Shown here: positions 1 to 64,000 of the stretch, one piece after another
Position numbering within the stretch: position 1 is the stretch's first letter
Layout of the letters: every line of letters begins with the position of its first letter
DNA from: a virus
Reading direction: 5' to 3' (one strand)
IMG/VR virus record: IMGVR_UViG_3300032291_001296
Coordinates: 1-64,000 of that record
Length of the DNA: 64,000 nt
The notes under the pieces: generated by a model
What the model was told of the DNA's origin: nothing
The model's database searches: none
What the model saw: only the letters and a program-made list of their open reading frames with translations
Program-made: the position numbers and the translations under genes

Positions 1-44
1 ACTTACAATTAGTAGTGAATACATTAAATGAATATTATAACTAA
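1..44 (+). CDS. 3' end of an upstream gene (partial), possibly a phage AAA-family ATPase
   Basis: Open frame ...LQLVVNTLNEYYN* ends at TAA 42-44. The C-terminus resembles phage AAA_24-type ATPases that precede SSB-like genes, but only 13 codons are visible. Confidence 0.35.
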   Translation, partial: LQLVVNTLNEYYN

Positions 45-59
45 AATTAAATTAAAATT

Positions 60-935
60 ATGTCAAGTATCGGAGGAAAAAAGAGAGAATCATCAGCAAG
101 TAGTAGTGATTTTGGAAAGAAAGTAGGTTTGTTTGAAGCAAACGTAGTAGCAATTAATCCAACAGCAGAAGAGTTTAAAGACATTCTAGGAATGGAACTT
201 AAAGAAGACAGTAAAGCTACTGAGTATTTAGGAGAAACTAGAGATGGAAATAACTATTTACGTGTTGATGTATGGTTGGAAGAAGTTAAGAACAAAGATA
301 AGTTTAAGGTGAGCTTCTTTCTAGAAGACAAGGAGAGAGAAAATAAAGATGGTACTAAGAAACAATATATCAATTCTATTGGTATGTGTTCTTGGGCTGC
401 AGATGAAAATGATCTTGCTGACTGGTTTACAAAAGATAGAGACTATCGTGTAGCTTATGTTGGTGAAGAAGATTTCTATAACTTTATGCGTACATGGTTA
501 TCTGAACTAGACTATCGTGATGCTGAAACTGTTCTACAATTAGAATGGAAGAAGTTGATGCGTGGTAATGTTAAAGATTTGAAAGACCAAATCGATGGAG
601 AGTGGTCTAAATCTGTTGTTGCTTTAGCAACTGTAATAGTTAAAGAAAGAGATGGAGAGTCTAAAGAATATCAAGGAATCTACAACAAAGCGTTTGTAGG
701 TGGATATTCATTGAAACAATTCAGACTTGTTGATTATTCAGACAGAAGAGTACAAGACTCTCTTAAAAACAAGAAACCTCGTGATTTAAAGGCTCATGAG
801 AAGTTTGTCATGAACATCATAGGAGAATATGGTTGTAAAGACTATTATATCCTGAAGGATCTTCAAGATTATAATGCAGATGATAACCTAGTGGCATCTG
901 ATGCATTCATATCTGATGATGGTGATGACTATTAA
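60..935 (+). CDS. Putative ssDNA-binding/replication protein
   Basis: 291 aa with an acidic C-terminal tail (DAFISDDGDDY). It lies before the primase and is followed by a terminator. Confidence 0.5.
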   Translation: MSSIGGKKRESSASSSDFGKKVGLFEANVVAINPTAEEFKDILGMELKEDSKATEYLGETRDGNNYLRVDVWLEEVKNKDKFKVSFFLEDKERENKDGTKKQYINSIGMCSWAADENDLADWFTKDRDYRVAYVGEEDFYNFMRTWLSELDYRDAETVLQLEWKKLMRGNVKDLKDQIDGEWSKSVVALATVIVKERDGESKEYQGIYNKAFVGGYSLKQFRLVDYSDRRVQDSLKNKKPRDLKAHEKFVMNIIGEYGCKDYYILKDLQDYNADDNLVASDAFISDDGDDY

Positions 936-953
936 TAATTATTAATTCGGTAA

Positions 954-989
954 GAGCCCTCATCAGAAATGGTGAGGGTTTTTATTTTT
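954..989 (+). terminator. Rho-independent terminator
   Basis: GAGCCCTCATCA-GAAA-TGGTGAGGGTTT hairpin followed by a T-tract. Confidence 0.85.
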
Positions 990-995
990 AGAGCT

Positions 996-1997
996 ATGAT
1001 AAGAGGAAGAAAAAGAGTAAACTTAACAACTGATAGCATATTGGAAAAGATATCTGAGTATGATATTTATAAATTTTATATGCCTCATCAGAACTGGAAA
1101 ATTAATACCGTTACTTATTCTCCCTTTAGAAACGAAAAACACCCATCATTCATCATAGGGTATAGATCAGGAGCATTGAGATTTATAGATTTTGGAGATT
1201 CCAGCAAGAAAGGTGGATGTTTCAATTTTGTAATGATGCTTTTCAATATACCATTGCGTGAAGCATTGATGATGATTGATAGAGATTTCGATCTTGGGAT
1301 TGTTTCAGGGTCCTCTACAAAAAATTATGAGAGGATTGTCTCTGATTATGCACAACCAACAGCTACATCTAAGCGTGAGTATTTCATTCAGGTTAAACCT
1401 AGAAAGTTTACACACGAAGAACTAGCATATTGGAATGAGTATTATCAAGACATAGATGATCTTAGAGCTAACAATGTGTATTCAATAGACACACTATATC
1501 TAAACAAACAAAAGTTTCCATTAAAAGAGACAGAGCTTAGATTTGGTTATCTATATGAAGGTCATTGGAAAATCTACAGACCATTTGCTGACAAAAAGAA
1601 TAAGTGGATGCCTAATAATGTGCCTATTACTATGATGGATGGACTAGATGACATTAAAGATTGTGATGTAGCATTTATCAATAAGAGTAAGAAGGATTAC
1701 ATGGTGATGAAAAAAGTATTTCCATGTTGTTGTGCTGTGCAGAATGAAGGACTTGGTTGTTTCTCTGAAGAGAACGTTGAGTATATTAAGGAAAATTCTG
1801 ATGTCCAAATATTAAGCTTCGATAGTGATGAGACTGGTGTAAAGAATTCTCAACTGATAACTGAAAAGTTTGGGTTTGAGTATTGTAATGTACCAAGAAT
1901 ATATCTAGGAGAAGGAATTAAAGATTGGGCTGATTTAGCACGCATACATGGGTTAAAGACAATTGAGAAATATTTAACACAAAGAGAACTAATATGA
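996..1997 (+). CDS. DnaG-like DNA primase
   Basis: Degenerate CHC2-like N-terminus (SPFRNEKHPSF...FIDFG), TOPRIM DxD (SFDSDETG) and KDWAD. The track start at 969 is inside the terminator hairpin, so ATG 996 is preferred. Confidence 0.8.
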   Translation: MIRGRKRVNLTTDSILEKISEYDIYKFYMPHQNWKINTVTYSPFRNEKHPSFIIGYRSGALRFIDFGDSSKKGGCFNFVMMLFNIPLREALMMIDRDFDLGIVSGSSTKNYERIVSDYAQPTATSKREYFIQVKPRKFTHEELAYWNEYYQDIDDLRANNVYSIDTLYLNKQKFPLKETELRFGYLYEGHWKIYRPFADKKNKWMPNNVPITMMDGLDDIKDCDVAFINKSKKDYMVMKKVFPCCCAVQNEGLGCFSEENVEYIKENSDVQILSFDSDETGVKNSQLITEKFGFEYCNVPRIYLGEGIKDWADLARIHGLKTIEKYLTQRELI

Positions 1998-2272
1998 CAC
2001 TAAAAGATAAATTAAAAACAAATGTATCTATAAATACATATGGTGAAGCTGAAAGATTTGCAAGTAAATTCGAAAAAATAGCAGATGATTTTGCTATTGA
2101 GTTTGCAGATTGGAAGGATGATAATTTTCTAGTATACAAAGATAAAACACACTACGCTAAAACATCATCTCAATACTTCGATGTAACAAAATATATTGGT
2201 AAAGAAAAACCTACCAAATATTATACTACAAAAGAACTGTTAGAAATCTATAAAAAAGAAAAAGGATTATGA
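1994..2272 (+). CDS. Hypothetical protein
   Basis: 92-aa ORF with ATGA overlaps on both sides. Confidence 0.7.
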   Translation: MTLKDKLKTNVSINTYGEAERFASKFEKIADDFAIEFADWKDDNFLVYKDKTHYAKTSSQYFDVTKYIGKEKPTKYYTTKELLEIYKKEKGL

Positions 2273-2988
2273 ATTGGGAAAATTTTAAACATCAGTTTCA
2301 CCCATCTTGGCATGCTAAGATGAGACCATTCATTGAGAGTGAAGAGTGTGATAAGATTTATGCATTTCTAAAAGCAGAGAGTAAGAGAGGCAAGAAGGTT
2401 GCTCCTATATCTATGCATGTATGGAGATGCTTTAAAGAAACATCACTAGATGATCTTAAAGTGGTGTTAGTGGGTATGTGCCCCTATCATACATTTAAGA
2501 ATGATGCTCCTGTAGCAGATGGTTTACTTATGGGTTGTTCTATTACAGAACAAGTACAACCATCATTAGACCAATTCTATAGAGCTATGGAAAAGGAATT
2601 CTATGATGGGCTAAACTTGAACATTATAGAGAATCCAGATGTAAGCTTCTTAGCTCATCAAGGAGTCTTAATGCTCAATGCAGCATTAACAACAGAGATG
2701 AATAAAGCAGGTTCTCACATAGAAATATGGGAACCATTTATCAAATATCTGTTCGAGGAAATTATAAACCACTTAGGTGTACCAATTGTATTTCTTGGTA
2801 AAGACGCAGCTAGATATAGAAAATATACAGGGATATTCACTCATGTATTTGAAGTCTCTCATCCAGCTAGTGCATCTTATAAAGGAGTAGATTGGGATAC
2901 AGAAGGTGTGTTTGTTAAAGTAAATAGATTATTAGAAGAAAACAATGGGTTCAGTGTTCAATGGTTGGACATTGATGTGCCCTTTTAA
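2269..2988 (+). CDS. ung: Uracil-DNA glycosylase family-1-like protein with atypical motifs
   Basis: KVVLVGMCPYH (canonical GQDPYH), QGVLMLNAALT, GSH..IW, VFLGK and SHPA. Confidence 0.85.
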   Translation: MNWENFKHQFHPSWHAKMRPFIESEECDKIYAFLKAESKRGKKVAPISMHVWRCFKETSLDDLKVVLVGMCPYHTFKNDAPVADGLLMGCSITEQVQPSLDQFYRAMEKEFYDGLNLNIIENPDVSFLAHQGVLMLNAALTTEMNKAGSHIEIWEPFIKYLFEEIINHLGVPIVFLGKDAARYRKYTGIFTHVFEVSHPASASYKGVDWDTEGVFVKVNRLLEENNGFSVQWLDIDVPF

Positions 2989-2999
2989 AATTAGAAAAC

Positions 3000-3326
3000 A
3001 TGGAAAATCAATTAATTACAATTGAAGAATTAGAAGTGGGAGATGAGATAGTTATTGCTTGTCAGTCTCACATGAAGTATTTAAAAGTGTTGGCAAAACC
3101 AAGACTTAGTAAAACAAAAGTGAAATGGAATACAAACATACCATTGTATACAAATGTTAGATGTTCTACAAAACAAGATGTAATAACAAACACTTATACA
3201 TGGAATGGTAAGTCTTACACAAGAACAGAAAAGGTTTGGAGAGTTACACCAGAAGATCATAACATGACAATTTCCCAAGATCTTAATGATAGAGGTATTT
3301 GGTTAGTAAAAAGAGAAACAATATGA
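3000..3326 (+). CDS. Hypothetical protein
   Basis: 108-aa ORF within the operon. Confidence 0.7.
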   Translation: MENQLITIEELEVGDEIVIACQSHMKYLKVLAKPRLSKTKVKWNTNIPLYTNVRCSTKQDVITNTYTWNGKSYTRTEKVWRVTPEDHNMTISQDLNDRGIWLVKRETI

Positions 3327-3736
3327 GAATAACACCGTTTGAAGTAGAAGAATTAGAACCAAATGAAATATTTGTATTTGGAAGTAATGAAGCTGGTATA
3401 CATGGTGCAGGCGCTGCACGATTAGCTTATGAAAGATTTGGTGCTAGATTAGGACAAGGATTTGGACTAATTGGACAAAGCTTTGCTTTACCAACAAAAG
3501 ACTGGTCAGTAGGAACATTAGAACTTGATGTTATTGAGTTCTATGTAAATCGATTTGAAGAGTGTGTTAGGATTAATAAACATTTGAAATTTATGATAAC
3601 TAGAATTGGTTGTGGACTAGCTGGATATGATGCAGAAGATATCGCTCCACTATTCAAAAACTTTATAGAGTTGGAGAATGTCTACTTACCAGAAGACTTT
3701 ATAGAAATAATAAACAATTTAAATTTAGAGAAATGA
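3323..3736 (+). CDS. A1S_2505-like phage protein (macrodomain-like fold)
   Basis: IFVFGSNEAGIHGAGAARLA, ALPTK and TRIGCGLAG motifs. ATG 3323 is coupled to the upstream stop. Confidence 0.7.
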   Translation: MRITPFEVEELEPNEIFVFGSNEAGIHGAGAARLAYERFGARLGQGFGLIGQSFALPTKDWSVGTLELDVIEFYVNRFEECVRINKHLKFMITRIGCGLAGYDAEDIAPLFKNFIELENVYLPEDFIEIINNLNLEK

Positions 3737-6033
3737 TTTTAGAAAAACAAACAGAAGCAAATGTCCTACTTGATGGACAATCACAAGAGAGTATAGGAAT
3801 GTCACTAGACTTAGATTCTGCACAAGTATTGATGCAGATGTTAAGTAAGAATTTATATTCTGATGACATAGGTTCGACTATCAGAGAATGTGCATCTAAT
3901 GCACTAGATAGTCATAGAAGAGCTGGAGTGGACACTCCTATCATTGTATCATTCAAATCTTCCACAGCATATAACTATGAATTCTGTGTTGAGGATTTTG
4001 GTGTTGGTCTTGATGCTGATGATGTAAAGAACATTATCAGTAAGTATGGTAAATCTACTAAGCGTGAAAGCAACACTGAGCTTGGTATGATGGGCTTAGG
4101 TTTCAAAGCACCTCTTGCTTATTCATCTAGTTTCTATTTTGTATGTAGAAAAGATGGAATAGAACGTAAGTATATGATGTATGAAGGAGAAGATGTAAAC
4201 ACTATCGATCTTTTATATGAAATGCCTACAACAGAAGGTAATGGTGTAAAAATCATTATTCCTGTTAAGTATAGTGATAGATATCAATTCACTAAGAAGA
4301 TTAAAGAGCAATTGTGCTATTTCGAGAGTGTATACTTTGATGTACCAGATGATGCATCTATCACTAATGATTTTGTTATCTCTAGACATACACACTTTCA
4401 GTTTTCTGAATTGAGCACAGATTATAATTTACACATTTGTTTGGACAATGTGTATTATCCTCTAGATTTTAGTAAGCTTGGAATAGATGAAATTGAGTTT
4501 CCTATAGCTCTTAGATTCACTTTAACTGATGGATTGTATCCAACTCCCAATAGAGAATCTCTTAGATATACACAGGAAGCTAAACAAATCATTCTAACTA
4601 AGCTTAGCAATGTAGCAGACTATTTTGTAAACAAATATAATGAGCAGCTAACTGAAGGTAATGATATCAACTCTGTTGTAAACTATCTTGAAAAGAATGG
4701 TCATAGAATTACATTGACTAATGGTAATGCAAAAAGAATTGATGATTTCATTCAATTCTCTCAAGTACAAATTGCTGTTCCACAGATAGAAGATGTGAAT
4801 CTTATTGACTTCCCTGCATTGTACAAAATGCATAAACAAGAAATGTTAAATTATGCATTTCCTTCTAAGTTTATGTTGAGATATAAAAGAATGCAGAACA
4901 CAGATAAACATTATGTATGGGGATACAATATAGAAAGTATCTGTAATGGTAATGCTAAAGTGTGGGTGTACGATGAAAAAATTCCTGGAATCAAGAAAGA
5001 CTACCTAAGAGCTACATGTAAAGAGAGTGAGTATAATTTCATTGTTAAAAGATCAGCTCCTATGAAATTAGGAATTCCTTCTAAGTATAGCAGAGAAACT
5101 TATTATCATTTACTAGGTCTTGCTAACTATCCAAAAGACCAATGGAGAGATGTTATTAAAGAATATCAATACATCATATCTTTGATTGAAGAGCAATTTA
5201 CTAACCTTGATGAATTAGTTGTACCACAATCTTTTATTGATGGTAAGAAGAAAGCTAAAACAATTACTTCTAAAGGAGCGTCTGGTAAAAGACTTAAGAT
5301 ACAAGGAGAGATTGTTTGTAAGAAAGGTGTAGACCTTATGAGATGGAATGATGGTAGAAAGTGTAAGTTTGATTCTCAGCTATATAAGTTAGAAGATCTT
5401 GAAAGTGCTAAGCATTTGAAAGTTTATGCTCATCACGATGATTATATGAAGCTTGATGCTTTGTATGGAGTGATGCAAAAGCAGAAGATGGAAGTAATTA
5501 CATTTTCTACTAGAGAACTTAAGATAGTTGAACAATTAGAAATACATAACTTAATATCATATGACCAATTTATGGAGGGGAAAAACGCACCATTTAAGAG
5601 AATAATTACAGGAATGCTAATCAATGACATGATGAATAAGTATAGATACATATTTGATAGAATAGATCAAATAGGATATGTATCTACTGATCTTGCTAAA
5701 AAACTAAGAGCTTTAACTGAGTACAGATCTAATAATCATTATAACTCAGATGAAGAGTTGAAGAAAGCGATGTTAGCAGTGGCTGAAGAGCATAATCTGT
5801 TTGATCAAAACATCTATCCAGAGTATTTACAGATGTTAGAACTGTTCAATCAACTTCCATTCTTACAACCATTGTGTGGAAGAGCAGGTTATTATAATGA
5901 AAGTGATCCTATGGTTAATGTAATGACTGACTTATTTAAGTATTACAAACACAGAGTGGATCTAAAACACTACAACATTAGAATTAATGAAGAAGTGTTG
6001 ACAGAAGAAAATGTTGAACAATTAATAGACTAA
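3733..6033 (+). CDS. rIIA: RIIA-like protein with GHKL (HATPase) domain
   Basis: IRECASNALD, EDFGVG, YGKSTK, GMMGLGFK, NGVKI and PTPNRESL motifs. It is followed by an rIIB-like gene. Confidence 0.85.
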   Translation: MILEKQTEANVLLDGQSQESIGMSLDLDSAQVLMQMLSKNLYSDDIGSTIRECASNALDSHRRAGVDTPIIVSFKSSTAYNYEFCVEDFGVGLDADDVKNIISKYGKSTKRESNTELGMMGLGFKAPLAYSSSFYFVCRKDGIERKYMMYEGEDVNTIDLLYEMPTTEGNGVKIIIPVKYSDRYQFTKKIKEQLCYFESVYFDVPDDASITNDFVISRHTHFQFSELSTDYNLHICLDNVYYPLDFSKLGIDEIEFPIALRFTLTDGLYPTPNRESLRYTQEAKQIILTKLSNVADYFVNKYNEQLTEGNDINSVVNYLEKNGHRITLTNGNAKRIDDFIQFSQVQIAVPQIEDVNLIDFPALYKMHKQEMLNYAFPSKFMLRYKRMQNTDKHYVWGYNIESICNGNAKVWVYDEKIPGIKKDYLRATCKESEYNFIVKRSAPMKLGIPSKYSRETYYHLLGLANYPKDQWRDVIKEYQYIISLIEEQFTNLDELVVPQSFIDGKKKAKTITSKGASGKRLKIQGEIVCKKGVDLMRWNDGRKCKFDSQLYKLEDLESAKHLKVYAHHDDYMKLDALYGVMQKQKMEVITFSTRELKIVEQLEIHNLISYDQFMEGKNAPFKRIITGMLINDMMNKYRYIFDRIDQIGYVSTDLAKKLRALTEYRSNNHYNSDEELKKAMLAVAEEHNLFDQNIYPEYLQMLELFNQLPFLQPLCGRAGYYNESDPMVNVMTDLFKYYKHRVDLKHYNIRINEEVLTEENVEQLID

Positions 6034-6035
6034 TT

Positions 6036-6137
6036 ATGGAAAGTGATTGTTGTGGTGCTTCCGAGTGGATGGAAGACACAGGAATCTGTAGTGCTTGTAT
6101 GGAGCATGCAGATTGGAATGAAATAGAAGAAGATTAA
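6036..6137 (+). CDS. 33-aa Cys-rich microprotein (not in ORF track)
   Basis: MESDCCGASEWMEDTGICSACMEHADWNEIEED*, starting 2 nt after the rIIA stop, with CC..CxxC..H. Confidence 0.65.
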   Translation: MESDCCGASEWMEDTGICSACMEHADWNEIEED

Positions 6138-6143
6138 ATTAAC

Positions 6144-6169
6144 ACAGAGTGTCATTTGTGACACTCTGT
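6144..6169. promoter_or_regulatory. Perfect 11-bp intergenic hairpin
   Basis: ACAGAGTGTCA-TTTG-TGACACTCTGT with only a weak U-tract. Confidence 0.6.
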
Positions 6170-6201
6170 TATTAAAAAGTAACAATTAAAATTAAATAAA
6201 A

Positions 6202-7725
6202 ATGAGCAACAAATTTTTAAGTCTTGACTGGTTCAAGCAAACAGCAGAGAATGCAATCGCTAAAGTGGTAGCTAACAAGTTAGAATCTTTAATGGAGCAA
6301 GAAGAAGCTCTTAAAGAAGAATATGTAAAACCATATCTAAATCTTAGATTGGTTAACGATACACTAACCATAGTGTTGAATGATGGTAGTATATTGAGTA
6401 AACCTGGAGCAACAGAAGAAGATTTTGTTGCTGTATCTAATGCAGAAAGTGTTCATGAAATCTATGCTATTATAGCTTCTGCAGAAGTGGCAGCTGATGC
6501 AGAGAAAATTAAAGCTGAAGCAGCTAGAATGAGAGCTTTACAAAAGGGTATTGAAACTCTTGCTAATCTTCCTGATTTTGTTGTAGAAGGTACAACAGTT
6601 TATTTAGCAGGTACATCTAGAAGTATGCCTCAATTATTAGTTGAGCAGTTTATTACAGTGATTGATAGAGTGGCTAATGAACCATGCACAGAAATATTTC
6701 ATATACAATTGAATGAAGATGATGAGTATGTAGCATTGAAGAACTTCTTTATGTGGTGTTGTCTAAATCCAAGAGCTGAAGTGGCACATGAGTTATACAG
6801 ATTCTTAACAGAGAATTCATTTAGAATCACTAGACAAGGATTTGTTGTAGCATTGAGAAATGTTGTAACGCTTCATGGTTCTCCTGAGCTTGTACATTTT
6901 ATCAGTAATGCATACAACAAGGTGAAAGCTGTATGGAAAAAGAATCCATCTGAGTATACAGTGTTCTTAGAGAATGGAGAATACAAACTTGTACATGATT
7001 CTGCTCTAACAACAATTGAAACTCATACATCTGCAATGTGTCAAGAATGCCATGGTGATGGTGGTTGGTACAATGATGCATGGGAAGATGATAATGATTG
7101 GGAAGATTGTGATGTGTGTGGTGGATCAGGAGAAGTTGATTCTTATGACTGTTCTGTAGAAGTTTATGTAGATCATGGTCAAAAAATTGGTAAGTTGACT
7201 GAGTTGTATTTAGATCTTCCTAATAGAGCAGAGAACCGATTCACTGATGACTGGACCAAAACATTTGATATCCGTATTGGACAAGTGACTAGCATGCCTA
7301 AAGAAGATTGTAACTGGAGTACACAAGATTGTGCTGCTGCAGGATTACACTTCACTGCTGATCAGATTCACTATGTAGGTTGTGGTGATCAATCTGTTAT
7401 TGTATTGATCAATCCTATGAAAGTGGTTGGTATTGGACAACATAAAGGTAGATGTTATGAATATCTTCCAATTATGACTGTGCCAAGAGAAGAAGCTACA
7501 AGAATTCTACATGATGGAATGTTTGATACAATCCAATTAGATGAAGACTATGCTATTCGTGAATTAGAATCTCTTGCAGAGAAAGCTAAAGAAGGGTTTG
7601 CTACTGAATCTAGAAAGTATCAATTCAACATGCCAGCTATCTCTGCTGTAGAAATAACTAATATTGTTAATTCTCTTAGTGAGATGAAAGCTAAGATAAG
7701 CAAACGTGTTAGTACAATTAAGTAA
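6202..7725 (+). CDS. rIIB: RIIB-like protein with an inserted DnaJ-type Zn finger
   Basis: LKNFF..NP..ELYRFL..ITRQG, CAAAGLHF, VLINPMKVV and KGRCYEY. It also contains CQECHGDG and CDVCGGSG. Confidence 0.75.
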   Translation: MSNKFLSLDWFKQTAENAIAKVVANKLESLMEQEEALKEEYVKPYLNLRLVNDTLTIVLNDGSILSKPGATEEDFVAVSNAESVHEIYAIIASAEVAADAEKIKAEAARMRALQKGIETLANLPDFVVEGTTVYLAGTSRSMPQLLVEQFITVIDRVANEPCTEIFHIQLNEDDEYVALKNFFMWCCLNPRAEVAHELYRFLTENSFRITRQGFVVALRNVVTLHGSPELVHFISNAYNKVKAVWKKNPSEYTVFLENGEYKLVHDSALTTIETHTSAMCQECHGDGGWYNDAWEDDNDWEDCDVCGGSGEVDSYDCSVEVYVDHGQKIGKLTELYLDLPNRAENRFTDDWTKTFDIRIGQVTSMPKEDCNWSTQDCAAAGLHFTADQIHYVGCGDQSVIVLINPMKVVGIGQHKGRCYEYLPIMTVPREEATRILHDGMFDTIQLDEDYAIRELESLAEKAKEGFATESRKYQFNMPAISAVEITNIVNSLSEMKAKISKRVSTIK

Positions 7726-7741
7726 GTAATAATTATAGTTT

Positions 7742-7770
7742 TGTCGCAAATGTTTACTATATTTGCGACA
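7742..7770 (+). promoter_or_regulatory. Bacteroidota-type -7 promoter (TATATTTG, 7758-7765) inside a 10-bp inverted repeat
   Basis: TGTCGCAAAT-9nt-ATTTGCGACA, matching the TAnnTTTG consensus upstream of ATG 7789. Confidence 0.65.
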
Positions 7771-7788
7771 GAACTTAATTATAAACCT

Positions 7789-8193
7789 ATGGCAAAGAGA
7801 GTGTTAGTCCCAAAGACAAGATGCAATGGTACAATGAGTGAAGCAGCCTTCTGGAGCTTTATTAGGAGTGCTTTGAGACAGAAGAGTAGATGGTGGAAGC
7901 CCATATCAGTATGTAAACTAAATGCACGTAGAGATTACAAAGGTGTAAACAAACGTCAGAAGTACGAATACCAATGTAAGAAGTGTAAGAAATGGCATAC
8001 AGAAAAGAATATAAATGTAGATCATATTATTCCTGCAGGAAGTCTTAACTGTGCACAAGATCTACCACAGTTTGTGGAGAGATTGTTCTGTGAACAAGAT
8101 AACTTGCAAGTGTTATGCACTGCATGTCATGATAAAAAAACATTAAAAGAAAAACAATCAAAAACAAATGAAAAACGCAATAACAATAAATAA
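7789..8193 (+). CDS. HNH endonuclease-like protein
   Basis: CKKC, VDHIIP and NLQVLCTACHDKKT. ATG 7789 is preferred to TTG 7741. Confidence 0.8.
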   Translation: MAKRVLVPKTRCNGTMSEAAFWSFIRSALRQKSRWWKPISVCKLNARRDYKGVNKRQKYEYQCKKCKKWHTEKNINVDHIIPAGSLNCAQDLPQFVERLFCEQDNLQVLCTACHDKKTLKEKQSKTNEKRNNNK

Positions 8194-8245
8194 GACACCT
8201 TCATTCAATGAGATATGGCATGATATTTGCAGAGATATGGTATAA
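8168..8245 (+). pseudogene. Truncated 5' remnant duplicating the start of the 9257 gene
   Basis: MKNAITINKTPSFNEIWHDICRDMV* compared with MQKITINKEPSFNEIWREG at 9257. Confidence 0.7.
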
Positions 8246-8262
8246 ACAAAATAAATAAAATT

Positions 8263-8520
8263 ATGAACGAAAAATTTATAGAAGAATTATGTGGATGGTT
8301 AAAAGAAACCAAAGGTATTACTAAAATAGATCTTGAAGATTTAGTTAGTTATATCCCTGAGTATGAACAATACTTAGAAGATAATGAAACAGGCTGGTTA
8401 GCACAACAAATTAAATGTGATCTTTGTGGACACGAATCTACAGCTGTTTATCACGAATCATCAGATAGACTTGAATGTTCTAATTGTGGAAATATGGTAA
8501 TGTTTGACATAAAAGAGTAA
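8263..8520 (+). CDS. Zn-ribbon protein
   Basis: CDLC...CSNC; ATG 8263 has an A-rich leader. Confidence 0.7.
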   Translation: MNEKFIEELCGWLKETKGITKIDLEDLVSYIPEYEQYLEDNETGWLAQQIKCDLCGHESTAVYHESSDRLECSNCGNMVMFDIKE

Positions 8521-8523
8521 ATT

Positions 8524-9252
8524 ATGAATTCAGGAATTTACACCATAGAGAATTTAATAACAAAGAAGTTATATGTTGGATATACAGAAAGTTTCAATGA
8601 TAGATTTAACAATCACATAAGTACATTAAATAGAAATGTACATGGAAATGAACATCTTCAAAGAGCTTGGAATAAGTATGGTCAATTTAATTTCTCTTTT
8701 GAAATTCTAACAACGTGTTCTATAGATCTTTTAGAATCTGAAGAACACTATTGGTGTAATATTCTTGATACTCATAATCCTAAATATGGTTATAACATCA
8801 AAGCAACTCATCCTGAGAAAGGAAAAATGACTTCAGTTGATAAGTTAAGAATTAGTAATAAATTAAAAAGTATGGCAATTAGACCTATTGTAATGTTAGA
8901 TTTAGATGGAAATTTAATACAAGAGTTTGCTCTTGTATCAGATGCAGCTAACTATTTTGGTACTCAACCTAGTTGTATTCATAGAGTATTAACAGGTAAA
9001 CGAGATAGATATAAAAACTACATATTTGTATATAAAGAAGATTATGATGAAAATAAAGACTATTCATATCAAAGTAAAAATACAAAAACTGTATGTCAAT
9101 ATACACTATTAGGAGAATTCATAAAAGAATGGAAGAGTACTATGGATGTAGAAAGAGAACTATCTATATGTAATGCTGCAATATCTGCATGCTGTAATGG
9201 TAAAAAACACTATCACTCCGCTGGAGGATATATTTGGAAATATAAAAATTAA
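8524..9252 (+). mobile_element. Free-standing GIY-YIG homing endonuclease with NUMOD1-type DNA-binding repeats
   Basis: SGIYTIEN..KLYVGYT, R..H, E..W, YGYN and two C-terminal NUMOD1-like HTH repeats. Confidence 0.85.
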
Positions 9253-9256
9253 TAAT

Positions 9257-9484
9257 ATGCAAAAAATAACAATCAATAAAGAGCCTTCGTTTAACGAAAT
9301 TTGGAGGGAAGGCCATGTAGAACATGAAGGTAAATACCATTACTTCTGGTTGATTCATCCACAAGGACTAGATCCAAATGGTGATCAGTATGAATTAGAA
9401 GTGAGATGGTTTTTCTCAAGAGTACCAAGAGAGGTGAGAGCATTATATCCTCAAATTATAGAAGCATTTAAACAAACATTATGA
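9257..9484 (+). CDS. Hypothetical protein (75 aa)
   Basis: ATG 9257 follows the HEG stop. The track start at 9173 overlaps the HEG. Confidence 0.7.
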   Translation: MQKITINKEPSFNEIWREGHVEHEGKYHYFWLIHPQGLDPNGDQYELEVRWFFSRVPREVRALYPQIIEAFKQTL

Positions 9485-9645
9485 AAACATGGATATGGGA
9501 AGATGAAAAACTCTTCAATATAAACAGAGAATTACAACAGTTGATTGATGATAAAGTGGTAAAGACAGTTGTATCAATGTCTTTAGTACATGTACCTCAC
9601 CCAAAAGAGATTTACAAATATAGTGCAATCTTAATCTATAAGTAA
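9481..9645 (+). CDS. Hypothetical 54-aa protein (not in track)
   Basis: MKTWIWEDEKLF...AILIYK*, with an ATGA overlap; it fills the gap exactly. Confidence 0.65.
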   Translation: MKTWIWEDEKLFNINRELQQLIDDKVVKTVVSMSLVHVPHPKEIYKYSAILIYK

Positions 9646-9646
9646 T

Positions 9647-10699
9647 ATGATAAAAGGAACAGCAAAAACAGAAGCTCAATACAGAGCAGTGGTGATGGAT
9701 TCATCCAGTAGCCTAAAAGAATTCTCTCAAGATAGAAAGAAGTATTACAAAAAATATTTCCTTGGAGAGAAAGTAGAAGACAAAGATAGCTCTGCAGCTA
9801 ATATGGGTAGAATAGTTGAAACCCTACTTATGGAACCTCATCTATTTGATGAAAAATTCTATATGTCATCTTGTACTTCTACACCAACAGGATTAATGCT
9901 TGATTTTGTTGAAGCATTGTATAAATGTACAGAGCTTGCAACAAATGATGAAGGTAAGGTGGTGATAGATTTTTCAGAACTTTCTTTAGAAGCTTATCAT
10001 ATGTCAGGATTCAAAATTAAATATGAAGCTGTTATTAATAAGTTTATAGGAAGTGATGCTGAATTATATTATAATGAAATACGAACTATCAGAAGCAAAA
10101 ATCTAACTGTTGTGAACACTACAGAGATAGCTGTTGCAGAGAAGATTGTAGAGCAGCTTAAGACTAATAGCACCACTGGTCCAATTGTTAATCTTGTAAA
10201 CAGCTCTAGATATGAAATCATAAATCAGATGCAGGTGGAAGGATATGAAATAAATAGTCATAAGTTCAAGAGTATGTTGGATAAAGTGGTAATTGATCAT
10301 GATCAGAAGACTATCCAGCCATATGATCTTAAGTGCACATGGAGTGTTGAGAACTTCTATGAAGAGTATTACTTGTACAGAAGAGCGTACATCCAAGCGT
10401 ACTTATATTTCTATGCCATGATACATCTTGTAGATGATCCAGAGAGTCCATATTATGGATATACAGTGGAATATCTAAAGTTTATTGTATGTGATAGCAC
10501 CAACTATTATCAGCCTTTAATCTATACATTAGATATTGATGATATGGGAGATGCTTATCATGGATTTACACACAAAGGAAGAACTTATCCTGGTGTAAAA
10601 GATTTGATAGCTGCATTAAGCTGGTGTATTGAAACAAATACATGGAACATAAGCCACAAAAATTATTTGTCTAACGGAATAGTAAACATTAAGGGATAG
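9647..10699 (+). CDS. PD-(D/E)XK exonuclease (RecE/exonuclease VIII-like)
   Basis: SSSSLK, G..VE.LL, KSMLDK..YDLK and YIQAYLY. Confidence 0.75.
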   Translation: MIKGTAKTEAQYRAVVMDSSSSLKEFSQDRKKYYKKYFLGEKVEDKDSSAANMGRIVETLLMEPHLFDEKFYMSSCTSTPTGLMLDFVEALYKCTELATNDEGKVVIDFSELSLEAYHMSGFKIKYEAVINKFIGSDAELYYNEIRTIRSKNLTVVNTTEIAVAEKIVEQLKTNSTTGPIVNLVNSSRYEIINQMQVEGYEINSHKFKSMLDKVVIDHDQKTIQPYDLKCTWSVENFYEEYYLYRRAYIQAYLYFYAMIHLVDDPESPYYGYTVEYLKFIVCDSTNYYQPLIYTLDIDDMGDAYHGFTHKGRTYPGVKDLIAALSWCIETNTWNISHKNYLSNGIVNIKG

Positions 10700-10703
10700 A
10701 CCT

Positions 10704-11273
10704 ATGGAAATAAAAAAGAATATAACTAGCATCTTCATGGTGCCCACTTTAAAAGCACCTAAAGATGCTCTTAGAAACAATGGTTTTATTAATGCATACA
10801 TCAAAGATGTAAGAAGAGAAGATCAATATAAAGGATGTATTTATTTATTATTTAAACCTGAGAATCTAGATAAGTTCAGAGAGTTCTTAGATGGTGAATA
10901 TGAAAGAACAAAACATATCATAGAAGATTATGATTATGAAGATGGTTTTGTTGTTGTTGTATATCAACTAGATAATAAGTATAAGAAAGACTTTGATCTA
11001 ATTAGAAGAGGAAGTTATTCTAAAACTTCAGCAACATTTCAAAAGCTATTTCCAAAAATAGTAAAGATAAAAAGAGCAGGATTACATAAAGATGAAATAT
11101 CTTTGCAATATAGAATCTTTAATAGATCTGAAGATCTTATAGAATTCTGGGAAAATAAACTTGGAATTGAATGGGAAGATGATTATGAAGTGTGGGATGG
11201 TTGGGACGAACAAAAAGAAATTTTAGAACTTGATAAAATAAAAGAAATATTATGTGCAATAGAGAAATCTTAG
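10704..11273 (+). CDS. Hypothetical phage protein
   Basis: 189-aa ORF within the operon. Confidence 0.75.
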   Translation: MEIKKNITSIFMVPTLKAPKDALRNNGFINAYIKDVRREDQYKGCIYLLFKPENLDKFREFLDGEYERTKHIIEDYDYEDGFVVVVYQLDNKYKKDFDLIRRGSYSKTSATFQKLFPKIVKIKRAGLHKDEISLQYRIFNRSEDLIEFWENKLGIEWEDDYEVWDGWDEQKEILELDKIKEILCAIEKS

Positions 11274-11455
11274 AAAAGATAATAGAAGAGTTTGGAGTGG
11301 AAAAAGCCACTCAATTTTGTGAAATAGCTGCAACAATGTATGACATTAAATATAATGCAGCTAAAGAACTAGATCCACTAAGTGAATTTGACTTTGAAAG
11401 AGTTTGGTGGTTAGATAAATTTATAGAACTTAATAAAGAACTAGAAATAGATTAA
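11252..11455 (+). CDS. Hypothetical protein
   Basis: 67-aa ORF within the operon. Confidence 0.65.
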   Translation: MCNREILEKIIEEFGVEKATQFCEIAATMYDIKYNAAKELDPLSEFDFERVWWLDKFIELNKELEID

Positions 11456-11456
11456 T

Positions 11457-11846
11457 ATGAAAGGAATAGAATTATTAGAAAAATATCCATTAGCAGCTTC
11501 TGTAATTAGAAACTGGTTTATATGGAGAATGGTTGAAGCACTTGAGAGTGAATCAATTGATGAGGAATTTAAACAATATATGCGTGATCAAGGAATAGAG
11601 AATGAAAGAATGGGAACACTAATTGATTTAAATCCTAGAATGCTTCTTGATGTATTTGATGAGCATGAAGTGTTCATAGAAACATTTTTATATCCAGATA
11701 ATACATTTACAATAAAGATTGGTAATGAGGCCACTACTAACTCTTGGAAGACAAGAAAAGAAGCAGAACTATTTGCTATAGAAGCTGCATTTGAAATATT
11801 AAATAAACAATTAACACCAAAAGAAGAAACTAATGAGAACGAGTAA
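11457..11846 (+). CDS. Hypothetical protein
   Basis: 129-aa ORF. Confidence 0.7.
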   Translation: MKGIELLEKYPLAASVIRNWFIWRMVEALESESIDEEFKQYMRDQGIENERMGTLIDLNPRMLLDVFDEHEVFIETFLYPDNTFTIKIGNEATTNSWKTRKEAELFAIEAAFEILNKQLTPKEETNENE

Positions 11847-12168
11847 AGAATTCAATGAGAAGTACAAAGACTATCTAGAAGGTGAATCTGGAATGTTATT
11901 AGATGTTCCAGCTGTAATATCATATGTACATGAAGTGTTTAATGATCTTACTTTGATCCCTGGATTCAAGTATGAAGAAATCACTACACAACATGGATTA
12001 GCAAGAGTGAGAACAAATCTTCAAGAGATTATGCCATTCGCAGGTAGAATATTAGAACAAGAACTTGAAGAGAAGATTAATTTCATCTTGAAAGTGGAAT
12101 TCGAAATAGAACATAGATTAAAAAGTTTAAACCTAGACAAAGATGGAAAAAGTATTCAATCAGTTTAA
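11833..12168 (+). CDS. Hypothetical protein
   Basis: 111-aa ORF. Confidence 0.7.
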   Translation: MRTSKEFNEKYKDYLEGESGMLLDVPAVISYVHEVFNDLTLIPGFKYEEITTQHGLARVRTNLQEIMPFAGRILEQELEEKINFILKVEFEIEHRLKSLNLDKDGKSIQSV

Positions 12169-12391
12169 GAACATGTCTGTTGTTCATCCTAAGTATACAG
12201 GAGTGGTGTGTGGCTATAATGAAAGCCACATCATCCTTGCTGTAGAGACTACCAGTAAAGACTTCTTTAGAAAGATACAAGCTCCATACATCATGGAAGA
12301 GTATAAAGATAGTAAATATAGGTATGTCTTAGAAGATGAGCGAGAGCTTATAAAACAATCTAATAATGGCAGAGCTACCACTAAAAACTAA
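12143..12391 (+). CDS. Hypothetical protein
   Basis: 82-aa ORF. Confidence 0.65.
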   Translation: MEKVFNQFKNMSVVHPKYTGVVCGYNESHIILAVETTSKDFFRKIQAPYIMEEYKDSKYRYVLEDERELIKQSNNGRATTKN

Positions 12392-12536
12392 GTTGCTCAT
12401 CTATGAATATAAAGAACGTTATCCTATGTTATCACCTAATGAAATAGCAAACTTGTTTCAGATAAGTGAAGTGGATGTAGTAGATTTATTTGTTGAAGGA
12501 GAAATAATTGTTTCTTCTAAGATGAATAAGAAATAA
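12366..12536 (+). CDS. 56-aa possible HTH protein (not in track)
   Basis: MAELPLKTKLLIYEYKERYPMLSPNEIANLFQISEVDV..., with an HTH-like SPNEIANLFQIS segment. Confidence 0.55.
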   Translation: MAELPLKTKLLIYEYKERYPMLSPNEIANLFQISEVDVVDLFVEGEIIVSSKMNKK

Positions 12537-12569
12537 TTTTGTATATTAGCAAAATGAAATATGCATGCT

Positions 12570-12734
12570 ATGGGAAAAAAAGATTATATACAAAACGTAG
12601 ATTACTACCTAGAGAATGGTAGAGTTATATTCACAGAGAAGTATCTTAAAGAAAGAGGCCCTTGCTGTGGTGGTAAATGTAGACATTGTCCATACACAGA
12701 AAGAGCAAAAAATAATACTGAGTTAAAAAAATAA
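12570..12734 (+). CDS. DUF5522-like Cys-rich protein (not in track)
   Basis: DYYLENGRVIFTEKYLKERGPCCGGKCRHCPY signature. Confidence 0.75.
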   Translation: MGKKDYIQNVDYYLENGRVIFTEKYLKERGPCCGGKCRHCPYTERAKNNTELKK

Positions 12735-12761
12735 TTTCTGTTCTGTTTTTTAATTGTTGAG

Positions 12762-12790
12762 AAGGCCCTAGAGAAATCTGGGGCTTTTTT
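12762..12790 (+). terminator. Rho-independent terminator
   Basis: AAGGCCCTAGA-GAAA-TCTGGGGCTTT followed by TTT. Confidence 0.85.
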
Positions 12791-12856
12791 ATCCTCAATT
12801 CATTAGGAAATAAGCAGAAAATTCACTATCTTTAAACAATTAAAAACAATTAAATA

Positions 12857-13939
12857 ATGGCAAAAAAAGCAGTAAACAAAGAAACTACCAACAAGTTTCA
12901 AGAAGCAATGGATAAGCTAAACAAAGCTTACGGTGTTGGATCAATCTTAGCATTAGATTCTAAAACAGGAGGAGATTATGATGTAATCAGTACAGGTAGT
13001 ATTGGTTTTGATCACATTGCTCTTGGCGTAGGAGGATTTGTGAAGGGTAAAATGTATGAACTAATGGGCTGGGAGGGCACAGGTAAATCTACCATCTGTG
13101 GTCATGCTGCAGCTGAGTGTCAGAAAGCAGGAGGAACTGTTCTTTATATCGATGGTGAGCATGCTGTTGATAAGAACTATTTCAAGAAACTAGGAGTGGA
13201 CACAACTAAGATGTTGATTGCTCAACCATCATGTGGTGAGGAGGGTTTCAACATTGCTATGGAGATGATTAACACTGGAGATATTGATCTAGTGATTATC
13301 GATTCAGATTCATCGCTTATTCCTAAGAGACAATTAGATGGTGATGTAGGTGATTCTACTATCGGTTACAAAGCTAGATTGAATAGTAATGCATATCCAA
13401 AACTTAAGGGAGCTCTATCACAACACAATGTATGTGTTATTGTTATCTCTCAGTATCGTGAGAAGATTGGTGTTATGTTTGGTAACCCAACAACAACTCA
13501 AGGTGGACATGCATTGAAATTCTATGCAGATGTTCGTATAGAGGTAGCAAGAACTCTTGCAAAAGATGGAGATGTAAACTATGGTAACATCACTAAGGTG
13601 AAAGCTATCAAGAATAAGATGTCTCCTCCATATAGAAAAGCAGAGTTTGAAATAGTTTATGGTCATGGTATTGATAAACTTGATGAGATGATGAGTCTTC
13701 TTAACGAGTTTGAAATAGGTAGAAAGTATGGTAAGACTATGACAATTGATGGAACTAAGTATGACTTAGAAGAATTCAAACAATTGGTTCTTGACAATCC
13801 AGAATTCTATGATGAACTTAAAGAGAAGATTATTGCTAAAATCAATGAGTCTGAAATAGAAGTTGAAGAAATAGAAGTAGAAGATGAAGAATTAGTAACT
13901 CCACCACCAGCTTCACAAGCTGATTTATTTGATTTATAA
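12857..13939 (+). CDS. recA: RecA recombinase
   Basis: ISTGS, Walker A GWEGTGKST, IDGEHA, Q.REKIGVMFGNP.TT.GGHALKFYADVR and KNKMSPP. Confidence 0.95.
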   Translation: MAKKAVNKETTNKFQEAMDKLNKAYGVGSILALDSKTGGDYDVISTGSIGFDHIALGVGGFVKGKMYELMGWEGTGKSTICGHAAAECQKAGGTVLYIDGEHAVDKNYFKKLGVDTTKMLIAQPSCGEEGFNIAMEMINTGDIDLVIIDSDSSLIPKRQLDGDVGDSTIGYKARLNSNAYPKLKGALSQHNVCVIVISQYREKIGVMFGNPTTTQGGHALKFYADVRIEVARTLAKDGDVNYGNITKVKAIKNKMSPPYRKAEFEIVYGHGIDKLDEMMSLLNEFEIGRKYGKTMTIDGTKYDLEEFKQLVLDNPEFYDELKEKIIAKINESEIEVEEIEVEDEELVTPPPASQADLFDL

Positions 13940-13940
13940 T

Positions 13941-14147
13941 ATGGAAGATAAAATAGTTGAAGCAGTAAGAGCTGATCTATTACAGAGATCTCAAGTGGGT
14001 ATTAGCAAGTATAATACCACACTTGAGAGAACTGATATTGATCTAAAAGGTTGGTTACAGCATTCATATGAAGAATGCTTAGATATGGCCAACTATCTAA
14101 AGAGATGTATAATTGAATTGGAAAACAATGAAAGAGTACAAAAATAG
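13941..14147 (+). CDS. Small helical phage protein (possibly NTP-PPase-like)
   Basis: RSQVGISKYNTTL..WLQHSYEECLDMANYL, a pattern common in phage proteins. Confidence 0.6.
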   Translation: MEDKIVEAVRADLLQRSQVGISKYNTTLERTDIDLKGWLQHSYEECLDMANYLKRCIIELENNERVQK

Positions 14148-14526
14148 ATATGGTGATGTTTTTACATTCAGTGAGGATGGTGAAAAAAACATTCTATGGC
14201 AGGGAAACTTTGAATTCTGTAGAATAGGGATGCCTAACAATTACACTAATGCATATAATGCATATTGCAATGATGTAACCACTCCTATGTCAATAAAAGA
14301 ATTTGAGAAAGCTGTTCATGGGTATGATGATGAAACACTTAAATGGGACTATCCTAAATATCTAGTGATGGTAGAATCTCTGAAAGATGAAATAGATATG
14401 GTTGACCCTAGTGGTGGACCATATTTATCTAGAGGTATGTCTATGGATAGTTTTGGATTTGTAGGATGTATCATAGAAGACTTCAAACCTATTGATACAG
14501 GATTTAAAATAATTATAAAAAAATAA
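14128..14526 (+). CDS. Hypothetical protein
   Basis: KNRYGD...MVDPSGGPYL; ATG 14128. Confidence 0.65.
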   Translation: MKEYKNRYGDVFTFSEDGEKNILWQGNFEFCRIGMPNNYTNAYNAYCNDVTTPMSIKEFEKAVHGYDDETLKWDYPKYLVMVESLKDEIDMVDPSGGPYLSRGMSMDSFGFVGCIIEDFKPIDTGFKIIIKK

Positions 14527-14527
14527 T

Positions 14528-14875
14528 ATGAAAAGTTATAATGAATTAGAAGCCCTTGTTATAGCATGGGCAGCACAGAAAGGTATTCTAGATAATGGAA
14601 CACCAAAAGCACAAGCTGGTAAAACAATGGAAGAAGTGCAAGAACTTATTGATGCAATTGATACAGATAATAAAATAGAGATAGAAGATGCACTAGGTGA
14701 TATTCTAGTTACCATCATTATACAAGCAGAGATGCAACAGATGAGTCTTGTTGATTGCTTAGAGAGTGCGTATAACATTATTGCTAAACGTACAGGTAAG
14801 ATGGTAGGTGGTCAATTTGTTAAAGATAGCACTGATCATCCTGGATTTAGCAATGAAAACCAGTCACATACATAA
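14528..14875 (+). CDS. MazG-like nucleotide pyrophosphohydrolase
   Basis: EEVQEL..DALGDILV and C...AY..I..R.GKM..G.FVK. Confidence 0.85.
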   Translation: MKSYNELEALVIAWAAQKGILDNGTPKAQAGKTMEEVQELIDAIDTDNKIEIEDALGDILVTIIIQAEMQQMSLVDCLESAYNIIAKRTGKMVGGQFVKDSTDHPGFSNENQSHT

Positions 14876-15291
14876 TGAAATGTAAGACTTGTGGAAAAAA
14901 CTCTGATGGAGAATATTGTTTCCAACATAAAGCTAGAAGACCCTTATCATCTGGTAAGGGTTTTTCTAGTAATATGAATGGTAAATCGTTCACTAAAGGT
15001 CCAAAGAAAGATAATGAACGAGTTATCATACAAAGAGAATTCTTTTTATCTATATGGAAGAAAAGGCCACATAAATCAGAAGTGAGTGGTGCATATCTTG
15101 GTAGTGAAGCTATGTCTACATACTTTCATCACATTCTTGCAAAAGAAAAATACCCAGAAGCTTGTTTGGATGAAGAAAATATTATACTTTTGACCCTAGA
15201 GGAACATTCTACTGTTGAAAGTGACATGTATAGATATGAGGAGGTAAATAAAAGACGTAATCATTTATTAACCAAATATGAAAGAACCTAA
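14875..15291 (+). CDS. HNH-like/Zn-binding protein
   Basis: CKTC..C..H N-terminus and FHHIL..YP..ENIILL..EH. Confidence 0.55.
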   Translation: MKCKTCGKNSDGEYCFQHKARRPLSSGKGFSSNMNGKSFTKGPKKDNERVIIQREFFLSIWKKRPHKSEVSGAYLGSEAMSTYFHHILAKEKYPEACLDEENIILLTLEEHSTVESDMYRYEEVNKRRNHLLTKYERT

Positions 15292-15925
15292 CAGGGAAAG
15301 AAAGAGCGATATTAAATATAATGTTACTCTCAACGAAGAACAAAAGCTTGCTAAGCAGCTTATAATAGACAATCAGATTGTTATTGTAACTGGAAGAGCG
15401 GGAAGTGGTAAGTCTTTAATATGTGCCCAAGCAGCTCTAGACTTCTTAATGAAGAAACAATGTGATCATATCTATGTTACAAGAGCTACAATCGAAGTGG
15501 GAGGATCTTTAGGATTCTTACCAGGAGATTTAGAAGATAAGTTCAATCCTTACTTAGAAGCATTCCAAGAAAACTTAGAGAAGTGTTATGATAAAGTGAA
15601 GATTCAAGAACTTGTAAAGAACAAAAGAGTGATTGCATATCCTGTACAATTCATTAGAGGAAAAACAATTGATGATGTTCTTGTAGTGGAAGAAGCTCAG
15701 AACTTAACCAAAGGGGAAATGCTTGCTATTCTAACTAGACTAGGAAAGAATGGAAAAATCATCATTAATGGTGATAATGAACAAAAAGACATAAAGGAAT
15801 CATACACTGGACTGTCTTATGCTATAGAGCTCTCTAAGAAAATAGAGGGTATAGAGTGGATCAAACTTAAAGCAAATCACAGAAGTGATCTTGTAGGTAA
15901 AATATTAGACTTAGAATATAATTAA
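15278..15925 (+). CDS. phoH: PhoH-family ATPase
   Basis: GRAGSGKS, LGFLPGDL, RGKT, EEAQN, LTRLG and GD..QKD. Confidence 0.93.
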   Translation: MKEPNRERKSDIKYNVTLNEEQKLAKQLIIDNQIVIVTGRAGSGKSLICAQAALDFLMKKQCDHIYVTRATIEVGGSLGFLPGDLEDKFNPYLEAFQENLEKCYDKVKIQELVKNKRVIAYPVQFIRGKTIDDVLVVEEAQNLTKGEMLAILTRLGKNGKIIINGDNEQKDIKESYTGLSYAIELSKKIEGIEWIKLKANHRSDLVGKILDLEYN

Positions 15926-15926
15926 C

Positions 15927-16181
15927 ATGAGTGTAGAAGTATTAAAATTTAGTGCAACATGGTGTGGTCCATGTAGAGTGTTAGCTCAAACTTTAAAAGA
16001 TGTTGAAGGAATTACAAACATCGATATAGATAAAGATATGGAAACTGCTAGAAAGTATGGAATCAGAAGTGTACCAACACTTGTATTCTTGAAAGATGGT
16101 AAAGAAGTACATAGACAATCTGGTAACATGCCAATAACCATGTATAACCAAATCCTAGATGAAATTAATCTCAATAAATAA
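15927..16181 (+). CDS. Thioredoxin
   Basis: WCGPC and IRSVPT. Confidence 0.95.
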   Translation: MSVEVLKFSATWCGPCRVLAQTLKDVEGITNIDIDKDMETARKYGIRSVPTLVFLKDGKEVHRQSGNMPITMYNQILDEINLNK

Positions 16182-16186
16182 TTAAC

Positions 16187-16462
16187 ATGAAAAACCAATT
16201 TTTTTACACAGCTGTAATAGCTGACAAGGAGTACATTGCTTCTTTAAACATTAACAAGGTGATTAGAACCTTAGAGAACGATGAAGCAGGTCTTATCATC
16301 ATCTTAGATGATTTCAATGAAAGAGTTACAGAACAACCAGACATTGATACTAAGACTAACAAGTTTAAAGGAATGAAGAAAGTGCGTGAGACTGTTCAAT
16401 CAGAAATCACATTGAACAAAGAAGACGCAGAAAGATTTATTAAACTATTTGAAATTAAATAA
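16187..16462 (+). CDS. Hypothetical protein
   Basis: 91-aa ORF. Confidence 0.7.
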   Translation: MKNQFFYTAVIADKEYIASLNINKVIRTLENDEAGLIIILDDFNERVTEQPDIDTKTNKFKGMKKVRETVQSEITLNKEDAERFIKLFEIK

Positions 16463-16464
16463 TC

Positions 16465-16713
16465 ATGTCAGAAGAAAATCAAAAAGAAATGACATTTGGA
16501 GAAAAGTTAGTAGGTCTAACTTTTAATCCATCAGGAGATCCTAAAGTTCAAAGAGCAAAAGAACTTTGCGCTGAATTAGCAGATTTAATCTATGAAGATT
16601 ATGATAACAAAGAAGAAGTAACAGACTTTTATGATTATCTTTATGAGCATACTGTAGGAGAAATCCTTAATGCTCAAATGAATGTTGTAAAAGTATTAAC
16701 CTTTAAATATTAA
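16465..16713 (+). CDS. Acb2/Tad1-like helical-hairpin protein (candidate immune-signal sponge)
   Basis: TFGEKLVGLTFNPSGD..V..K..AEL.D and a C-terminal helix EILNAQMNVVKVLT, resembling the Acb2/Vs.4 A.MW.K/RA pattern. Confidence 0.5.
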   Translation: MSEENQKEMTFGEKLVGLTFNPSGDPKVQRAKELCAELADLIYEDYDNKEEVTDFYDYLYEHTVGEILNAQMNVVKVLTFKY

Positions 16714-16717
16714 ACCA

Positions 16718-16999
16718 ATGGCAAAGTTATTAGGAAATCGTATCTACTTAGAGATACCAAAGAAAGAAGAGAGCAAGCTTATTGTAGATGAAAATACAAA
16801 AGAAGCTTTAGAAAAAGAGATGCTTAAAAAAATGAGCAAGCTTAAAGTACATTCTGTAGGAACAGCTAATATGGAAGTTCAACCAGGAGATGAAGTGTTA
16901 GTAGATCCAGCAGCTTTATCAAAAGCTCCTTTAATCCCTTTATCAGAAGATGAGCAAGTGTTACTTGTTTCTCCATTTGATATTATAATGATTTGGTAA
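16718..16999 (+). CDS. GroES-like co-chaperonin
   Basis: LLGNRIYL, VHSVG, VQPGDEVLV and DII, with GroES size and spacing. Confidence 0.7.
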   Translation: MAKLLGNRIYLEIPKKEESKLIVDENTKEALEKEMLKKMSKLKVHSVGTANMEVQPGDEVLVDPAALSKAPLIPLSEDEQVLLVSPFDIIMIW

Positions 17000-17001
17000 T
17001 T

Positions 17002-17760
17002 ATGGAATATCCTTTTATTAGTTGCAAATGTATAACTTATGGAAGAGTAGAAACTCTGGAGGAAGCTGTTGAAAGCTTCCTTCGTCAAGAGTATCCTGGT
17101 AAGAAAGAACTTATCATAGTTAATGATTACCCTTTACAAAAGTTGATATACGATCATCCAGAGATAAAGATTTATAACATGGATGAAACATTTCCTACAA
17201 TTGGAGATAAAGAGAACTACGCTATAGAGAAATGTTCTGGAGAACTAATTGCTGTATGGGATGATGATGATGTAGCTTTACCTAATCACCTATCTAACAT
17301 AGCTAAGTTCTGGAGACCAGATGCTAATCTTTTACACTGGCAGAATGGTGTGTTCTATAATGAACCTAGTATAACAAACTTAATGGCTCTTGGTAATTCA
17401 GGTATTGTATATAGCAAAAGAGCTTGGGAAGAGATTGGAAGAAGTCCAATTGAGAACGCTGGTGGTGATATGACATTAGTTGTAGCTCTACATAACTTAG
17501 GAAGAGATAAAGTGATATTAGCTGATCCTCCTAATGAAGAATGTTCTTGGTTCTATATGTGGGGTGGTAGAGGATATCACCAATCAGGATTAGGAACAGA
17601 CACTGCAGATAGACCTAATGTTATACAAAGACATAGTGATTACATAGAAGGCTTGAGAAAAAAAGGACAAATCCCTACAGGAGATGTTCATTTAATGCCT
17701 CAATGGAATAAGAACTATATTCAAATGCTAAAAGACTATATCAATGAAAAACATTCATAG
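17002..17760 (+). CDS. GT2-family glycosyltransferase
   Basis: ISCKCITYGR, SFLRQEY, ELIIVND and WDDDD (DxD). Confidence 0.88.
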   Translation: MEYPFISCKCITYGRVETLEEAVESFLRQEYPGKKELIIVNDYPLQKLIYDHPEIKIYNMDETFPTIGDKENYAIEKCSGELIAVWDDDDVALPNHLSNIAKFWRPDANLLHWQNGVFYNEPSITNLMALGNSGIVYSKRAWEEIGRSPIENAGGDMTLVVALHNLGRDKVILADPPNEECSWFYMWGGRGYHQSGLGTDTADRPNVIQRHSDYIEGLRKKGQIPTGDVHLMPQWNKNYIQMLKDYINEKHS

Positions 17761-18226
17761 TACAGCAGTAATTGGTAAAAATGTTACAATAGAGGACGAT
17801 GTTTACATAGGTCCTTATTGTGTTATAGGAATGCCTGCTGAATGGAAAGGTAAAGAAGATGTAGATCAAGGTGTTCTTATAAAAAAAGGAACTAGAATAA
17901 CAGGATTAGTTACAATTGATTCTGGTGTAGAAAAAGTAACTACTATAGGTGAGAACTGTTATCTTATGAAACATTCTCATGTTGGACATGATGCACAACT
18001 TAAAGACAATGTTACATTAAGTTGTGGTGCCAAAATAGGAGGTCATTCTATTATTGAAAACAATACTAACATTGGTTTGAACGCAGTGATTCATCAGAAG
18101 GTAACTGTACCTGAAGGATGTATGATTGGAGCTTCTGCATTTGTTGGTAAAAAATCAACACTTAAACCTTTTCATAAATACGCTGGAGTACCAGTTAAAG
18201 AGTTAGGAACAAATGAGCGACGTTAG
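17744..18226 (+). CDS. LpxA-like left-handed beta-helix acyl/acetyltransferase
   Basis: Hexapeptide repeats, HVGHD, IHQ and AGVP. Confidence 0.88.
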   Translation: MKNIHSTAVIGKNVTIEDDVYIGPYCVIGMPAEWKGKEDVDQGVLIKKGTRITGLVTIDSGVEKVTTIGENCYLMKHSHVGHDAQLKDNVTLSCGAKIGGHSIIENNTNIGLNAVIHQKVTVPEGCMIGASAFVGKKSTLKPFHKYAGVPVKELGTNERR

Positions 18227-18848
18227 AATAACAGTTAATCTCCCTTGTTACGGTAGACCTGAAAGAACCAAGAGATCCATACAATGTATATTGGATCAGG
18301 ATATTAATGGTTGGGAAGCTTTTATAATGGGAGATGCTTGTCCACATTTTCAAAAACTTATAGATAGTGGTTATCTACAATCTATTAAAGAAGAACAAGA
18401 AAAGAAAGGAAATATAATTCACTACTTCAATGCTGAAGTTAATTCAGGAGGATGTGGATATAAATTAACTAATCATGCTATACAGAATGCTACAGGTAAA
18501 TACTTTGTATTCTATGCTAATGATGATGTTATTCTTAATAATCACTTTAGTAATTATCTAGAAATAGAAAAAACCGAACTTGATTATATGTTCTTTAATT
18601 CTTGGATAGATCCTATACGTAGTGCTAGAGACTCAAGACTTGCTCCTAGTGTAATAGGCCATAGTGAAATAATACTCAAGACAGAACTAGCAAAGAAGTT
18701 ACCAGAACATTCAGCAAAGTACGGTCATGATTGGGAATTTATATATGCTATGTCACAACAAGGAAAAGGTGAGAAGTCAAAAAGCCAGATTCTTTCTTAT
18801 AGAGTGATGCATGTACCAAATCTCGGTACAAAAGATAGAATAAATTAA
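18213..18848 (+). CDS. GT2-family glycosyltransferase
   Basis: VNLPCYGRP, ATGKY..ANDD and HDWEF. Confidence 0.82.
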   Translation: MSDVRITVNLPCYGRPERTKRSIQCILDQDINGWEAFIMGDACPHFQKLIDSGYLQSIKEEQEKKGNIIHYFNAEVNSGGCGYKLTNHAIQNATGKYFVFYANDDVILNNHFSNYLEIEKTELDYMFFNSWIDPIRSARDSRLAPSVIGHSEIILKTELAKKLPEHSAKYGHDWEFIYAMSQQGKGEKSKSQILSYRVMHVPNLGTKDRIN

Positions 18849-18850
18849 TA

Positions 18851-18880
18851 AAAAAAGCCCCTTAATTGGGGCTTTATTAT
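18851..18880. terminator. Bidirectional terminator at the convergence of the + and - gene blocks
   Basis: A-tract, AAAGCCCC-TTAATT-GGGGCTTT, then T-rich sequence. Confidence 0.85.
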
Positions 18881-19035
18881 TTTGATAATCTTTTAGATGT
18901 CATAGGTTGCTGAGCACTTTTTCTTTTTTGAATAATATCAGCTTCCTTCATATAATTACCATTGATAGGCTTAGGTGGTTTCACCTTAGGAGCCATTTTA
19001 GGCTTACCAGATTTCTTAGCTTTACCAGCTGTCAT
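18877..19035 (-). CDS. 52-aa Lys-rich protein (not in track)
   Basis: MTAGKAKKSGKPKMAPKVKPPKP...SKRLSK*. Confidence 0.65.
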   Translation of the reverse strand: MTAGKAKKSGKPKMAPKVKPPKPINGNYMKEADIIQKRKSAQQPMTSKRLSK

Positions 19036-19039
19036 TGAT

Positions 19040-19651
19040 TTACTTGCAGCCATATTTGCATTTTTTCATTGACTTACCGCTTTTAGCAGGCATATCTTTA
19101 CCACCTACACCAGATGTAGGATATAATTTTTCACCAGTCTGAGCTTTCTTCATTGACTTACCAGTCTTAGCAAGTCCTGCCATATTTTTCTTCATAGAAC
19201 TTGCAGCGTCTGACATATTTATTTTTTTAATATTGTCATTCATTTTCTGTTGAGAAGATCCTGCATTATTTCTTGTAGGAATACCTGGCATAGAAGTAGA
19301 TTTACCCATATCACCAAATTTAGTACCTATTTGAGCTTTTTTCATCTTAGTACCACATTTAGCTTTTTTAGGAAGAACACCTCTTCCAATCAATACATCT
19401 TTAAAAGTGGTCTTTCCATCTTTATTAAGATCAAATCCAGCTTTGGCTTTCTTTTTAATAGTTCCACCTTTTCTCATCATTGGTCCATTTGTTCCAGGAG
19501 CAGGTGTTCCCATTGGAGGTTGTGGAGCTTGTTGTGCAGGAACAGGAGAAGCTTGTTGTTGCATTTGTTGAGGAGCCTTCTTAGCAGCTGGTCTCTTCAT
19601 CATTGTTTTTTTAGGAGCTGCTTTAGCAGCTTTCTTTTTCATTGTAGCCAT
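19040..19651 (-). CDS. Lys/Met-rich basic low-complexity protein
   Basis: Repeated AKxG/KKAQxG motifs and an EF-hand-like DLNKDGK. Confidence 0.75.
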   Translation of the reverse strand: MATMKKKAAKAAPKKTMMKRPAAKKAPQQMQQQASPVPAQQAPQPPMGTPAPGTNGPMMRKGGTIKKKAKAGFDLNKDGKTTFKDVLIGRGVLPKKAKCGTKMKKAQIGTKFGDMGKSTSMPGIPTRNNAGSSQQKMNDNIKKINMSDAASSMKKNMAGLAKTGKSMKKAQTGEKLYPTSGVGGKDMPAKSGKSMKKCKYGCK

Positions 19652-19669
19652 GATTATATTTTTATATGA

Positions 19670-19948
19670 TTAACAATTCCACTTACGTAGAGACTTATTG
19701 ATTCTTGAGTTAGGGTCTTTAGCTGTCTTAGCACTAGTAAGTTTCTTCTTCATACCAGACATTCTACTGCAGAAAGACTTACGTCTATTAGCAGCTTTAC
19801 TTCCAGGTTTAAGTTTAGAAGGTTTAGTGGTTACAGCTGTCTTAAGTTTAGATCCAGGGTTAGCTTTTCTATATGAAGCTACACCTTTCTTATTAAGACC
19901 ACCAGAAGGATTCTTTCCTTCTTTTCTTTGCCATGCAGGAGTTGCCAT
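19670..19948 (-). CDS. DUF6321-like basic phage protein
   Basis: AWQRKEGKNPSGGLN..RRKSFCSRM..SLRKWNC. Confidence 0.75.
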   Translation of the reverse strand: MATPAWQRKEGKNPSGGLNKKGVASYRKANPGSKLKTAVTTKPSKLKPGSKAANRRKSFCSRMSGMKKKLTSAKTAKDPNSRINKSLRKWNC

Positions 19949-20250
19949 TATTTCTTAGTTTTAGCTTTAATCTTTTTCTCTTGTTGAAGCATCTGTTTAG
20001 TAGGCTTCTTTCCACTCCCTTTATTAGCTCTGATATTATCCCATAATCCACGTTTAGAATATGAACCATCAGCACGCTTAATTAAACCTCCAGCTTTAGC
20101 TACTTTACCACCATTCTTTAATGTAGAGCCTTTAAAAGGTCCTTTCTTTTTTACAAGAGGACCATTTGGAACTTTGGTAGTTTTACCACCTTGTTTTAAT
20201 ACACCAGGGCCTACATAAGCTGTAGCATTCTGAGGATTTAACTTAGACAT
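19948..20250 (-). CDS. Lys-rich basic protein
   Basis: LKQGG/LKNGG/AKAGG repeats and GLWDNIR. Confidence 0.7.
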   Translation of the reverse strand: MSKLNPQNATAYVGPGVLKQGGKTTKVPNGPLVKKKGPFKGSTLKNGGKVAKAGGLIKRADGSYSKRGLWDNIRANKGSGKKPTKQMLQQEKKIKAKTKK

Positions 20251-20411
20251 TATTTCTTCTTATTAGATTTAGCAATCTTCTTGAATGTTTTAGCAAGAGC
20301 TTTAGCCTTACCAGTACAACCAGGTTTAGTAATTGGTGTACATTTACCAGCAGTACCTCTACGTTTGATAGAAGCTGCAGCTTTCTGCATCCATTTCTTA
20401 TCAGTAGCCAT
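20250..20411 (-). CDS. 53-aa Lys-rich protein (not in track)
   Basis: MATDKKWMQKAAASIKRRGTAGKCTPITKPGC...KKK*; its stop overlaps the next ATG. Confidence 0.7.
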   Translation of the reverse strand: MATDKKWMQKAAASIKRRGTAGKCTPITKPGCTGKAKALAKTFKKIAKSNKKK

Positions 20412-20413
20412 GA

Positions 20414-20764
20414 TTACTTCTTTTTAGACATCTTGGTAGCACCAAGTTGTTTATCTTTAACAAGTTTAGCTTTACCTTTAGCACCTTTTAATGTTTTCTC
20501 TTGTACCTTAGTCCAAGCACCTTTAGGATCAACAGGTCCTACTCTTTTATTTGAGGCTTTAAGTCCAGTTAGACTTCCACCATTTTTCATCATTTTCTTT
20601 CTAGGAGTAGCAATTGATTGTTTTTGTAGTTGTTTTTCAGTTTCTTTAAGATTAAAATTTTTCAATTTATTTTGCTTAGCTTGCTGAAATGGACTAGTTT
20701 CATAAGTCTTAGTAGTATCTTTCACAGTACCACTGTTCTGTGCTTTTTTAATCATTTTTGCCAT
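20414..20764 (-). CDS. Lys-rich basic protein
   Basis: KKAQNSG and MMKNGG. Confidence 0.7.
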   Translation of the reverse strand: MAKMIKKAQNSGTVKDTTKTYETSPFQQAKQNKLKNFNLKETEKQLQKQSIATPRKKMMKNGGSLTGLKASNKRVGPVDPKGAWTKVQEKTLKGAKGKAKLVKDKQLGATKMSKKK

Positions 20765-20954
20765 AGCGTTTAAATGTTATATTAGGTTTAACAATAATGT
20801 CTTTGTGAGTGTATTGCCACAACTCACCAGTTGAGTTAATTATAATTGTATAGATGGTATCTGTTTCATGACCATAGTCAGTTAGAAAAAGAATCACCCC
20901 ATCTCCCTTAGGTGTTATAACATCTATTCTATTCTTTGGTTCATATATTCTCAT
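20748..20954 (-). CDS. Hypothetical protein
   Basis: 68 aa, V.TPKGDG..DYG. Confidence 0.65.
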   Translation of the reverse strand: MRIYEPKNRIDVITPKGDGVILFLTDYGHETDTIYTIIINSTGELWQYTHKDIIVKPNITFKRYGKND

Positions 20955-21012
20955 AGAGAAGTGCTTTTGTTCGAGAACACCTGTTTTTCGTCACCCAACA
21001 GGTATGTTGTTT

Positions 21013-21252
21013 TTAAAGGTCTTTAGAAGAAACTTCTTCTACTACTTCCTTAATGATATCAGCTTCAACACCATCAATCATTAATTTTTCAATCACCTCA
21101 TTAGCTTGCATCATTAATTGAAAACGTGCAGCTTCTTCTGATGATAAATAAGCTCTAACTGTGTTTAGGATTAACCCAAACTGTGCTCCTGTTAATGTGA
21201 ATGAATCTTCAGGAGTCCAAGTGTACCTTTTTGCAGGATCGTACTGTGCCAT
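21013..21252 (-). CDS. Hypothetical protein
   Basis: 79-aa ORF. Confidence 0.7.
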   Translation of the reverse strand: MAQYDPAKRYTWTPEDSFTLTGAQFGLILNTVRAYLSSEEAARFQLMMQANEVIEKLMIDGVEADIIKEVVEEVSSKDL

Positions 21253-21303
21253 AATTTAATTGGTTTTTATTATTAATCAGTAAAAGTAAATAATGTTTTT
21301 CAA

Positions 21304-21873
21304 TTATCCAACATTAAAAATAGAAATATTTACAGATGGTGATAATGGTCTTGTTGGATTAGTTCCAGCAGCAGTTGTTAAAAGTCTCATCCCTGCAGAT
21401 CCAGACCACCAATAAAATTTTAAAGATTGTCCAGCTGTTAATGCTATTGTATCTGTTATAGATGCTAATGTTTGATCATTTTGAGCTGTTGATGTAGTGA
21501 ATGTAAATGCTGAATTAGGAACAATCACGTCGTCCAAACTATACCATACAGTCACATTAAGATTTGAGGATCCACCAGTAAATGAAAGTTGCATGTTAGC
21601 AATAAAACAGTAGGTTCCAGCATTATTAACTGTTATTGTATTGTTTGCTAATACAAAACCACTATTGGCCTGTGTTGAATTGATTGCAACTTGGTTAGCT
21701 GTTGTAACTCCACCAGTAGTTTGAGTAGTGGTATCAAAAAAAGTAGCAGAATAAAGACTTGTAGGAGCAGGAATTTTGTTTTCTACAAATTGATCAAGAT
21801 TTAATTCTCCTTTATATCCTTGTGCAGGATTAATTCTTTTTTCCCAAAGAGTAGGTTTAATAAATGTAGGCAT
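21304..21873 (-). CDS. C1q/BclA-like beta-sandwich virion protein
   Basis: ITVNNAGTY..NMQL and L.AG..L.F patterns, similar to an internal domain of the 33197 fibre. Confidence 0.55.
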   Translation of the reverse strand: MPTFIKPTLWEKRINPAQGYKGELNLDQFVENKIPAPTSLYSATFFDTTTQTTGGVTTANQVAINSTQANSGFVLANNTITVNNAGTYCFIANMQLSFTGGSSNLNVTVWYSLDDVIVPNSAFTFTTSTAQNDQTLASITDTIALTAGQSLKFYWWSGSAGMRLLTTAAGTNPTRPLSPSVNISIFNVG

Positions 21874-21874
21874 A

Positions 21875-22159
21875 TTATTCTAAGTTTATTTCAAACGTAA
21901 TAACGCTTGTTGTTTTGATTGACTTACTCATATCCACTCTTATGTGAAACATATTACAAAACTTAAGTATTTCTTCTATAAGCATATTGTTATACTTAGG
22001 AAGACTTGCTGCTATTCTGAATCTATATGAGTTTGTATTCTTTGTAATCTCTAGACTACACAATTCATCTACAGAACTTATTACACCTTCTAGGTGTGCA
22101 AGAAACACTTCATCGTTATCTTGCATCACCTTAGGAAAATGTTTTCTGTTAATCTCCAT
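21875..22159 (-). CDS. Hypothetical protein
   Basis: 94-aa ORF. Confidence 0.65.
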   Translation of the reverse strand: MEINRKHFPKVMQDNDEVFLAHLEGVISSVDELCSLEITKNTNSYRFRIAASLPKYNNMLIEEILKFCNMFHIRVDMSKSIKTTSVITFEINLE

Positions 22160-22584
22160 TACGACAAAGTTAATCTGTATAATGTTTGACTAGCTTCTCC
22201 TGATAGAGATTGAGCTATATTTTCAATGTCTGGCATGTTGTTAGCTTCAGCATACTCTTCTAAGTCTTTAGCAAACTTAACAAGTTCTTTTACCACTTGA
22301 TTAGGCATACCTGCAGAATAGTCTTTTAAAGCATCAATCTTATATGCTCTCACTCTCTTACCAGTGTATCCCATAATCTTCTCAACAATCTCATCTTGGA
22401 AATCACCCACTTTATCATAGATGGTTCCTAACGCTGAATGCTCAGCAAATGATGTAGTTTGAAAATGTAATAAGTGTAGCTCTTCATAGAAGTATGAAAG
22501 CTTTCCAGCTATAGTCTCTAGTGTTAAACTAGAGCTTCCTTTGCTTTCCATCATTTCTTCTGGAAATAGGGATTTTAGTGCCAT
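22159..22584 (-). CDS. Ferritin/Dps-like protein (DUF5856-like)
   Basis: HLLHFQT.SFAEHSALG..YD..QDEIVEK..G and Y.L at the C-terminus. Confidence 0.85.
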   Translation of the reverse strand: MALKSLFPEEMMESKGSSSLTLETIAGKLSYFYEELHLLHFQTTSFAEHSALGTIYDKVGDFQDEIVEKIMGYTGKRVRAYKIDALKDYSAGMPNQVVKELVKFAKDLEEYAEANNMPDIENIAQSLSGEASQTLYRLTLS

Positions 22585-22601
22585 GTTATTTAGTTTTTAA
22601 A

Positions 22602-22847
22602 TTATGCTGCAGTAGTAGTCGTAGTGGTTGTTGCAGCTCTCGTAGTACTAGTTGTAGTAGTAGGAGCAGCTGTGGTAGTACTAGTTGTAGTTGTTGTATA
22701 ATTACAACATTCTTTAGCATCAATTTCTTGATAGTTACCCACCTTTGGTTTAAATGCTTGTACAATTAAACTACTAGGTACAATACGTCCTGATCCATCA
22801 AAACGTACAAAAGCTTTAAGCTTATTATTGTTATTACTTCTAGCCAT
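22602..22847 (-). CDS. Small protein with a mucin-like poly-Thr tail (paralog A)
   Basis: KAFVRFDGSGRIV...KPKVG..ECCNY followed by Thr runs. Confidence 0.8.
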   Translation of the reverse strand: MARSNNNNKLKAFVRFDGSGRIVPSSLIVQAFKPKVGNYQEIDAKECCNYTTTTTSTTTAAPTTTTSTTRAATTTTTTTAA

Positions 22848-22849
22848 GA

Positions 22850-23053
22850 TTATGTTGTTGTTGTAGTTGTTGTTGTTGGTGCAGCTGTAGTGGTAGTAGT
22901 GGTAGTGTAATTACAGCACTCATATGCTGAAATCTCTTTCCATTTACCAACTTTAGGTTTGTTCTTTCTTAGAATCAAACTTCCTGCAACTATTCTGCCA
23001 GATCCATCGAATCTAACATAAGCCTTTAAAGGTCTTGAATTAATGCTTCCCAT
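22850..23053 (-). CDS. Small protein with a mucin-like poly-Thr tail (paralog B)
   Basis: KAYVRFDGSGRIV...KPKVG..ECCNY-T7-AAP-T8. Confidence 0.8.
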   Translation of the reverse strand: MGSINSRPLKAYVRFDGSGRIVAGSLILRKNKPKVGKWKEISAYECCNYTTTTTTTAAPTTTTTTTT

Positions 23054-23071
23054 GTGTTTTTTAATTTATGG

Positions 23072-24088
23072 TTAATAGTTTAGGTTATATTTGTTTTTGA
23101 TTTCGTTTAGCTTAGTGGCATAGAACCACGTACAATATTTTTTTGATTGTTCATCATTAAGAATCATATCCAAGTTAGGATCTTTTGTAGGATCAGTTCC
23201 CATGTGATACTTTCCTTTGTAGAAAGCTGGATAACCATTACCTGTTTCAGAAACTATTCCTGCATTATGAAAGATGGTATGTGTATTAAGTTTTGATATA
23301 GGATCTGTTGCCCATGCAAAAGCTAATTCAGGAACCACTTTAGTTTCCCCATCTCTTAACCATACATTCCAAAGTACAGCCCACATATCTGCACACCAAC
23401 TTTGAAACCCTGAGTTCTCATCTTTAAAGAATTCTCTATTCACTTTCTGTAAATAGGTTCTTATAAGAATACAATCATTCATCACTTTACTCCAGAAGTT
23501 AGCATCTATATTCTTTAATAGATATTGTGCTCCTCCTGAATGATCATTATTAGCTTCAGCAATTTCTCTGCTGATTCCAACAACACTAGCAATCTCTGCT
23601 AGAACATCTCTACCTTTATATTCTTCCAGTTTTTCTGGAAGTACCTGATTAATCTTACTGTCAAAATAACTAGCATTGATGTAACTGTTTGTATCTGATA
23701 GATAGTTTACATCATCTTCTAAGAACTGATCTACGTTAAACTCCTTCATAAAAAGAATATCAGAGTCACAATAGAAGATTGCTTTCTCACTTAACTCTGG
23801 ATGTAATTTAAAATGTCTCCAAAGAACATATGGTCTTAATACAGGAATGTAGATTGCAACTAATGGATTTAAATTATCATCATCTGTATAGTAATGGAAT
23901 TCAGCTTCTGGATATAGATCTTCTATCTGTTTCCACTTATCTCTATTCTCTCTTCCTTTAGGAGTGAATATAAGATTGATTGCTTTGTCAGAATGTCCTA
24001 TTTCTTTAAGACTTTCCATCCACAGGTTTACTTGCCATGTGTAATAAATATCGCTAGGACAAGCCTGGATAAATTTTAAATCTTTCAT
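23072..24088 (-). CDS. Glycosyltransferase resembling plant HPAT/SERGT1 (GT95/GT96) peptide O-glycosyltransferases
   Basis: YYTWQV, YIPVLRP, CDSDILF (DxD), GGAQY, WCADMWA and IFHNAG. The likely start is ATG 24088, because the track's extension reads the upstream micro-gene in another frame. Confidence 0.7.
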   Translation of the reverse strand: MKDLKFIQACPSDIYYTWQVNLWMESLKEIGHSDKAINLIFTPKGRENRDKWKQIEDLYPEAEFHYYTDDDNLNPLVAIYIPVLRPYVLWRHFKLHPELSEKAIFYCDSDILFMKEFNVDQFLEDDVNYLSDTNSYINASYFDSKINQVLPEKLEEYKGRDVLAEIASVVGISREIAEANNDHSGGAQYLLKNIDANFWSKVMNDCILIRTYLQKVNREFFKDENSGFQSWCADMWAVLWNVWLRDGETKVVPELAFAWATDPISKLNTHTIFHNAGIVSETGNGYPAFYKGKYHMGTDPTKDPNLDMILNDEQSKKYCTWFYATKLNEIKNKYNLNY

Positions 24089-24116
24089 AATGTAGTTGGT
24101 TTTTGTTTTAATATTT

Positions 24117-24287
24117 TTAAATTGTAGTGGTGGTAGTGGTTGTTGGTGCAACAGTTGTTGTTGTGGTGGTAGTTGTATTACCACACTCACAAGATGCAAC
24201 ACATGTTAAATATTGTAACTGCTTAGATATCTGCCAAAGCAAATTAGCTCTTCCACTCCATCCAATCTGTCTACTAGGTATAGCCAT
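24117..24287 (-). CDS. 56-aa protein with a mucin-like poly-Thr tail (not in track)
   Basis: MAIPSRQIGWSGRANLLWQISKQLQYLTCVASCECGN-T8-VAP-T7-I*. The N-terminus is near-identical to the neighbouring 24302-24940 protein. Confidence 0.85.
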   Translation of the reverse strand: MAIPSRQIGWSGRANLLWQISKQLQYLTCVASCECGNTTTTTTTTVAPTTTTTTTI

Positions 24288-24301
24288 TTCTTTTTATATT
24301 A

Positions 24302-24940
24302 TTAGTTATACACTTTGATTTCAAGCAATGTAGCATTTAATACATCATCTGTATTAACACCAGTAGTTATTATTCTACTTTCAATTGTAACTGAATCTGC
24401 TATAATTTGACTAGGATACATAGATATAACTTGTTCTAAATTAACATCATAAAATGTTTCACTAGTTACTGTTGTTTTAGATGCTGTAAATAAGTCATCA
24501 GGAGAATAAGCTATATAGTTTCCAACATTTGAGTATTGAAAAACTATATTACCTAATGTATTTTCTAATACATTAGCTCTAGGAGCTCCTATATTATATT
24601 CTAAAATGCTATCTCCCCAATCATTAGGTGTTGTTCCTGTAGCTATAAATGTTGTTCCTAAATTATTATTAGGTGCACCTATATTTGTAAAGTCTCCAGC
24701 AACTCCACTTCCTCCAGCTGCTATTGTGTATGTAACACCAATAACTGTATCTCCTCCACTTTTAGTATCTGGATCATCTACTCCACTTTGAGTTAACAAA
24801 GCAGTGAACACTTTATATGTAGGTGCATTGTTTACACAAGCATTATATGTTACATTAGTAAGTTGCTCTAATTGTTTAGAGATTTGCCAAAGTAGGTTCT
24901 CTTCTGTTCCCCAACCTATCTGTCTAGATGGTATAGCCAT
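24302..24940 (-). CDS. Putative virion fibre/decoration protein
   Basis: MAIPSRQIGW..NLLWQISKQL N-terminal module, a Y.I..G..DFT.IGA.NN..G..F.ATG tail-repeat-like motif and a beta-rich C-terminus. Confidence 0.6.
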   Translation of the reverse strand: MAIPSRQIGWGTEENLLWQISKQLEQLTNVTYNACVNNAPTYKVFTALLTQSGVDDPDTKSGGDTVIGVTYTIAAGGSGVAGDFTNIGAPNNNLGTTFIATGTTPNDWGDSILEYNIGAPRANVLENTLGNIVFQYSNVGNYIAYSPDDLFTASKTTVTSETFYDVNLEQVISMYPSQIIADSVTIESRIITTGVNTDDVLNATLLEIKVYN

Positions 24941-24962
24941 GAGTTAAATTTTTATTATTATA

Positions 24963-24970
24963 CAAAAATA
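24963..24970 (-). promoter_or_regulatory. Bacteroidota -7 promoter element
   Basis: TATTTTTG on the - strand, 22 nt upstream of the 24940 start. Confidence 0.5.
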
Positions 24971-25009
24971 ATTATTTTTCACTATAAGTCTTTATTTTTC
25001 ACTAAATTA

Positions 25010-25030
25010 AAATAACTAATTTAGTTATTT
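25010..25030. repeat. Perfect palindrome with 10-bp arms
   Basis: AAATAACTAA-T-TTAGTTATTT. Confidence 0.6.
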
Positions 25031-25162
25031 ACCTTGTCCTCTATAAAGCTTTTTATAGTTTTTAGATGATTTAAGTTTTGATGTTTGAGATTTAGCATGT
25101 ACACCTGGTCTTTTCTTTTTAGGTTTAACTGCTTTCTCTACTGTGTTGGTTACTTTTGCCAT
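25025..25162 (-). CDS. 45-aa basic protein (not in track)
   Basis: MAKVTNTVEKAVKPKKKRPGVHAKS...KNYKKLYRGQGK*, with a YRGQG ending seen in small basic phage proteins. Confidence 0.7.
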   Translation of the reverse strand: MAKVTNTVEKAVKPKKKRPGVHAKSQTSKLKSSKNYKKLYRGQGK

Positions 25163-25168
25163 TGGTTA

Positions 25169-25630
25169 TTATTTATAAGGATTGTAAATAGTTTTTCCAC
25201 CTTGCTTAGTGCCTCTTAAAACTTGCTTACGTTGTTTACCAGTTGATTCATATGATACGTGAACCCAGTCAGGGTTAGATGTTGTACCAAATTCCCAAAT
25301 AAGTTGATCAAAGTTTAGATGTTCCTTAATGAAATCAAAAACTTGCTTATTAGTAATTGATGTGCCATCCATATCAATATCGATAGCTTCACCAGTACAA
25401 TGTTGACTAGATGCACTACCTTTAATTAACTTATTCAAAGCAACACTTCTGTAACCAGACGAGATGTGAATAGGCTTACCAAAATGTTCTCTAATAGGTT
25501 CAAATACTTTTTCAGCTAATAGCTTAAAGTTTTCTAAATGCTCTGCATTTGGTTGATTGCTTATACCATTTCTTTTTGCTGATTCACTTCTTGTAACTTC
25601 AGCTAATGATAAGTGTTTACTTATTTGCAT
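25169..25630 (-). CDS. Endolysin, peptidase M15A family
   Basis: ISSGYRS..LN, SQHCTGEAIDI, FDQLIWE and WVHVS. Confidence 0.9.
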   Translation of the reverse strand: MQISKHLSLAEVTRSESAKRNGISNQPNAEHLENFKLLAEKVFEPIREHFGKPIHISSGYRSVALNKLIKGSASSQHCTGEAIDIDMDGTSITNKQVFDFIKEHLNFDQLIWEFGTTSNPDWVHVSYESTGKQRKQVLRGTKQGGKTIYNPYK

Positions 25631-25642
25631 ATATTATTGGTT

Positions 25643-26116
25643 TTAAAATATATTATATTCTAACACCACACTATAACCTGGAGGATTATTTGGTTGTACA
25701 AAATATTGAGCTCCAACACTAAACTTAGCAAACTCTAACATAAGGTTTGTATATAATGTAGGTTCTCTTAATGTAAACTGTGTAGTTTGAACACCAGCAT
25801 ATCCATGTATCTCAAAAGGTTTTTTATTCTTGATAATCTCTTTATTGATATCAATAATCTGCTTTTGGTATGTTATAATGGAATCTTTTATATCTAGTTG
25901 ATTCTTGAATTCAATCTCTTTCTTCTGAAAGTTTTTGATTCTTGATTCTTGTTCTTTGATTATCTGTCTAGCAAAATCAAGATGTACAAGATCAGTAGCA
26001 ACAGCTCTAGCCTGATTCTCTGTTAAAACAACAACACTATCTTTGGGGATAGCGATCTGAGAAAAACTTTTGAAGCCCACTAACAGGCAAGCTATCAATA
26101 ACTTTAATCTGTACAT
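25643..26116 (-). CDS. Putative outer-membrane spanin component (SPI signal, coiled coil, four beta-strands)
   Basis: Signal peptide ending SFS|Q, a coiled coil and C-terminal YNIF. It overlaps the i-spanin-like gene. Confidence 0.55.
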   Translation of the reverse strand: MYRLKLLIACLLVGFKSFSQIAIPKDSVVVLTENQARAVATDLVHLDFARQIIKEQESRIKNFQKKEIEFKNQLDIKDSIITYQKQIIDINKEIIKNKKPFEIHGYAGVQTTQFTLREPTLYTNLMLEFAKFSVGAQYFVQPNNPPGYSVVLEYNIF

Positions 26117-26369
26117 ATTCTTTTTGTTTTATGGTTTTAATCCTGTTTACAATCACTGTATCTATCTTAGATAGACTATCAATCTTCTTAGCAGACTTGT
26201 GAGCTTGCTCTTCAAGAATTAATACTTGTGTCTCTAGGTTCTTAGTTTGTTCAATTAGAGCAGAGTTCTTTTCTTGAGATGCAGTATAACTGAATAGCCA
26301 TAATGCAGCAACAACAACAGCAAGCCATTGTTTCTCTAAGCTATCAAGAAATCTATCTAGTAGTATCAT
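26037..26369 (-). CDS. Putative inner-membrane spanin
   Basis: N-terminal TM (WLAVVVAALWLF) plus a coiled coil, within the lysis cassette. Confidence 0.6.
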   Translation of the reverse strand: MILLDRFLDSLEKQWLAVVVAALWLFSYTASQEKNSALIEQTKNLETQVLILEEQAHKSAKKIDSLSKIDTVIVNRIKTIKQKEYVQIKVIDSLPVSGLQKFFSDRYPQR

Positions 26370-26566
26370 ACCGATCCTTTAGCCTTCATTATGCGTTCAA
26401 CGATATTTGTAGCACCTTCAATAGCAATGTATGCTGTTGCAATGATCACCCAATCAGATGATGTTAGACTTCCAGAAAAAAGACCAACAGAACCTACAAC
26501 AAATACGGTAAGTTTTCTACTCACCCATTTGTTTAAAAATATATCTACCTTTTCTCTTGTACTCAT
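26366..26566 (-). CDS. Putative holin
   Basis: 66 aa with SRKL and two hydrophobic segments. Confidence 0.6.
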   Translation of the reverse strand: MSTREKVDIFLNKWVSRKLTVFVVGSVGLFSGSLTSSDWVIIATAYIAIEGATNIVERIMKAKGSV

Positions 26567-26883
26567 TATTTAATATTTCTATATATTGTAGATAAGTATT
26601 GTAGTAAGATACCAATCCCTATGATTATACCTACAGTCCAGGTAAATCGTTTCTTGAATTCTTCTTGTTTTTGAAGCTTATTTTCTAAATCTTTGATTCT
26701 TTCTTTAAGCTCATTTATGTCAGCAACAAATCCACCAGTTTTTGTTAGTGCATTGCCTAATATTGCGTCTACTACTTGCGTTAGTTTAGTATCTATAGAA
26801 GTCATCTTCTCCTCTAGATCATACAGTCGTTGGTCCATGCTTTTTAATTCTTTTTCAACTTGTGTTTCAAATGCGTTTTCCAT
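26566..26883 (-). CDS. Coiled-coil protein with C-terminal TM (XhlA/holin-accessory-like)
   Basis: Heptad repeats followed by WTVGIIIGIGILLQYL. Confidence 0.6.
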   Translation of the reverse strand: MENAFETQVEKELKSMDQRLYDLEEKMTSIDTKLTQVVDAILGNALTKTGGFVADINELKERIKDLENKLQKQEEFKKRFTWTVGIIIGIGILLQYLSTIYRNIK

Positions 26884-26955
26884 AAGAGGTAAGGGATTAG
26901 TACAACATCTCTATATGTAGAATTAGAGATGCAATGATTATACCATTATATCAAG

Positions 26956-26976
26956 CAAATATAAATTTTATATTTG
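26956..26976. promoter_or_regulatory. Back-to-back TATATTTG elements forming a perfect palindrome
   Basis: CAAATATAAA-T-TTTATATTTG between the divergent lysis and GT genes. Confidence 0.65.
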
Positions 26977-27039
26977 GAATAACGAAGTAGTTAAAAATAA
27001 ATTTCCGCATAATATAGCATAATAGAAATATATTTTTTA

Positions 27040-27047
27040 TATCTTTG
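27040..27047 (+). promoter_or_regulatory. Bacteroidota -7 promoter for the multi-domain GT gene
   Basis: TATCTTTG, 18 nt before ATG 27066. Confidence 0.65.
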
Positions 27048-27065
27048 TTTTTAAAAATCAACACT

Positions 27066-30000
27066 ATGCCTTACAGTTTTACCTACTTCAAAGATGAAGT
27101 GAAAGAGTGGTTCCTTGAGAACGTTCCTACTAGTAAAAGAATACTAGATGTTGGTCCTGGAATAGGGACTTATTCAGACTTATTGCGTTCATTAGGATAT
27201 AGAATGGATGCTGTAGAAATCTATGAACCATACATAGAGAAGTATAATCTTAGAACTAAGTATGATAATGTTTTTATAGGAAGCATTGTTACATTTGATA
27301 TTAATGATTATGACTTTATTATTCTAGGAGATGTGTTAGAACATATTCCTACAAACTATGCAAAAGAACTAATCAGAGATATTGTTAGTGCAAAGAAAGA
27401 ATGTTTAGTGGCTATACCATATGAGATGGAACAAGGAGAACATGAAGGTAATATTCATGAGACTCATTACCAACCAGACCTTACACATGAAGTGATGGGT
27501 GAAAGATATCCAGAGCTTACTTGTATATACAGGAATGAATACTATGGCTATTATATGCATACACATATAAAAGAAGAAAAAATGTATGTATTATATGCAA
27601 ATGCATCTTATTATGATGTTGTGTGCATGGCTGTAGAAAGTATTAAGAAGGTAAGTGATGTTCCTGTACTAGTCTATATGCTTGATGATTATAGAGAAGT
27701 ACCTGGTGCATACACTGTATGGTGGAAGTGTGATGTAGAAGACTTACCGAAAGAAGAATATATAGATAGAAATAAGTCTAGTGTATACAAGTTATTGATC
27801 CAAAGACCTCTTATAGTGAAGGATGCTCTTGAAAGATTTGCTAAGACTGTATGTTATGTAGATTCTGATAGTGTGGCTACAGCTAATGTAGATGATATAT
27901 TTGGATGGTATGATGAACAATCTTGCTATCCATATTTCACTGAAGGTATATATGATTATCTATTCATTAATGGAAGAGGTAGTAATGAATTCTCTAGAAC
28001 ATTAGAACGTCCAGCATGTGAGTTATTTGGGGTAGATCAATCTGTTAGAAGAAAATATAGACAGACAGGTTACTTTGTAGCAGGTCAACATACTATTCCG
28101 TTCTTAGATGAGTGGAGTTGGATGTGCAATCACCCAGAGGTATTAAAGAACCCACAATACTATGCTCCTTATCACGAAGAGACAATAGTGAATGTGTTGT
28201 TATGGAAACACAAGTTCTTAGATGGTCTTCCTTATATATACACTAATGCTGGCCTAGATAAGTTTGATAGAGTGTATAATGAAGATAATTGGGGCAAGTA
28301 TTTAGAATCTTGGTTCAAGATACCAGAGAGTGAGGATCGATTGTTCTTCTTACATGGAGAGAAAGATCCTGTTAAAATGTCTAAACTAATGTCTAAACTA
28401 CCTTCAAAAATGTCTAAACCTTTGAGAATATTATTCCTTGCTCCTCATTTATCTACAGGAGGTATGCCACAGTTTCTTCTTAAGAGAATACAAACACTGA
28501 AGGATTACACAGATGTAGAAATAGCTGTTATAGAATATCAATGTCATAGTTTAGACTTTGTTGTACAAAGAAACAAGATAAGAGATCTAATGCCAGCAGG
28601 TAAGTTTGCTACACTATTTGAAAACAAACTAGAACTGTTTGATCACATTAAAGCATTTGAACCAGATATTATCCATATAGATGAAATGTCCGAGAGACTT
28701 GATAGAGATATGATCACTAGATTGTATGCTGATGATAGAAAATATAGAATCATAGAAACATGTCATGATGTATCTTTTGTACCAGACACAAAGATATTTA
28801 TACCAGATGCATTTGCATTCTGTAGCCCTTATCATATGGATACATTTGCTAAGCTTGATGGATATAAACAAGTGATTGAGTATCCTGTTGAGTTTAACTT
28901 CATGGGATGGAATGAGAAAATTGGAGCACAAGCAAATCTTGGAATGGATATAACAAAGAAACATGTTGTAAACATAGGACTTTGGACTAAAGGAAAGAAC
29001 CAGGGAGAAGGACTAGAAGTAGCTAGACAGATGCCAGATGTACACTTTCACTTTGTAGGTAATCAAGCTGGTAACTTCATAGACTATTGGGAACCATTAA
29101 TGGAAAATGTTCCAGAGAATGTAACTATATGGGGAGAGAGAACAGATACAGATGCATTTATGAAAACTGCAGATGTATTTATGTTTAATAGCACATGGGA
29201 ATGTAATCCACTAGTGCTTAGAGAAGCTATCAGTTATGGTAAGACTATTCTTGCTAGAAACCTTCCTCAGTATAAAGATATGTTCACTAAGTATATAACT
29301 AATCTAAATCCTATTATGATTGCCGCACAGATAAGAAATCTTTTAGAATTCCCTGCAAAATATCCTATACCAACTGATAACTTACCAATGGTATTTGCTA
29401 ATAACAATTGGAACTTGTATAAGTATGCAGCGTCTGTTACTCCACAGAAAAACAATATAAATGATTATAACATCATACAGAACTTTGTAGGCCAACCATT
29501 CTTAGAGATAACTGGTACATCTACTAGTGACTTTCGTGTAGAGTTTTATGATGGTGATGTATTAGTACATAGTGATGTAATCAAATGTAACCATTGGATA
29601 AAACTTGCTAGAGAGTATTATACACAGTGGAGAACAGTTGTATATAAAGATGGAGAAAAGGTGTATGATAAACTTCTAGATCTAGAAGGTAAGAGAGTGT
29701 ACATTGCTTTTGAGAGCTCTTCTTTAGGAGATACAATAGCTTGGATACCATATGCATTAGATTTCAAGGTGAAACATAAGTGTGACGTGATTGTAAGTAC
29801 ATTCAAGAACTTCTTGTTTGAAGGTGCATATCCAGAGCTTGAGTTTGTTGATCCAGGGACCAATGTAACTAATCTGTATGCTATGTACAAACTTGGTTGG
29901 TTCTATAATGAAAACAAAGAGCCAGTACTTCCTAACACTATACCCTTACAGCAGACAGCTACAAACATTCTAGGTCTTCCTTATGAAGAAGTCAAACCAA

Positions 30001-30515
30001 GAATTGCATATGAAAAATCACCTGTTGAAGGTATGTATGTAACTATTGCAACTAATAGCACATCTGGATGTAAGTTCTGGACCAGAGAACATTGGCAAGA
30101 GGTAATTAATTACTTACATGACCAAGGATATAAAGTGATAAATGTATCACTAGAAGATAATCCATTTGAGAACTGTCAAGGATTACTTGACAAGTCAATT
30201 GAAAATACTATGCGTGTCATTGATGAAAGCATATTCTTTATAGGATTATCTAGTGGACTTAGCTGGTTAGCATGGGCTCTTGATAAAGAAGTGATAATGA
30301 TCTCTAATTTCACTGAAGCTAATCATGAGTTCCAATGTCATAGACCAGTGAATACAAGTGTATGCCATGGATGTTGGAATGATCCACAATATACATTTGA
30401 TAAAGGAGATTGGGACTGGTGTCCTGTTCATAAAGGAACAGACAGGCAGTTTGAGTGTCAGAAAAGTGTTACACCAAATATGGTGATAGAAGAAATAAAA
30501 AAGCTCCTTAAATAG
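27066..30515 (+). CDS. Multi-domain enzyme: SAM methyltransferase + GT-A + GT4-like GT-B + TibC/Aah-like protein O-glycosyltransferase
   Basis: ILDVGPGIG/GDVLEH; YVDSD; APHLSTGGMP/ECNPLVLREA; SLGDTIAW, FIGLSSGLSWLAWA and VCHGCWND..WCP.H..FEC.K. Confidence 0.85.
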   Translation: MPYSFTYFKDEVKEWFLENVPTSKRILDVGPGIGTYSDLLRSLGYRMDAVEIYEPYIEKYNLRTKYDNVFIGSIVTFDINDYDFIILGDVLEHIPTNYAKELIRDIVSAKKECLVAIPYEMEQGEHEGNIHETHYQPDLTHEVMGERYPELTCIYRNEYYGYYMHTHIKEEKMYVLYANASYYDVVCMAVESIKKVSDVPVLVYMLDDYREVPGAYTVWWKCDVEDLPKEEYIDRNKSSVYKLLIQRPLIVKDALERFAKTVCYVDSDSVATANVDDIFGWYDEQSCYPYFTEGIYDYLFINGRGSNEFSRTLERPACELFGVDQSVRRKYRQTGYFVAGQHTIPFLDEWSWMCNHPEVLKNPQYYAPYHEETIVNVLLWKHKFLDGLPYIYTNAGLDKFDRVYNEDNWGKYLESWFKIPESEDRLFFLHGEKDPVKMSKLMSKLPSKMSKPLRILFLAPHLSTGGMPQFLLKRIQTLKDYTDVEIAVIEYQCHSLDFVVQRNKIRDLMPAGKFATLFENKLELFDHIKAFEPDIIHIDEMSERLDRDMITRLYADDRKYRIIETCHDVSFVPDTKIFIPDAFAFCSPYHMDTFAKLDGYKQVIEYPVEFNFMGWNEKIGAQANLGMDITKKHVVNIGLWTKGKNQGEGLEVARQMPDVHFHFVGNQAGNFIDYWEPLMENVPENVTIWGERTDTDAFMKTADVFMFNSTWECNPLVLREAISYGKTILARNLPQYKDMFTKYITNLNPIMIAAQIRNLLEFPAKYPIPTDNLPMVFANNNWNLYKYAASVTPQKNNINDYNIIQNFVGQPFLEITGTSTSDFRVEFYDGDVLVHSDVIKCNHWIKLAREYYTQWRTVVYKDGEKVYDKLLDLEGKRVYIAFESSSLGDTIAWIPYALDFKVKHKCDVIVSTFKNFLFEGAYPELEFVDPGTNVTNLYAMYKLGWFYNENKEPVLPNTIPLQQTATNILGLPYEEVKPRIAYEKSPVEGMYVTIATNSTSGCKFWTREHWQEVINYLHDQGYKVINVSLEDNPFENCQGLLDKSIENTMRVIDESIFFIGLSSGLSWLAWALDKEVIMISNFTEANHEFQCHRPVNTSVCHGCWNDPQYTFDKGDWDWCPVHKGTDRQFECQKSVTPNMVIEEIKKLLK

Positions 30516-30524
30516 GAGCTTCTT
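30497..30524. terminator. Probable bidirectional terminator overlapping convergent stops
   Basis: AAGCTCCT-TAAAT-AGGAGCTT flanked by an A-tract. Confidence 0.65.
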
Positions 30525-30687
30525 CATTTACGTAAGGTTGTTCATCATACCAAGTCCATCCATCTACTGGATAGGTGTATGTATCTTTTAATTCTTTTTC
30601 TAAAGTATAATCTGGTGCATACACAAAGTTAGGTGCATATATCCAATTATCATCTTCTAGTTTGTAAAAACCTGCTGTTGTTTCCAT
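30508..30687 (-). CDS. 59-aa protein, possible fibre-assembly factor (not in track)
   Basis: METTAGFYKL...YAPNFV...YTYPVDGWTWYDE..., directly after the LRR fibre gene. Confidence 0.7.
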   Translation of the reverse strand: METTAGFYKLEDDNWIYAPNFVYAPDYTLEKELKDTYTYPVDGWTWYDEQPYVNEEAPI

Positions 30688-30691
30688 ATTT

Positions 30692-32878
30692 TTATCCTGT
30701 TACGGTCCACCCTTTAGCTGTTGCAATTGAACGTGTGCATCCAGCTGCTCCTGTGCAACCTGTTATGTTGATTGTTTTTGATGTTATTGTTGTTAAATCT
30801 GTGAACAATTGATTTAATGCTGTAATTCCTAAATCACAATAAGAAACATTTATTTGTGGTGATGATCCTGACCATTGTCCTGCTCCTGTATTTAATAATC
30901 TTAATGAATTTAATCTGTTAAAATTTGATGTTGTATTTTGACCATTTAATGTTAATGATGAAAAAGGACAACTAAAACTTAATGATGTTATTGAATTCAT
31001 ATAACTATATGTTCCTCCATTAATAGTTCCAGTTACTAAAGGAGTAGCTGTTAAACTTCCTAATTTAGCTAAATTAGTAATAGTTGTTAAATTTGAACAT
31101 CCAAAAAACATAGAGGCTATACTTGTTAATCCTGATGTTTGTGTTGTTGGTAATGTTAAAGTCTTTAAGTTAACACAATTTAAAAATGAACTATTGTAAG
31201 TAGTTAAAGATGCAGATACAGTAGCTGGCATAGTAAGTGTTTCTAAAGAATAACATGAATTGAAAGCGTTACTAAAATCAGTACAAAGAGACATACTTGT
31301 AGGCATTGTGACTGACGTTAAATTATAACAACTTGAAAACATTATGTTTGCTGTAGTTACATTATTCATTGTAGAAGGGAACGTAACAGAAGTTAATCTG
31401 AAACAGGTTTGAAAAGTAGAAGATAAAGAAGTTACAGCTGTTAAACTTGTAGGCATTACTATTGTTTCTAACTTGCTACATCCTGAACACATACTTACCA
31501 TTGTCGTGCAACTATTTTGAGCGTTATTTGGTAATGTAATTGAAGTTAAATTAGAACAGGCATTAAACGTGCTTTGTAAACTTGATATAGTCCATGCAGA
31601 TGGTATTGTAATAGATTTTAAACTAAAACAATTGACAAATGTGGAAAGCATAGTCACGTTTGTTCCAACTGTTGATGGTAATGTAACTGAATTTAATAAA
31701 TAACAACTATTAAAAGTATTGGACATGTTACTTAAATTAGTCATTCCTGATTGAAAAGTAACACTTGTTAAAGAATAGCAGTTTTGAAAAGCTCCTGATA
31801 ATGTACTTGCATTAAAATTTGTTGGAAATAATAAATTTTTTAAAGACGAACACGCTGAAAAAGCAGACACTGCATTATATGCCGCATTAGATGAACATGA
31901 AGATGGAAAATATACATTTTGTAATTGAGAGCAGTTTGCAAAGGCGCTACTAATACTAACTATAGTACTTGGTGATGCAGGAGTAGGTAATGATGTAAAT
32001 TTAACCCATTGCAATGAATTACAATTAGCAAGTAAACTAGTTAACGATGTGCATAAATTTATACTCGGAAATGTTACATTTTTTAAAGAATTACATCCAC
32101 TAAAAGTAGATGTCATAGCGGTACAACTATTTAAAGTTGTAGGAAAAGATACTGTTCTTAAATTAGTACAGTTTTGAAAACTACTTTGTAAACTAGTTAT
32201 TCCTGTTGCATTTGATGGAAATGTTATATCTCTTAAGTTTGAGCAGTTATTTGCCATAAAACTTACATCATTTAATGCAGATGCTGATGTAGGCATTATA
32301 ATCTTATATAGATTAACACAGTTTTGGAACATGTAACCTAGTTGTATAGTCCAATCAACTGTTGAAGGTAGCTTTACATATTCTAAATATTGAAAAGAAC
32401 CTGAAGACGCACTAGTATTAATAGAGCTAAAATAATATATATTAAATGCAGTTGTGTTACAAGTTCCGTTTCCAAAATAAGCTTCTAATAAACCTATATT
32501 ATAGAAACCACCTGATACAGAACGATTAGCTATGTGTTGTGCATTTGTTATTACACAAGTGGCATCTCCATATATTCTAATCTTCCAAGTATTATATCCT
32601 CTTGAACAAGGTGTACCCCCTGTTGAATAAACATGAGATGTAGTTGTAGATGCTGTAGATGAAATAGTATCAGTAACCCCATCTCCCCAATCTATATAAA
32701 TATTTCCTGAACTACGAGTAAATGTTGTAATAATAGAAAATGCTTTTGATCCCTCATCACATACTAAAAATTGCACCTCATTAGGAGTATCAGTAATTGC
32801 TATCCAATCTGAAGGTCTTACCCAATCAGATGGTGTTGCTATAGGTGCTATTGAGTTTATAGGTACGTTAAATGCCAT
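30692..32878 (-). CDS. BspA/LRR-repeat receptor-binding-like protein
   Basis: IDWGDG (PKD-like) N-terminus, many F.NC..L..(I/V).(F/L/M)P repeats and a C-terminal AKGWTV. Confidence 0.75.
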   Translation of the reverse strand: MAFNVPINSIAPIATPSDWVRPSDWIAITDTPNEVQFLVCDEGSKAFSIITTFTRSSGNIYIDWGDGVTDTISSTASTTTSHVYSTGGTPCSRGYNTWKIRIYGDATCVITNAQHIANRSVSGGFYNIGLLEAYFGNGTCNTTAFNIYYFSSINTSASSGSFQYLEYVKLPSTVDWTIQLGYMFQNCVNLYKIIMPTSASALNDVSFMANNCSNLRDITFPSNATGITSLQSSFQNCTNLRTVSFPTTLNSCTAMTSTFSGCNSLKNVTFPSINLCTSLTSLLANCNSLQWVKFTSLPTPASPSTIVSISSAFANCSQLQNVYFPSSCSSNAAYNAVSAFSACSSLKNLLFPTNFNASTLSGAFQNCYSLTSVTFQSGMTNLSNMSNTFNSCYLLNSVTLPSTVGTNVTMLSTFVNCFSLKSITIPSAWTISSLQSTFNACSNLTSITLPNNAQNSCTTMVSMCSGCSKLETIVMPTSLTAVTSLSSTFQTCFRLTSVTFPSTMNNVTTANIMFSSCYNLTSVTMPTSMSLCTDFSNAFNSCYSLETLTMPATVSASLTTYNSSFLNCVNLKTLTLPTTQTSGLTSIASMFFGCSNLTTITNLAKLGSLTATPLVTGTINGGTYSYMNSITSLSFSCPFSSLTLNGQNTTSNFNRLNSLRLLNTGAGQWSGSSPQINVSYCDLGITALNQLFTDLTTITSKTINITGCTGAAGCTRSIATAKGWTVTG

Positions 32879-32882
32879 TGGT

Positions 32883-33185
32883 TTATACTGTTGTTTCTGT
32901 TATTACTAGATTCACTACTATATCAGCTTGTGGAGGGAATTGAGCATAAAATGTTGCTTCTCCTGCTGCCACTCCTATATAAGGAAGTATATTTGCATTA
33001 TATGCTGTTTGATAACTTGCATTTTGAGGTGTTGCTGATACATCAGAATTTGCAGTAATCCATCCTGCATATAATGTATATAAATAATATCCTCCTGATA
33101 AAGTCCAACCTGCAGCAGATAATGTTAGTGATGATACTCTTAAAGGTGTTGATCCTCCTCCAACTGTTACTCCATTTATTTTCAT
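32883..33185 (-). CDS. Small beta-rich fibre-associated protein
   Basis: TLSAAGW motif, located between fibre genes. Confidence 0.6.
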   Translation of the reverse strand: MKINGVTVGGGSTPLRVSSLTLSAAGWTLSGGYYLYTLYAGWITANSDVSATPQNASYQTAYNANILPYIGVAAGEATFYAQFPPQADIVVNLVITETTV

Positions 33186-33196
33186 AATTTTTTATT

Positions 33197-36100
33197 TTAT
33201 AATTCTATCCAAGTATTATCTGGATCAAATCTTATGATGTATAAACCATTGTTTTGACTTCCTGTGTTCCAATAAGTGTATCCAATAAGTCTAACAACTT
33301 TTCCAGCACTAGTTGTTGGTACATCTGAACAATTACCAGCAGACTCTAAATATAAAGGAGATCCCTCATAAGAACTTAGATTAGTAGTAAATGTTGTAGA
33401 AACAAAACCTCTAATCAATACTTCTATAGGTTCATTACCTGCAGTTGTATTAGTTAAACAAACACCTAACATATTTATTGATTCTTCATTAGCAGAATCA
33501 TGTTGTGCTACATCCCACTTACCTCCATATAAACTTCTATATATTATTTGTCCTTTTGAAAGTACAGCATTTGAATATTCATATGCTAATATTTCTCCAG
33601 TTGCTACATAAGTTGTATTAGCTCCCCATGATTGTAAATCACTTAATACTGAAGTAACACCATCATACACTTCATAATTAATAGGTGCTACTACAGCTCC
33701 AGCTACAAATGAATTAACAGGAGCATTAAAAATACAATTAGCTTCTGCAACTATTCCTCCAGCACCATCTGATGTCAACACTTGATTGTCTGAACCAGAT
33801 ACAGTAGGAGATACACCACTAGTACCTGATGTACCATTAGTACCATTAACACCAGCAGTACCTGACGTACCTGTGGTACCTGAACTACCTGATGTACCAC
33901 TAGACCCACTTGATCCTGCAGTTCCACTTGTACCAGTTGTTCCAGAAGTACCAGTCGTACCACTGCTTCCAGAGGTACCTGATGTTCCGTTTGTTCCATT
34001 CACTCCAGAACTTCCTGAGGTGCCAGAACTTCCTGATGAACCTGAGCTTCCACTAGTACCAGATGTACCACCAGAACCATTAGTTCCACTTGTACCTGAA
34101 GAACCTGAAGAGCCCGAAGTTCCTGTAGTACCTGATGTAGCAGAAGATCCTGAACTACCACTTGTACCACTTGTTCCTCCTGTACCATTAGTAGCAGAAG
34201 TTCCACTTGTTCCAGTAGTTCCCGAGGTACCATTAATACCTGAGCTTCCAGAAGTACCACTAGTTCCTCTAGATCCAGATGTACCTGAAGTTCCTGTTGT
34301 ACCAGAAGTACCAGATGTAGCACTCGTACCTGAGGTACCAGTTGTTCCAGATGTACCTGTTGTTCCTGAAGAACCTGAGGTAGCTGAAGAGCCACTTGTA
34401 CCTGATGTACCATTACTTCCATCTCCTCCTGTAGCACCATCAAGGTTGACAGACCATGTACAATAGAATCCTGATCCCACAGTTCTTGTAGGAGCAGCAA
34501 ATACTAATACCCCTGTACTAGGATTATAAGATACTACTTCACACTCTTGGTAATTAGTAGCATCGTATGCTATTATGATAGATTGAGCTACTGTGTACGC
34601 TAAGTTAGTTCCTACAGTGATTGTACCACTATTACCTAACGTAAAACATGTAGATGATGTTGTTGCAAATTTATCTCCAGAATATCCCGAAGTACCTGAT
34701 GTTGCAGAGCTTCCACTACTTCCTGAAGAACCACTAGTTGCACTTGTACCAGAGCTACCACTTGTAGCTGATGTACCTGAAGTACCACTCGTTGCAGAAG
34801 TACCAGATGTACCTCCTGTAGAAGATGTTCCAGAAGTTCCTGCTGAACCATTTGTTCCACTTGAACCACTACTTCCACTAGTACCATTTGTTCCATTTAA
34901 TCCTGAGGTACCAGATGTACCTGTACTTCCACTAGTTCCACTAGAACCACTTGTTGCAGAAGACCCAGAAGTTCCACTAGTTGCGGATGTACCTGATGTA
35001 CCACTAGTTCCATTAGTTCCATTAATACCATTAGTACCGTTGATTCCTGATGTTCCTGAACTTCCACTAGTAGCTGAAGTTCCAGATGTACCAGAGGTTC
35101 CACCTGTACCATTAGTACCTGATGTGCCTGAAGAGCCACTAGATCCAGTTGTACCACTAGTTCCTGATGATCCACTAGTAGCAGATGTACCAGAGGTTGC
35201 AGAAGTACCTGATGTTCCAGTAGTACCTGACGTAGCACTAGTACCAGAAGATCCTGATGTACTACCTACAGAAACACCTATTTGTTTTGTTACAACAATA
35301 ACTGAAGGTGCTGCAGGTGCAGTGTATGGAGAAGATTTAGCAGCCTTAGCTGTTAATTGAACATTTGCATTTGAAGAAGAAAATACAATCTCTAAATAAT
35401 CATTAGCATTTAAATTTAATATAAAGGATACATACGGTAGTTGTAACACACCATCTGATGTAATACTTAAGTATGAATCTGTTCTGACAATATCGTTACC
35501 ATTTTTTCTGATCCATATTTCTAAGTCTGTACTTGCTCCACCAGTTTTTTCTACTTGTAGAGAATATCCAAATTCATATATACCAGCATATGGATATCTA
35601 ATCTGTTGACCAAAATCTAAGATGATACCATTATCTATTTCTGTTGTATTATATGTAACTACTGTTGGAGTATTTGCTCCTGTGATAACTTGATTTCCAT
35701 TATCAGAGTAACTTGCATACCAGTTAGCTATAGCAGCTCCAGATGAACCATTTAGTCCACTAGATCCACTACTACCAGCAGTACCACTTGTCCCTGATGT
35801 TCCTGTAGTACCAGAAGTTCCGCTACTACCAGATGTGCCTGATGATCCACTTGTGCCCGAAGTACCTGTTGTTCCACTAGAGCCACTTGTTCCATCAGAT
35901 CCAGATGTTCCACTAGATCCGCTAGTACCTGTAGTACCTGAGCTCCCACTAGTTCCTGTTGTGCCACTACTTCCAGATGTTCCATCTGTTCCAGAAAATC
36001 CACTTGTACCACTAGAACCACTAGTCCCTGTTGTACCTGATGTACCTGTTGATCCAGAGCTTCCTGAGGTTCCACTTGATCCACTAGTTCCAGTAGTTCC

Positions 36101-36982
36101 ACTGGTTCCTGTTGTACCACTTGTTCCTGTACTTCCAGAGGTCCCAGAAGAACCAGAACTTCCATCACCACCACTAGTTCCATTTAAGTTAACATCCCAT
36201 ATACAATAGTTACCACTACCCACTACTATTGTAGGGCTAGCAAAAACTAAATCTCCTGTAAAAGGATTATATGATGTTACTACAGATTCTTGATAGTTAG
36301 TAGCATCATATGCAATAACAATTGATTGACCAGGAGTGTATGCCAATCCTATATCAACACTTAATGTTCCTGAGTTACCTAATGTAAAGCAATCTGTAGA
36401 AACTGTTCTATATTTATCACCATTTAATCCTGATGTACCGCTAGTTCCACTCGTTCCATCTGTACCGCTTGTCCCAGTAGTACCAGAGGTTCCAGAGGTT
36501 CCTGTAGTTCCAGAGCTACCAGAAGATCCAGTTGTTCCAGAACTTCCACTTGTTCCTGTGCTACCACTAGTACCGCTAGTACCTGTTGTCCCACTTGTAC
36601 CTGTTGTACCGCTAGTACCATTGATTCCTGAAGTACCACTTGTGCCATTAGTCCCAGATGTTCCACTAGTACCTGCTGTTCCACTTGTAGAAGAACTACC
36701 AGATGATCCTGAAGACCCACTAGTACCTGTGGTACCAGAAGTTCCTGAAGTGGCAGATGTACCACTAGTGCCTGAGGTTCCTGACGTACCACTGGTACCA
36801 GAAGTACCACTAGTCCCATCAGCACCAGCACCAGAACATAGTCTATCATTAATTTTCTTTAATGCAGATTCAAGGGTTTCATTAGTATTAATACCAGTAC
36901 ATATCAAGTTAGGTCCTTCGTAAAATACACAGGACGCACTTAATAATATTGGGCAAGGATTAGCTGCACAAATTACACTCAT
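33197..36982 (-). CDS. Collagen-like (Gly-Thr/Ser-Ser)n fibre with interspersed globular domains
   Basis: Four long G-X-Y blocks dominated by GTS/GSS/GTT, a duplicated ~80-aa domain, a C1q-like domain and a C-terminal beta domain. Confidence 0.85.
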   Translation of the reverse strand: MSVICAANPCPILLSASCVFYEGPNLICTGINTNETLESALKKINDRLCSGAGADGTSGTSGTSGTSGTSGTSGTSATSGTSGTTGTSGSSGSSGSSSTSGTAGTSGTSGTNGTSGTSGINGTSGTTGTSGTTGTSGTSGSTGTSGSSGTTGSSGSSGTTGTSGTSGTTGTSGTDGTSGTSGTSGLNGDKYRTVSTDCFTLGNSGTLSVDIGLAYTPGQSIVIAYDATNYQESVVTSYNPFTGDLVFASPTIVVGSGNYCIWDVNLNGTSGGDGSSGSSGTSGSTGTSGTTGTSGTTGTSGSSGTSGSSGSTGTSGTTGTSGSSGTSGFSGTDGTSGSSGTTGTSGSSGTTGTSGSSGTSGSDGTSGSSGTTGTSGTSGSSGTSGSSGTSGTTGTSGTSGTAGSSGSSGLNGSSGAAIANWYASYSDNGNQVITGANTPTVVTYNTTEIDNGIILDFGQQIRYPYAGIYEFGYSLQVEKTGGASTDLEIWIRKNGNDIVRTDSYLSITSDGVLQLPYVSFILNLNANDYLEIVFSSSNANVQLTAKAAKSSPYTAPAAPSVIVVTKQIGVSVGSTSGSSGTSATSGTTGTSGTSATSGTSATSGSSGTSGTTGSSGSSGTSGTNGTGGTSGTSGTSATSGSSGTSGINGTNGINGTNGTSGTSGTSATSGTSGSSATSGSSGTSGSTGTSGTSGLNGTNGTSGSSGSSGTNGSAGTSGTSSTGGTSGTSATSGTSGTSATSGSSGTSATSGSSGSSGSSATSGTSGYSGDKFATTSSTCFTLGNSGTITVGTNLAYTVAQSIIIAYDATNYQECEVVSYNPSTGVLVFAAPTRTVGSGFYCTWSVNLDGATGGDGSNGTSGTSGSSATSGSSGTTGTSGTTGTSGTSATSGTSGTTGTSGTSGSRGTSGTSGSSGINGTSGTTGTSGTSATNGTGGTSGTSGSSGSSATSGTTGTSGSSGSSGTSGTNGSGGTSGTSGSSGSSGSSGTSGSSGVNGTNGTSGTSGSSGTTGTSGTTGTSGTAGSSGSSGTSGSSGTTGTSGTAGVNGTNGTSGTSGVSPTVSGSDNQVLTSDGAGGIVAEANCIFNAPVNSFVAGAVVAPINYEVYDGVTSVLSDLQSWGANTTYVATGEILAYEYSNAVLSKGQIIYRSLYGGKWDVAQHDSANEESINMLGVCLTNTTAGNEPIEVLIRGFVSTTFTTNLSSYEGSPLYLESAGNCSDVPTTSAGKVVRLIGYTYWNTGSQNNGLYIIRFDPDNTWIEL

Positions 36983-36994
36983 TGGGTTGGGTTA

Positions 36995-37384
36995 TTAGTG
37001 AACAATTTTAAGAAAGTCTCCTGTACGATATACTTGACCAGCAACTAAGCCAGCAAATAATGCTGCTGCATTATTAGGATATTCAGGAGTTGATAAAGGT
37101 GTAGTTAATACAAGACTCCAATCAGAAGCTCCTGTACCTACAGCTTTAGCAAAATACAGCATAGACTTAGCTGTATTTAAATAAGTTTGTCCTAGATATT
37201 TAGCAGATGTACTAGGAGCAGTTGTACCAGATAGAGGTACTAAATTAGTATTTATCTTACCTAATATAGTAGGTAGGTTGTCCAAAGGAGCAACGTCTAT
37301 GTTAGATAGATAGGAGCCATTGTATATGATGCATAAAGCATTTTCATATGTGGCACATGTTGGGCAAATTGCAGCTGTTCTCAT
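36995..37384 (-). CDS. Virion protein sharing a Cys-containing N-terminal module with the fibre
   Basis: ICPTC..A.CIIY.G..L.I....L..IL.KIN aligns with the fibre's IC..PC..ASCVFYEG..L.I....L..AL.KIN. Confidence 0.65.
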   Translation of the reverse strand: MRTAAICPTCATYENALCIIYNGSYLSNIDVAPLDNLPTILGKINTNLVPLSGTTAPSTSAKYLGQTYLNTAKSMLYFAKAVGTGASDWSLVLTTPLSTPEYPNNAAALFAGLVAGQVYRTGDFLKIVH

Positions 37385-37389
37385 GTGAG

Positions 37390-37397
37390 CAAAGTTA
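37390..37397 (-). promoter_or_regulatory. Bacteroidota -7 promoter element
   Basis: TAACTTTG, 5 nt upstream of ATG 37384. Confidence 0.65.
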
Positions 37398-37453
37398 ATT
37401 ATTAATTATATGTTTTAAAAATGTTGATAGTAAATAGCTGATATAATATAGCG

Positions 37454-40400
37454 TTACTGTGTTCTAGATTCTCCACTCACTCTAATTCCCCATGCTTTAG
37501 CTCCTTCAGGATCAATAAATGGCCAAACTTCTGTTTGCCATTGTGAAAGACCAGGAATCAAATTGAATATAGCTTTTCCAGGATGTGCTTTATCTGGTTC
37601 ATCACCAAACTCTTTTGAGAATTGAATAAACACTCTTTCTACTTTAGTAAGTAATGTAAGTGATGGAAGCACAGATCCTTTTGTCATACCCTCAAATGAA
37701 CGTGGATCATAATAGAATGTCACCTCATCAGAGATTTTATTCAACATTTTAGCCCACCATTTATATCTATTCTTTTCAAGATCTGATGCATCTTCTGGCG
37801 GTTCAGCAGCTTTAGCAGCCATCAATGAAGCCATTAATATAAGTAGAAGTTTAAGTTCTTTCATTTGACTAGTTAATTCTTTTCTCATAAGATCATAGAA
37901 TTCTTCTTTAGTTATATCTAACTCTTGACCAGTCTTTCTAAAATACTCTTGTCTTTTCTCTTCTAGCATATCATCTAGAATTTTCAATCCTTCTTCTGAA
38001 CCATTAATGATTTCTCTTATCTTGAAGATGTTTGTTTTTCCTAAGTAAGCCCAAGTTTTAATGAATGCTCTAGTTCTACCATACTCCCAGTTACCCACCT
38101 CAACATTCTTACTCATCTCACCGATGTGTTCAGAAACTAATTTAGGAATCCATGTTTTAAACATCATGAATGATGTAAGTATAGCATCTCTTCTGTATCC
38201 AGCTTTGTTATCACGATTCATCTGACCATTAAGCTTTCTACCATATTCAACTATCTTAGTTCTGAACTTAGCAAGTTCTTCCTCAGATACACCAGGAATA
38301 ACCACTTCATCACCTTCTATTTTAGCTGTCTTAATTAAAGAAGAAGATTCTCTAAGTTCTTTAACTCTTTGTTCAAATGTTTTTTCTAAGTTTCTTCTTT
38401 CTGATTCAGACATATCATATTTAACTTGTCTGTCTTGTTCAGCTAAGTATTGTCTTATATTTACAATCTTACCATCTTTAACCATTGAGTTTTCAATTAT
38501 ACTCAATGCGTTGGCAAGCTGCATCTTCTTCTCAGGAAAAGCATTAGTTGCCATCATTACATCACTGAATGACCATGTAGATAAGTAATTAAGAAGTCCT
38601 TGTTTCTTAGCAATCTTTCTTCTTTCTTCTGTAACTACATCTTCATTCAAAGGTACCATCATATGTAATAATCCTTTTTCTATTAATGATAGACGATTAC
38701 TTGTAACCTTTGCTTCATTTGGAAGAAAATCTGTCCAGAATTTGTAAAGTCCACCAGCATTAATATATGCTTGGAAGTTACCACCAAATGCATTAGCTGT
38801 AGCAATAAGAGGTTTAAGACCTACACCAAGTGCTCTTACTAATGTATCTGCATTTCTAAGTCCTTTCTTAAGATTCACTACAGATTTTTGTTTTCCTTCT
38901 TCTGTCTTACTAAGTTTACCAGCAATGTTAGCTATACCTATATTACCAATAGATGAAAGATCTTGTTCTAATTTATATAATCCATCATCTACAACAGCTT
39001 CTAAAATAGCATAGTTTCTATTTTCTTGTTGTACTATTGGTCTGTTAGAAGAATCAAACTGAACACTTCCATTTTCATCTAGAACTAATGATCCTTTAGC
39101 ATTCTCTACAGCAAGAAGAGTTTGAAGTGTGTCTTCTAAATTAATAGCACTTTCATAATCTAATAAAGCTTTTATCCATAGAGTACCCACTTTGTTAAGA
39201 TCTGTAGACAATTGATTTACAGCTTTATCTGTCTTAGTGAAATACTTAGGTATAACTTTTTTCACCTTACCTGTCTCAGGATCTATCTTAGACATGTTTT
39301 GTTCTTCATTGATTCTTGATGAATAAAGTCCTTTAAAGAAATCTCCTGTCTCACCAAGAATATTAGATGTGTTTCCAAACTTCTCTAATGTAGTAGCTTC
39401 TATTAATGGGAAGAACGATATAGATTTGTTTTGAAGATAACCTAATTGTTTACCTTTCTCATTCAATGCTGTTAAGAACTTCCACATATTTAATGCAGCT
39501 TCATTCTTAGCCATGTTCTCATATTCTTTAGAATAATGCCCTTCTTCAATCATTGCTTGATTAAACAATCTATTGAAATTATAATCATTGTACCCATTGA
39601 ACTTTTCTCTATTAATATCAATAGAGTTTCTAAGATTTGATTTATGCATTTCTTTTAAACGAACATTCTCTTCATTGTCTAAAGAATATACAGTGTTATT
39701 TATTACTTGTAAGTTTTTATCAATGTATTCTTTTGCTAATGTATTGAACTTATCCATGTCCATTACAGACATAAGAAAACCTTTATCTTTATCTGTCTTA
39801 GCTTCTTTCACTTCATCTAAGAAGTCTTTATCTATCTTCTTAATTAACTCAGGTCCAGATGGTGTCATCTTACCTATTAAATCAAATGCATTTTTACCTT
39901 GCTGACGTGCTGATTGTTCTAATGGAATAAGTAAGTCACCAAATGTTTTTATTTGTTTAGATGCTTCTCTATTAACCATAGATGCAGCATTCATCAATAA
40001 GTTAGAAGCAAGCTTAACTAATTTTGCAGAAAGCTTTGTTCCCTCAGCCCATGTTTTAGCCCAAGCACTTATTTGTGCTTCAGCTTCTGTAACACTCATC
40101 TTATTTGTTTCAGAAACAATACCTTGTTTAACAGCAAGATTAGCTGTATAGATTTTCATTAAATCAAGTATCTTCTCTTGCATTCTTGCAGTGCTCTTAG
40201 TAATATCTTCAAGTCCAGCAAGTACTTTCTTGTTCTCTTCTGTCATACCTTGTTTAGGGTATTGAGAAAGAAACACTTCATCCATAGAAGCAAACTTGTT
40301 TGCACTCTTTTGGTATTCTAATAACTCTTTTAATCCTTGTTTAAGAGCTGCTTCATCTAAGTTATTGTAATCTAGTTTTTCAAAATCAGCAATAGTGGTC

Positions 40401-42196
40401 TTAGCATTGTCTAAGAATGTCTTAGCAACATTATATAAAGGTTCGAAGTTTAACTTAACATGTAAGTTACGTATAGCTCTACTAAGTTGTTCAAGCTGTT
40501 GTCTTCTAGCAAATTCTTTTTCTTCTGCTCCACCTTTCTTATATAGCTTCTCATAGTGACTTTGTAATGAGTTTACAAGACTATCTACTTGTGAATTACC
40601 TGTACTCTCAGCTAATGAAGGAACAGGAAGCAAATACATATTTGTTTCTTTCACTGCATCAAGCTTACCTATCTCAATACTTGTTGGAACAAGTGGAGAT
40701 TTTTTATCTGATGGTACAGAGTTTTCATAGTTTAATATGAAAGGAATCATTCTAGCTTTACCTATCTGATCTCTTCTAAGTCCATAGTTTTGATCAATAG
40801 TGGTGTACTCAGCCATTTGAGGAACCCACTCTCTAATCTTAAACCAAGATAGGTCAGCGTTTTCTTTACTCTTATCTACAGTGGTGAATTTCCAGTCAAG
40901 TGTATCCACTTTGAAATCTTGTGTACCATCACTTTTTTTAACAGGATATACAGCTTTGAAATCCACTGCAGAAGCAATCATACCTTTCACTTTAGTATTA
41001 ACCACTTTTTTCTCTATAAGAAATCTAGTTCCTTCTGGGTAGGAGTTAATTAATGTTTGTGCAAATTCTCCAAGTTTAATTTGAAGACCTGCACTAAGTT
41101 TAGATGAAATAGGAGTGCTACCAAATTCATCTCTTATGTATCCATCTTTATCTATAAGATTAGTAAGAATATATTGTTCTATGAATCTATGTCCTTCTGA
41201 TCCCCAATCTCTTTTTTGTTCATCTACAAGTTTTTCAGCATCTGTTCTTTCAAACTTCTTATTGAATAGAGCTTTAACTTTCTCTGTTACAGATTGAGCC
41301 ACTCTTGTTCCTTGATATTTGTAATGTCGTTTATCTTCAACTGAATCAGGGAATAACTCAAGACTATCATTATGTTCATTAACTGTATTAACATAATCAT
41401 CCATTCTTTTCTTAACATCATCATCTATGTTAAAGAATATTCCCTTTTCTTTTATATCAGCAAATGTACCAATCACTTTACCATCTACAATTGTATAAGC
41501 TGCAGTGTTGAATATATCAATATTAGATTTGCTATACACTCCTCTAATATAATCAAGAATAGTTTCCCACCATCTTTGAATCATTGATCTAGTTTCTTCT
41601 TGCATTAAATCTGAAGAAGTATTTGGATCTCCAGGAGTATAATCAAGTACTTGAGCTATAAGTTGGTCAACAGCTTCTTTTTTAATCTTACGAATGTTTG
41701 GTTTACCATCAGGTAGTTGATATTCTTTTATTCCTTTATATTTATCAAAAACTTGTTTGTAGATTTTGAATCTATCTATCTTACTAATAAGTTCTGTTAT
41801 AAGTCTTGGATTAGTTTGTTCTAGAATAGCTGTAGCAACGTGAATGATCTCTTGTGATACAACTACATCTTCCACTCCTTGTGCAACAGCTATCACTCCT
41901 TTAACAAGATCAGAAAGTCCAGTTACACCTTTTAAATCTATATCTGGATTATGTTTAGCATAATCGTCTAATGATACAAAGTCTATGCCCATTTCTTTAG
42001 CAGAAGCTTTTAAAACATCTAGCGTTTGCTTTGATGATTTATCTTCTTTGACAATATCTGATAGCTTAGGAAAGTTATCTAAACCATTAGATTCCTGCCA
42101 CAAAGAAACCTTTGCAGCAAGAACTATTGGATTGATATTAGATTGTTCAGCTAGTGCTTTGAACTCTGGTGAGTTTTTATTTATGCAATGTGCCAT
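37454..42196 (-). CDS. Large virion cargo/ejection protein with a degenerate zincin-like segment and a PD-(D/E)XK-like domain
   Basis: 1580 aa with QEIIH..E, G.EGH..E..VDF..DWK..Q..EY and a helical C-terminus. It follows the vRNAP gene. Confidence 0.6.
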   Translation of the reverse strand: MAHCINKNSPEFKALAEQSNINPIVLAAKVSLWQESNGLDNFPKLSDIVKEDKSSKQTLDVLKASAKEMGIDFVSLDDYAKHNPDIDLKGVTGLSDLVKGVIAVAQGVEDVVVSQEIIHVATAILEQTNPRLITELISKIDRFKIYKQVFDKYKGIKEYQLPDGKPNIRKIKKEAVDQLIAQVLDYTPGDPNTSSDLMQEETRSMIQRWWETILDYIRGVYSKSNIDIFNTAAYTIVDGKVIGTFADIKEKGIFFNIDDDVKKRMDDYVNTVNEHNDSLELFPDSVEDKRHYKYQGTRVAQSVTEKVKALFNKKFERTDAEKLVDEQKRDWGSEGHRFIEQYILTNLIDKDGYIRDEFGSTPISSKLSAGLQIKLGEFAQTLINSYPEGTRFLIEKKVVNTKVKGMIASAVDFKAVYPVKKSDGTQDFKVDTLDWKFTTVDKSKENADLSWFKIREWVPQMAEYTTIDQNYGLRRDQIGKARMIPFILNYENSVPSDKKSPLVPTSIEIGKLDAVKETNMYLLPVPSLAESTGNSQVDSLVNSLQSHYEKLYKKGGAEEKEFARRQQLEQLSRAIRNLHVKLNFEPLYNVAKTFLDNAKTTIADFEKLDYNNLDEAALKQGLKELLEYQKSANKFASMDEVFLSQYPKQGMTEENKKVLAGLEDITKSTARMQEKILDLMKIYTANLAVKQGIVSETNKMSVTEAEAQISAWAKTWAEGTKLSAKLVKLASNLLMNAASMVNREASKQIKTFGDLLIPLEQSARQQGKNAFDLIGKMTPSGPELIKKIDKDFLDEVKEAKTDKDKGFLMSVMDMDKFNTLAKEYIDKNLQVINNTVYSLDNEENVRLKEMHKSNLRNSIDINREKFNGYNDYNFNRLFNQAMIEEGHYSKEYENMAKNEAALNMWKFLTALNEKGKQLGYLQNKSISFFPLIEATTLEKFGNTSNILGETGDFFKGLYSSRINEEQNMSKIDPETGKVKKVIPKYFTKTDKAVNQLSTDLNKVGTLWIKALLDYESAINLEDTLQTLLAVENAKGSLVLDENGSVQFDSSNRPIVQQENRNYAILEAVVDDGLYKLEQDLSSIGNIGIANIAGKLSKTEEGKQKSVVNLKKGLRNADTLVRALGVGLKPLIATANAFGGNFQAYINAGGLYKFWTDFLPNEAKVTSNRLSLIEKGLLHMMVPLNEDVVTEERRKIAKKQGLLNYLSTWSFSDVMMATNAFPEKKMQLANALSIIENSMVKDGKIVNIRQYLAEQDRQVKYDMSESERRNLEKTFEQRVKELRESSSLIKTAKIEGDEVVIPGVSEEELAKFRTKIVEYGRKLNGQMNRDNKAGYRRDAILTSFMMFKTWIPKLVSEHIGEMSKNVEVGNWEYGRTRAFIKTWAYLGKTNIFKIREIINGSEEGLKILDDMLEEKRQEYFRKTGQELDITKEEFYDLMRKELTSQMKELKLLLILMASLMAAKAAEPPEDASDLEKNRYKWWAKMLNKISDEVTFYYDPRSFEGMTKGSVLPSLTLLTKVERVFIQFSKEFGDEPDKAHPGKAIFNLIPGLSQWQTEVWPFIDPEGAKAWGIRVSGESRTQ

Positions 42197-42205
42197 TTGA
42201 TATTA

Positions 42206-45200
42206 TTATTGATTACAACCTTGATCTTCTTGGTCTTTTATAGTTTTCTTTTCTTCAGGAGTTGTAGCATCCCATTCTTCTTGTGTTACACTATCAGGTT
42301 TTTCACTTACAGTTTCTGTAGGTTCAACTATCACTTCAGAAATACCTTGATATATCATTACAACATCATTGTCACTCACCTCACCTGATTTGATTTGTTT
42401 ACCTTGAGCATCTGTAGCTTTCTCTACTTTCTCATATCCATTATCTAATACAGATGATCTTTCGTAATCATAATATTCCTGAGCTCTGAATGAATCTCCC
42501 CATGCGTTGATAGCTTTGAAGATGTGTTTCACATACACCTTTCCATTTTTTTCAGTTACATCAACCAATGGAATTGGATTACCTTTCTCGTCTTTTGTAT
42601 ATACTTTTTGTAATAACACTTTATGTATGTGAGAGTAGTCTCCATTTTTCTTTCTTTTCATTCTTTCTGCATAAGGAATAGAATCTTCCCAGCTATATGT
42701 AATGAAATCATTTCTTCCATCACCAAAAGGACTAATACCTATCACCATTGGAAGAGCTCCATTATTCATAGCTTTCTTCAATTGTCCAGGTGTAAAGTAT
42801 TGATTAGGATCATATAAGTTAGCACCTCTTCCATAATTAGATTTATTCAATAGCATCTTAGCTTTCATAAATGGAATGATGGTATAATTATTCCAGTTAT
42901 TTCTTTCAAAAACACGTAGCTTTTGGAAGTCAGCTAAGTTAGGCATATTTTCTAAATTAGACAATGTTTGATTATATATTTCTTTGAAATCTTTATAAGG
43001 AAGAAGGTTAGTGAAAGCAATAGGAGAATTAGTAAGTCCTGATTGAATTACAGCAAGTCTTACAAGTTTTCCATAAAGATCTTTTCCTTCACCATCTAAA
43101 TACTTTTTCAATTCTTCAAATCCATATATGATAAGGTTTTGATCATACACTTTATTATCTCTTCCTGCAATATATAGATTATCAGCTTTACCTTCTTTAA
43201 TACCAGCTTCCATCTTAATAGAGTTAAGAATGATGTTATTGAATAATGGATGATCCTCTTTAGGAGCAATTCCTTTGTGTTTGTTTCCTAATATAGAATC
43301 TCTGAAGTTAATGATCTGTTGAGCAGCACTTTCTTTTGTACTGGTTCCTAATAATATATTTGCAACATTAATATTAATGTTTCTATCAGTTTGTACAGCC
43401 CAGTCAAAAAGATCATTCACTGCTTTCTGACTCACCTTAACAAACTCTCTATCACTTAGTTTCACATAAGGAGTTAACACTTCTTCCATTACAGATCTTA
43501 CATTAACTTTATCAGATATAAGGATTTCAGAAAACGCATCTCTTACATTAAATATAGTGTCTTTAAGAACTCCTTTAAATGAACTACTTAATAGTTTATC
43601 TACAGAAGAGATGATAGATTTTCTAGCTTTCTCTAATTGAAGTCTTTTCTTAAATACTATATATGGATCATTGATTACAGCAGTATCAAAGTTAGATCCT
43701 TGTACTACATCAAACAATTGAGATGCCATTTTAGAATACTTGATAAACTCTTTTAGTATGTATTGCTGTTGTAGTTTTTGAATACCATCCATTTCATTTT
43801 TCATTCCAGCTTTATTATACTTAAGCATTTTAAATAGATCAGCTTCTGATGGAATTCCAGAAATAGTAGGTCTTTGTTTAACAGGTATAGATGATTCATA
43901 TGCCTCTAATGTAGAGTTCATTATACCATCATTAAATAACCACGTGTATCCATTGTTATCTAATGAACGTAGGTAGTCTTTAATGATAGGTTGGTTCATG
44001 AAATACGCAACAGTATTTACAGGTACACCAACTTTAATTAAGAATAACCAAGTGGAAGCTACGTTTTGTGTAGCACCAAGTCTCATAATCCATGGACCCT
44101 TAGAGATATCCACATATCCATCTATGAACTGTCCAATGATATCAGATATATATTTACCAGCTTTGTTCTTAATTAATGATAGAGTAGGTCTTATTTTACC
44201 ATCAACTACAATTGTATTATACTCTTCAAAGTTAATATTTGGATCAGTAGCAAATGTATTTGAAAGTGGATTACCACCTAGTATTTCTCTATCTACAGGG
44301 TCAACATCTTTTAATTTATCAAAATCAATATATGTTGCAACACGTTGATTATCAGCATTGTTAGTTTGACCAGTAGCAGCAATACCAATTGCATATTTAC
44401 CAGATACAAACGCTTGTCTTAAAGCAGACATAAATGTTCTACTTAACATGTTTCCTACATTACCATAGTCAATCTCTGGATTACCCATCTCTTCATTAAT
44501 CTCTATAGATAGATTCTTCATCTCATCTGCAGAGTTAGGTTTGATTAAGTTTTCAAAGTTTGATTCATGACTAACTAAGTTCTGTAATGATTGAATATAT
44601 GCATTCTCAAGAGATTGTTTATACCATACCTCTGCTTGTTGTTCTGCCCAAACTTCAGTTAATGCTTCATCTGTAAGCTTTTCTAATTTTCCTTGTTTCT
44701 CTTGGATAGTTTTAATTAATTGAGCTTGTACCTCATCAGCATCTAATTGACCATCTTGAACTTGTTCTGGGAACCAATCAGTGATGATAGGTAACCATTT
44801 GTTTCTAGTGTAGTCATCAGCTGTACTATCTATAATATTTTGGAATATTTCATAAGTACCTTTAGATGAGTTTACAGATTTTGCTTGTTTGTAGATTTCT
44901 GCATTATTATTTTCAATAGCTATAGCTTTGAATTTATCAATAGCTTGTTGACCATATCCTAAGAAAGGAACCATTCTTAATTTTCCTGAAGCATCAGAAT
45001 ATACATTCTTTAAGTAGATCGATAATTTATCGATATCAAAATCCGATCCAACCTTCTTAACAAGAGCTGAAGGAACAACAACGTTATCACCAAAGTCTTT
45101 TGGTAAGAATTGTTTGATAACAAAACTATCAATAGAGTTTTGTTTCTGTGTAGGAATACGATATCCAATACCAGATAATATAGACTTACCTTCGTCTGTA

Positions 45201-48200
45201 TCGTTTAGATAATCAAGAAGTTCTTTATCTGACATGTTTCTAGTTTGAGCATTGTCAAACCATCTAGAAATCATTATCTCACATACACGCTCACCATCTG
45301 CATTTTTATAAAACTTAAGTATATCAGATGTATAGCTGTATTTAACATTTCCTTTCTTGTCTTTGAATTCTTTTCCTTGAATACGATTAGACTCAAGAAG
45401 TGTAGAAGGAATCTGTACCTTCATACCTCCTGTTATTTTTTGAGAAGCAATGTTTTTATCAGCAATAGAATAAAGAATATTTCTAATTTGTTGGTATGCA
45501 GGAGTAGCTTCTAATACAACATCACCAGATTTAAATCCTTCAAGAGCGTCAGTGATATTATCATTCACCTCTCTCTTCAATATCTCATCACTTAATGTTT
45601 TGATCAGTTTGTCTTTATCTAATATGGTGAATGTAGCTTTACCATTTTCATCAACTCCTTGTGTAATACCAAGTTTTTTCAATAGAGTTTTATATCCTTC
45701 CTCTATCTTAGCTTCAAGAAGTCTTTGGTTGTTTGCTATCTCTTTGTATAATGGAGAAGCTTTTTCTTTTTCTGCTTCTGTTTTAAGCTCACCCCATGCA
45801 ACAAAACGTTCATTGATATCTTCAATAACATTTCCTTTCTTATCTTTAATCTCAAAGTCAATTGGTACACCAGCATCCATGAAGTCCATGGTTACAAGTT
45901 TTGTAATCTGAGATCCTTGAGTTACTACTGGGTTATCTTTAGAAGGAACCTCAGTTTGTAATCCCATAATAGAGAATGGAATGTTATTTAACTCTTTAAA
46001 AGAAGCTTCATTGAATTCTCCTGAAGGAAGATAAAGAGGAGTAGCTTCACCAGCTCCCACTTTTCTACCTGATGCATATACAGCATAATCTGCATTCTCT
46101 CTTTGCATTTTATTATACATCTTAATTGCATTTGAATCAGGATTTAATTCATGCATTATTCTAAATGATAATGGAACCAAAGCGAACTTATCTAATACAA
46201 CATCATTGTAGTTTTGTCCATCCACTTTATTTCCTGATACAATAGGTTTAATAGCAGTGTAAAGACTTCTTATGTTAGGATTTTTTCCAACGTATCTAAC
46301 TTCACCAGATGAGTCAGTTGTCTTTTTAATATTAAATGCTTTCTCCTCATCAGTAAGAACAAGTCCTTGATTTCTTTTTTCTTCTTCTGTTAACCCTTCG
46401 CCTTTAACAACTTTCTCATATGCTATATCATATCTATATTGTTTCTCTTTAGCATCATTCCATTGACCTGTACGAAGAAGGAATACACGAGTTGCTTTCA
46501 ATGAAATCAATCCACCACCATCTGTTTCTTCATATGCTTTCATGTATTCTTCAAAGTCTGCAGTAGAGAATACATCATCAATCACTGTAGATACAAAATG
46601 ATCTACATTCATATCTGTATATCCTATATCTCCAGGAGCAAACCCTTTATTGTATTGCTCATTTAATGCAGAATTAACTTTGTTAGAACCATATAATAAA
46701 GCTTGTCTAGGTGAGTTAAAGTTTTTAATACGTTTCAACTCATCATTATATTGATAAGGATCTGAATAAACAAGTTTATGCATCTCTATATTAGCTATCA
46801 TATAGTTAGTAGATAACACTTTCAACTTGTTCTCATATTCTTCTTTTGATAAAACATCATCTTCAGAGAATGATAATCCTTCAGTTTCTACTCCTTCAGC
46901 AGTCGTGTATACAGCACCAAATTCTCTAAGTACTCTATCTGTAGTTGATGCATCTTGAGCTATGAAACTATTAACAGCAGCGTTTATTTCTTTCTTATTA
47001 TCTTCATATAGTTTTTCTGCAGATTTTTTAGAATTAGTTTTAGACATAATCTGATTATGTAGCTTATCTCCTAGAATAGATTTGAAGAAACGTAAGTCTG
47101 TTGATTTTCTATCACCAACTACTTTTCTTCCATCTCTAGCAAGTGCCACTTCAGCCATAAAATAATTTCTAAAAATCTCTAAGTGCTTACCATTTTTAAA
47201 TGCTTCTTCTGTAACAAATGGATCATCCTCATTATGCATCTTAATAGCATGCTCAATAGAAGCATCTCCTGGTACAAGGTTCTCATATATACCTCCTAGG
47301 TTAAGATTGATTCCTTGTAAGAATCTTTGTTTAGCAGAAAGCTTAGAACTCTCTTTCTTGTTACCAGTTTGTTCATTAACTGTTCCATCAATGAACACAG
47401 GTTTCATAAGATCTTCTGTACCAGCAATACGTCCACCATCACCATCTTCTGCTAAGTCAAACATCTTATTTAACATCACGCTACTATCTTTAGCAAATAC
47501 GTCTGTTAATAAATAGCTGTATGAAGAGAACCCTTTAGTTGCATCATTTAACTGTCTGATGTTACTTAATTTAGAAAGTACATCATGAATAGAACTAATA
47601 GCATTAGTTCCAATAAATGATTGTGTACGCTCTCCATTGATATTGAAATATGTACTTTCAAAATCAGGGTTTTCAAGAATAGCTTTTATAGTTCCTAATT
47701 GAGTAAGACGTTTATCTATATCCAATGTCTTAGCACTAAGTGTAGCAACATCTTCTAATCCAGCTAAACTTTTTTGAATTCCTTCTACAGCTTTTCTAAA
47801 TAATCTAAGTTGATCAGGATTCAAACTATTTTTAATTTGGTCTCCAGTCATTGGTTTTTTAGAATCTCCTATGATAAAGTTTATTCCCATACCTTGCAAG
47901 AATGCAACATATTGATCTAATTGACCTGAATTAAATTTAATGTTTTTAGTAATTGTTTTAGGATTGTATTTTTGTGTTTTAGTGTTGTAGAATAAATAAT
48001 CATTGTTATCTGTTCTAGTTGCTTCAATGATGTTATTAATCATCTCACGCTTAGCTTGTCTAGCAGCTCCACTTAATACAGAGTTACCAATCACCACTTC
48101 ACCTGAAGGAAGAATAAACACTGTAACAACATCTGCATTCTGTTTCTTCATTGCGTTCCAGAAAGCTGTCATTAATTGAAGATCATGTTGTTTCAATGAA

Positions 48201-51200
48201 TCCCAATTAATTTTTTCTTTAATAGAACTTCCTCCTGTTAAACGTCTATATAAAACTTCAAAGTTTGGATTAGCTTTAGCCATTGCTCTAAGTCTCTCAA
48301 ACATCTCATCAACATTTACAGAATCATGTAATGAATTCATTAATGTAACAAATGCTTGATCTGCAGGCATTAATACAACACCACCAACTGTAGAGATTTC
48401 AGGAATAATTTCACCTTTAACTATTTTAGTTTTAGGAAGTGTAGCTAATAAAAGTTTTACTACACGGTTTGCTTTTCTGAAAGAGTCAATCTTTCTAGCA
48501 TCCATGTAATCTGATTTACCAGAATTGTCTTCATCGTTTAAGTTAAGCTCATCGTTCTCATCAAACTCAATAGCATAAGACTTAAGATGCTCTTCGTGTT
48601 TCTCAACAATAGCAGGCCAATCTTTTTTGATGTTATCAAATAAATCTTTTAAAGCATTGATCTCTGGAGTGATCTCTTTTTCTGTTTTTGTTTTATCATC
48701 TACTTGTGCATATAACTGATCTCTAAGTTCAAGAACACAATCTTCTAAAATCTCTTGTTTAAGTCTAGCATATAGCTGAGCTTTCTTAGGTTTCTCCACT
48801 TCAAAAAGACTTTGACTAGTTTGAGATAGATAAGACAATGTACTGTATGTCATGTGTTGAATAATATCATGCAATTGTGTAGCAGGGATATTTTTCACTT
48901 TAAGTCTGAACTCAGACGTTTCATCACCTTCAGCAGATTCTATATCTTGAATACCTTTATTAGCATAAGATAGTTTTGTTTCAAATGGATTGTATTGTGC
49001 ATAGTATCCATTACCTATCTTAGCAAATAACTCTTTTGTATTTGTTTGAGCTTTTTCTCCTGTAAAGAAACCTTTAATGAAGTCAATCAACTCAGAGAAC
49101 ATTCTACCAATTAATCCTTTTGATGCCATTGGTTTACCTAACTTATCAGCAAGAACAGCATCTCTGAATTCCTCAGCAAGTTGTTCTTTAATTTGATCAG
49201 CTATAGCATATTTATATTCAACTCTTTCACCAGTCTCTCTATCTATAAATGATCCTTTTCTTTTTCTGAACTCATCAAGAATAGCTTGTTTCTCTTCAGG
49301 ACCAGCAAACATTTTCCATACAGCTTCAAACACCTCATGATAAGCAGTACCTATCTCAGCATTTTCATATACGTATATAGCAGCATTATGAAACATACCC
49401 CAAGCTTCTCTACCATTAGTAGCTTGAATGATATTCTTCACTCTATATATAGGAACATTTGGCATCACCTTTTTAATAAACTCTCCCACCTTATTCCAGT
49501 TCTCTGGAACAATAGTATCCATTTTATTTGTGATAGCTAGTCTATATAGTTTTCTTGATCCTTTTGATTTAGGTTTAGCAGGTGTATTCCAGGTAACATC
49601 ATCATCCTCTTCTATTTGTTCAGGAGTTATTTCTTCTTTACCTTCTATATCAGAAACTTCTTCTTCTACTACAGGAGCTGGATCAGCAACTGGAGGAAGA
49701 TTTGGAACTTGTTGTTGTACAAGTTGTGGAGCTATTTTCTTTTCAATAGCTTTAATTAAAATGTTAGCTGCTTTGTTATGATCTACTTTCTTTTGTTCAG
49801 CTAAGTTAATAATAGCATCTGCAGACTCATCTAGATTGATATCCACTTCACCTTGCTCATTAGCAAAGTACATAACTGTTCCATAGTCAGTTTCTAATAT
49901 ATTAGGAGTGGCATCATCAAAATTAACAACTTCATCACTCACTGCAGCAGCTGGTTTAGCTACAGGAGCAGGTGCAACAGGTGCAGGTTCTGTAGCAGTT
50001 TGTGTAGCTGCAGGTTTATTAATTTTATTCTCAACAGCTTTTATTAAGTTACTAATTGCCCAGTTTTGAGCTTCCTCATCTGATTTTCCAACAGCAGTCT
50101 TTTTCTTTGCTAATTCAAGAATAGCATCTTCAGAAGCTTCTAAATCAAGTCCTACGTTACCTTCTTCATCTACAGTGAATACGATATCTCCTAGATCAGG
50201 ATTGTTAATTGTATTAGGTGTAATACCATCAAATGCAAATTCTTCTTTAGCTGTAGACTTATCTTGTGAAATAACTGGTTGAACAGCAACTACAGCTGGT
50301 TCTGGTTTAACATATGTTCTACCTGTACTATTCAATGTGAAATAGATTCCATCTCTATTAGTAGGTTGACTTTCTGTAATAGGTCTAAACTGTGTAGCTA
50401 ATGGAAGTTCTTTATTATCTCTAGCTATAGTTAATTTACCATTAGCATCAGGAGCTTTATCTGATAATAAATAAGTTTGGTAGTTAGGCCATTCTCTATT
50501 TATAGGATTTCCTTCAGAGTCAATGCCTGTGATTTCATAGTATGGATTATTCCATCCATCACTGTTCACTCTTAAAGAGTCTGTATTATTATACATCTCT
50601 TTAAGTAATGAAATGATAGCATCTTTATTATTTTGTAATGATGTAGGTGTAAAGTCAAAGTATTCTTTTGAATCTTTAGCAAGACCAGACATAAATAATT
50701 TTACAACTGGTTCACCATTATCATCTTTAACTGTTTCAAACCAGATGTTGTTATATCCTGCAGGTTTTCTTTTTCCACTTTGATCTTTTGCAATACCCCA
50801 ATAAACTACAGATTTTAACCAATTGAATAAGTCTTTAGAACTATCATTTATTTCACCATCTCTTAAAGCATTCTTTGTAATCTGATGCATTACATCAAAT
50901 ATAGTATTAGCTTCTTTGTCAGTGAATTTTCTATTGAATAATTTAGCTAGTCCTCTTCCAGGTATTCTTAAGAACACTCTACCAGTAGGAGTTGCAAAAG
51001 TTACTGATCCTTCAGATACAGATTCACCTGTTGTAGCCACCTCAACTACAGGAGATTTTCTTAATCCTGATTGAGTTACAAGACCTGCAGCTTGTGCAGA
51101 AGTTCTTGCTGCTTTATTTGTAACTTCATTTCCTGCTTGATCTTTATATGTAACAAGTTGTGGTTGACCAAATGAAGCAGAGAAATCTTGCATATCATCT

Positions 51201-54200
51201 GCAGTTAACTCCACTTTAGATAATTGATCAGCAGACCATTCTTTATATTGTTGTTTTAATGATTCTTGTTCTTCAGTTAATGAACCATCTTCAGTTTCTT
51301 TTCTAAACATAGAATAAGTCTCACCATCATATGTAGCTGTAAGATCTGTGTTTGGAAATACTTGATAGATAGCATTGTTGATTTTATCTTCATCATTAAG
51401 AATAGGTTGACCATTTTGATCTACTACAGAGAAAGATCCATCTAGGTTATCTTGTACTACAACCATGTAGATGATTTCAGCTTTAGCTCTTTCTTTTCTT
51501 TCTCCCTCTGCCATATCTTGAAGGAAGTTTTCTGTAAGCCCAGGAAGAATATCATCTTCAGTTTTAGTTGTAACAATCATTCCTTTAAGTTGATTCTTAT
51601 TAGGGAATGTTTCTAACTTATTACCAAAGAAGTTTACTCTCTGTTGATGAGGAACTAAATCATTAGTTGGTTTTGTTCCACCTACTACTGAAAAGTTATC
51701 TTTCTTAGCCATAGGCTCATAAGATTCTTTACCAAAGAAGTTTTGAATAGCAGTGGTAAGTGTACCAAGAAGATTCTTTTTCAACGTTTCATTATCACGC
51801 ATTCTCTTCTCTTCAGCTTCTCTAGCTTTCTCATCTTCAGCAAATTGTTGGAATGTATCCAATATCTTAGCTTTAGCCATTTGCTCAGCAATAAGATTGT
51901 CTAATCCAATTTTAAGATCTGCTATTTCTTTAACAAGACTTTCTGCTTGTTTAGAAAGCTCAGGAATCTTTAACTCATCTGCAAAGTCATTTATATCAGA
52001 CTCTAGTTGTATAACCTTCTCTGTGAATCCTTGTCTATTTTCAATAAACATTCTTGCTCCTTCTTCTCCTAAGAATCTTTCTACATTAGCTTGTAGATCC
52101 TCAAGGAACAATGGAACATTAGGATTTTCTTCTTTTAATCTTTTAATATAGTCATCAAATATAGATAATGCTTTTTGTAGCATATCATCTATTTGTTGCA
52201 ATAACTTATCACTTGATTTGATAGACTCATTTGTTATATCAATAAAGTCTTCTAATGCATTGATGTCTTCTTTTAATTGTTTAATCATCTTCACACTATT
52301 CTGTGGAAGAGTCTCCATATTATCTAAGAATTCTTTAAAGAAAGGAAGTGTAGCTTCTAATTCTGCTTTCTCTTCTCTTAATGCAATGTTTTCTTTCTCA
52401 ACTGTATCACGTAAGTTAGCCAGTGTATTAGTTAATTGTTTAAGAATAGTGGTAGGTCTTTTACGAACTTTACCTGCTTTAGTAAGACTTTCTTTAGCTA
52501 TCTCAGCTTCTAAACGTTCTTGTTCTTTCTGAACAGCTTCTTTACTATTCTCTAACTTCTTATTGATTTCCTCAAGACGTTTAACAGTGTTCTCATATAA
52601 ATCAGTGATGATTCTGTTTCTTGTTTGAAGCTTTTGTGATATGGTGGTTTCAGCACTAACAAACTCATCCATAGCTTTTTGCTGTACAGCAGTTAGATTA
52701 CCAATAGGTCTGATACTAGCTCCAGAATATCCTTCTGCAGCAACAAACATTGTATTCCAAACTTCTGTTCTTTGCACTTTACCATTCTCATCTACATATA
52801 CAAATGTAAGTTTGTCTTTCTTATTGTTGTATTCTAACCTACCTTCAACTGGATCACCATTTGATTTCTTAATATTATAGTTTCTGAATACAGTGTTCTG
52901 ATGTTTCTCAAAGTAATTAAACTTCTTATCAGTCAACATCAAACTAGCTGGTGTTAAGCTATAACTTTCAAACTCTTCAGCAGATACATCTCTAACATTA
53001 CCATTAGAAGCTTTAATCTTAATGGTACCATCTTCATTAATTCCTAATACAGTTAATCTAGGTTGACGATAAACTTCTTTACCACCTGCAGAATACTCAG
53101 TCACTTTACCAAGTACATACTCTGTACCTATCTCAATGTCTCTATTACCATTTTTAGTTTTAATTGTAATAGTTTCTTTAGGACCTTCATCAATTGTTTC
53201 TAACTCTACTGGTTGTTCTTTATAGTTTTCTGGATTCTTTTTAATCTCATCATACTCTTTTACAAACATTCCTCTCTTAAGAGTCATCAATGCTGAATCA
53301 TCAAGAGCTTGAATTAAATCTTCTTTTTGATCACTAGTAAGTTTACTATCTGCTTTTATTTTAGCTAAAGCTTCTTCATAGCTTTCTTTCTTCCCTTCAG
53401 ATATATCTGAAAGAATTTGATCTAAATTATCAACGTTACCAATAAGCTTCTCAGAAACTCTAGCAATTCGTTTATCATAGTCTGCAAGTTTAGTACCAGC
53501 ATAGATTAATTTATCAATCACTGCAGGTGGATACATTTGTGAACCATCTTCATTAACTTTACCTCCATAACGTAAGCTAAGAGATTGATACATTGTTTTT
53601 ACATTGTTAGCTGTTTCTTCGAAGTTAGCTAACCTAGCCAAGTATGCTTCTTTTGTATCTGTAGCAAGAGCTTTACCTTCAGCTTGTAATTGAGAGAATC
53701 CTTCATCTGTACTAGCTAATGTTCTTTGATCATTTATATCAGCTCTAACAAGATCAAATCTACCATATTTAATACGAGGTGTTAGGTAGTTGATAATGTA
53801 ATCTGTTTCTTTATCTTTACTCTCAGTTAAGTTTCCTTGTTTTAAAAGTCTTTCTCTTTCTTCTTGAAGAGCGGTTCCTCTATTTACAGAATCAATAGTT
53901 TCTTTAGTGAAGTCTGAAAATCTGTATTGATTAAATTGCTCAACAGCTTTAGCTGTATTTGCAGCTTTTTCTTTGGCCTCCATATAATTACCTCTAGCCA
54001 TCATTATAGATCCAGATAATCCACCAATAAGAACATTCTTAGCTCCTTCATCAGAAGTAAATCCTTCTTTTATACCAACACCTATAGACTCTAACCAATC
54101 AGTAGCTTTACCATCATATTTTTTATTATAATAGTCTTGTGTACCCATTTGGACAGCATACTGAGCACCCTCTTCAAATCCTTCAGATGGAGAGAATAAA

Positions 54201-55498
54201 TATGGTCTTACTTTATTTAATGTAGATAACACTTTATTCTTAGGAACTACTGCAGCATATTTACCAGCAGCATCTACTGGAATGTCTCCTATTTCTCTAG
54301 TAACATTGTTCATTATTCCTTTTTCAGCAGAATATGAACTTCCTAATATTTTAGGGAACTGAATGTAGTTAGTAGCACTTAATAAAGCAACGTTAGCTGC
54401 AAATGATGAGTTACCTACAGCATCAGCATCAGCATTAATCTTTTCAAGATCAGCACCTACTGGGTCTAATCCATTGTGATTATCTTTATACTCTTGTATT
54501 TTTTTATTTCTAAAATCATTAAGATTTGTATATGCTTCAAATCCTGCTTCACCACTTGTAGATAAACCAGCAACAACAGCTCTATGTCCTTTCTCAAGAA
54601 CATTATATTTTCTTAAGAAAGCATCATTTAATCCTTTTATTTCTTTGTATGCTGTAGAAGATGCATCAAGACCAATCATAGCTTCTTCTGATGCAGCTAA
54701 TGCTTCAGCAGCTTGACCCATAGATAATAATCTAGCAGCACCTGGAAGTGCAGAAAGTCCTTTTAATGCAGCAGAATAAACTCCTCCTGTTAAATAAGCA
54801 CCAGCAGCAAATCCCATATTCTTAACAACACCATCCCATAAGAAGTTACCTGTCATGAAATAATCAGGAGAATACCATTTACCATTCTTCTCTTTATCTG
54901 TATAATAGTTTGGAAGAATATCTTCTGCTTTTCTATTCATTTCATCTAACTGTCTGTTAAATTCATTATCATAGAATGATGCAAATCTACCATCTGCTCC
55001 CCATCTAGCTAATCCATTAACTAACCCAACTGTACCTTGTAAGAATGTTGTACCTGTAAGTAAAAGTCCTTTACCTACACCATTAACCATTTTAGAAGGC
55101 CAACCTTGTCCTTGAGCATACGCATCCTCATTATTATAATCACCAGGAACAAAGTTATCATATCTGTTAGATGACACTTCATCAAGAGTTCTCATTACAC
55201 TTCCTCCATCTTTAGTAGGAGTTGGTGTAAGTAAAAAGTTCTCTAATGATTTTAAATCACCAGTTTCACCATCTCCAGTAATAAGTGGTAGAGTATTTGG
55301 TGGAGTGTATACATTTGGTTTACCTGCATAATTAGGAAGTGGCTCTTGAGGTGTTGGAGCTTTATATCCACCAAAAGCATGTTCCATATACATTCTATCT
55401 AACATAGGAGTTTCTACATTCAATTGTGTAGGAACAGGGTTAACTGGTGCTGCACCATTCTGAGCGATGTCAATTGATTCTAGATTTTTTTCTGACAT
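42206..55498 (-). CDS. crAss-like virion RNA polymerase polyprotein
   Basis: GYRIPTQ and GSDFDIDK (45026-45049) double-psi-beta-barrel catalytic motifs, a zincin-like YHEVFE..E.LAEEF, and 4430 aa length. Confidence 0.88.
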   Translation of the reverse strand: MSEKNLESIDIAQNGAAPVNPVPTQLNVETPMLDRMYMEHAFGGYKAPTPQEPLPNYAGKPNVYTPPNTLPLITGDGETGDLKSLENFLLTPTPTKDGGSVMRTLDEVSSNRYDNFVPGDYNNEDAYAQGQGWPSKMVNGVGKGLLLTGTTFLQGTVGLVNGLARWGADGRFASFYDNEFNRQLDEMNRKAEDILPNYYTDKEKNGKWYSPDYFMTGNFLWDGVVKNMGFAAGAYLTGGVYSAALKGLSALPGAARLLSMGQAAEALAASEEAMIGLDASSTAYKEIKGLNDAFLRKYNVLEKGHRAVVAGLSTSGEAGFEAYTNLNDFRNKKIQEYKDNHNGLDPVGADLEKINADADAVGNSSFAANVALLSATNYIQFPKILGSSYSAEKGIMNNVTREIGDIPVDAAGKYAAVVPKNKVLSTLNKVRPYLFSPSEGFEEGAQYAVQMGTQDYYNKKYDGKATDWLESIGVGIKEGFTSDEGAKNVLIGGLSGSIMMARGNYMEAKEKAANTAKAVEQFNQYRFSDFTKETIDSVNRGTALQEERERLLKQGNLTESKDKETDYIINYLTPRIKYGRFDLVRADINDQRTLASTDEGFSQLQAEGKALATDTKEAYLARLANFEETANNVKTMYQSLSLRYGGKVNEDGSQMYPPAVIDKLIYAGTKLADYDKRIARVSEKLIGNVDNLDQILSDISEGKKESYEEALAKIKADSKLTSDQKEDLIQALDDSALMTLKRGMFVKEYDEIKKNPENYKEQPVELETIDEGPKETITIKTKNGNRDIEIGTEYVLGKVTEYSAGGKEVYRQPRLTVLGINEDGTIKIKASNGNVRDVSAEEFESYSLTPASLMLTDKKFNYFEKHQNTVFRNYNIKKSNGDPVEGRLEYNNKKDKLTFVYVDENGKVQRTEVWNTMFVAAEGYSGASIRPIGNLTAVQQKAMDEFVSAETTISQKLQTRNRIITDLYENTVKRLEEINKKLENSKEAVQKEQERLEAEIAKESLTKAGKVRKRPTTILKQLTNTLANLRDTVEKENIALREEKAELEATLPFFKEFLDNMETLPQNSVKMIKQLKEDINALEDFIDITNESIKSSDKLLQQIDDMLQKALSIFDDYIKRLKEENPNVPLFLEDLQANVERFLGEEGARMFIENRQGFTEKVIQLESDINDFADELKIPELSKQAESLVKEIADLKIGLDNLIAEQMAKAKILDTFQQFAEDEKAREAEEKRMRDNETLKKNLLGTLTTAIQNFFGKESYEPMAKKDNFSVVGGTKPTNDLVPHQQRVNFFGNKLETFPNKNQLKGMIVTTKTEDDILPGLTENFLQDMAEGERKERAKAEIIYMVVVQDNLDGSFSVVDQNGQPILNDEDKINNAIYQVFPNTDLTATYDGETYSMFRKETEDGSLTEEQESLKQQYKEWSADQLSKVELTADDMQDFSASFGQPQLVTYKDQAGNEVTNKAARTSAQAAGLVTQSGLRKSPVVEVATTGESVSEGSVTFATPTGRVFLRIPGRGLAKLFNRKFTDKEANTIFDVMHQITKNALRDGEINDSSKDLFNWLKSVVYWGIAKDQSGKRKPAGYNNIWFETVKDDNGEPVVKLFMSGLAKDSKEYFDFTPTSLQNNKDAIISLLKEMYNNTDSLRVNSDGWNNPYYEITGIDSEGNPINREWPNYQTYLLSDKAPDANGKLTIARDNKELPLATQFRPITESQPTNRDGIYFTLNSTGRTYVKPEPAVVAVQPVISQDKSTAKEEFAFDGITPNTINNPDLGDIVFTVDEEGNVGLDLEASEDAILELAKKKTAVGKSDEEAQNWAISNLIKAVENKINKPAATQTATEPAPVAPAPVAKPAAAVSDEVVNFDDATPNILETDYGTVMYFANEQGEVDINLDESADAIINLAEQKKVDHNKAANILIKAIEKKIAPQLVQQQVPNLPPVADPAPVVEEEVSDIEGKEEITPEQIEEDDDVTWNTPAKPKSKGSRKLYRLAITNKMDTIVPENWNKVGEFIKKVMPNVPIYRVKNIIQATNGREAWGMFHNAAIYVYENAEIGTAYHEVFEAVWKMFAGPEEKQAILDEFRKRKGSFIDRETGERVEYKYAIADQIKEQLAEEFRDAVLADKLGKPMASKGLIGRMFSELIDFIKGFFTGEKAQTNTKELFAKIGNGYYAQYNPFETKLSYANKGIQDIESAEGDETSEFRLKVKNIPATQLHDIIQHMTYSTLSYLSQTSQSLFEVEKPKKAQLYARLKQEILEDCVLELRDQLYAQVDDKTKTEKEITPEINALKDLFDNIKKDWPAIVEKHEEHLKSYAIEFDENDELNLNDEDNSGKSDYMDARKIDSFRKANRVVKLLLATLPKTKIVKGEIIPEISTVGGVVLMPADQAFVTLMNSLHDSVNVDEMFERLRAMAKANPNFEVLYRRLTGGSSIKEKINWDSLKQHDLQLMTAFWNAMKKQNADVVTVFILPSGEVVIGNSVLSGAARQAKREMINNIIEATRTDNNDYLFYNTKTQKYNPKTITKNIKFNSGQLDQYVAFLQGMGINFIIGDSKKPMTGDQIKNSLNPDQLRLFRKAVEGIQKSLAGLEDVATLSAKTLDIDKRLTQLGTIKAILENPDFESTYFNINGERTQSFIGTNAISSIHDVLSKLSNIRQLNDATKGFSSYSYLLTDVFAKDSSVMLNKMFDLAEDGDGGRIAGTEDLMKPVFIDGTVNEQTGNKKESSKLSAKQRFLQGINLNLGGIYENLVPGDASIEHAIKMHNEDDPFVTEEAFKNGKHLEIFRNYFMAEVALARDGRKVVGDRKSTDLRFFKSILGDKLHNQIMSKTNSKKSAEKLYEDNKKEINAAVNSFIAQDASTTDRVLREFGAVYTTAEGVETEGLSFSEDDVLSKEEYENKLKVLSTNYMIANIEMHKLVYSDPYQYNDELKRIKNFNSPRQALLYGSNKVNSALNEQYNKGFAPGDIGYTDMNVDHFVSTVIDDVFSTADFEEYMKAYEETDGGGLISLKATRVFLLRTGQWNDAKEKQYRYDIAYEKVVKGEGLTEEEKRNQGLVLTDEEKAFNIKKTTDSSGEVRYVGKNPNIRSLYTAIKPIVSGNKVDGQNYNDVVLDKFALVPLSFRIMHELNPDSNAIKMYNKMQRENADYAVYASGRKVGAGEATPLYLPSGEFNEASFKELNNIPFSIMGLQTEVPSKDNPVVTQGSQITKLVTMDFMDAGVPIDFEIKDKKGNVIEDINERFVAWGELKTEAEKEKASPLYKEIANNQRLLEAKIEEGYKTLLKKLGITQGVDENGKATFTILDKDKLIKTLSDEILKREVNDNITDALEGFKSGDVVLEATPAYQQIRNILYSIADKNIASQKITGGMKVQIPSTLLESNRIQGKEFKDKKGNVKYSYTSDILKFYKNADGERVCEIMISRWFDNAQTRNMSDKELLDYLNDTDEGKSILSGIGYRIPTQKQNSIDSFVIKQFLPKDFGDNVVVPSALVKKVGSDFDIDKLSIYLKNVYSDASGKLRMVPFLGYGQQAIDKFKAIAIENNNAEIYKQAKSVNSSKGTYEIFQNIIDSTADDYTRNKWLPIITDWFPEQVQDGQLDADEVQAQLIKTIQEKQGKLEKLTDEALTEVWAEQQAEVWYKQSLENAYIQSLQNLVSHESNFENLIKPNSADEMKNLSIEINEEMGNPEIDYGNVGNMLSRTFMSALRQAFVSGKYAIGIAATGQTNNADNQRVATYIDFDKLKDVDPVDREILGGNPLSNTFATDPNINFEEYNTIVVDGKIRPTLSLIKNKAGKYISDIIGQFIDGYVDISKGPWIMRLGATQNVASTWLFLIKVGVPVNTVAYFMNQPIIKDYLRSLDNNGYTWLFNDGIMNSTLEAYESSIPVKQRPTISGIPSEADLFKMLKYNKAGMKNEMDGIQKLQQQYILKEFIKYSKMASQLFDVVQGSNFDTAVINDPYIVFKKRLQLEKARKSIISSVDKLLSSSFKGVLKDTIFNVRDAFSEILISDKVNVRSVMEEVLTPYVKLSDREFVKVSQKAVNDLFDWAVQTDRNININVANILLGTSTKESAAQQIINFRDSILGNKHKGIAPKEDHPLFNNIILNSIKMEAGIKEGKADNLYIAGRDNKVYDQNLIIYGFEELKKYLDGEGKDLYGKLVRLAVIQSGLTNSPIAFTNLLPYKDFKEIYNQTLSNLENMPNLADFQKLRVFERNNWNNYTIIPFMKAKMLLNKSNYGRGANLYDPNQYFTPGQLKKAMNNGALPMVIGISPFGDGRNDFITYSWEDSIPYAERMKRKKNGDYSHIHKVLLQKVYTKDEKGNPIPLVDVTEKNGKVYVKHIFKAINAWGDSFRAQEYYDYERSSVLDNGYEKVEKATDAQGKQIKSGEVSDNDVVMIYQGISEVIVEPTETVSEKPDSVTQEEWDATTPEEKKTIKDQEDQGCNQ

Positions 55499-55517
55499 TA
55501 TTATAGGTTTTAAATCC

Positions 55518-58106
55518 TTATTGTTGTAATTGTTTTAATTCTTCAAGAGTAGGTTTTCTATTATACAACATTTCAAATATTACTTCATCTGTTAGTCCTT
55601 TCATTGCAGAGTTTATTTTATTTTTTGCAACAAGTCCTCCTTTAGGATATGCAAGATTTTCTTGTATTATTTGTCCAGTGTATGGATCTGTAACATTAAG
55701 TCTTAATGATGACATTCCATTTTGATTAGTTACTACATTTCCTGAAACTCCATAGTGACGAACATTTATAAAGTTTAATGCATTACCCATGAAAGCATTT
55801 GAAATGTTTGTTTTTTTACCATCAAGTGCAGTGGTAAATCCACCTGCTCTTTTTTGTTGTGCTTCTAAATCACGAATTGCTGCAATTTCTGGATCAGGAT
55901 CAAACTTACCTTTAGTTACAGCATAATATTGTTCAGGAGTAATATTGAATTGTACAGTGTTTCCTTTTTTATCTGCAGCTGTAATTTTATATCTTGCTGG
56001 AGCAAACTCAGTTGCTTCAATCACTCTTATGTTAGCATTCTGAATATCTGGTGCTATTGTTCTTAATTGTTCTGAAGTGGCACCTGGAGAAAGTGCTAAT
56101 ACTCCAGATTGACTATCTGCAAGATCTGCAAAGCTTTGAAGAACATTTCCAAATGAAGTTTTCTGAGATTCATTATTTAATGTAATACCATACTCAACTC
56201 CTTGCATAGCTACCACTCTACCTTGAATTAATTTATTTTCTTCATTAACTCTTGCTTCTACAACTTTTTTATAAGGTTGATTTACCTTTTGATTATAGTT
56301 TTGTAGATTAGCAACTAATAACTTTTGTACATCAGTTTTTTGATTTTTATATGCTTGATATAAATAATAGTCTTTTGGAGAAAGTTCTGCTTTTGCTTTT
56401 GCATCATTGTATGTAATTCCTCCACCTCCACCTCCAGTACCACCTCCACTATAAACATTAACGTAGTCTTTAATTTTTTCATTAAATTCTACAAAGTCTT
56501 TAGGAGTGTAAGTAATAGTTGAATTAGGAAAAGTAACTTTAATTGGTTGACCATCTTTTGGAATATACTTTTCAATAGATCCATATTTTTTATCCATCTC
56601 ACTAGCAATTCCTGCAATCATTGCTTGATTAGCTGCAATGTCTCTTCGTTTTTCTTCTGTTTGTACAAAGTGAGCAGCTATAATAGGATCAACAGATGCT
56701 GGATTTTTTTGCCATGATAGTAGTTGCTGTCTTAACCAAGATGTATTTCCTTCTTTATCATAAGATGCCATTAATGCAGCATCACTTTTATCAATAGAAG
56801 ATTTATCTTGTTCAATCTTAAAAGCAACTCTACTAGCTGTAACTTCAGGAAGTTCATTTTGAGGAACATCTACAGGAAGTCCTCCCCATGTAAATGCTTC
56901 AGCAGCTGCTTTATCTTGGTCTATTTTAAGTTTAGCTTTATCTATTTTTAGATCTTCAGCTTTATAATAAAGGTCAGCTTGTTTAAATCTTTCATTTTGT
57001 TCAAATGTAGCTTTCCATTTATCATATTCAATCTGTTTAGTTTCTCTAAACTGTAAAGGTTGTTGAAATGCATTAGTTTCATAACTTGTAACATCTGATA
57101 AACTAGCAAATGTTTGAGAAAAGTTATTAATCCATTTAGTACTATAATATCTTGCCTTAGCAGATTCTGCATCACCTTGTTCAAATGTTTTAGCAACACT
57201 TGAATATTCTTCTTGTACTTCTCTTAATGACTTATCTAATGAATCAACTTGTTGTTGTAGTTTATATTTCTGAGGTGCAGAGTTAGTTGAATCAATAGCG
57301 TTCAATGTCTTTTCTCTTAAGCTTTTTAATCTTTCATAATCTGAAGTGTATGATTTGTTTATATCGCTAACAAATTGTTCAGCATCAGAATTAGCGTAAT
57401 TATATCTACCATCAATTTGCATTGATTGAAAATCATTAGGACTTAAACCAACCATCAATGCTGATTTAATTCTCTCAGGAGTGATACCAGAAACTCTAGT
57501 ACGTGTAATAGCATCTAAGACAATCATGTTACCATTCTTGTCATATTCAAATGCTACATCTCTACCAGTTTCATTCTTTACTAATCCTTTAATAACTTCT
57601 TCTGCATTCTTTTGATATGGAGAATATTGTTTGTATCCACCATTAAAAGTTTTATTGATGTCTTGATTATTTAACCATTCACCAGCTTCTGTTCTAAATA
57701 ACCAATCATGAGAAGCAGCTCCTTTACCTGCTTTGTTAGCAGCATCCATATCTTCTAATCCTTTTCTATAAGTCTTAGCAGATGTTATAGCATTTACAAC
57801 ATTAGGATCTCTAGCTATCTGATTAGTCATTCCGTTAACAGAGTTGACCAACTGAAAATTAGAAAAATCTCCAGCAGCCACTGTAGCAAGATTGTTACCA
57901 AGTTGATTAAGTTTAGATTGTAGATAGGCTTTATCTACATCTCTAATAACATCCAATCCAGCAATATTATCAATGTTAGTCTGTATTTTCTGTATCCCCT
58001 CATCATACTTCTGTTGTTTATATATACCAACCTTAACCATCTCATCAACTGGGATAGTTTGTACATAGGGATTGAACTTAGGGACTGTGTCTGTGTATGA
58101 AGCCAT
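55518..58106 (-). CDS. Virion cargo/ejection protein
   Basis: 862-aa helical ORF beginning F.PYV..P, adjacent to the vRNAP gene. Confidence 0.6.
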   Translation of the reverse strand: MASYTDTVPKFNPYVQTIPVDEMVKVGIYKQQKYDEGIQKIQTNIDNIAGLDVIRDVDKAYLQSKLNQLGNNLATVAAGDFSNFQLVNSVNGMTNQIARDPNVVNAITSAKTYRKGLEDMDAANKAGKGAASHDWLFRTEAGEWLNNQDINKTFNGGYKQYSPYQKNAEEVIKGLVKNETGRDVAFEYDKNGNMIVLDAITRTRVSGITPERIKSALMVGLSPNDFQSMQIDGRYNYANSDAEQFVSDINKSYTSDYERLKSLREKTLNAIDSTNSAPQKYKLQQQVDSLDKSLREVQEEYSSVAKTFEQGDAESAKARYYSTKWINNFSQTFASLSDVTSYETNAFQQPLQFRETKQIEYDKWKATFEQNERFKQADLYYKAEDLKIDKAKLKIDQDKAAAEAFTWGGLPVDVPQNELPEVTASRVAFKIEQDKSSIDKSDAALMASYDKEGNTSWLRQQLLSWQKNPASVDPIIAAHFVQTEEKRRDIAANQAMIAGIASEMDKKYGSIEKYIPKDGQPIKVTFPNSTITYTPKDFVEFNEKIKDYVNVYSGGGTGGGGGGITYNDAKAKAELSPKDYYLYQAYKNQKTDVQKLLVANLQNYNQKVNQPYKKVVEARVNEENKLIQGRVVAMQGVEYGITLNNESQKTSFGNVLQSFADLADSQSGVLALSPGATSEQLRTIAPDIQNANIRVIEATEFAPARYKITAADKKGNTVQFNITPEQYYAVTKGKFDPDPEIAAIRDLEAQQKRAGGFTTALDGKKTNISNAFMGNALNFINVRHYGVSGNVVTNQNGMSSLRLNVTDPYTGQIIQENLAYPKGGLVAKNKINSAMKGLTDEVIFEMLYNRKPTLEELKQLQQ

Positions 58107-58113
58107 AATTAAG

Positions 58114-58121
58114 CAAATGTA
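58114..58121 (-). promoter_or_regulatory. Bacteroidota -7 promoter element
   Basis: TACATTTG, 7 nt upstream of ATG 58106. Confidence 0.6.
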
Positions 58122-58185
58122 ATATGAATTATTAAATTATCCAAAATTAATAATCAATTCTGGTAATTCTTTATAATTAGATTAG

Positions 58186-61100
58186 TTATAAATTTTTAAG
58201 TGCTCTTACAATAGAGCTATTTTTATTATTCTTTTTAGATACCTTTCCACCATTTTTTGCAGCAATCATTCCTGAAGCAATTATACCTGGTGTTGCATAT
58301 AGTGGAGATGTTGTTCCACCTGCTTCTTGCATTTTATAATATTTTAATTTACCATCAGCATCATAAACAGGAACTTCTTCTATTGTAGACTTACCACCAT
58401 ATATCTGTGGAATAGCTGGTCTATACCCAGGACCTTGAGTATGTATACCGTATGATTGATCATATCCAAATTTTGGAAATAAATTACTACTAGCTAAGTA
58501 TTTATTTTTAGTAGACTCAAATTGTAAATACTTATCAGCAATAGAAGCAACAGCAGCCTGTTGAGTTTCTTTTGTTCTAGATTTAGCTAATGCTTGTTTA
58601 TTCATTTGATCAGCATACAATTGTATATTTGCTAAACGTTCTTGATTAACTTTATTTCTATTACCACCAAATATCTTATCTTCAATAGCTTGGTTAGTTC
58701 TAAACTCTTCAGCATTCACTGCATTGTTTGCTAGGTATTTCTTACCTAATAATCCTGCCATTGCTGCTGGGTTATATCCAAGACTTCTTTCAGCATCTCT
58801 AAAGTCTGCTGTGTTTTGATCTCTTACATTCTGATAGCTTACACGATATATAGGATCTAGATCATATCTCATAGTTTGAACTGGTACAGGCTCTTCTTGA
58901 TTTTGAGCTATAGACATATATTCTCCTGCAAGCTGACGTGGATCAAATTCAAAAGGAAATCTATTTCTATTTAATTGACTAAGCATACCAAATATATCTA
59001 ATGCTGTGTTTCCCTTATAAGGAACTACACCTATTTGAGATTTGTTTGCATTAATTCCTTTATTACCTGTTGCTGTACCTAGAGTATTTAATTTTAAATC
59101 TGGTGCATTTTTGAAATGACTTCTAACACTAGCCATATACTGATCTGTTCTAGGACCATGGTATTCATCTTCATTACTTTGTAATATTTTTGCTACATCC
59201 TTACCTTCTAGAATATCTTGTACAGTAAGACCCATTTCTTTTGCTTTATTACTAAGACCATTTTCTCTAGTGGTTTTTTGAATTGCAGCAAGAGCTTCTT
59301 GAGGAAATGATTGATGATATAATTTTTGAAAACCAAGGGTAGATTTATTTTTCTTACCTTTTGTAGCTTGACTTTCATTATATAACTTTATGAAGTTATT
59401 ATATTGCTCTTCTGTAATACTACCATCTGCAGGAGTAACAGTTGCACTATTCTGAGCTTTTCTTAAATAAGCACCAGACTTACCAACATATGGATTTTCT
59501 ATTTCAGCATCTTTAGTAATAGGATCATAGTCATCTACTATCTTACCCTTACCTAATTCTTCAGCACTAATATTTTTTCCTCTAAGATATGACGCTTCTT
59601 TTTTAACCTCTTGTGTAGCATTCTGTAAGTCAGCCATTTTCTTTATGTAGTTTGCAAATTGCTGTTGTGTATCATCTGCACCTTGTCCCATTGCTTGAGC
59701 AGTGTTCAATAATAGCTTACCCCATTTATTATTAGGATCTGCTTTTTCTGCTAGTTCAGCAGCTTTAAGTTTAGTCTTAGCTGCTTTGTTTTGTGGTGCA
59801 GCAAAGCTAGCTATTATCTTTTTATAAGTTTGACCATCTTTTTCTTTAGCAAGTTTTATAAGATCTGCATCTCCTGTAGCTTCTGCTACATGTTTACTAA
59901 ATGGTATGTTACCAAATATTACAGCTTCTGTAGATGGTTTACCTGTTTTAGGATCTACTGATCCACCACTAGCTAATTGTACAACAGGTTCTTTTGTTTC
60001 AGCTTCTACCTGTGCTTTCATATGTGCACCACTAGCAGCTTGTCCTTCATAGTCTCCTTCTTCATTACCACCATAGCTAATACCAACACCACCTTTATCA
60101 TGAGGTTTACCATGTATCATTACTATCTCACCAGATTCTGGTAAATAAGGATTTTGAGCTATAGTTTCAAGATGTCCACCCCAATGAGTTTGAAGTTGTC
60201 CACCCATAGCATAAGAAGACATTTCTCCACCATTCTCATATGTTTCCATAGCTCTTGCACTAGGAGGAGTGTACTCTCTTAAGTGTCCACCAGCTCTTAG
60301 CATATCAGCATCATGAGGAGGTTTTAATAAGTCTTTCACTTTGTGTTCACCAAATGTAGCAATCACTTGTGGTTGCCAATCATTACTTACCCATCCACTA
60401 TCTAAGTTTGCTCCATTCTCACCAACATGCATTGCATTTAATCCACTAGCAAAACGATTACCAGTACTTAATCTTGAAATATATGAATTGTTTGCACCTA
60501 TTCTACTTTTTTGGAAAGCTTGCTTACCTGGTTCTTTATCAAAGTAACCACCAATCATTGTACCAGCCAATGATCCTACTGGTCCAAATAAACTACCAAG
60601 AGAACCACCAATTTGACTTCCTGCATTATTTCCAAATTGTCCACCTATAAAAGAATCAAAAGGGCTACCTTGTCCCATGTTACCCATGAAGCTTGTATCA
60701 CCACTTCCACTTAATCCAGAATTAGCTTGTCCCCACCATTGTCCAAATCCACCACCATTTGCATATGCTTTAACTTCATTAGGATCTTCTAGATCTGTAT
60801 ATGCAGTGTAATCAGGAGCATAAGTATTTTGTATTTCTGTTGGATTACCACCAACCTTTGCACCATTTTGTCCAAAAAATACATCTGTACCTCTTCCTTG
60901 AGTATAACTTAGTTCATTAGCATTTTTAATATTCCTTCTAGCATCTACTCTATTATATGTATTTTTTGGTTTTTCAGCAAATGCATCTGATACAGCAGCA
61001 TCTTTAATCTTATCACTAACGTTAGCCCAAGTTTCTAATTTTCCAGTTAATTCTTTTTCTGCACTAAGATTTTGTAATCCTTTAACTGTACCAAAAAATA

Positions 61101-61563
61101 CATTTCCAAAACCTTGTGTATTAAATCCTTGACCTTTATTTTGAGAAGCCCCACCATTTGAATCTAAACCAAAAACACCATTGGAAAATTGTGAATTAGG
61201 ATTGTTAGCTGGTATTGGATTTTGTTGTGCCCATTGATTGCCATAGTTTTGCATAGCAAATGGATCACTATTTTGAAACCCACCCATATAATTTAATGAA
61301 GGATTGGAAACATTATAAGCACCAGGTGCAAAATTGTTACTAGGAGCAAAAGTATTTTGGTATTGAGACTGTGGGTTCATTCCCCATTCTTGTACAAACC
61401 CAGGAGTAGAATAGCCAGTCTGTGCTTTACTAATTGCATGCTTTGTTTGCACACCTTTGAATGCTTCAGGATGAGCTTTTTTAAATGCTGCTTCTGTAGG
61501 ATACTTCTTGTAGAACTCCTTTTCAGATTTAACTCCTGCGATTTTTAAGATTTCTGATTTCAT
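58186..61563 (-). CDS. Virion cargo protein, Gly/Asn/Gln-rich, with repeated xxxGG motifs
   Basis: 1125 aa with a G..H..GG..EAE..E segment, a Gly-rich hydrophobic stretch and many YANGG/YENGG/AKNGG motifs. Confidence 0.6.
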   Translation of the reverse strand: MKSEILKIAGVKSEKEFYKKYPTEAAFKKAHPEAFKGVQTKHAISKAQTGYSTPGFVQEWGMNPQSQYQNTFAPSNNFAPGAYNVSNPSLNYMGGFQNSDPFAMQNYGNQWAQQNPIPANNPNSQFSNGVFGLDSNGGASQNKGQGFNTQGFGNVFFGTVKGLQNLSAEKELTGKLETWANVSDKIKDAAVSDAFAEKPKNTYNRVDARRNIKNANELSYTQGRGTDVFFGQNGAKVGGNPTEIQNTYAPDYTAYTDLEDPNEVKAYANGGGFGQWWGQANSGLSGSGDTSFMGNMGQGSPFDSFIGGQFGNNAGSQIGGSLGSLFGPVGSLAGTMIGGYFDKEPGKQAFQKSRIGANNSYISRLSTGNRFASGLNAMHVGENGANLDSGWVSNDWQPQVIATFGEHKVKDLLKPPHDADMLRAGGHLREYTPPSARAMETYENGGEMSSYAMGGQLQTHWGGHLETIAQNPYLPESGEIVMIHGKPHDKGGVGISYGGNEEGDYEGQAASGAHMKAQVEAETKEPVVQLASGGSVDPKTGKPSTEAVIFGNIPFSKHVAEATGDADLIKLAKEKDGQTYKKIIASFAAPQNKAAKTKLKAAELAEKADPNNKWGKLLLNTAQAMGQGADDTQQQFANYIKKMADLQNATQEVKKEASYLRGKNISAEELGKGKIVDDYDPITKDAEIENPYVGKSGAYLRKAQNSATVTPADGSITEEQYNNFIKLYNESQATKGKKNKSTLGFQKLYHQSFPQEALAAIQKTTRENGLSNKAKEMGLTVQDILEGKDVAKILQSNEDEYHGPRTDQYMASVRSHFKNAPDLKLNTLGTATGNKGINANKSQIGVVPYKGNTALDIFGMLSQLNRNRFPFEFDPRQLAGEYMSIAQNQEEPVPVQTMRYDLDPIYRVSYQNVRDQNTADFRDAERSLGYNPAAMAGLLGKKYLANNAVNAEEFRTNQAIEDKIFGGNRNKVNQERLANIQLYADQMNKQALAKSRTKETQQAAVASIADKYLQFESTKNKYLASSNLFPKFGYDQSYGIHTQGPGYRPAIPQIYGGKSTIEEVPVYDADGKLKYYKMQEAGGTTSPLYATPGIIASGMIAAKNGGKVSKKNNKNSSIVRALKNL

Positions 61564-61564
61564 A

Positions 61565-64000
61565 TTAATTATAATTATCTAACCAGCCTCCTGGTTGTTT
61601 GGTGTTATAGTTTGTAAAATTAGTTAATTGGTTTAACTTAACCAACTGATTTCCATCTTTTGCTTTGGTGACTTTACCACCATTTTGTTTAGAAGAGTTC
61701 TCTCTTATAGCTGATCTTCTAGCCCATTCAAAATTTTTCTGATACTCTTTATTAATTCTTTCGTTTTCTTTATATCCATATACACTTAATGCAGATATTG
61801 CAGAACCACCTCCACCAAGAACCAATGCAGTTTTCATTTTATCTTGAAGTTGTCTTAGATGATATTTTCTATCAATTAGCTCTAGTCTCATTTGAGTCAT
61901 ATCATCTACTTCTTTATCTAATTTTGCTTTAAACTCATCAAGTCTATTTATTTCATCTTTATATTTTTTATTATAAGCTTTTTCTGATAAAGCATCTATA
62001 TCTTCAATTATTTTTTTTCTTTGCATTGATATTTCAGAAAGACGTTTAGTGGCTCTATCTATACCACCTTCTACATATCCTTTAATAGCTCTGAATTGTT
62101 TTGGTAAAAGTTCTAGATCAGAATTAATTTTTTTACTATTTAATACTTGTTCAGCTGCATCAGATCTTTGTTTAAAAGATTTTATTACATTTCTTGAATT
62201 TGATATTTTATATTGCATAGCATCTATTGCTTCATCAAAATCTCTAAGTGTTGATGCATAAGTAGAATTACCATATCTACTAAATCTAGCATCTTTTTTT
62301 GCTACAGTTCTACCAGTCTCTTTTGCAAATTTATATAATGCTTCTTTACCTTCTTCACTATATGGAAGATTTTCAATTAACTGTGATGTATTTTCACTTG
62401 TGTTAGCTGCATCTTTAAGATGATCATCCATTTTTACATCGGATAGAATATCACTTAATATTTTTCTTTCTTCTTCGGTGAAAAGCTTTTCTCCAGATAC
62501 ATTATGTTCAATAGAATTAATATATGACATTGGATCTGATATATCTAAATTCATTCCAAGTTGCTTCATTGAAACAATATTATTATCTCCATGAAATGGA
62601 TGTCCTAACATTACATGGTTTTGTCCTATACCATTGATAGCTCCACCACCAGCACCAGGATGATATTCTTTAATTGCTGCTTCTATTTTATCAATTTTTC
62701 CTTTATCTACTTGTCTAGTTAATATAGAATTATTGATGTAGTAATCATTAATAGCAAGTTGCATTCTTTCTGGATCAGCTGCTACTAATGCTTTATTACC
62801 AATGAAATTAATTTTATCTAATATCTCTTTATTTGTTTCAACATTAGATAACTGTTCTAATGGAAACTGATGTCCAATAGATCCTTTACTTCCTACTAAA
62901 GATTTAACAAACTGTTCTTGTCCTTGAGAAACAACACTTGGTTTACCATAGTTAATTAATGCATCTATCTTATTTATATGGTGATCTTTAGTAGATTCAT
63001 ATGCATCAACAACTGACTTAGTAGTAGGGTTAGTCATGTCAACTAATTCTTGAGATGAATAAGGAATCTTTAATTCAGATTTACTCTTTATTGATTTTCT
63101 AACTGCTGCATAATATTCATCTGGAGCAACTTGTTTAAATAATTCTTCAGCTCTTTCTCCTATAGCTTTACCACCTTTTTCTTGAATAACATTTATATCA
63201 ATTGGTGCAACTCCTTCAGCTGCTCCAGGAATGTTATGAAGATCTGCAAGTCCTTTGTTTCCTACTGGAGGATTAGCTTTAGCAAATTTATCATATTGAG
63301 ATTGACTCATAATCACATCATAGTCACCAATTATATGAGGAACATTTGTTTCAGCAACATTCTTAGCACTACCAAATACTTTAGCTCCAGGGATTTGAGT
63401 TTCTATAAAATCAATATTCTTTTTAACAGTAGAAACATATTCAGGAGTAGCTTCAGGTAACACTGCGTTATCTACAGTTTTTACAACTTTATCTCCTTCT
63501 ACTGTATGTATAATATTTTCATTAGGAACAGATGTAGATATAGGAAACTTTTCTCCTGTTGCTAAATCCGTAATGTCTGTACTACCTGTTCTTAATCCTA
63601 GAGATGTATCTTTTCCACTTTGAACAAGACCTTCACCATTCACTCTAAACTGACCTGCAACATCTATTCTTTTTTGAAGTTTATTTATTCTATCATTCAA
63701 TTGATTAAGTTCATCAATTGATGCTTTTGTTTTTAATTTATTAGCTTTTGCTTCTATGGCCCATTTTTTCTGACGAAGTTTTCCAACTTCTTCACTATAC
63801 TTTGCATATTCTGGACCTGTATATAAAGCCCTCTCAGCAACTTCAACAGCATCTATTTTAGGCTGTATACTTTTTATCTCACCTGATATTACAGCACCCA
63901 TATCATTAACTAAAGTTTTACCTTTAGTTAAAATAGGAGCAGTAACTTCACTAGCTTTAGCTAAAGCTTGACTACCTTTATTTGCAACATATCCAAGTCC
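61565..64000 (-). CDS. Large virion-associated protein (5'-partial) with a nucleotidyltransferase-like motif
   Basis: The frame stays open from 64000. It contains VFGS-x12-GDYDV..IDI, a coiled coil, a hydrophobic segment and a QNGG/GWLD C-terminus. Confidence 0.65.
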   Translation of the reverse strand, partial: GLGYVANKGSQALAKASEVTAPILTKGKTLVNDMGAVISGEIKSIQPKIDAVEVAERALYTGPEYAKYSEEVGKLRQKKWAIEAKANKLKTKASIDELNQLNDRINKLQKRIDVAGQFRVNGEGLVQSGKDTSLGLRTGSTDITDLATGEKFPISTSVPNENIIHTVEGDKVVKTVDNAVLPEATPEYVSTVKKNIDFIETQIPGAKVFGSAKNVAETNVPHIIGDYDVIMSQSQYDKFAKANPPVGNKGLADLHNIPGAAEGVAPIDINVIQEKGGKAIGERAEELFKQVAPDEYYAAVRKSIKSKSELKIPYSSQELVDMTNPTTKSVVDAYESTKDHHINKIDALINYGKPSVVSQGQEQFVKSLVGSKGSIGHQFPLEQLSNVETNKEILDKINFIGNKALVAADPERMQLAINDYYINNSILTRQVDKGKIDKIEAAIKEYHPGAGGGAINGIGQNHVMLGHPFHGDNNIVSMKQLGMNLDISDPMSYINSIEHNVSGEKLFTEEERKILSDILSDVKMDDHLKDAANTSENTSQLIENLPYSEEGKEALYKFAKETGRTVAKKDARFSRYGNSTYASTLRDFDEAIDAMQYKISNSRNVIKSFKQRSDAAEQVLNSKKINSDLELLPKQFRAIKGYVEGGIDRATKRLSEISMQRKKIIEDIDALSEKAYNKKYKDEINRLDEFKAKLDKEVDDMTQMRLELIDRKYHLRQLQDKMKTALVLGGGGSAISALSVYGYKENERINKEYQKNFEWARRSAIRENSSKQNGGKVTKAKDGNQLVKLNQLTNFTNYNTKQPGGWLDNYN

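What the first reader, a model, noticed from the sequence alone, without database searches (positions are those of the whole stretch)
22602..24940. Phage 'mucin' cassette: HPAT/SERGT1-like O-glycosyltransferase flanked by three poly-Thr-tailed micro-proteins
Seen: a 338-aa GT (23072-24088) sits between three small co-oriented genes with the same tail design, Cys pair-N-(T/S)7-9-[AV]AP-(T)n. They are 22602-22847, 22850-23053 and the unannotated 24117-24287. Established: plant hydroxyproline O-arabinosyltransferases (GT95) and peptidyl-Ser galactosyltransferases (GT96) carry, in order, Y..WQ, Y..LNRP, DxD and W..EM[YW] motifs and glycosylate hydroxyamino-acid runs. This ORF has YYTWQ, YIPVLRP, CDSD and WCADMW in that order. 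Inference: a dedicated enzyme-substrate module that O-glycosylates Thr brushes on small virion decoration proteins. The resulting mucin-like coat could shield the particle, aid adhesion or mimic host surfaces. Virion glycosylation is known in some mycobacteriophages and giant viruses. I am not aware of a described bacteriophage module that pairs this enzyme type with purpose-built mucin tags.
Basis: partly seen in the sequence, partly recalled or inferred. Interest (0 to 1): 0.92.

Follow-up and report, generated by a model that had tools for sequence, protein, structure and literature searches.

The report
Phage sugar-transferase beside poly-threonine proteins
An uncultured ~103-kb phage, probably of a Bacteroidota host, encodes an unnamed sugar-adding enzyme wedged between small proteins that end in threonine-only tails; the same enzyme sits next to threonine-tailed head, tail or fibre proteins in unrelated phages, so these viruses very probably sugar-coat their own particle proteins, though nobody has measured this.

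Summary
Five tightly packed minus-strand genes lie at 22602-24940. A 338-aa enzyme is flanked by three micro-proteins (81, 67 and 56 aa) that end in Thr7-9 runs; no other ORF in the 64-kb window has such a run.

The enzyme models confidently as a GT-A glycosyltransferase (pLDDT 96.8) with an invariant DxD. Its nearest solved folds are glycogenin, the Skp1 galactosyltransferase, LgtC, UGGT and GlyE. It matches no Pfam family, only phrog_4417 (unknown function). The HPAT/GT95 link is weak and sub-threshold.

Comparative evidence for poly-Thr as the acceptor is strong:
- 79 of 80 close relatives keep poly-Thr genes within 2 kb (38-fold local enrichment).
- Thirteen of 14 distant cultured-phage records checked have Thr tracts on the adjacent head, tail or accessory protein.
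- Tail-protein homologues in four phages with no such gene beside them lack the tail.

The micro-proteins are not a closed cassette. They are minimal members of modular families: a conserved N-terminal module, a Cys pair, a poly-Thr linker and an optional binding domain. The genome has at least seven more poly-Thr proteins outside the window.

No glycosylation has been measured. This scan has flagged the same system before on other DNA. I found no paper describing it.

The parts
23072..24088 (-). 338-aa cytoplasmic GT-A glycosyltransferase, phrog_4417, no Pfam family; proposed initiating Thr-O-glycosyltransferase
   Evidence: phrog_4417 E=4.5e-55. No Pfam or NCBIfam hit. AF2 pLDDT 96.8. GT-A fold: glycogenin Z 14.2, Skp1 AgtA Z 14.1, LgtC 13.7, GlyE 13.2. 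Invariant D108xD110, Q229, H274, K291. Relatives are fused to GT2, GT6, GT7C, GT29, GT32 and methyltransferase domains.
22850..23053 (-). 67-aa family-B micro-protein: 48-aa conserved module ending ECC, then T7-AAP-T8
   Evidence: Family alignment A3 has 13 invariant positions. dN/dS 0.14. Longer relatives carry Peptidase_S74, LRR_5, DUF1566 or ice-binding-like C-terminal domains.
22602..22847 (-). 81-aa family-B micro-protein (second paralogue) with three Thr runs
   Evidence: AF2 model: residues 10-45 form a small three-stranded beta module (pLDDT about 87) and the Thr tail is disordered. 65% identical to a Virus NIOZ-UU157 protein.
24117..24287 (-). 56-aa family-A micro-protein: N-terminal module MAIPSRQIGW..LLWQISKQL, Cys pair, T8-VAP-T7
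   Evidence: 74 family-A genes were found across the window and the 80 related loci, 51 with poly-Thr starting near residue 37. dN/dS 0.20.
24302..24940 (-). 212-aa family-A paralogue: same N-terminal module joined to a globular C-terminal domain, with no Thr run of the kind defined above
   Evidence: Relatives (for example in L023 and L008) have a Thr linker between the same module and the same 'YKVYTALL' domain.
27045..30515 (+). 1156-aa multi-domain protein (methyltransferase, unassigned middle region, GT4-type GT-B, GT9-like); candidate glycan-elongating or modifying enzyme
   Evidence: Pfam Methyltransf_23, Glycos_transf_1 and Glyco_transf_9. Its link to this cassette is inferred only.
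16993..18848 (+). GT2, hexapeptide acyltransferase and GT2 genes; further candidate glycan-building enzymes
   Evidence: Pfam. The link is inferred only.

Best explanation
The 338-aa gene encodes a soluble, metal-dependent GT-A glycosyltransferase of an uncharacterised phage family (phrog_4417). During late infection, in the cytoplasm, it most likely transfers a sugar from a nucleotide-sugar onto the hydroxyl groups of poly-threonine tracts in phage proteins. This would start a mucin-like O-glycan. The other phage-encoded enzymes may extend or modify it: the 1156-aa methyltransferase/GT4/GT9-like protein, two GT2 enzymes and an acyltransferase. The three flanking micro-proteins are minimal members of modular gene families. 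Each has a conserved 35-48-aa N-terminal module ending in a Cys pair, then a poly-Thr tract. In relatives a swappable binding domain often follows. I infer that the N-terminal module docks the protein to the virion and that the glycosylated Thr tract forms a stiff, protease-resistant stalk or brush. The 'headless' forms in this window would contribute only the glyco-brush. Shown here: the fold, the DxD, the gene order, the conservation, the cross-phylum co-occurrence and one gain/loss covariation. Inferred: the acceptor, the sugar, virion attachment and the biological role.
For: (1) Enzyme. GT-A fold with pLDDT 96.8. Best solved matches are retaining GT-A enzymes, several of them protein-glycosylating. 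DxD, Q, H and K are invariant. Natural fusions to seven other GT families and to methyltransferases fit a multi-step glycan assembly line. The model shows no signal peptide or membrane segment.
(2) Locality. Only three ORFs in the window have Thr runs and all flank the enzyme. In 80 related loci, 79 have co-oriented poly-Thr ORFs within 2 kb. The density is 0.66 per kb near the gene against 0.017 per kb farther away.
(3) Distant lineages at 26-35% enzyme identity (14 cultured-phage records checked). The adjacent or nearby gene product carries a Thr tract in 13 of the 14:
- Chryseobacterium MA9V-3;
- Enterococcus phiFL1A, on the tail protein, with a second T7-coding run at the 3' end of the capsid gene;
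- Lactococcus 1706, on the tail protein, with a further T7-coding run at the 3' end of the gene annotated head maturation protease;
- Lactobacillus Semele and Staphylococcus F1;
- Arcanobacterium TPWB06, Lacticaseibacillus R9.1 (both the gene upstream of the enzyme and a downstream gene, probably capsid and tail tube but annotated hypothetical, end T7-9SHV), Clostridium FA88 and Lactobacillus 521B with TTV(K/A)P repeats;
- Enterococcus 9183 is only weak: the adjacent head protein has no tail.
(4) Reverse test. Of 80 IMG/VR loci picked only for a run of nine Thr codons, 5 contain this enzyme family. In each it lies immediately downstream of the poly-Thr gene on the same strand. For comparison, 77 of 50,697 cultured-phage records carry the family.
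(5) Covariation. Tail-protein homologues at 50-60% identity in Javan47, 315.6, phiJL-1 and ATCC8014 have no such gene between the tail-protein and chaperone genes. They stop at the conserved PGE.TG.. motif. phiFL1A has the enzyme gene there plus a 28-residue Thr/Ser tail.
(6) Virion link in this genome. A 1510-aa protein matching 'virion structural protein' phrog_37948 (E=1.7e-102) ends in a Thr tail. A 397-aa protein with a Thr tail lies two genes downstream of the capsid gene. Family-B relatives carry the tail-fibre chaperone domain Peptidase_S74.
Against: No experiment shows any glycan. The fold does not reveal the acceptor, and the nearest folds also include a lipooligosaccharide enzyme (LgtC) and a polysaccharide enzyme (WbbM). 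Most poly-Thr viral loci (75 of 80) lack this enzyme within the locus, so poly-Thr does not need it. Seven or more poly-Thr proteins of this genome are encoded far from the enzyme, which weakens the idea of a dedicated cassette. Some family-A and family-B members have no Thr tract. Enterococcus phage 9183 has the enzyme next to a head protein without a Thr tail. The 80 close relatives are not independent observations. Nothing shows directly that the three micro-proteins are in the virion.
Confidence: 0.6

Rival explanations
1. The poly-Thr tracts are plain extended linkers or tails that are not modified by this enzyme. The glycosyltransferase acts on something else, such as host envelope polysaccharide, teichoic acid, phage DNA or a small molecule. 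It sits here only because this is a variable accessory region.
For: The fold cannot assign the acceptor, and LgtC (lipooligosaccharide) and WbbM (polysaccharide) are among the top matches. 75 of 80 poly-Thr viral loci lack the enzyme in the locus. Many poly-Thr proteins of this genome are encoded far away.
Against: Adjacency recurs in unrelated genome architectures and host phyla, inside head and tail modules rather than in lysogenic-conversion or DNA-metabolism modules. Tail and enzyme are present or absent together in homologous tail modules. There is no membrane segment of the kind found in Gtr-type serotype converters. The small temperate phages that carry the enzyme show it inside the structural module, not among nucleotide-metabolism genes.
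Confidence: 0.15
2. The enzyme does glycosylate the Thr tails, but the three micro-proteins are not virion parts. They would be soluble or released glycopeptides, for example decoys, adhesives released at lysis, or primers or carriers for glycan assembly. Alternatively, their N-terminal modules are recognition leaders for the enzyme rather than virion anchors.
For: No PHROG or Pfam structural-family hit for any of them. The N-terminal module is tiny. The invariant Cys pair directly before the tract is unexplained.
Against: The same modules head proteins with tail-fibre chaperone, LRR, lectin-like and propeller domains in relatives. The genes sit in the late block next to lysis genes and other appendage-type genes (LRR and collagen-like proteins). 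In Firmicute phages the tags sit on annotated tail proteins, and Thr-coding runs lie at the 3' ends of capsid-region genes.
Confidence: 0.15
3. The micro-ORFs are decaying, 'headless' remnants left by rapid domain shuffling in a hypervariable fibre-gene cassette, and have no function of their own.
For: The region is highly variable in gene number and size, 42-688 aa, among 66-93% identical relatives.
Against: Short forms are the norm for family B: 79 of 110 are under 100 aa, with a median of 73 aa. The modules have dN/dS of 0.14-0.20. Reading frames and stops are maintained across relatives, and Thr codons are mixed as expected under selection on the protein.
Confidence: 0.08

Closest known systems
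Virion glycosylation of mycobacteriophages Che8, Corndog and Myrna (Freeman et al. 2023, Cell Host Microbe, PMID 37329881; known to me through citing papers PMC12619734 and PMC12363180; the paper itself is not held)
   Same: Phage-encoded glycosyltransferases modify the phage's own structural proteins. The glycans sit at the C-termini of capsid and tail-tube subunits. That matches where the Thr tails sit in the Firmicute phages that carry this enzyme family.
   Different: The hosts differ (Bacteroidota and Bacillota phages). The enzyme family here is unnamed (phrog_4417, no Pfam). The acceptor is an explicit homopolymeric Thr tag or linker. In this phage the tags sit on modular appendage proteins and micro-proteins. 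Nothing has been measured here. Homology to the Che8 or Corndog enzymes was not tested.
Retaining GT-A enzymes of the GT8 type: glycogenin, LgtC, GlyE of the pneumococcal serine-rich-repeat-protein pathway, Dictyostelium Skp1 galactosyltransferase AgtA (GT77), UGGT (GT24)
   Same: Same fold (Z 13-14, about 220-245 aligned residues). A DxD follows a beta strand, and there are invariant His and Gln positions downstream. Several of these enzymes act on proteins or protein-linked glycans in the cytoplasm.
   Different: Sequence identity is only 9-13%. No Pfam GT8 hit. TM-score is about 0.45. The phage family has about 80 extra residues, mostly helical insertions. Donor and acceptor are unknown.
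Plant hydroxyproline O-arabinosyltransferases (GT95, Pfam PF23452 HPAT) and peptidyl-serine galactosyltransferase SERGT1 (GT96)
   Same: Weak sequence echoes: PF23452 is the most frequent Pfam hit among relatives (2 of 63, E=0.012), and one ESM-Atlas neighbour cluster has it on 10% of members. The enzyme logic is shared: they glycosylate hydroxy-amino-acid runs in extended structural proteins.
   Different: Below every threshold for the window protein and for 10 cultured-phage homologues. The plant enzymes are Golgi membrane proteins, whereas this one is soluble. The acceptor would be Thr rather than Hyp or Ser. No solved HPAT or SERGT1 structure appeared among the matches.
Mucin-type O-glycosylated Ser/Thr/Pro linkers (animal mucins, fungal and bacterial cellulase linkers, giant-virus fibrils)
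   Same: Tandem T7-9 units separated by (A/V)AP. The tracts lie between folded domains or as terminal brushes. Glycosyltransferases are co-encoded.
   Different: Here the context is a bacteriophage assembling in the bacterial cytoplasm, and the enzyme is not a GT27 ppGalNAc-transferase.

Membership tests
GT-A fold nucleotide-sugar glycosyltransferases | Single Rossmann-like alpha/beta/alpha nucleotide-binding domain | tested here: met
   AF2 model pLDDT 96.8. 108 chains with Z>=8; among the rows listed these are mostly GT-A enzymes, plus related nucleotidyltransferases. Foldseek gives 276 PDB matches at E<=0.001, led by glycogenin.
GT-A fold nucleotide-sugar glycosyltransferases | DxD metal/diphosphate-binding motif at the end of a core beta strand | tested here: met
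   D108-S-D110 directly follows strand 103-107. It is invariant in alignments A1 and A2.
CAZy GT8 (glycogenin/LgtC type) | Sequence membership (Pfam Glyco_transf_8) | tested here: not met
   No Pfam family at E<=1 for the window protein. None among 63 + 76 + 10 relatives.
CAZy GT8 (glycogenin/LgtC type) | DxD plus a downstream His as metal ligands, and a conserved Gln/Asp near the anomeric carbon | tested here: inconclusive
   H274 and Q229 are invariant. Residue-level superposition on glycogenin or LgtC could not be extracted.
HPAT / GT95 and SERGT1 / GT96 | Match to Pfam PF23452 at or above its gathering score (23.9 bits) | tested here: not met
   Searches gave no hit. Only 2 of 63 relatives reach E=0.012. 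A profile-profile test was not possible because no HPAT sequences were on hand.
HPAT / GT95 and SERGT1 / GT96 | Ordered motifs Y..WQ, Y..(N/L)RP, DxD, W..(E/D)M(Y/W) | tested here: inconclusive
The phage motifs are present and conserved.
HPAT / GT95 and SERGT1 / GT96 | Membrane-anchored Golgi enzyme acting on Hyp or Ser of extensin-type motifs | tested here: not met
   The model is a globular protein that starts with a core strand at residue 4 and has no membrane segment. The candidate acceptors are Thr runs.
PHROG phrog_4417 (unknown function) | Profile match over the full length | tested here: met
   E=4.5e-55, residues 4-321 against profile positions 1-287 of 293.
Phage virion O-glycosylation systems (mycobacteriophage type) | Phage-encoded glycosyltransferase gene or genes | tested here: met
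Phage virion O-glycosylation systems (mycobacteriophage type) | Glycan chemically detected on virion proteins and dependent on the phage enzyme | not testable with these tools
   Needs mass spectrometry or glycan staining of virions and an enzyme-gene knockout.
Phage virion O-glycosylation systems (mycobacteriophage type) | Homology of the enzyme to Che8 gp108-110 or Corndog gp38 | not tested
   No actinobacteriophage other than Arcanobacterium TPWB06 appeared among the 77 tblastn hits. The Che8 and Corndog sequences were not compared directly.

The most novel reading that the evidence does not exclude
phrog_4417 enzymes are a previously unrecognised family of polypeptide threonine O-glycosyltransferases that read a portable, homopolymeric poly-Thr 'glyco-tag'. 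Phages of at least three bacterial phyla append this tag to capsid, tail-tube, fibre and micro-decoration proteins. This would give a widespread, genetically transferable way to build mucin-like coats on virions in the bacterial cytoplasm. In this phage lineage the tag doubles as the stalk of a rapidly shuffling set of display proteins: anchor module, glyco-stalk, swappable binding head.
Probability: 0.5. Interest if true: 0.85.

Novelty: new variant of a known kind. Interest (0 to 1): 0.7.

Why it matters
According to the papers I could read, phage virion glycosylation has been shown experimentally only for a few mycobacteriophages. There it alters antibody recognition. If this enzyme family really glycosylates poly-Thr tags, then:
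- Virion sugar coats would be common in phages of lactic acid bacteria, enterococci, staphylococci, clostridia and aquatic Bacteroidota. The family has 768 clusters at 50% identity and 2806 proteins in the 90% database.
- A short genetically encoded tag plus one soluble enzyme would be a simple tool for cytoplasmic O-glycosylation of recombinant proteins.
- Glycan coats could affect the stability of dairy and therapeutic phages, their adsorption to mucus or particles, and their immune clearance.
- The anchor/stalk/head families offer a model for how phages diversify surface-binding appendages.

The hypothesis can be tested directly with cultured phages that are already in collections.

Tried and rejected
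- HPAT/GT95 membership: PF23452 was searched in the phage's own genome (nothing rang, controls included), in the window protein and in 10 cultured-phage homologues. Only two sub-threshold hits appeared among 63 relatives. I therefore do not file the enzyme under GT95/96.
- PDB sequence searches with the protein and with the profile gave nothing meaningful.
- NCBIfam gave nothing.
- The search for related loci with the 63-sequence alignment failed because no stretch was conserved enough. With the distant representative P0228 it found nothing in viral contigs.
- Complex prediction (enzyme plus 81-aa protein) could not be reached in three tries. No result exists.
- The fold search of the small family-B module found only its own relative in Virus NIOZ-UU157 and nothing informative.
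- The promoter/terminator scan was uninformative: promoter-like sites did not exceed shuffles, and there is no convincing terminator inside the cassette.
- Literature searches for a description of this enzyme/tag pairing found none. The Freeman 2023 paper is not held.
- A look for nucleotide-sugar genes in the plus-strand block found only a RecA and two proteins with no solved relative.
- DNA glycosylation and serotype conversion were considered and ranked low. The enzyme sits inside head and tail modules of small temperate phages and has no membrane segment.
Full report
**1. What is there**

The window is the first 64 kb of a 103,353-bp IMG/VR virus record, about 89% complete. GC content is about 33%. 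At 24940-22602 on the minus strand five genes are packed with gaps of 2-28 nt:
- a 212-aa protein (24302-24940);
- a 56-aa protein (24117-24287);
- a 338-aa protein (23072-24088);
- a 67-aa protein (22850-23053);
- an 81-aa protein (22602-22847).

The three small proteins end in runs of 7-9 Thr separated by (A/V)AP, directly after a Cys pair. No other ORF of at least 35 aa in the window has such a run. The Thr codons are mixed.

**2. The enzyme**

The 338-aa protein has no Pfam or NCBIfam match. It matches phrog_4417, 'unknown function', at E=4.5e-55.

The family is large. There are 2806 proteins in the 90%-identity database and 768 clusters at 50% identity. An alignment of 63 members at 30-50% identity keeps D108-x-D110, Y80, Y136, Q229, F257, H274 and K291 invariant.

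AlphaFold2 gives a very confident model (pLDDT 96.8, pTM 0.93). It is a GT-A fold. The best solved matches in the full-library alignment are:
- glycogenin, Z 14.2;
- the Skp1 alpha-galactosyltransferase, Z 14.1;
- LgtC, Z 13.7;
- UGGT, Z 13.4;
- WbbM, Z 13.3;
- GlyE of the pneumococcal serine-rich-repeat-protein pathway, Z 13.2;
- PBCV-1 capsid-glycosylating A64R, lower, at Z 10.9.

Foldseek agrees, with glycogenin at E=5.6e-7 and TM about 0.45. Among viral models, the nearest beyond its own family are GT8-like enzymes of giant viruses.

Longer family members are natural fusions with GT2, GT6, GT7C, GT25, GT29, GT32, GT61 and methyltransferase domains. That is the pattern of multi-step glycan assembly lines. 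The model has no membrane segment or signal peptide, so the enzyme should act in the cytoplasm.

**3. Is it HPAT/SERGT1-like?**

Only faintly. PF23452 (HPAT) is the most frequent Pfam hit among relatives, but that means 2 of 63 at E=0.012. An ESM-Atlas neighbour cluster has the family on 10% of its members. The window protein, its own genome and ten cultured-phage homologues give nothing. I could not run a profile-profile test or search AlphaFold DB. The honest description is 'GT-A, GT8-like fold, own family, possible remote kinship to GT95'.

**4. Are Thr tracts the acceptor? Comparative tests**

(a) Close relatives. In 80 IMG/VR loci at 66-93% enzyme identity, 79 have co-oriented poly-Thr ORFs within 2 kb. 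The density is 0.66 per kb near the enzyme and 0.017 per kb beyond, a 38-fold difference. These loci are related to one another, so they show locality rather than independence.

(b) Distant lineages. tblastn finds the family in 77 cultured-phage records: Lactobacillus, Enterococcus, Staphylococcus, Lactococcus, Clostridium, Lacticaseibacillus, Levilactobacillus, Chryseobacterium, Arcanobacterium and unnamed 'Bacteriophage sp.' records. I inspected 14 of these records. In 13 of them the neighbouring gene product carries a Thr tract:

| Phage | What carries the Thr tract |
|---|---|
| Enterococcus phiFL1A | Tail protein ends NGTTTTTSTTTTTTSSTTTTTTTQASSK, and the enzyme gene starts at its stop codon. 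A second T7-coding run lies at the 3' end of the capsid gene |
| Lactococcus 1706 | Tail protein ends in T10. A further T7-coding run lies at the 3' end of the gene annotated head maturation protease |
| Lactobacillus Semele | Two small upstream proteins are largely Thr tracts |
| Staphylococcus/Mammaliicoccus F1 | Tail protein ends in T9, and the next protein is half Thr |
| Arcanobacterium TPWB06 | Tail protein ends in T9, and the next protein is rich in Thr runs |
| Lacticaseibacillus R9.1 | The gene upstream of the enzyme and a downstream gene (probably capsid and tail tube; both annotated hypothetical) both end T7-9SHV |
| Clostridium FA88 | Upstream protein (probably the tail tube; annotated hypothetical) ends VTTTTIAPTTTTSTSQV |
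| Lactobacillus 521B | Upstream Ig-like protein ends in TTV(K/A)P repeats |
| Chryseobacterium MA9V-3 | Two upstream proteins with long Thr/Ser tracts |
| Enterococcus 9183 | Weak case: the adjacent head protein has no tail, and the tail protein has only short Thr runs |

(c) Reverse test. I pulled 80 IMG/VR loci solely for a run of nine Thr codons. Five contain the enzyme family. In each it lies immediately downstream of the poly-Thr gene on the same strand. The family occurs in only 77 of 50,697 cultured-phage genomes, so this is a very large enrichment. It also shows that most poly-Thr viral proteins do without this enzyme nearby.

(d) Gain/loss control. Homologues of the phiFL1A tail protein at 50-60% identity occur in Streptococcus phages Javan47 and 315.6 and in Lactobacillus phages phiJL-1 and ATCC8014. 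In those phages the chaperone gene directly follows the tail-protein gene, with no enzyme gene between them. The proteins stop at or a few residues (up to about 19) after the conserved PGE.TG.. motif, with no Thr-only tail. phiFL1A has 28 extra Thr/Ser residues and the enzyme gene at exactly that point.

**5. What the micro-proteins are**

They belong to paralogous families defined by N-terminal modules.
- Family A has MAIPSRQIGW..NLLWQISKQLE.L..V and a Cys pair. It includes the 56-aa and 212-aa proteins.
- Family B has LKA(F/Y)VRFDGSGRIV..SLI...KPKVG.W.EI.A.ECC. It includes the 67-aa and 81-aa proteins.
- A third module, MRRC..YEIVTVYYPT.C, appears in relatives.

Across the window and the 80 related loci there are 74 family-A and 110 family-B genes. 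Poly-Thr starts right after the module, at about residue 37 or 50, in 51 and 98 of them respectively. Lengths range from 42 to about 690 aa.

After the Thr linker, relatives carry various binding-type domains:
- Fib_succ_major lectin-like domains, BspA-type LRRs and a DUF5122 propeller;
- among 466 longer family-B proteins, ice-binding-like, DUF1566/Lcl_C, LRR and the tail-fibre intramolecular chaperone Peptidase_S74.

The modules are under purifying selection, with dN/dS of 0.14 for B and 0.20 for A. The family-B module is predicted to be a small three-stranded beta unit (pLDDT about 87) with a disordered Thr tail.

Short forms are the norm for family B: 79 of 110 are under 100 aa. The window's 'headless' proteins are therefore a maintained state, not debris. 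My reading is an anchor module, a Thr stalk and an optional swappable head. This is a hypervariable set of virion appendages, and the stalk is the glycosylation target.

**6. The tag is genome-wide**

Outside the window the same genome has at least seven more poly-Thr proteins at 67.7-83.7 kb. One is a 1510-aa protein matching 'virion structural protein' phrog_37948 (E=1.7e-102) that ends APTTTTTTTS. Another is a 397-aa protein two genes downstream of the major capsid gene.

The phage also encodes a 1156-aa methyltransferase/GT4/GT9-like protein and a GT2/acyltransferase/GT2 trio. There is ample capacity to elaborate a glycan. The 'cassette' is thus the core of a larger system rather than a closed unit.

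**7. Mechanism, with status**

Shown here:
- a soluble DxD GT-A enzyme;
- co-oriented, tightly packed genes;
- conserved association with Thr tracts across phyla;
- covariation of tail and enzyme in one tail-module family.

Inferred:
- the enzyme transfers the first sugar to Thr hydroxyls of the tracts in the cytoplasm before or during assembly;
- other phage enzymes extend the glycan;
- the products sit on the virion as stalks or brushes that stiffen linkers, resist proteases, and shield or promote adhesion.

Unknown: the donor sugar, the linkage, the role of the invariant Cys pair, and where the modules dock.

**8. Known, or new?**

The closest described system is mycobacteriophage virion glycosylation (Freeman et al. 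2023, cited in PMC12619734 and PMC12363180). It involves a different host group, its enzymes were not compared with this family here, and the citing papers I read mention no poly-Thr tag. Eight full-text searches found no description of this enzyme/tag pairing. Absence from the held library is not proof.

This scan has flagged the same system many times on other DNA: 127 notes in at least 88 genomes, several followed up with the same reading. Those are unchecked AI notes, not independent evidence.

What this window adds:
- the modular anchor/stalk/head architecture;
- the headless micro-proteins;
- the reverse test;
- the tail-module gain/loss control, which I reproduced myself.

**9. Verdict**

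It is a new variant of a known kind. Confidence in the glycosylation mechanism is about 0.6, and virion attachment of the three small proteins is less certain. Tools that were closed or unreachable are listed under Tried and rejected.

Noticed in passing
G000 contig, 67718-83726 (outside the window; loci L086, L211): At least seven further poly-Thr proteins. They include a 1510-aa virion structural protein (phrog_37948) with a C-terminal Thr tail, two ~500-aa proteins with up to six Thr/Ser tracts between Cys-rich domains, and a 397-aa Thr-tailed protein two genes downstream of the major capsid gene (genome 86147-87709).
   Followed up: partly
window 22602-24287 and alignment A3: An invariant Cys pair (ECC in family B, C..GGC or CEC in family A, C....C in a third family) sits directly before every poly-Thr tract. 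Its role is unexplained; it could be a disulfide, a metal site or an enzyme recognition element.
   Followed up: no
window 21304-21873: A 189-aa protein has an N-terminus (MPTFIKPTLWEKRINPAQGYKGELNLDQF) that recurs on a 383-aa Gly-X-Y collagen-like protein in related locus L039. This suggests a further anchor-module family. It has a weak SusE/F-like Pfam hit (E=0.0019).
   Followed up: no
window 22159-22584: A DUF5856 protein (phrog_858, annotated 'starvation-inducible transcriptional regulator') is encoded directly downstream of the cassette in the same late-strand block. Its role there is unclear.
   Followed up: no
window 27045-30515: A 1156-aa polypeptide joins methyltransferase, GT4-type and GT9 (heptosyltransferase-like) domains. 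The GT9-like end could be a protein O-heptosyltransferase, as another first-reader note suggests. This was not tested here.
   Followed up: partly
window 30692-36982: A 728-aa BspA-type LRR protein and a 1261-aa protein with 13 stretches matching the collagen-repeat profile (Pfam Collagen E=3.8e-76) lie next to the glyco-genes. Both are candidate appendages.
   Followed up: partly
window 12857-13939: A bacterial-type RecA (E=8e-83 to mycobacterial RecA in the PDB; weaker to E. coli RecA) is encoded in the plus-strand replication block. It is much closer to cellular RecA than to phage UvsX.
   Followed up: no
window 42206-55498: A single 4430-aa ORF is followed by 1580-, 862-, 1125- and 778-aa ORFs on the minus strand. 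These are giant structural-type genes and were not examined.
   Followed up: no
L091 (Lacticaseibacillus phage R9.1) 1382-2431 and 4839-5438: Two proteins flanking the enzyme gene (probably capsid and tail tube; both annotated hypothetical) carry the same C-terminal tag, T7-9 followed by SHV. This looks like a portable cassette.
   Followed up: no
L060:11652-13718 and L072 (717-aa ORF): Some relatives encode proteins with 18-20 tandem Thr7-9 units of (T)n-x-x-P. These are true mucin-like domains of more than 300 residues, followed by a DUF5122 propeller.
   Followed up: partly

Follow-up and report, generated by a model that had tools for sequence, protein, structure and literature searches.

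A four-domain phage enzyme with a TibC/Aah-type domain probably glycosylates the phage's own Gly-Thr-Ser collagen-like fibre

The stretch of virus DNA analysed here (the window) comprises 64,000 nucleotides, positions 1 to 64,000 of IMG/VR record IMGVR_UViG_3300032291_001296, and contains a gene for a single polypeptide joining a methyltransferase to three glycosyltransferase domains, close to the gene of a Ser/Thr-rich collagen-like fibre. The locus raises the question of what such an enzyme modifies: the fibre, other phage proteins or the surface of the host. We consider it likely that the enzyme is a cytoplasmic, single-polypeptide protein-glycosylation line whose target is the phage's own fibre, judging from sequence, predicted structure and genomic association. 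Compared with cultured phages, this phage has only matches of 24–25% identity, including one to a crAss-like gut phage.

Organisation of the four-domain enzyme

The enzyme gene (27066–30515, + strand) encodes 1149 amino acids from an ATG that is almost certainly the real start, while the ORF list puts the start at a TTG at 27045 (27045–30515, +), from which residues are numbered here. The gene is isolated on the + strand, with the early block on one side and the structural block on the other, and a terminator-like hairpin (30501–30521, +), which is a consensus match only, spans its stop codon between convergent genes. The translated ORF contains SSSLGDTIAW, IGLSSGLSWLAW and CHGCW...WCP...FEC, which are all the motifs quoted in the original prediction, and its parse into four domains is borne out by Pfam, TIGR04414 and structure models. 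The domain borders, at residues ~170/175, 455 and 805–810, follow from shorter and longer natural variants.

The N-terminal domain (27066–27554, +, residues ~8–170) matches Methyltransf_23 over residues 16–108 with 36.1 bits (Pfam cut-off 27) and Methyltransf_11 with 23 bits (cut-off 21.2), and is a predicted class I SAM-dependent methyltransferase. The next region (27567–28409, +, residues ~175–455) carries a DxD motif with D273 and D275, both invariant among its aligned relatives. It gives no Pfam match, and in a profile search against the PDB at best a marginal one of GT8 type (E 0.14). Its AF2 model (pLDDT 89.7) has retaining GT6 ABO transferases as nearest PDB folds (E 6e-8, TM 0.53), and these also make up the top 50 PDB matches (E ~1e-7, TM 0.5–0.55), at an identity of 13–14% that makes the likeness one of fold and not a CAZy family assignment. 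According to the model the region is a glycosyltransferase with a GT-A, GT6-like fold. The third domain (28410–29459, +) is a GT-B enzyme of the GT4 type, with Glycos_transf_1 matching residues 637–768 at 36.7 bits (Pfam cut-off 26.4), and the fourth (29460–30512, +) is the TibC/Aah-type domain described below.

In most fused phage forms the GT4 domain lies directly N-terminal to the TibC-like domain, a ~1600-aa shuffled form being the exception, and this pairing is retained in most of them while the modules around it are kept, lost or swapped for FkbM, GT25 or GT32-like domains. The methyltransferase domain, for instance, is absent from variants of ~990 and ~700 aa and replaced by an FkbM-type methyltransferase in others. 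By their distribution the accessory domains are apparently evolutionary modules.

The C-terminal TibC/Aah-type domain and its donor

TibC, which acts on TibA, and Aah, which acts on AIDA-I, are the bacterial autotransporter heptosyltransferases (BAHTs) of E. coli, described by TIGR04414 and by PDB entries 4RAP/4RB4 (Yao et al. 2014, PMC4358343). Residues 846–1154 of the phage enzyme score 268.9 bits against this model (271 bits in the genome search), above its curated equivalog cut-off of 200, and match TibC (4rap) with E 1.3e-49 and 31% identity. The domain model (pLDDT 90.1) has an eight-strand N-terminal beta-barrel, a GT-B core and a four-Cys iron finger as in TibC, and the superposition on 4rap called for in the original prediction gives TM 0.87 and rmsd 2.4 Å over ~369 columns, the barrel included. 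Both lines of evidence indicate that the C-terminal domain is a genuine BAHT relative, as had been proposed from its motifs. It is not a plain GT9 for LPS synthesis, since it clears the BAHT equivalog cut-off and fits TibC better than WaaC (TM 0.47–0.49), and TIGR02193 gives only 26.2 bits against a cut-off of 185.3. WaaC and WaaF (GT9) have the GT-B superfamily and the Pfam Glyco_transf_9 match (30.5 bits here) in common with the phage domain, but lack the beta-barrel and the iron finger.

The catalytic base Asp110 of TibC corresponds to D896, and the donor contacts Thr226, Lys230 and Trp305 correspond to T1006, K1010 and W1074; TibC activity needs all four and also the iron-coordinating Cys 339, 342, 358 and 370 (PMC4358343). 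The Cys align with C1107, C1110, C1126 and C1138, and these four Cys, like the four preceding positions, are invariant in 95/95 phage and genome relatives. Two other features on which TibC depends for its activity in E. coli are altered. The beta-hairpin thumb segment has 14 residues in the phage domains versus 23–24 in the autotransporter-linked enzymes, with deletion of the hydrophobic tip residues Phe265/Val266 that build the TibC dodecamer, and Arg286, which contacts adenine N1 and confers ADP-sugar specificity, is aligned with Thr in 56 of 60 phage domains and with Arg in all four autotransporter-linked enzymes. With a thumb ~9 residues shorter and Thr for Arg286, both the quaternary structure and the donor may therefore differ from those of TibC. 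In the tree the phage-type BAHTs form a clade (SH-aLRT 100) that excludes the four sampled plasmid enzymes linked to autotransporters. The plasmid enzymes adjoin AIDA-I or AIDA-repeat genes; no autotransporter lies next to the four-domain gene, which has a collagen-like protein as neighbour instead.

The original prediction suggested that the donor may be different on the ground that many Bacteroidota are thought to lack ADP-heptose. This ground is weakened by three of the four Bacteroidota MAGs checked, all carriers of related contigs or genes: those of Sediminibacterium, Lentimicrobiaceae and Saprospirales have rfaE domain II above cut-off together with a close GmhA homologue, and no ADP-heptose genes were found in the incomplete Lutibacter MAG. 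The donor may nevertheless be a different one, given that Thr stands where TibC has the Arg that contacts adenine. No match to CTP_transf_like, GmhA or PfkB occurs in the 103-kb record (89% complete), indicating no phage-encoded heptose supply in this part of the genome, and a 'cytidylyltransferase-like' gene near the fusion gene of Microcystis phage Mel-JY01 has only a marginal Pfam match and none in NCBIfam, and was set aside for that reason.

The collagen-like fibre and its pairing with the enzyme

The proposed acceptor is encoded at 33197–36982 (−), ending 2.7 kb from the enzyme gene, and is a proline-poor Gly-Thr-Ser protein of 1261 aa with 281 Ser, 240 Thr and 21 Pro. It contains 189 strict G-X-Y triplets and matches Pfam Collagen (PF01391) with 251 bits in 14 stretches, and its Pro-free GTS repeats may form a trimer. 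Globular beads divide the collagen part into four blocks; the first 50 aa of the protein are conserved and its C-terminal tip varies. The 103-kb genome has 79 matches to (G-S/T-S/T)4, every one inside the fibre gene. BAHTs are Ser-directed, and Ser occupies the Y position in ~70% of the triplets, in the phage and in the bacterial neighbours described below alike, consistent with the proposed BAHT acceptor motif. The fibre gene is flanked directly downstream by a 100-aa ORF (32883–33185, −) with no PHROG match and directly upstream by a 129-aa ORF (36995–37384, −) with a weak tail-protein match (phrog_25268, E 5e-5). Between the enzyme gene and the fibre gene lies a BspA-type LRR protein (30692–32878, −; LRR_5 175 bits), in which Ser and Thr make up 31% of the residues. 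It had been proposed as a second substrate, a suggestion not sustained by its homologue being present in just one of 80 related loci, and from this distribution it is apparently not a conserved partner of the enzyme.

A proline-free, Ser/Thr-rich G-X-Y ORF is found within 6 kb of the gene in 23 of 26 enzyme lineages, defined as 70% identity clusters with full 6-kb flanks, and such ORFs occur at 0.73 per 10 kb near the enzyme gene versus 0.09 per 10 kb further out. The three full-flank lineages without a G-X-Y neighbour are a stand-alone 362-aa IMG/VR group, L112 and L114, and in LR756504 no G-X-Y ORF lies within 20 kb of the enzyme gene. Mel-JY01 encodes a 1227-aa fusion with an 805-aa G-X-Y ORF 1.7 kb upstream, the 735-kb phage LR756501 has the pairing too, and the pairing thus recurs on independent phage backbones. 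The expected association of this enzyme type with Ser/Thr G-X-Y fibres across phages is therefore found, and it extends to bacteria. There the relatives are stand-alone proteins of 370–430 aa whose small neighbours carry (GTS)n tracts, and they occur in Methylococcales, Arenicellales, Polaromonas, Burkholderiaceae, Schekmanbacteria, Binatia, Lentimicrobiaceae and others; the N-termini of the eight (GTS)n neighbours inspected are signal-peptide- or lipoprotein-like in most. Such tracts occur in one or two places per 4–5 Mb bacterial genome, and adjoin the enzyme gene in two of three genomes.

Among syntenic relatives, the window, L127/L004, L140, L141 and L145 have both the enzyme and the fibre, and others, in whole contigs of 86% and 98% completeness, have neither. 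Independent contrasts show the enzyme following the fibre in 3/3 cases, with p 0.25 and too few pairs for significance, and much of the adjacency in phages could be inherited synteny. Overall the link between enzyme and fibre appears strong, but it is a genomic one only. The absence of an association across phages had been named beforehand as an outcome that would count against the proposal, and an association is what was observed.

Proposed acceptor, alternatives and significance

In the proposed mechanism the BAHT domain, the sole domain of the enzyme with relatives known to glycosylate proteins, would put the first sugar on the hydroxyl group of Ser, or perhaps also of Thr, in the (Gly-Thr-Ser)n repeats, with heptose from host ADP-heptose as the default guess. 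The adjoining GT4 and GT6-like GT-A domains would lengthen the chain and the SAM methyltransferase would then methylate the glycan, giving a densely O-glycosylated fibre. A triple helix without proline and hydroxyproline might be stabilised and hydrated by such a sugar coat, with shielding of the fibre or adjustment of its adhesion as further possible effects. The domain identities, the conserved catalytic residues and the genomic pairing and co-variation are observed here; which residue accepts the sugar, which donor serves, in what order priming, extension and capping take place and how the fibre is affected we infer.

Like TibC and Aah, the presumptive enzyme is cytoplasmic, and its gene neighbours that of a long, repetitive surface protein rich in Ser, the expected target of hyper-O-glycosylation. 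It differs from them by its fusion to GT4, GT-A and methyltransferase domains and by its partner, which is not a beta-helical autotransporter; phages have a (Gly-Thr-Ser)n collagen-like fibre in that place and bacteria a small (GTS)n protein. In the mycobacteriophage virion glycosylation that Freeman et al. are said to have described in 2023, phage glycosyltransferases and methyltransferases reportedly modify the phages' own structural proteins in the host cytoplasm, the acceptors being capsid and tail-tube C-termini and the enzymes separate genes, none of BAHT type, whereas here the proposed acceptor is a collagen-like fibre and the enzyme one BAHT-type fusion. Thr-rich collagen-like G-X-Y repeats are also present in BclA of the Bacillus anthracis/cereus exosporium and in Riftia cuticle collagen, although these are not viral and are of the Gly-Pro-Thr type with proline. 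BclA glycans contain methylated sugars, and to our knowledge the enzymes glycosylating BclA and the Riftia collagen are unrelated to the BAHTs. Passages in PMC11923368 and PMC8968730 state that glycosylated Thr renders (Gly-Pro-Thr)10 triple-helical and that the collagen-like regions of BclA are glycosylated, and cite O-glycosylation in BclA and Riftia as thought to stabilise or hydrate a triple helix that lacks hydroxyproline. Our literature search on TibC, heptosyltransferase or BAHT together with phage or collagen-like repeats found nothing relevant.

It is rather unlikely that the enzyme modifies other phage proteins instead of or besides the fibre, such as the poly-Thr/Ser tails and linkers of structural proteins or the LRR protein. 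Other acceptors are conceivable since the phage has poly-Thr/Ser runs in more than ten ORFs and a second glycosyltransferase, the Ser/Thr-rich LRR gene directly adjoins the enzyme gene, and a multi-domain enzyme may have more than one acceptor; but the LRR homologue is confined to a single related locus, the bacterial neighbours bear (GTS)n and not poly-Thr, and relatives without a G-X-Y fibre are also without the enzyme. An action on the host (LPS, capsule or surface proteins, for example to block superinfection), with the fibre linkage an incidental hitch-hiking of cassettes, seems very unlikely. Phage glycosyltransferases are commonly read as host-directed (PMC7029224, PMC10202952), LPS and capsule synthesis is where GT9, GT4, GT25 and GT6-like domains typically occur, and the gene stands alone between the early and structural blocks. 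The domain is however of BAHT and not LPS type by profile (26 vs 185 bits for TIGR02193) and by structure, adjacency to (GTS)n is seen also in bacterial chromosomes where there is no phage fibre cassette, and enzyme and fibre co-vary among syntenic phages. That the TibC-like domain is non-catalytic, serving to bind or chaperone the repeat protein while only the other domains are enzymatic, we hold to be very improbable. Non-catalytic BAHT members do exist, as the plasmid relative L125, beside a YadA-like gene, has lost the Asp, Thr and Lys, and changes affect the thumb and position 286 in the phage clade; yet the equivalents of Asp110, Thr226, Lys230 and Trp305 are conserved without exception in the collagen-linked clade, a pattern expected under selection on catalysis.

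Glycosylation of the phage's own fibre, the preferred reading, can be extended to a broader one to which we give an even chance: a large undescribed BAHT branch might have as its specific task the O-glycosylation of (Gly-Thr/Ser-Ser)n collagen-like repeats without proline, and not of autotransporters, with glycosylation replacing hydroxyproline in stabilising the triple helix and with the phage form as a modular single-chain assembly line whose donor is possibly not ADP-heptose. Its members would act on fibres in crAss-like, T4-like, cyanophage and huge phages and, in many bacterial phyla, on small secreted (GTS)n proteins. If so, these repeats would constitute a second BAHT substrate class, probably larger than the autotransporters, and their glycosylation would account for the folding and survival of Gly-Thr-Ser 'collagens' of great length and without proline in phage fibres. 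It would also mean that environmental and crAss-like phages, whose glycosyltransferases are generally taken to act on DNA or host LPS, possess a widespread and genetically compact means of glycosylating their virions. Glycan-coated fibres would matter for how the host is recognised, how stable the particle is, how it adheres to mucus or polysaccharide and how the immune system recognises it, and glyco-engineering would gain an attractive tool in a single-chain enzyme used with a simple (GTS)n tag. The proposal is directly testable, since the cultured Microcystis phage Mel-JY01 has the same pair. Hundreds of clusters at 50% identity make up the whole BAHT family, and the best-scoring ones are mostly multi-domain.

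The enzyme gene and its four domains

The window covers the opening 64 kb of an IMG/VR record of 103,353 bp, 89% complete according to CheckV. The record shows only 24–25% identity to cultured phages, one of the matches being a crAss-like gut phage. Genes similar to rIIA/rIIB are located at 3733-7725, and very large structural ORFs constitute a long block on the minus strand. This block contains one ORF of 4430 aa (42206-55498, minus strand), and its neighbours include ORFs of 1580, 862 and 778 aa without any PHROG match and one of 1125 aa nearby with a weak match only (E 7e-5).

The four-domain enzyme is encoded on the plus strand in a frame listed mechanically as 27045-30515, and residues are numbered here from the TTG at 27045. 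In its relatives the alignment begins at residue 8, and 27066, the start given in the original prediction, is exactly the position of an ATG; every motif quoted in that prediction is also found in the protein. Searches of Pfam and NCBIfam identified a class I SAM methyltransferase (residues 16-108), a GT4 domain of the Glycos_transf_1 family (residues 637-768) and a TibC/Aah domain (residues 846-1154; TIGR04414, 268.9 bits against a curated cut-off of 200), with no family match for residues 175-455. The borders are marked by natural length variants, since relatives of about 700 aa begin at residue ~456 and consist of GT4 and TibC, those of about 990 aa begin at residue ~175, and those of about 1150 aa contain all four domains. 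An AlphaFold model of residues 175-456 (14 homologues as input, pLDDT 89.7) matched best in the PDB to ABO transferases, which are retaining GT-A enzymes of the GT6 family (E 6e-8, TM about 0.53), and both Asp of the DxD motif are invariant. The predicted order of methyltransferase, GT-A, GT4 and TibC/Aah thus holds on the family matches, the variant borders and the GT-A model.

A domain of the bacterial autotransporter heptosyltransferase (BAHT) family

The C-terminal domain had been described as TibC-like, and this is borne out by a phmmer match to TibC with E 1.3e-49 and by a model of residues 791-1156 (pLDDT 90.1, N-terminal barrel of eight strands) that superposes on TibC (4rap) with a TM of 0.87, an rmsd of 2.4 Å and 31% identity. 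The alternative of a plain GT9 enzyme acting on LPS is ruled out, as the LPS heptosyltransferase WaaC gives a TM of only 0.47–0.49 to the same model. The residues important in TibC were demonstrated by Yao et al. (PMC4358343): Asp110 is the catalytic base, Thr226 and Lys230 contact the phosphate, Trp305 contacts the sugar, and Cys339, 342, 358 and 370 form the iron finger. Equivalents of all these are invariant in 95 of 95 sampled phage and genome relatives, indicating that the catalytic machinery is intact as judged from the alignment, and the domain qualifies as a BAHT on its sequence, its fold and its catalytic residues.

Other positions differ from TibC, where Arg286 contacts adenine N1, the Phe265/Val266 tip of a beta-hairpin thumb builds the dodecamer, and Pro300 selects between D,D- and L,D-heptose (PMC4358343). 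At the position of Arg286, 56 of 60 phage domains have Thr and all four sampled autotransporter-linked enzymes have Arg; the thumb has a length of 14 residues in the phage domains versus 23–24, a shortening by about 9. The Pro300 equivalent in the phage domain is Ser, as in Aah. Three features of characterised BAHTs are thus missing from the phage domain, namely an autotransporter partner, a thumb of full length and Arg286, and it may differ from TibC both in quaternary structure and in the nucleotide of its donor. An annotated BAHT on plasmid p1 of Burkholderia sp. FERM BP-3421 (5650-6972), close to a YadA-like gene, lacks the equivalents of Asp110, Thr226, Lys230 and Cys370 and may be a non-catalytic relative.

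The family is large: an exhaustive HMMER search, with hits clustered at 50% identity, gave 1496 clusters for a limit of E ≤ 1e-3 and 723 for E ≤ 1e-30, and the best 150 of the 1496 are mostly multi-domain proteins of 600–2000 aa. GT4 lies directly N-terminal to the TibC-like domain in most sampled fused phage forms, and a shuffled form of about 1600 aa retains it, but at the N-terminus. The methyltransferase and GT-A domains are variously present, missing, or exchanged for FkbM-type methyltransferase, GT25 or GT32-like domains, and in one lineage the domain order is shuffled, with FkbM and DUF6165 added at the C-terminus. Such modularity is what one would expect if a glycan assembly line made different products in different phages. 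Four metagenomic relatives (P0005, P0014, P0022 and P0050) have three or four separate TibC-like stretches per polypeptide, which suggests tandem BAHT domains.

Pairing with Ser/Thr-rich G-X-Y proteins

The collagen-like fibre ORF (33197-36982, minus strand) encodes 1261 aa in four collagen-like blocks with globular beads between them. It contains 189 strict G-X-Y triplets, with Thr at 65% of X and Ser at 67% of Y positions; in total, Ser occurs 281 times, Thr 240 times and Pro only 21 times. Across the 103-kb genome a (G-S/T-S/T)4 coding pattern is matched 79 times, always inside this gene. The N-terminal 50 residues are shared by 19 related loci and the C-terminal tip by only one, as would be expected of a fibre that is attached by a constant end and varies at its distal end. 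The BspA-type LRR protein encoded between enzyme and fibre (30692-32878, minus strand) had also been proposed as a partner, which finds no support, since only 1 of the 80 related loci has a homologue. A second glycosyltransferase (23072-24202, phrog_4417) is located amid three micro-proteins with poly-Thr tails (22602-24940, minus strand), and these may constitute a separate glycosylation system; poly-Thr/Ser runs are also found in more than 10 other ORFs of the genome.

An association of TibC-like genes with G-X-Y fibres across phages is seen in the locus, lineage and contrast comparisons. A relative of the TibC-like domain was found at 80 loci in IMG/VR, and nearly all of those with sufficient downstream sequence have a Pro-free G-X-Y ORF, usually convergent, 0–5 kb away, with 70–95% Ser/Thr at X and Y. 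The pairing is also found on independent phage backbones. In the cultured Microcystis phage Mel-JY01 a G-X-Y ORF of 805 aa lies 1.7 kb upstream of a fusion of 1227 aa whose C-terminal domain is TibC-like (TIGR04414, 317 bits), and in the 735-kb phage LR756501 a G-X-Y ORF is consecutive with genes for a GT4 protein and for a GT4-TibC fusion. In a pooled count of lineages clustered at 70% identity, 23 of 26 with full flanks had a Pro-free G-X-Y ORF within 6 kb, and there were 0.73 such ORFs per 10 kb close to the enzyme gene versus 0.09 farther off. Syntenic relatives were collected by way of the structural neighbour of 1580 aa. Both enzyme and GTS fibre are present in the window and at loci L127/L004, L140, L141 and L145, and both are missing across whole syntenic contigs that are 86% and 98% complete. 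The tree of the neighbour protein requires at least three changes of fibre state, and the enzyme follows in 3 of 3 independent contrasts (p 0.25, too few for significance). The Mel-JY01 ORF (PP395634.1, 635-3052, plus strand) is a single frame with 149 G-X-Y triplets and 84% Ser/Thr in X and Y; the deposited annotation instead gives a short CDS at 2519-3052 and, at 739-2298 on the other strand, a hypothetical one, and the gene is probably mis-annotated.

Bacterial and archaeal genome contigs contain 38 loci with a TibC-like relative, mostly stand-alone enzymes of 370–430 aa directly adjoining small (GTS)n proteins, whose N-termini resemble signal peptides or lipoproteins in most of eight listed. 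Among the taxa represented are Methylococcales, Arenicellales, Polaromonas, Burkholderiaceae, Schekmanbacteria, Binatia, Ignavibacteria and Lentimicrobiaceae, and GC content ranges from 25% to 69%. Three genomes of 4–5 Mb have the (G-S/T-S/T)4 coding pattern at one or two sites only, and in two of the three a site adjoins the enzyme gene. In the domain tree, with pattern-biased sampling, four plasmid enzymes are split from 95 collagen-linked domains by a branch with SH-aLRT 100; two of the plasmid enzymes adjoin AIDA-type genes and one is near a YadA-like gene.

Some loci have other arrangements. Methylobacter sp. NZ_CP197401 has a long, almost perfect (GTS)n coding tract (2151606-2151856) about 480 kb from its TibC-like gene, indicating that adjacency is not required of substrates. 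Small predicted lipoproteins flank a stand-alone TibC-like gene on the Arenicellales chromosome OZ244198 (locus L097; 8504-8917, 11160-11771 and 12113-12574), and another lies beside such a gene at locus L095 (3730-4128), each with a Gly/Ser/Thr G-X-Y tract and a terminal poly-Asp tail (DDDDD). A Thermoplasmatales and a Nitrosotalea MAG encode TibC-like fusions of 804 and 996 aa, respectively, with Ser/Thr G-X-Y ORFs nearby; these contigs, binned as archaeal, may be viral or derive from archaeal viruses.

Proposed glycosylation and the donor sugar

The enzyme is proposed to act on the fibre polypeptide in the host cytoplasm, a link drawn throughout from comparative evidence. The BAHT domain would add the first sugar to Ser, possibly Thr, of the G-T-S triplets, since only this domain has relatives that glycosylate proteins. 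We infer, order included, that GT4 and the GT6-like GT-A would lengthen the chain and the methyltransferase modify it. Thr glycosylation turns (Gly-Pro-Thr)10 from coil into triple helix, and the collagen-like regions of BclA carry glycosylation (PMC11923368, PMC8968730); a helix without Pro and Hyp would be a plausible client for stabilisation by glycans, which gives the pairing a physical rationale. Full-text literature searches found no paper joining TibC/BAHT enzymes with phages or collagen-like repeats, and where papers mention glycosyltransferases of phages in the vicinity of collagen-like genes, the role given to them is modification of DNA or LPS.

Genes of the GmhA, HldE and cytidylyltransferase types were looked for in the phage genome and none was found, so the donor must be supplied by the host. 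Given the loss of Arg286, its nucleotide may be other than ADP. The closest genome-contig relatives are in Bacteroidota MAGs (Lutibacter with 67% and Sediminibacterium with 60% identity), which hints at the host phylum. The original prediction had suggested that the donor sugar may be a different one, many Bacteroidota being thought to lack ADP-heptose. The set of rfaE domain II and GmhA was not found in the incomplete Lutibacter MAG. The other three of four Bacteroidota MAGs (Sediminibacterium, Lentimicrobiaceae and Saprospirales) have rfaE domain II above the cut-off and a close GmhA homologue, and the host phylum is therefore no argument against ADP-heptose.
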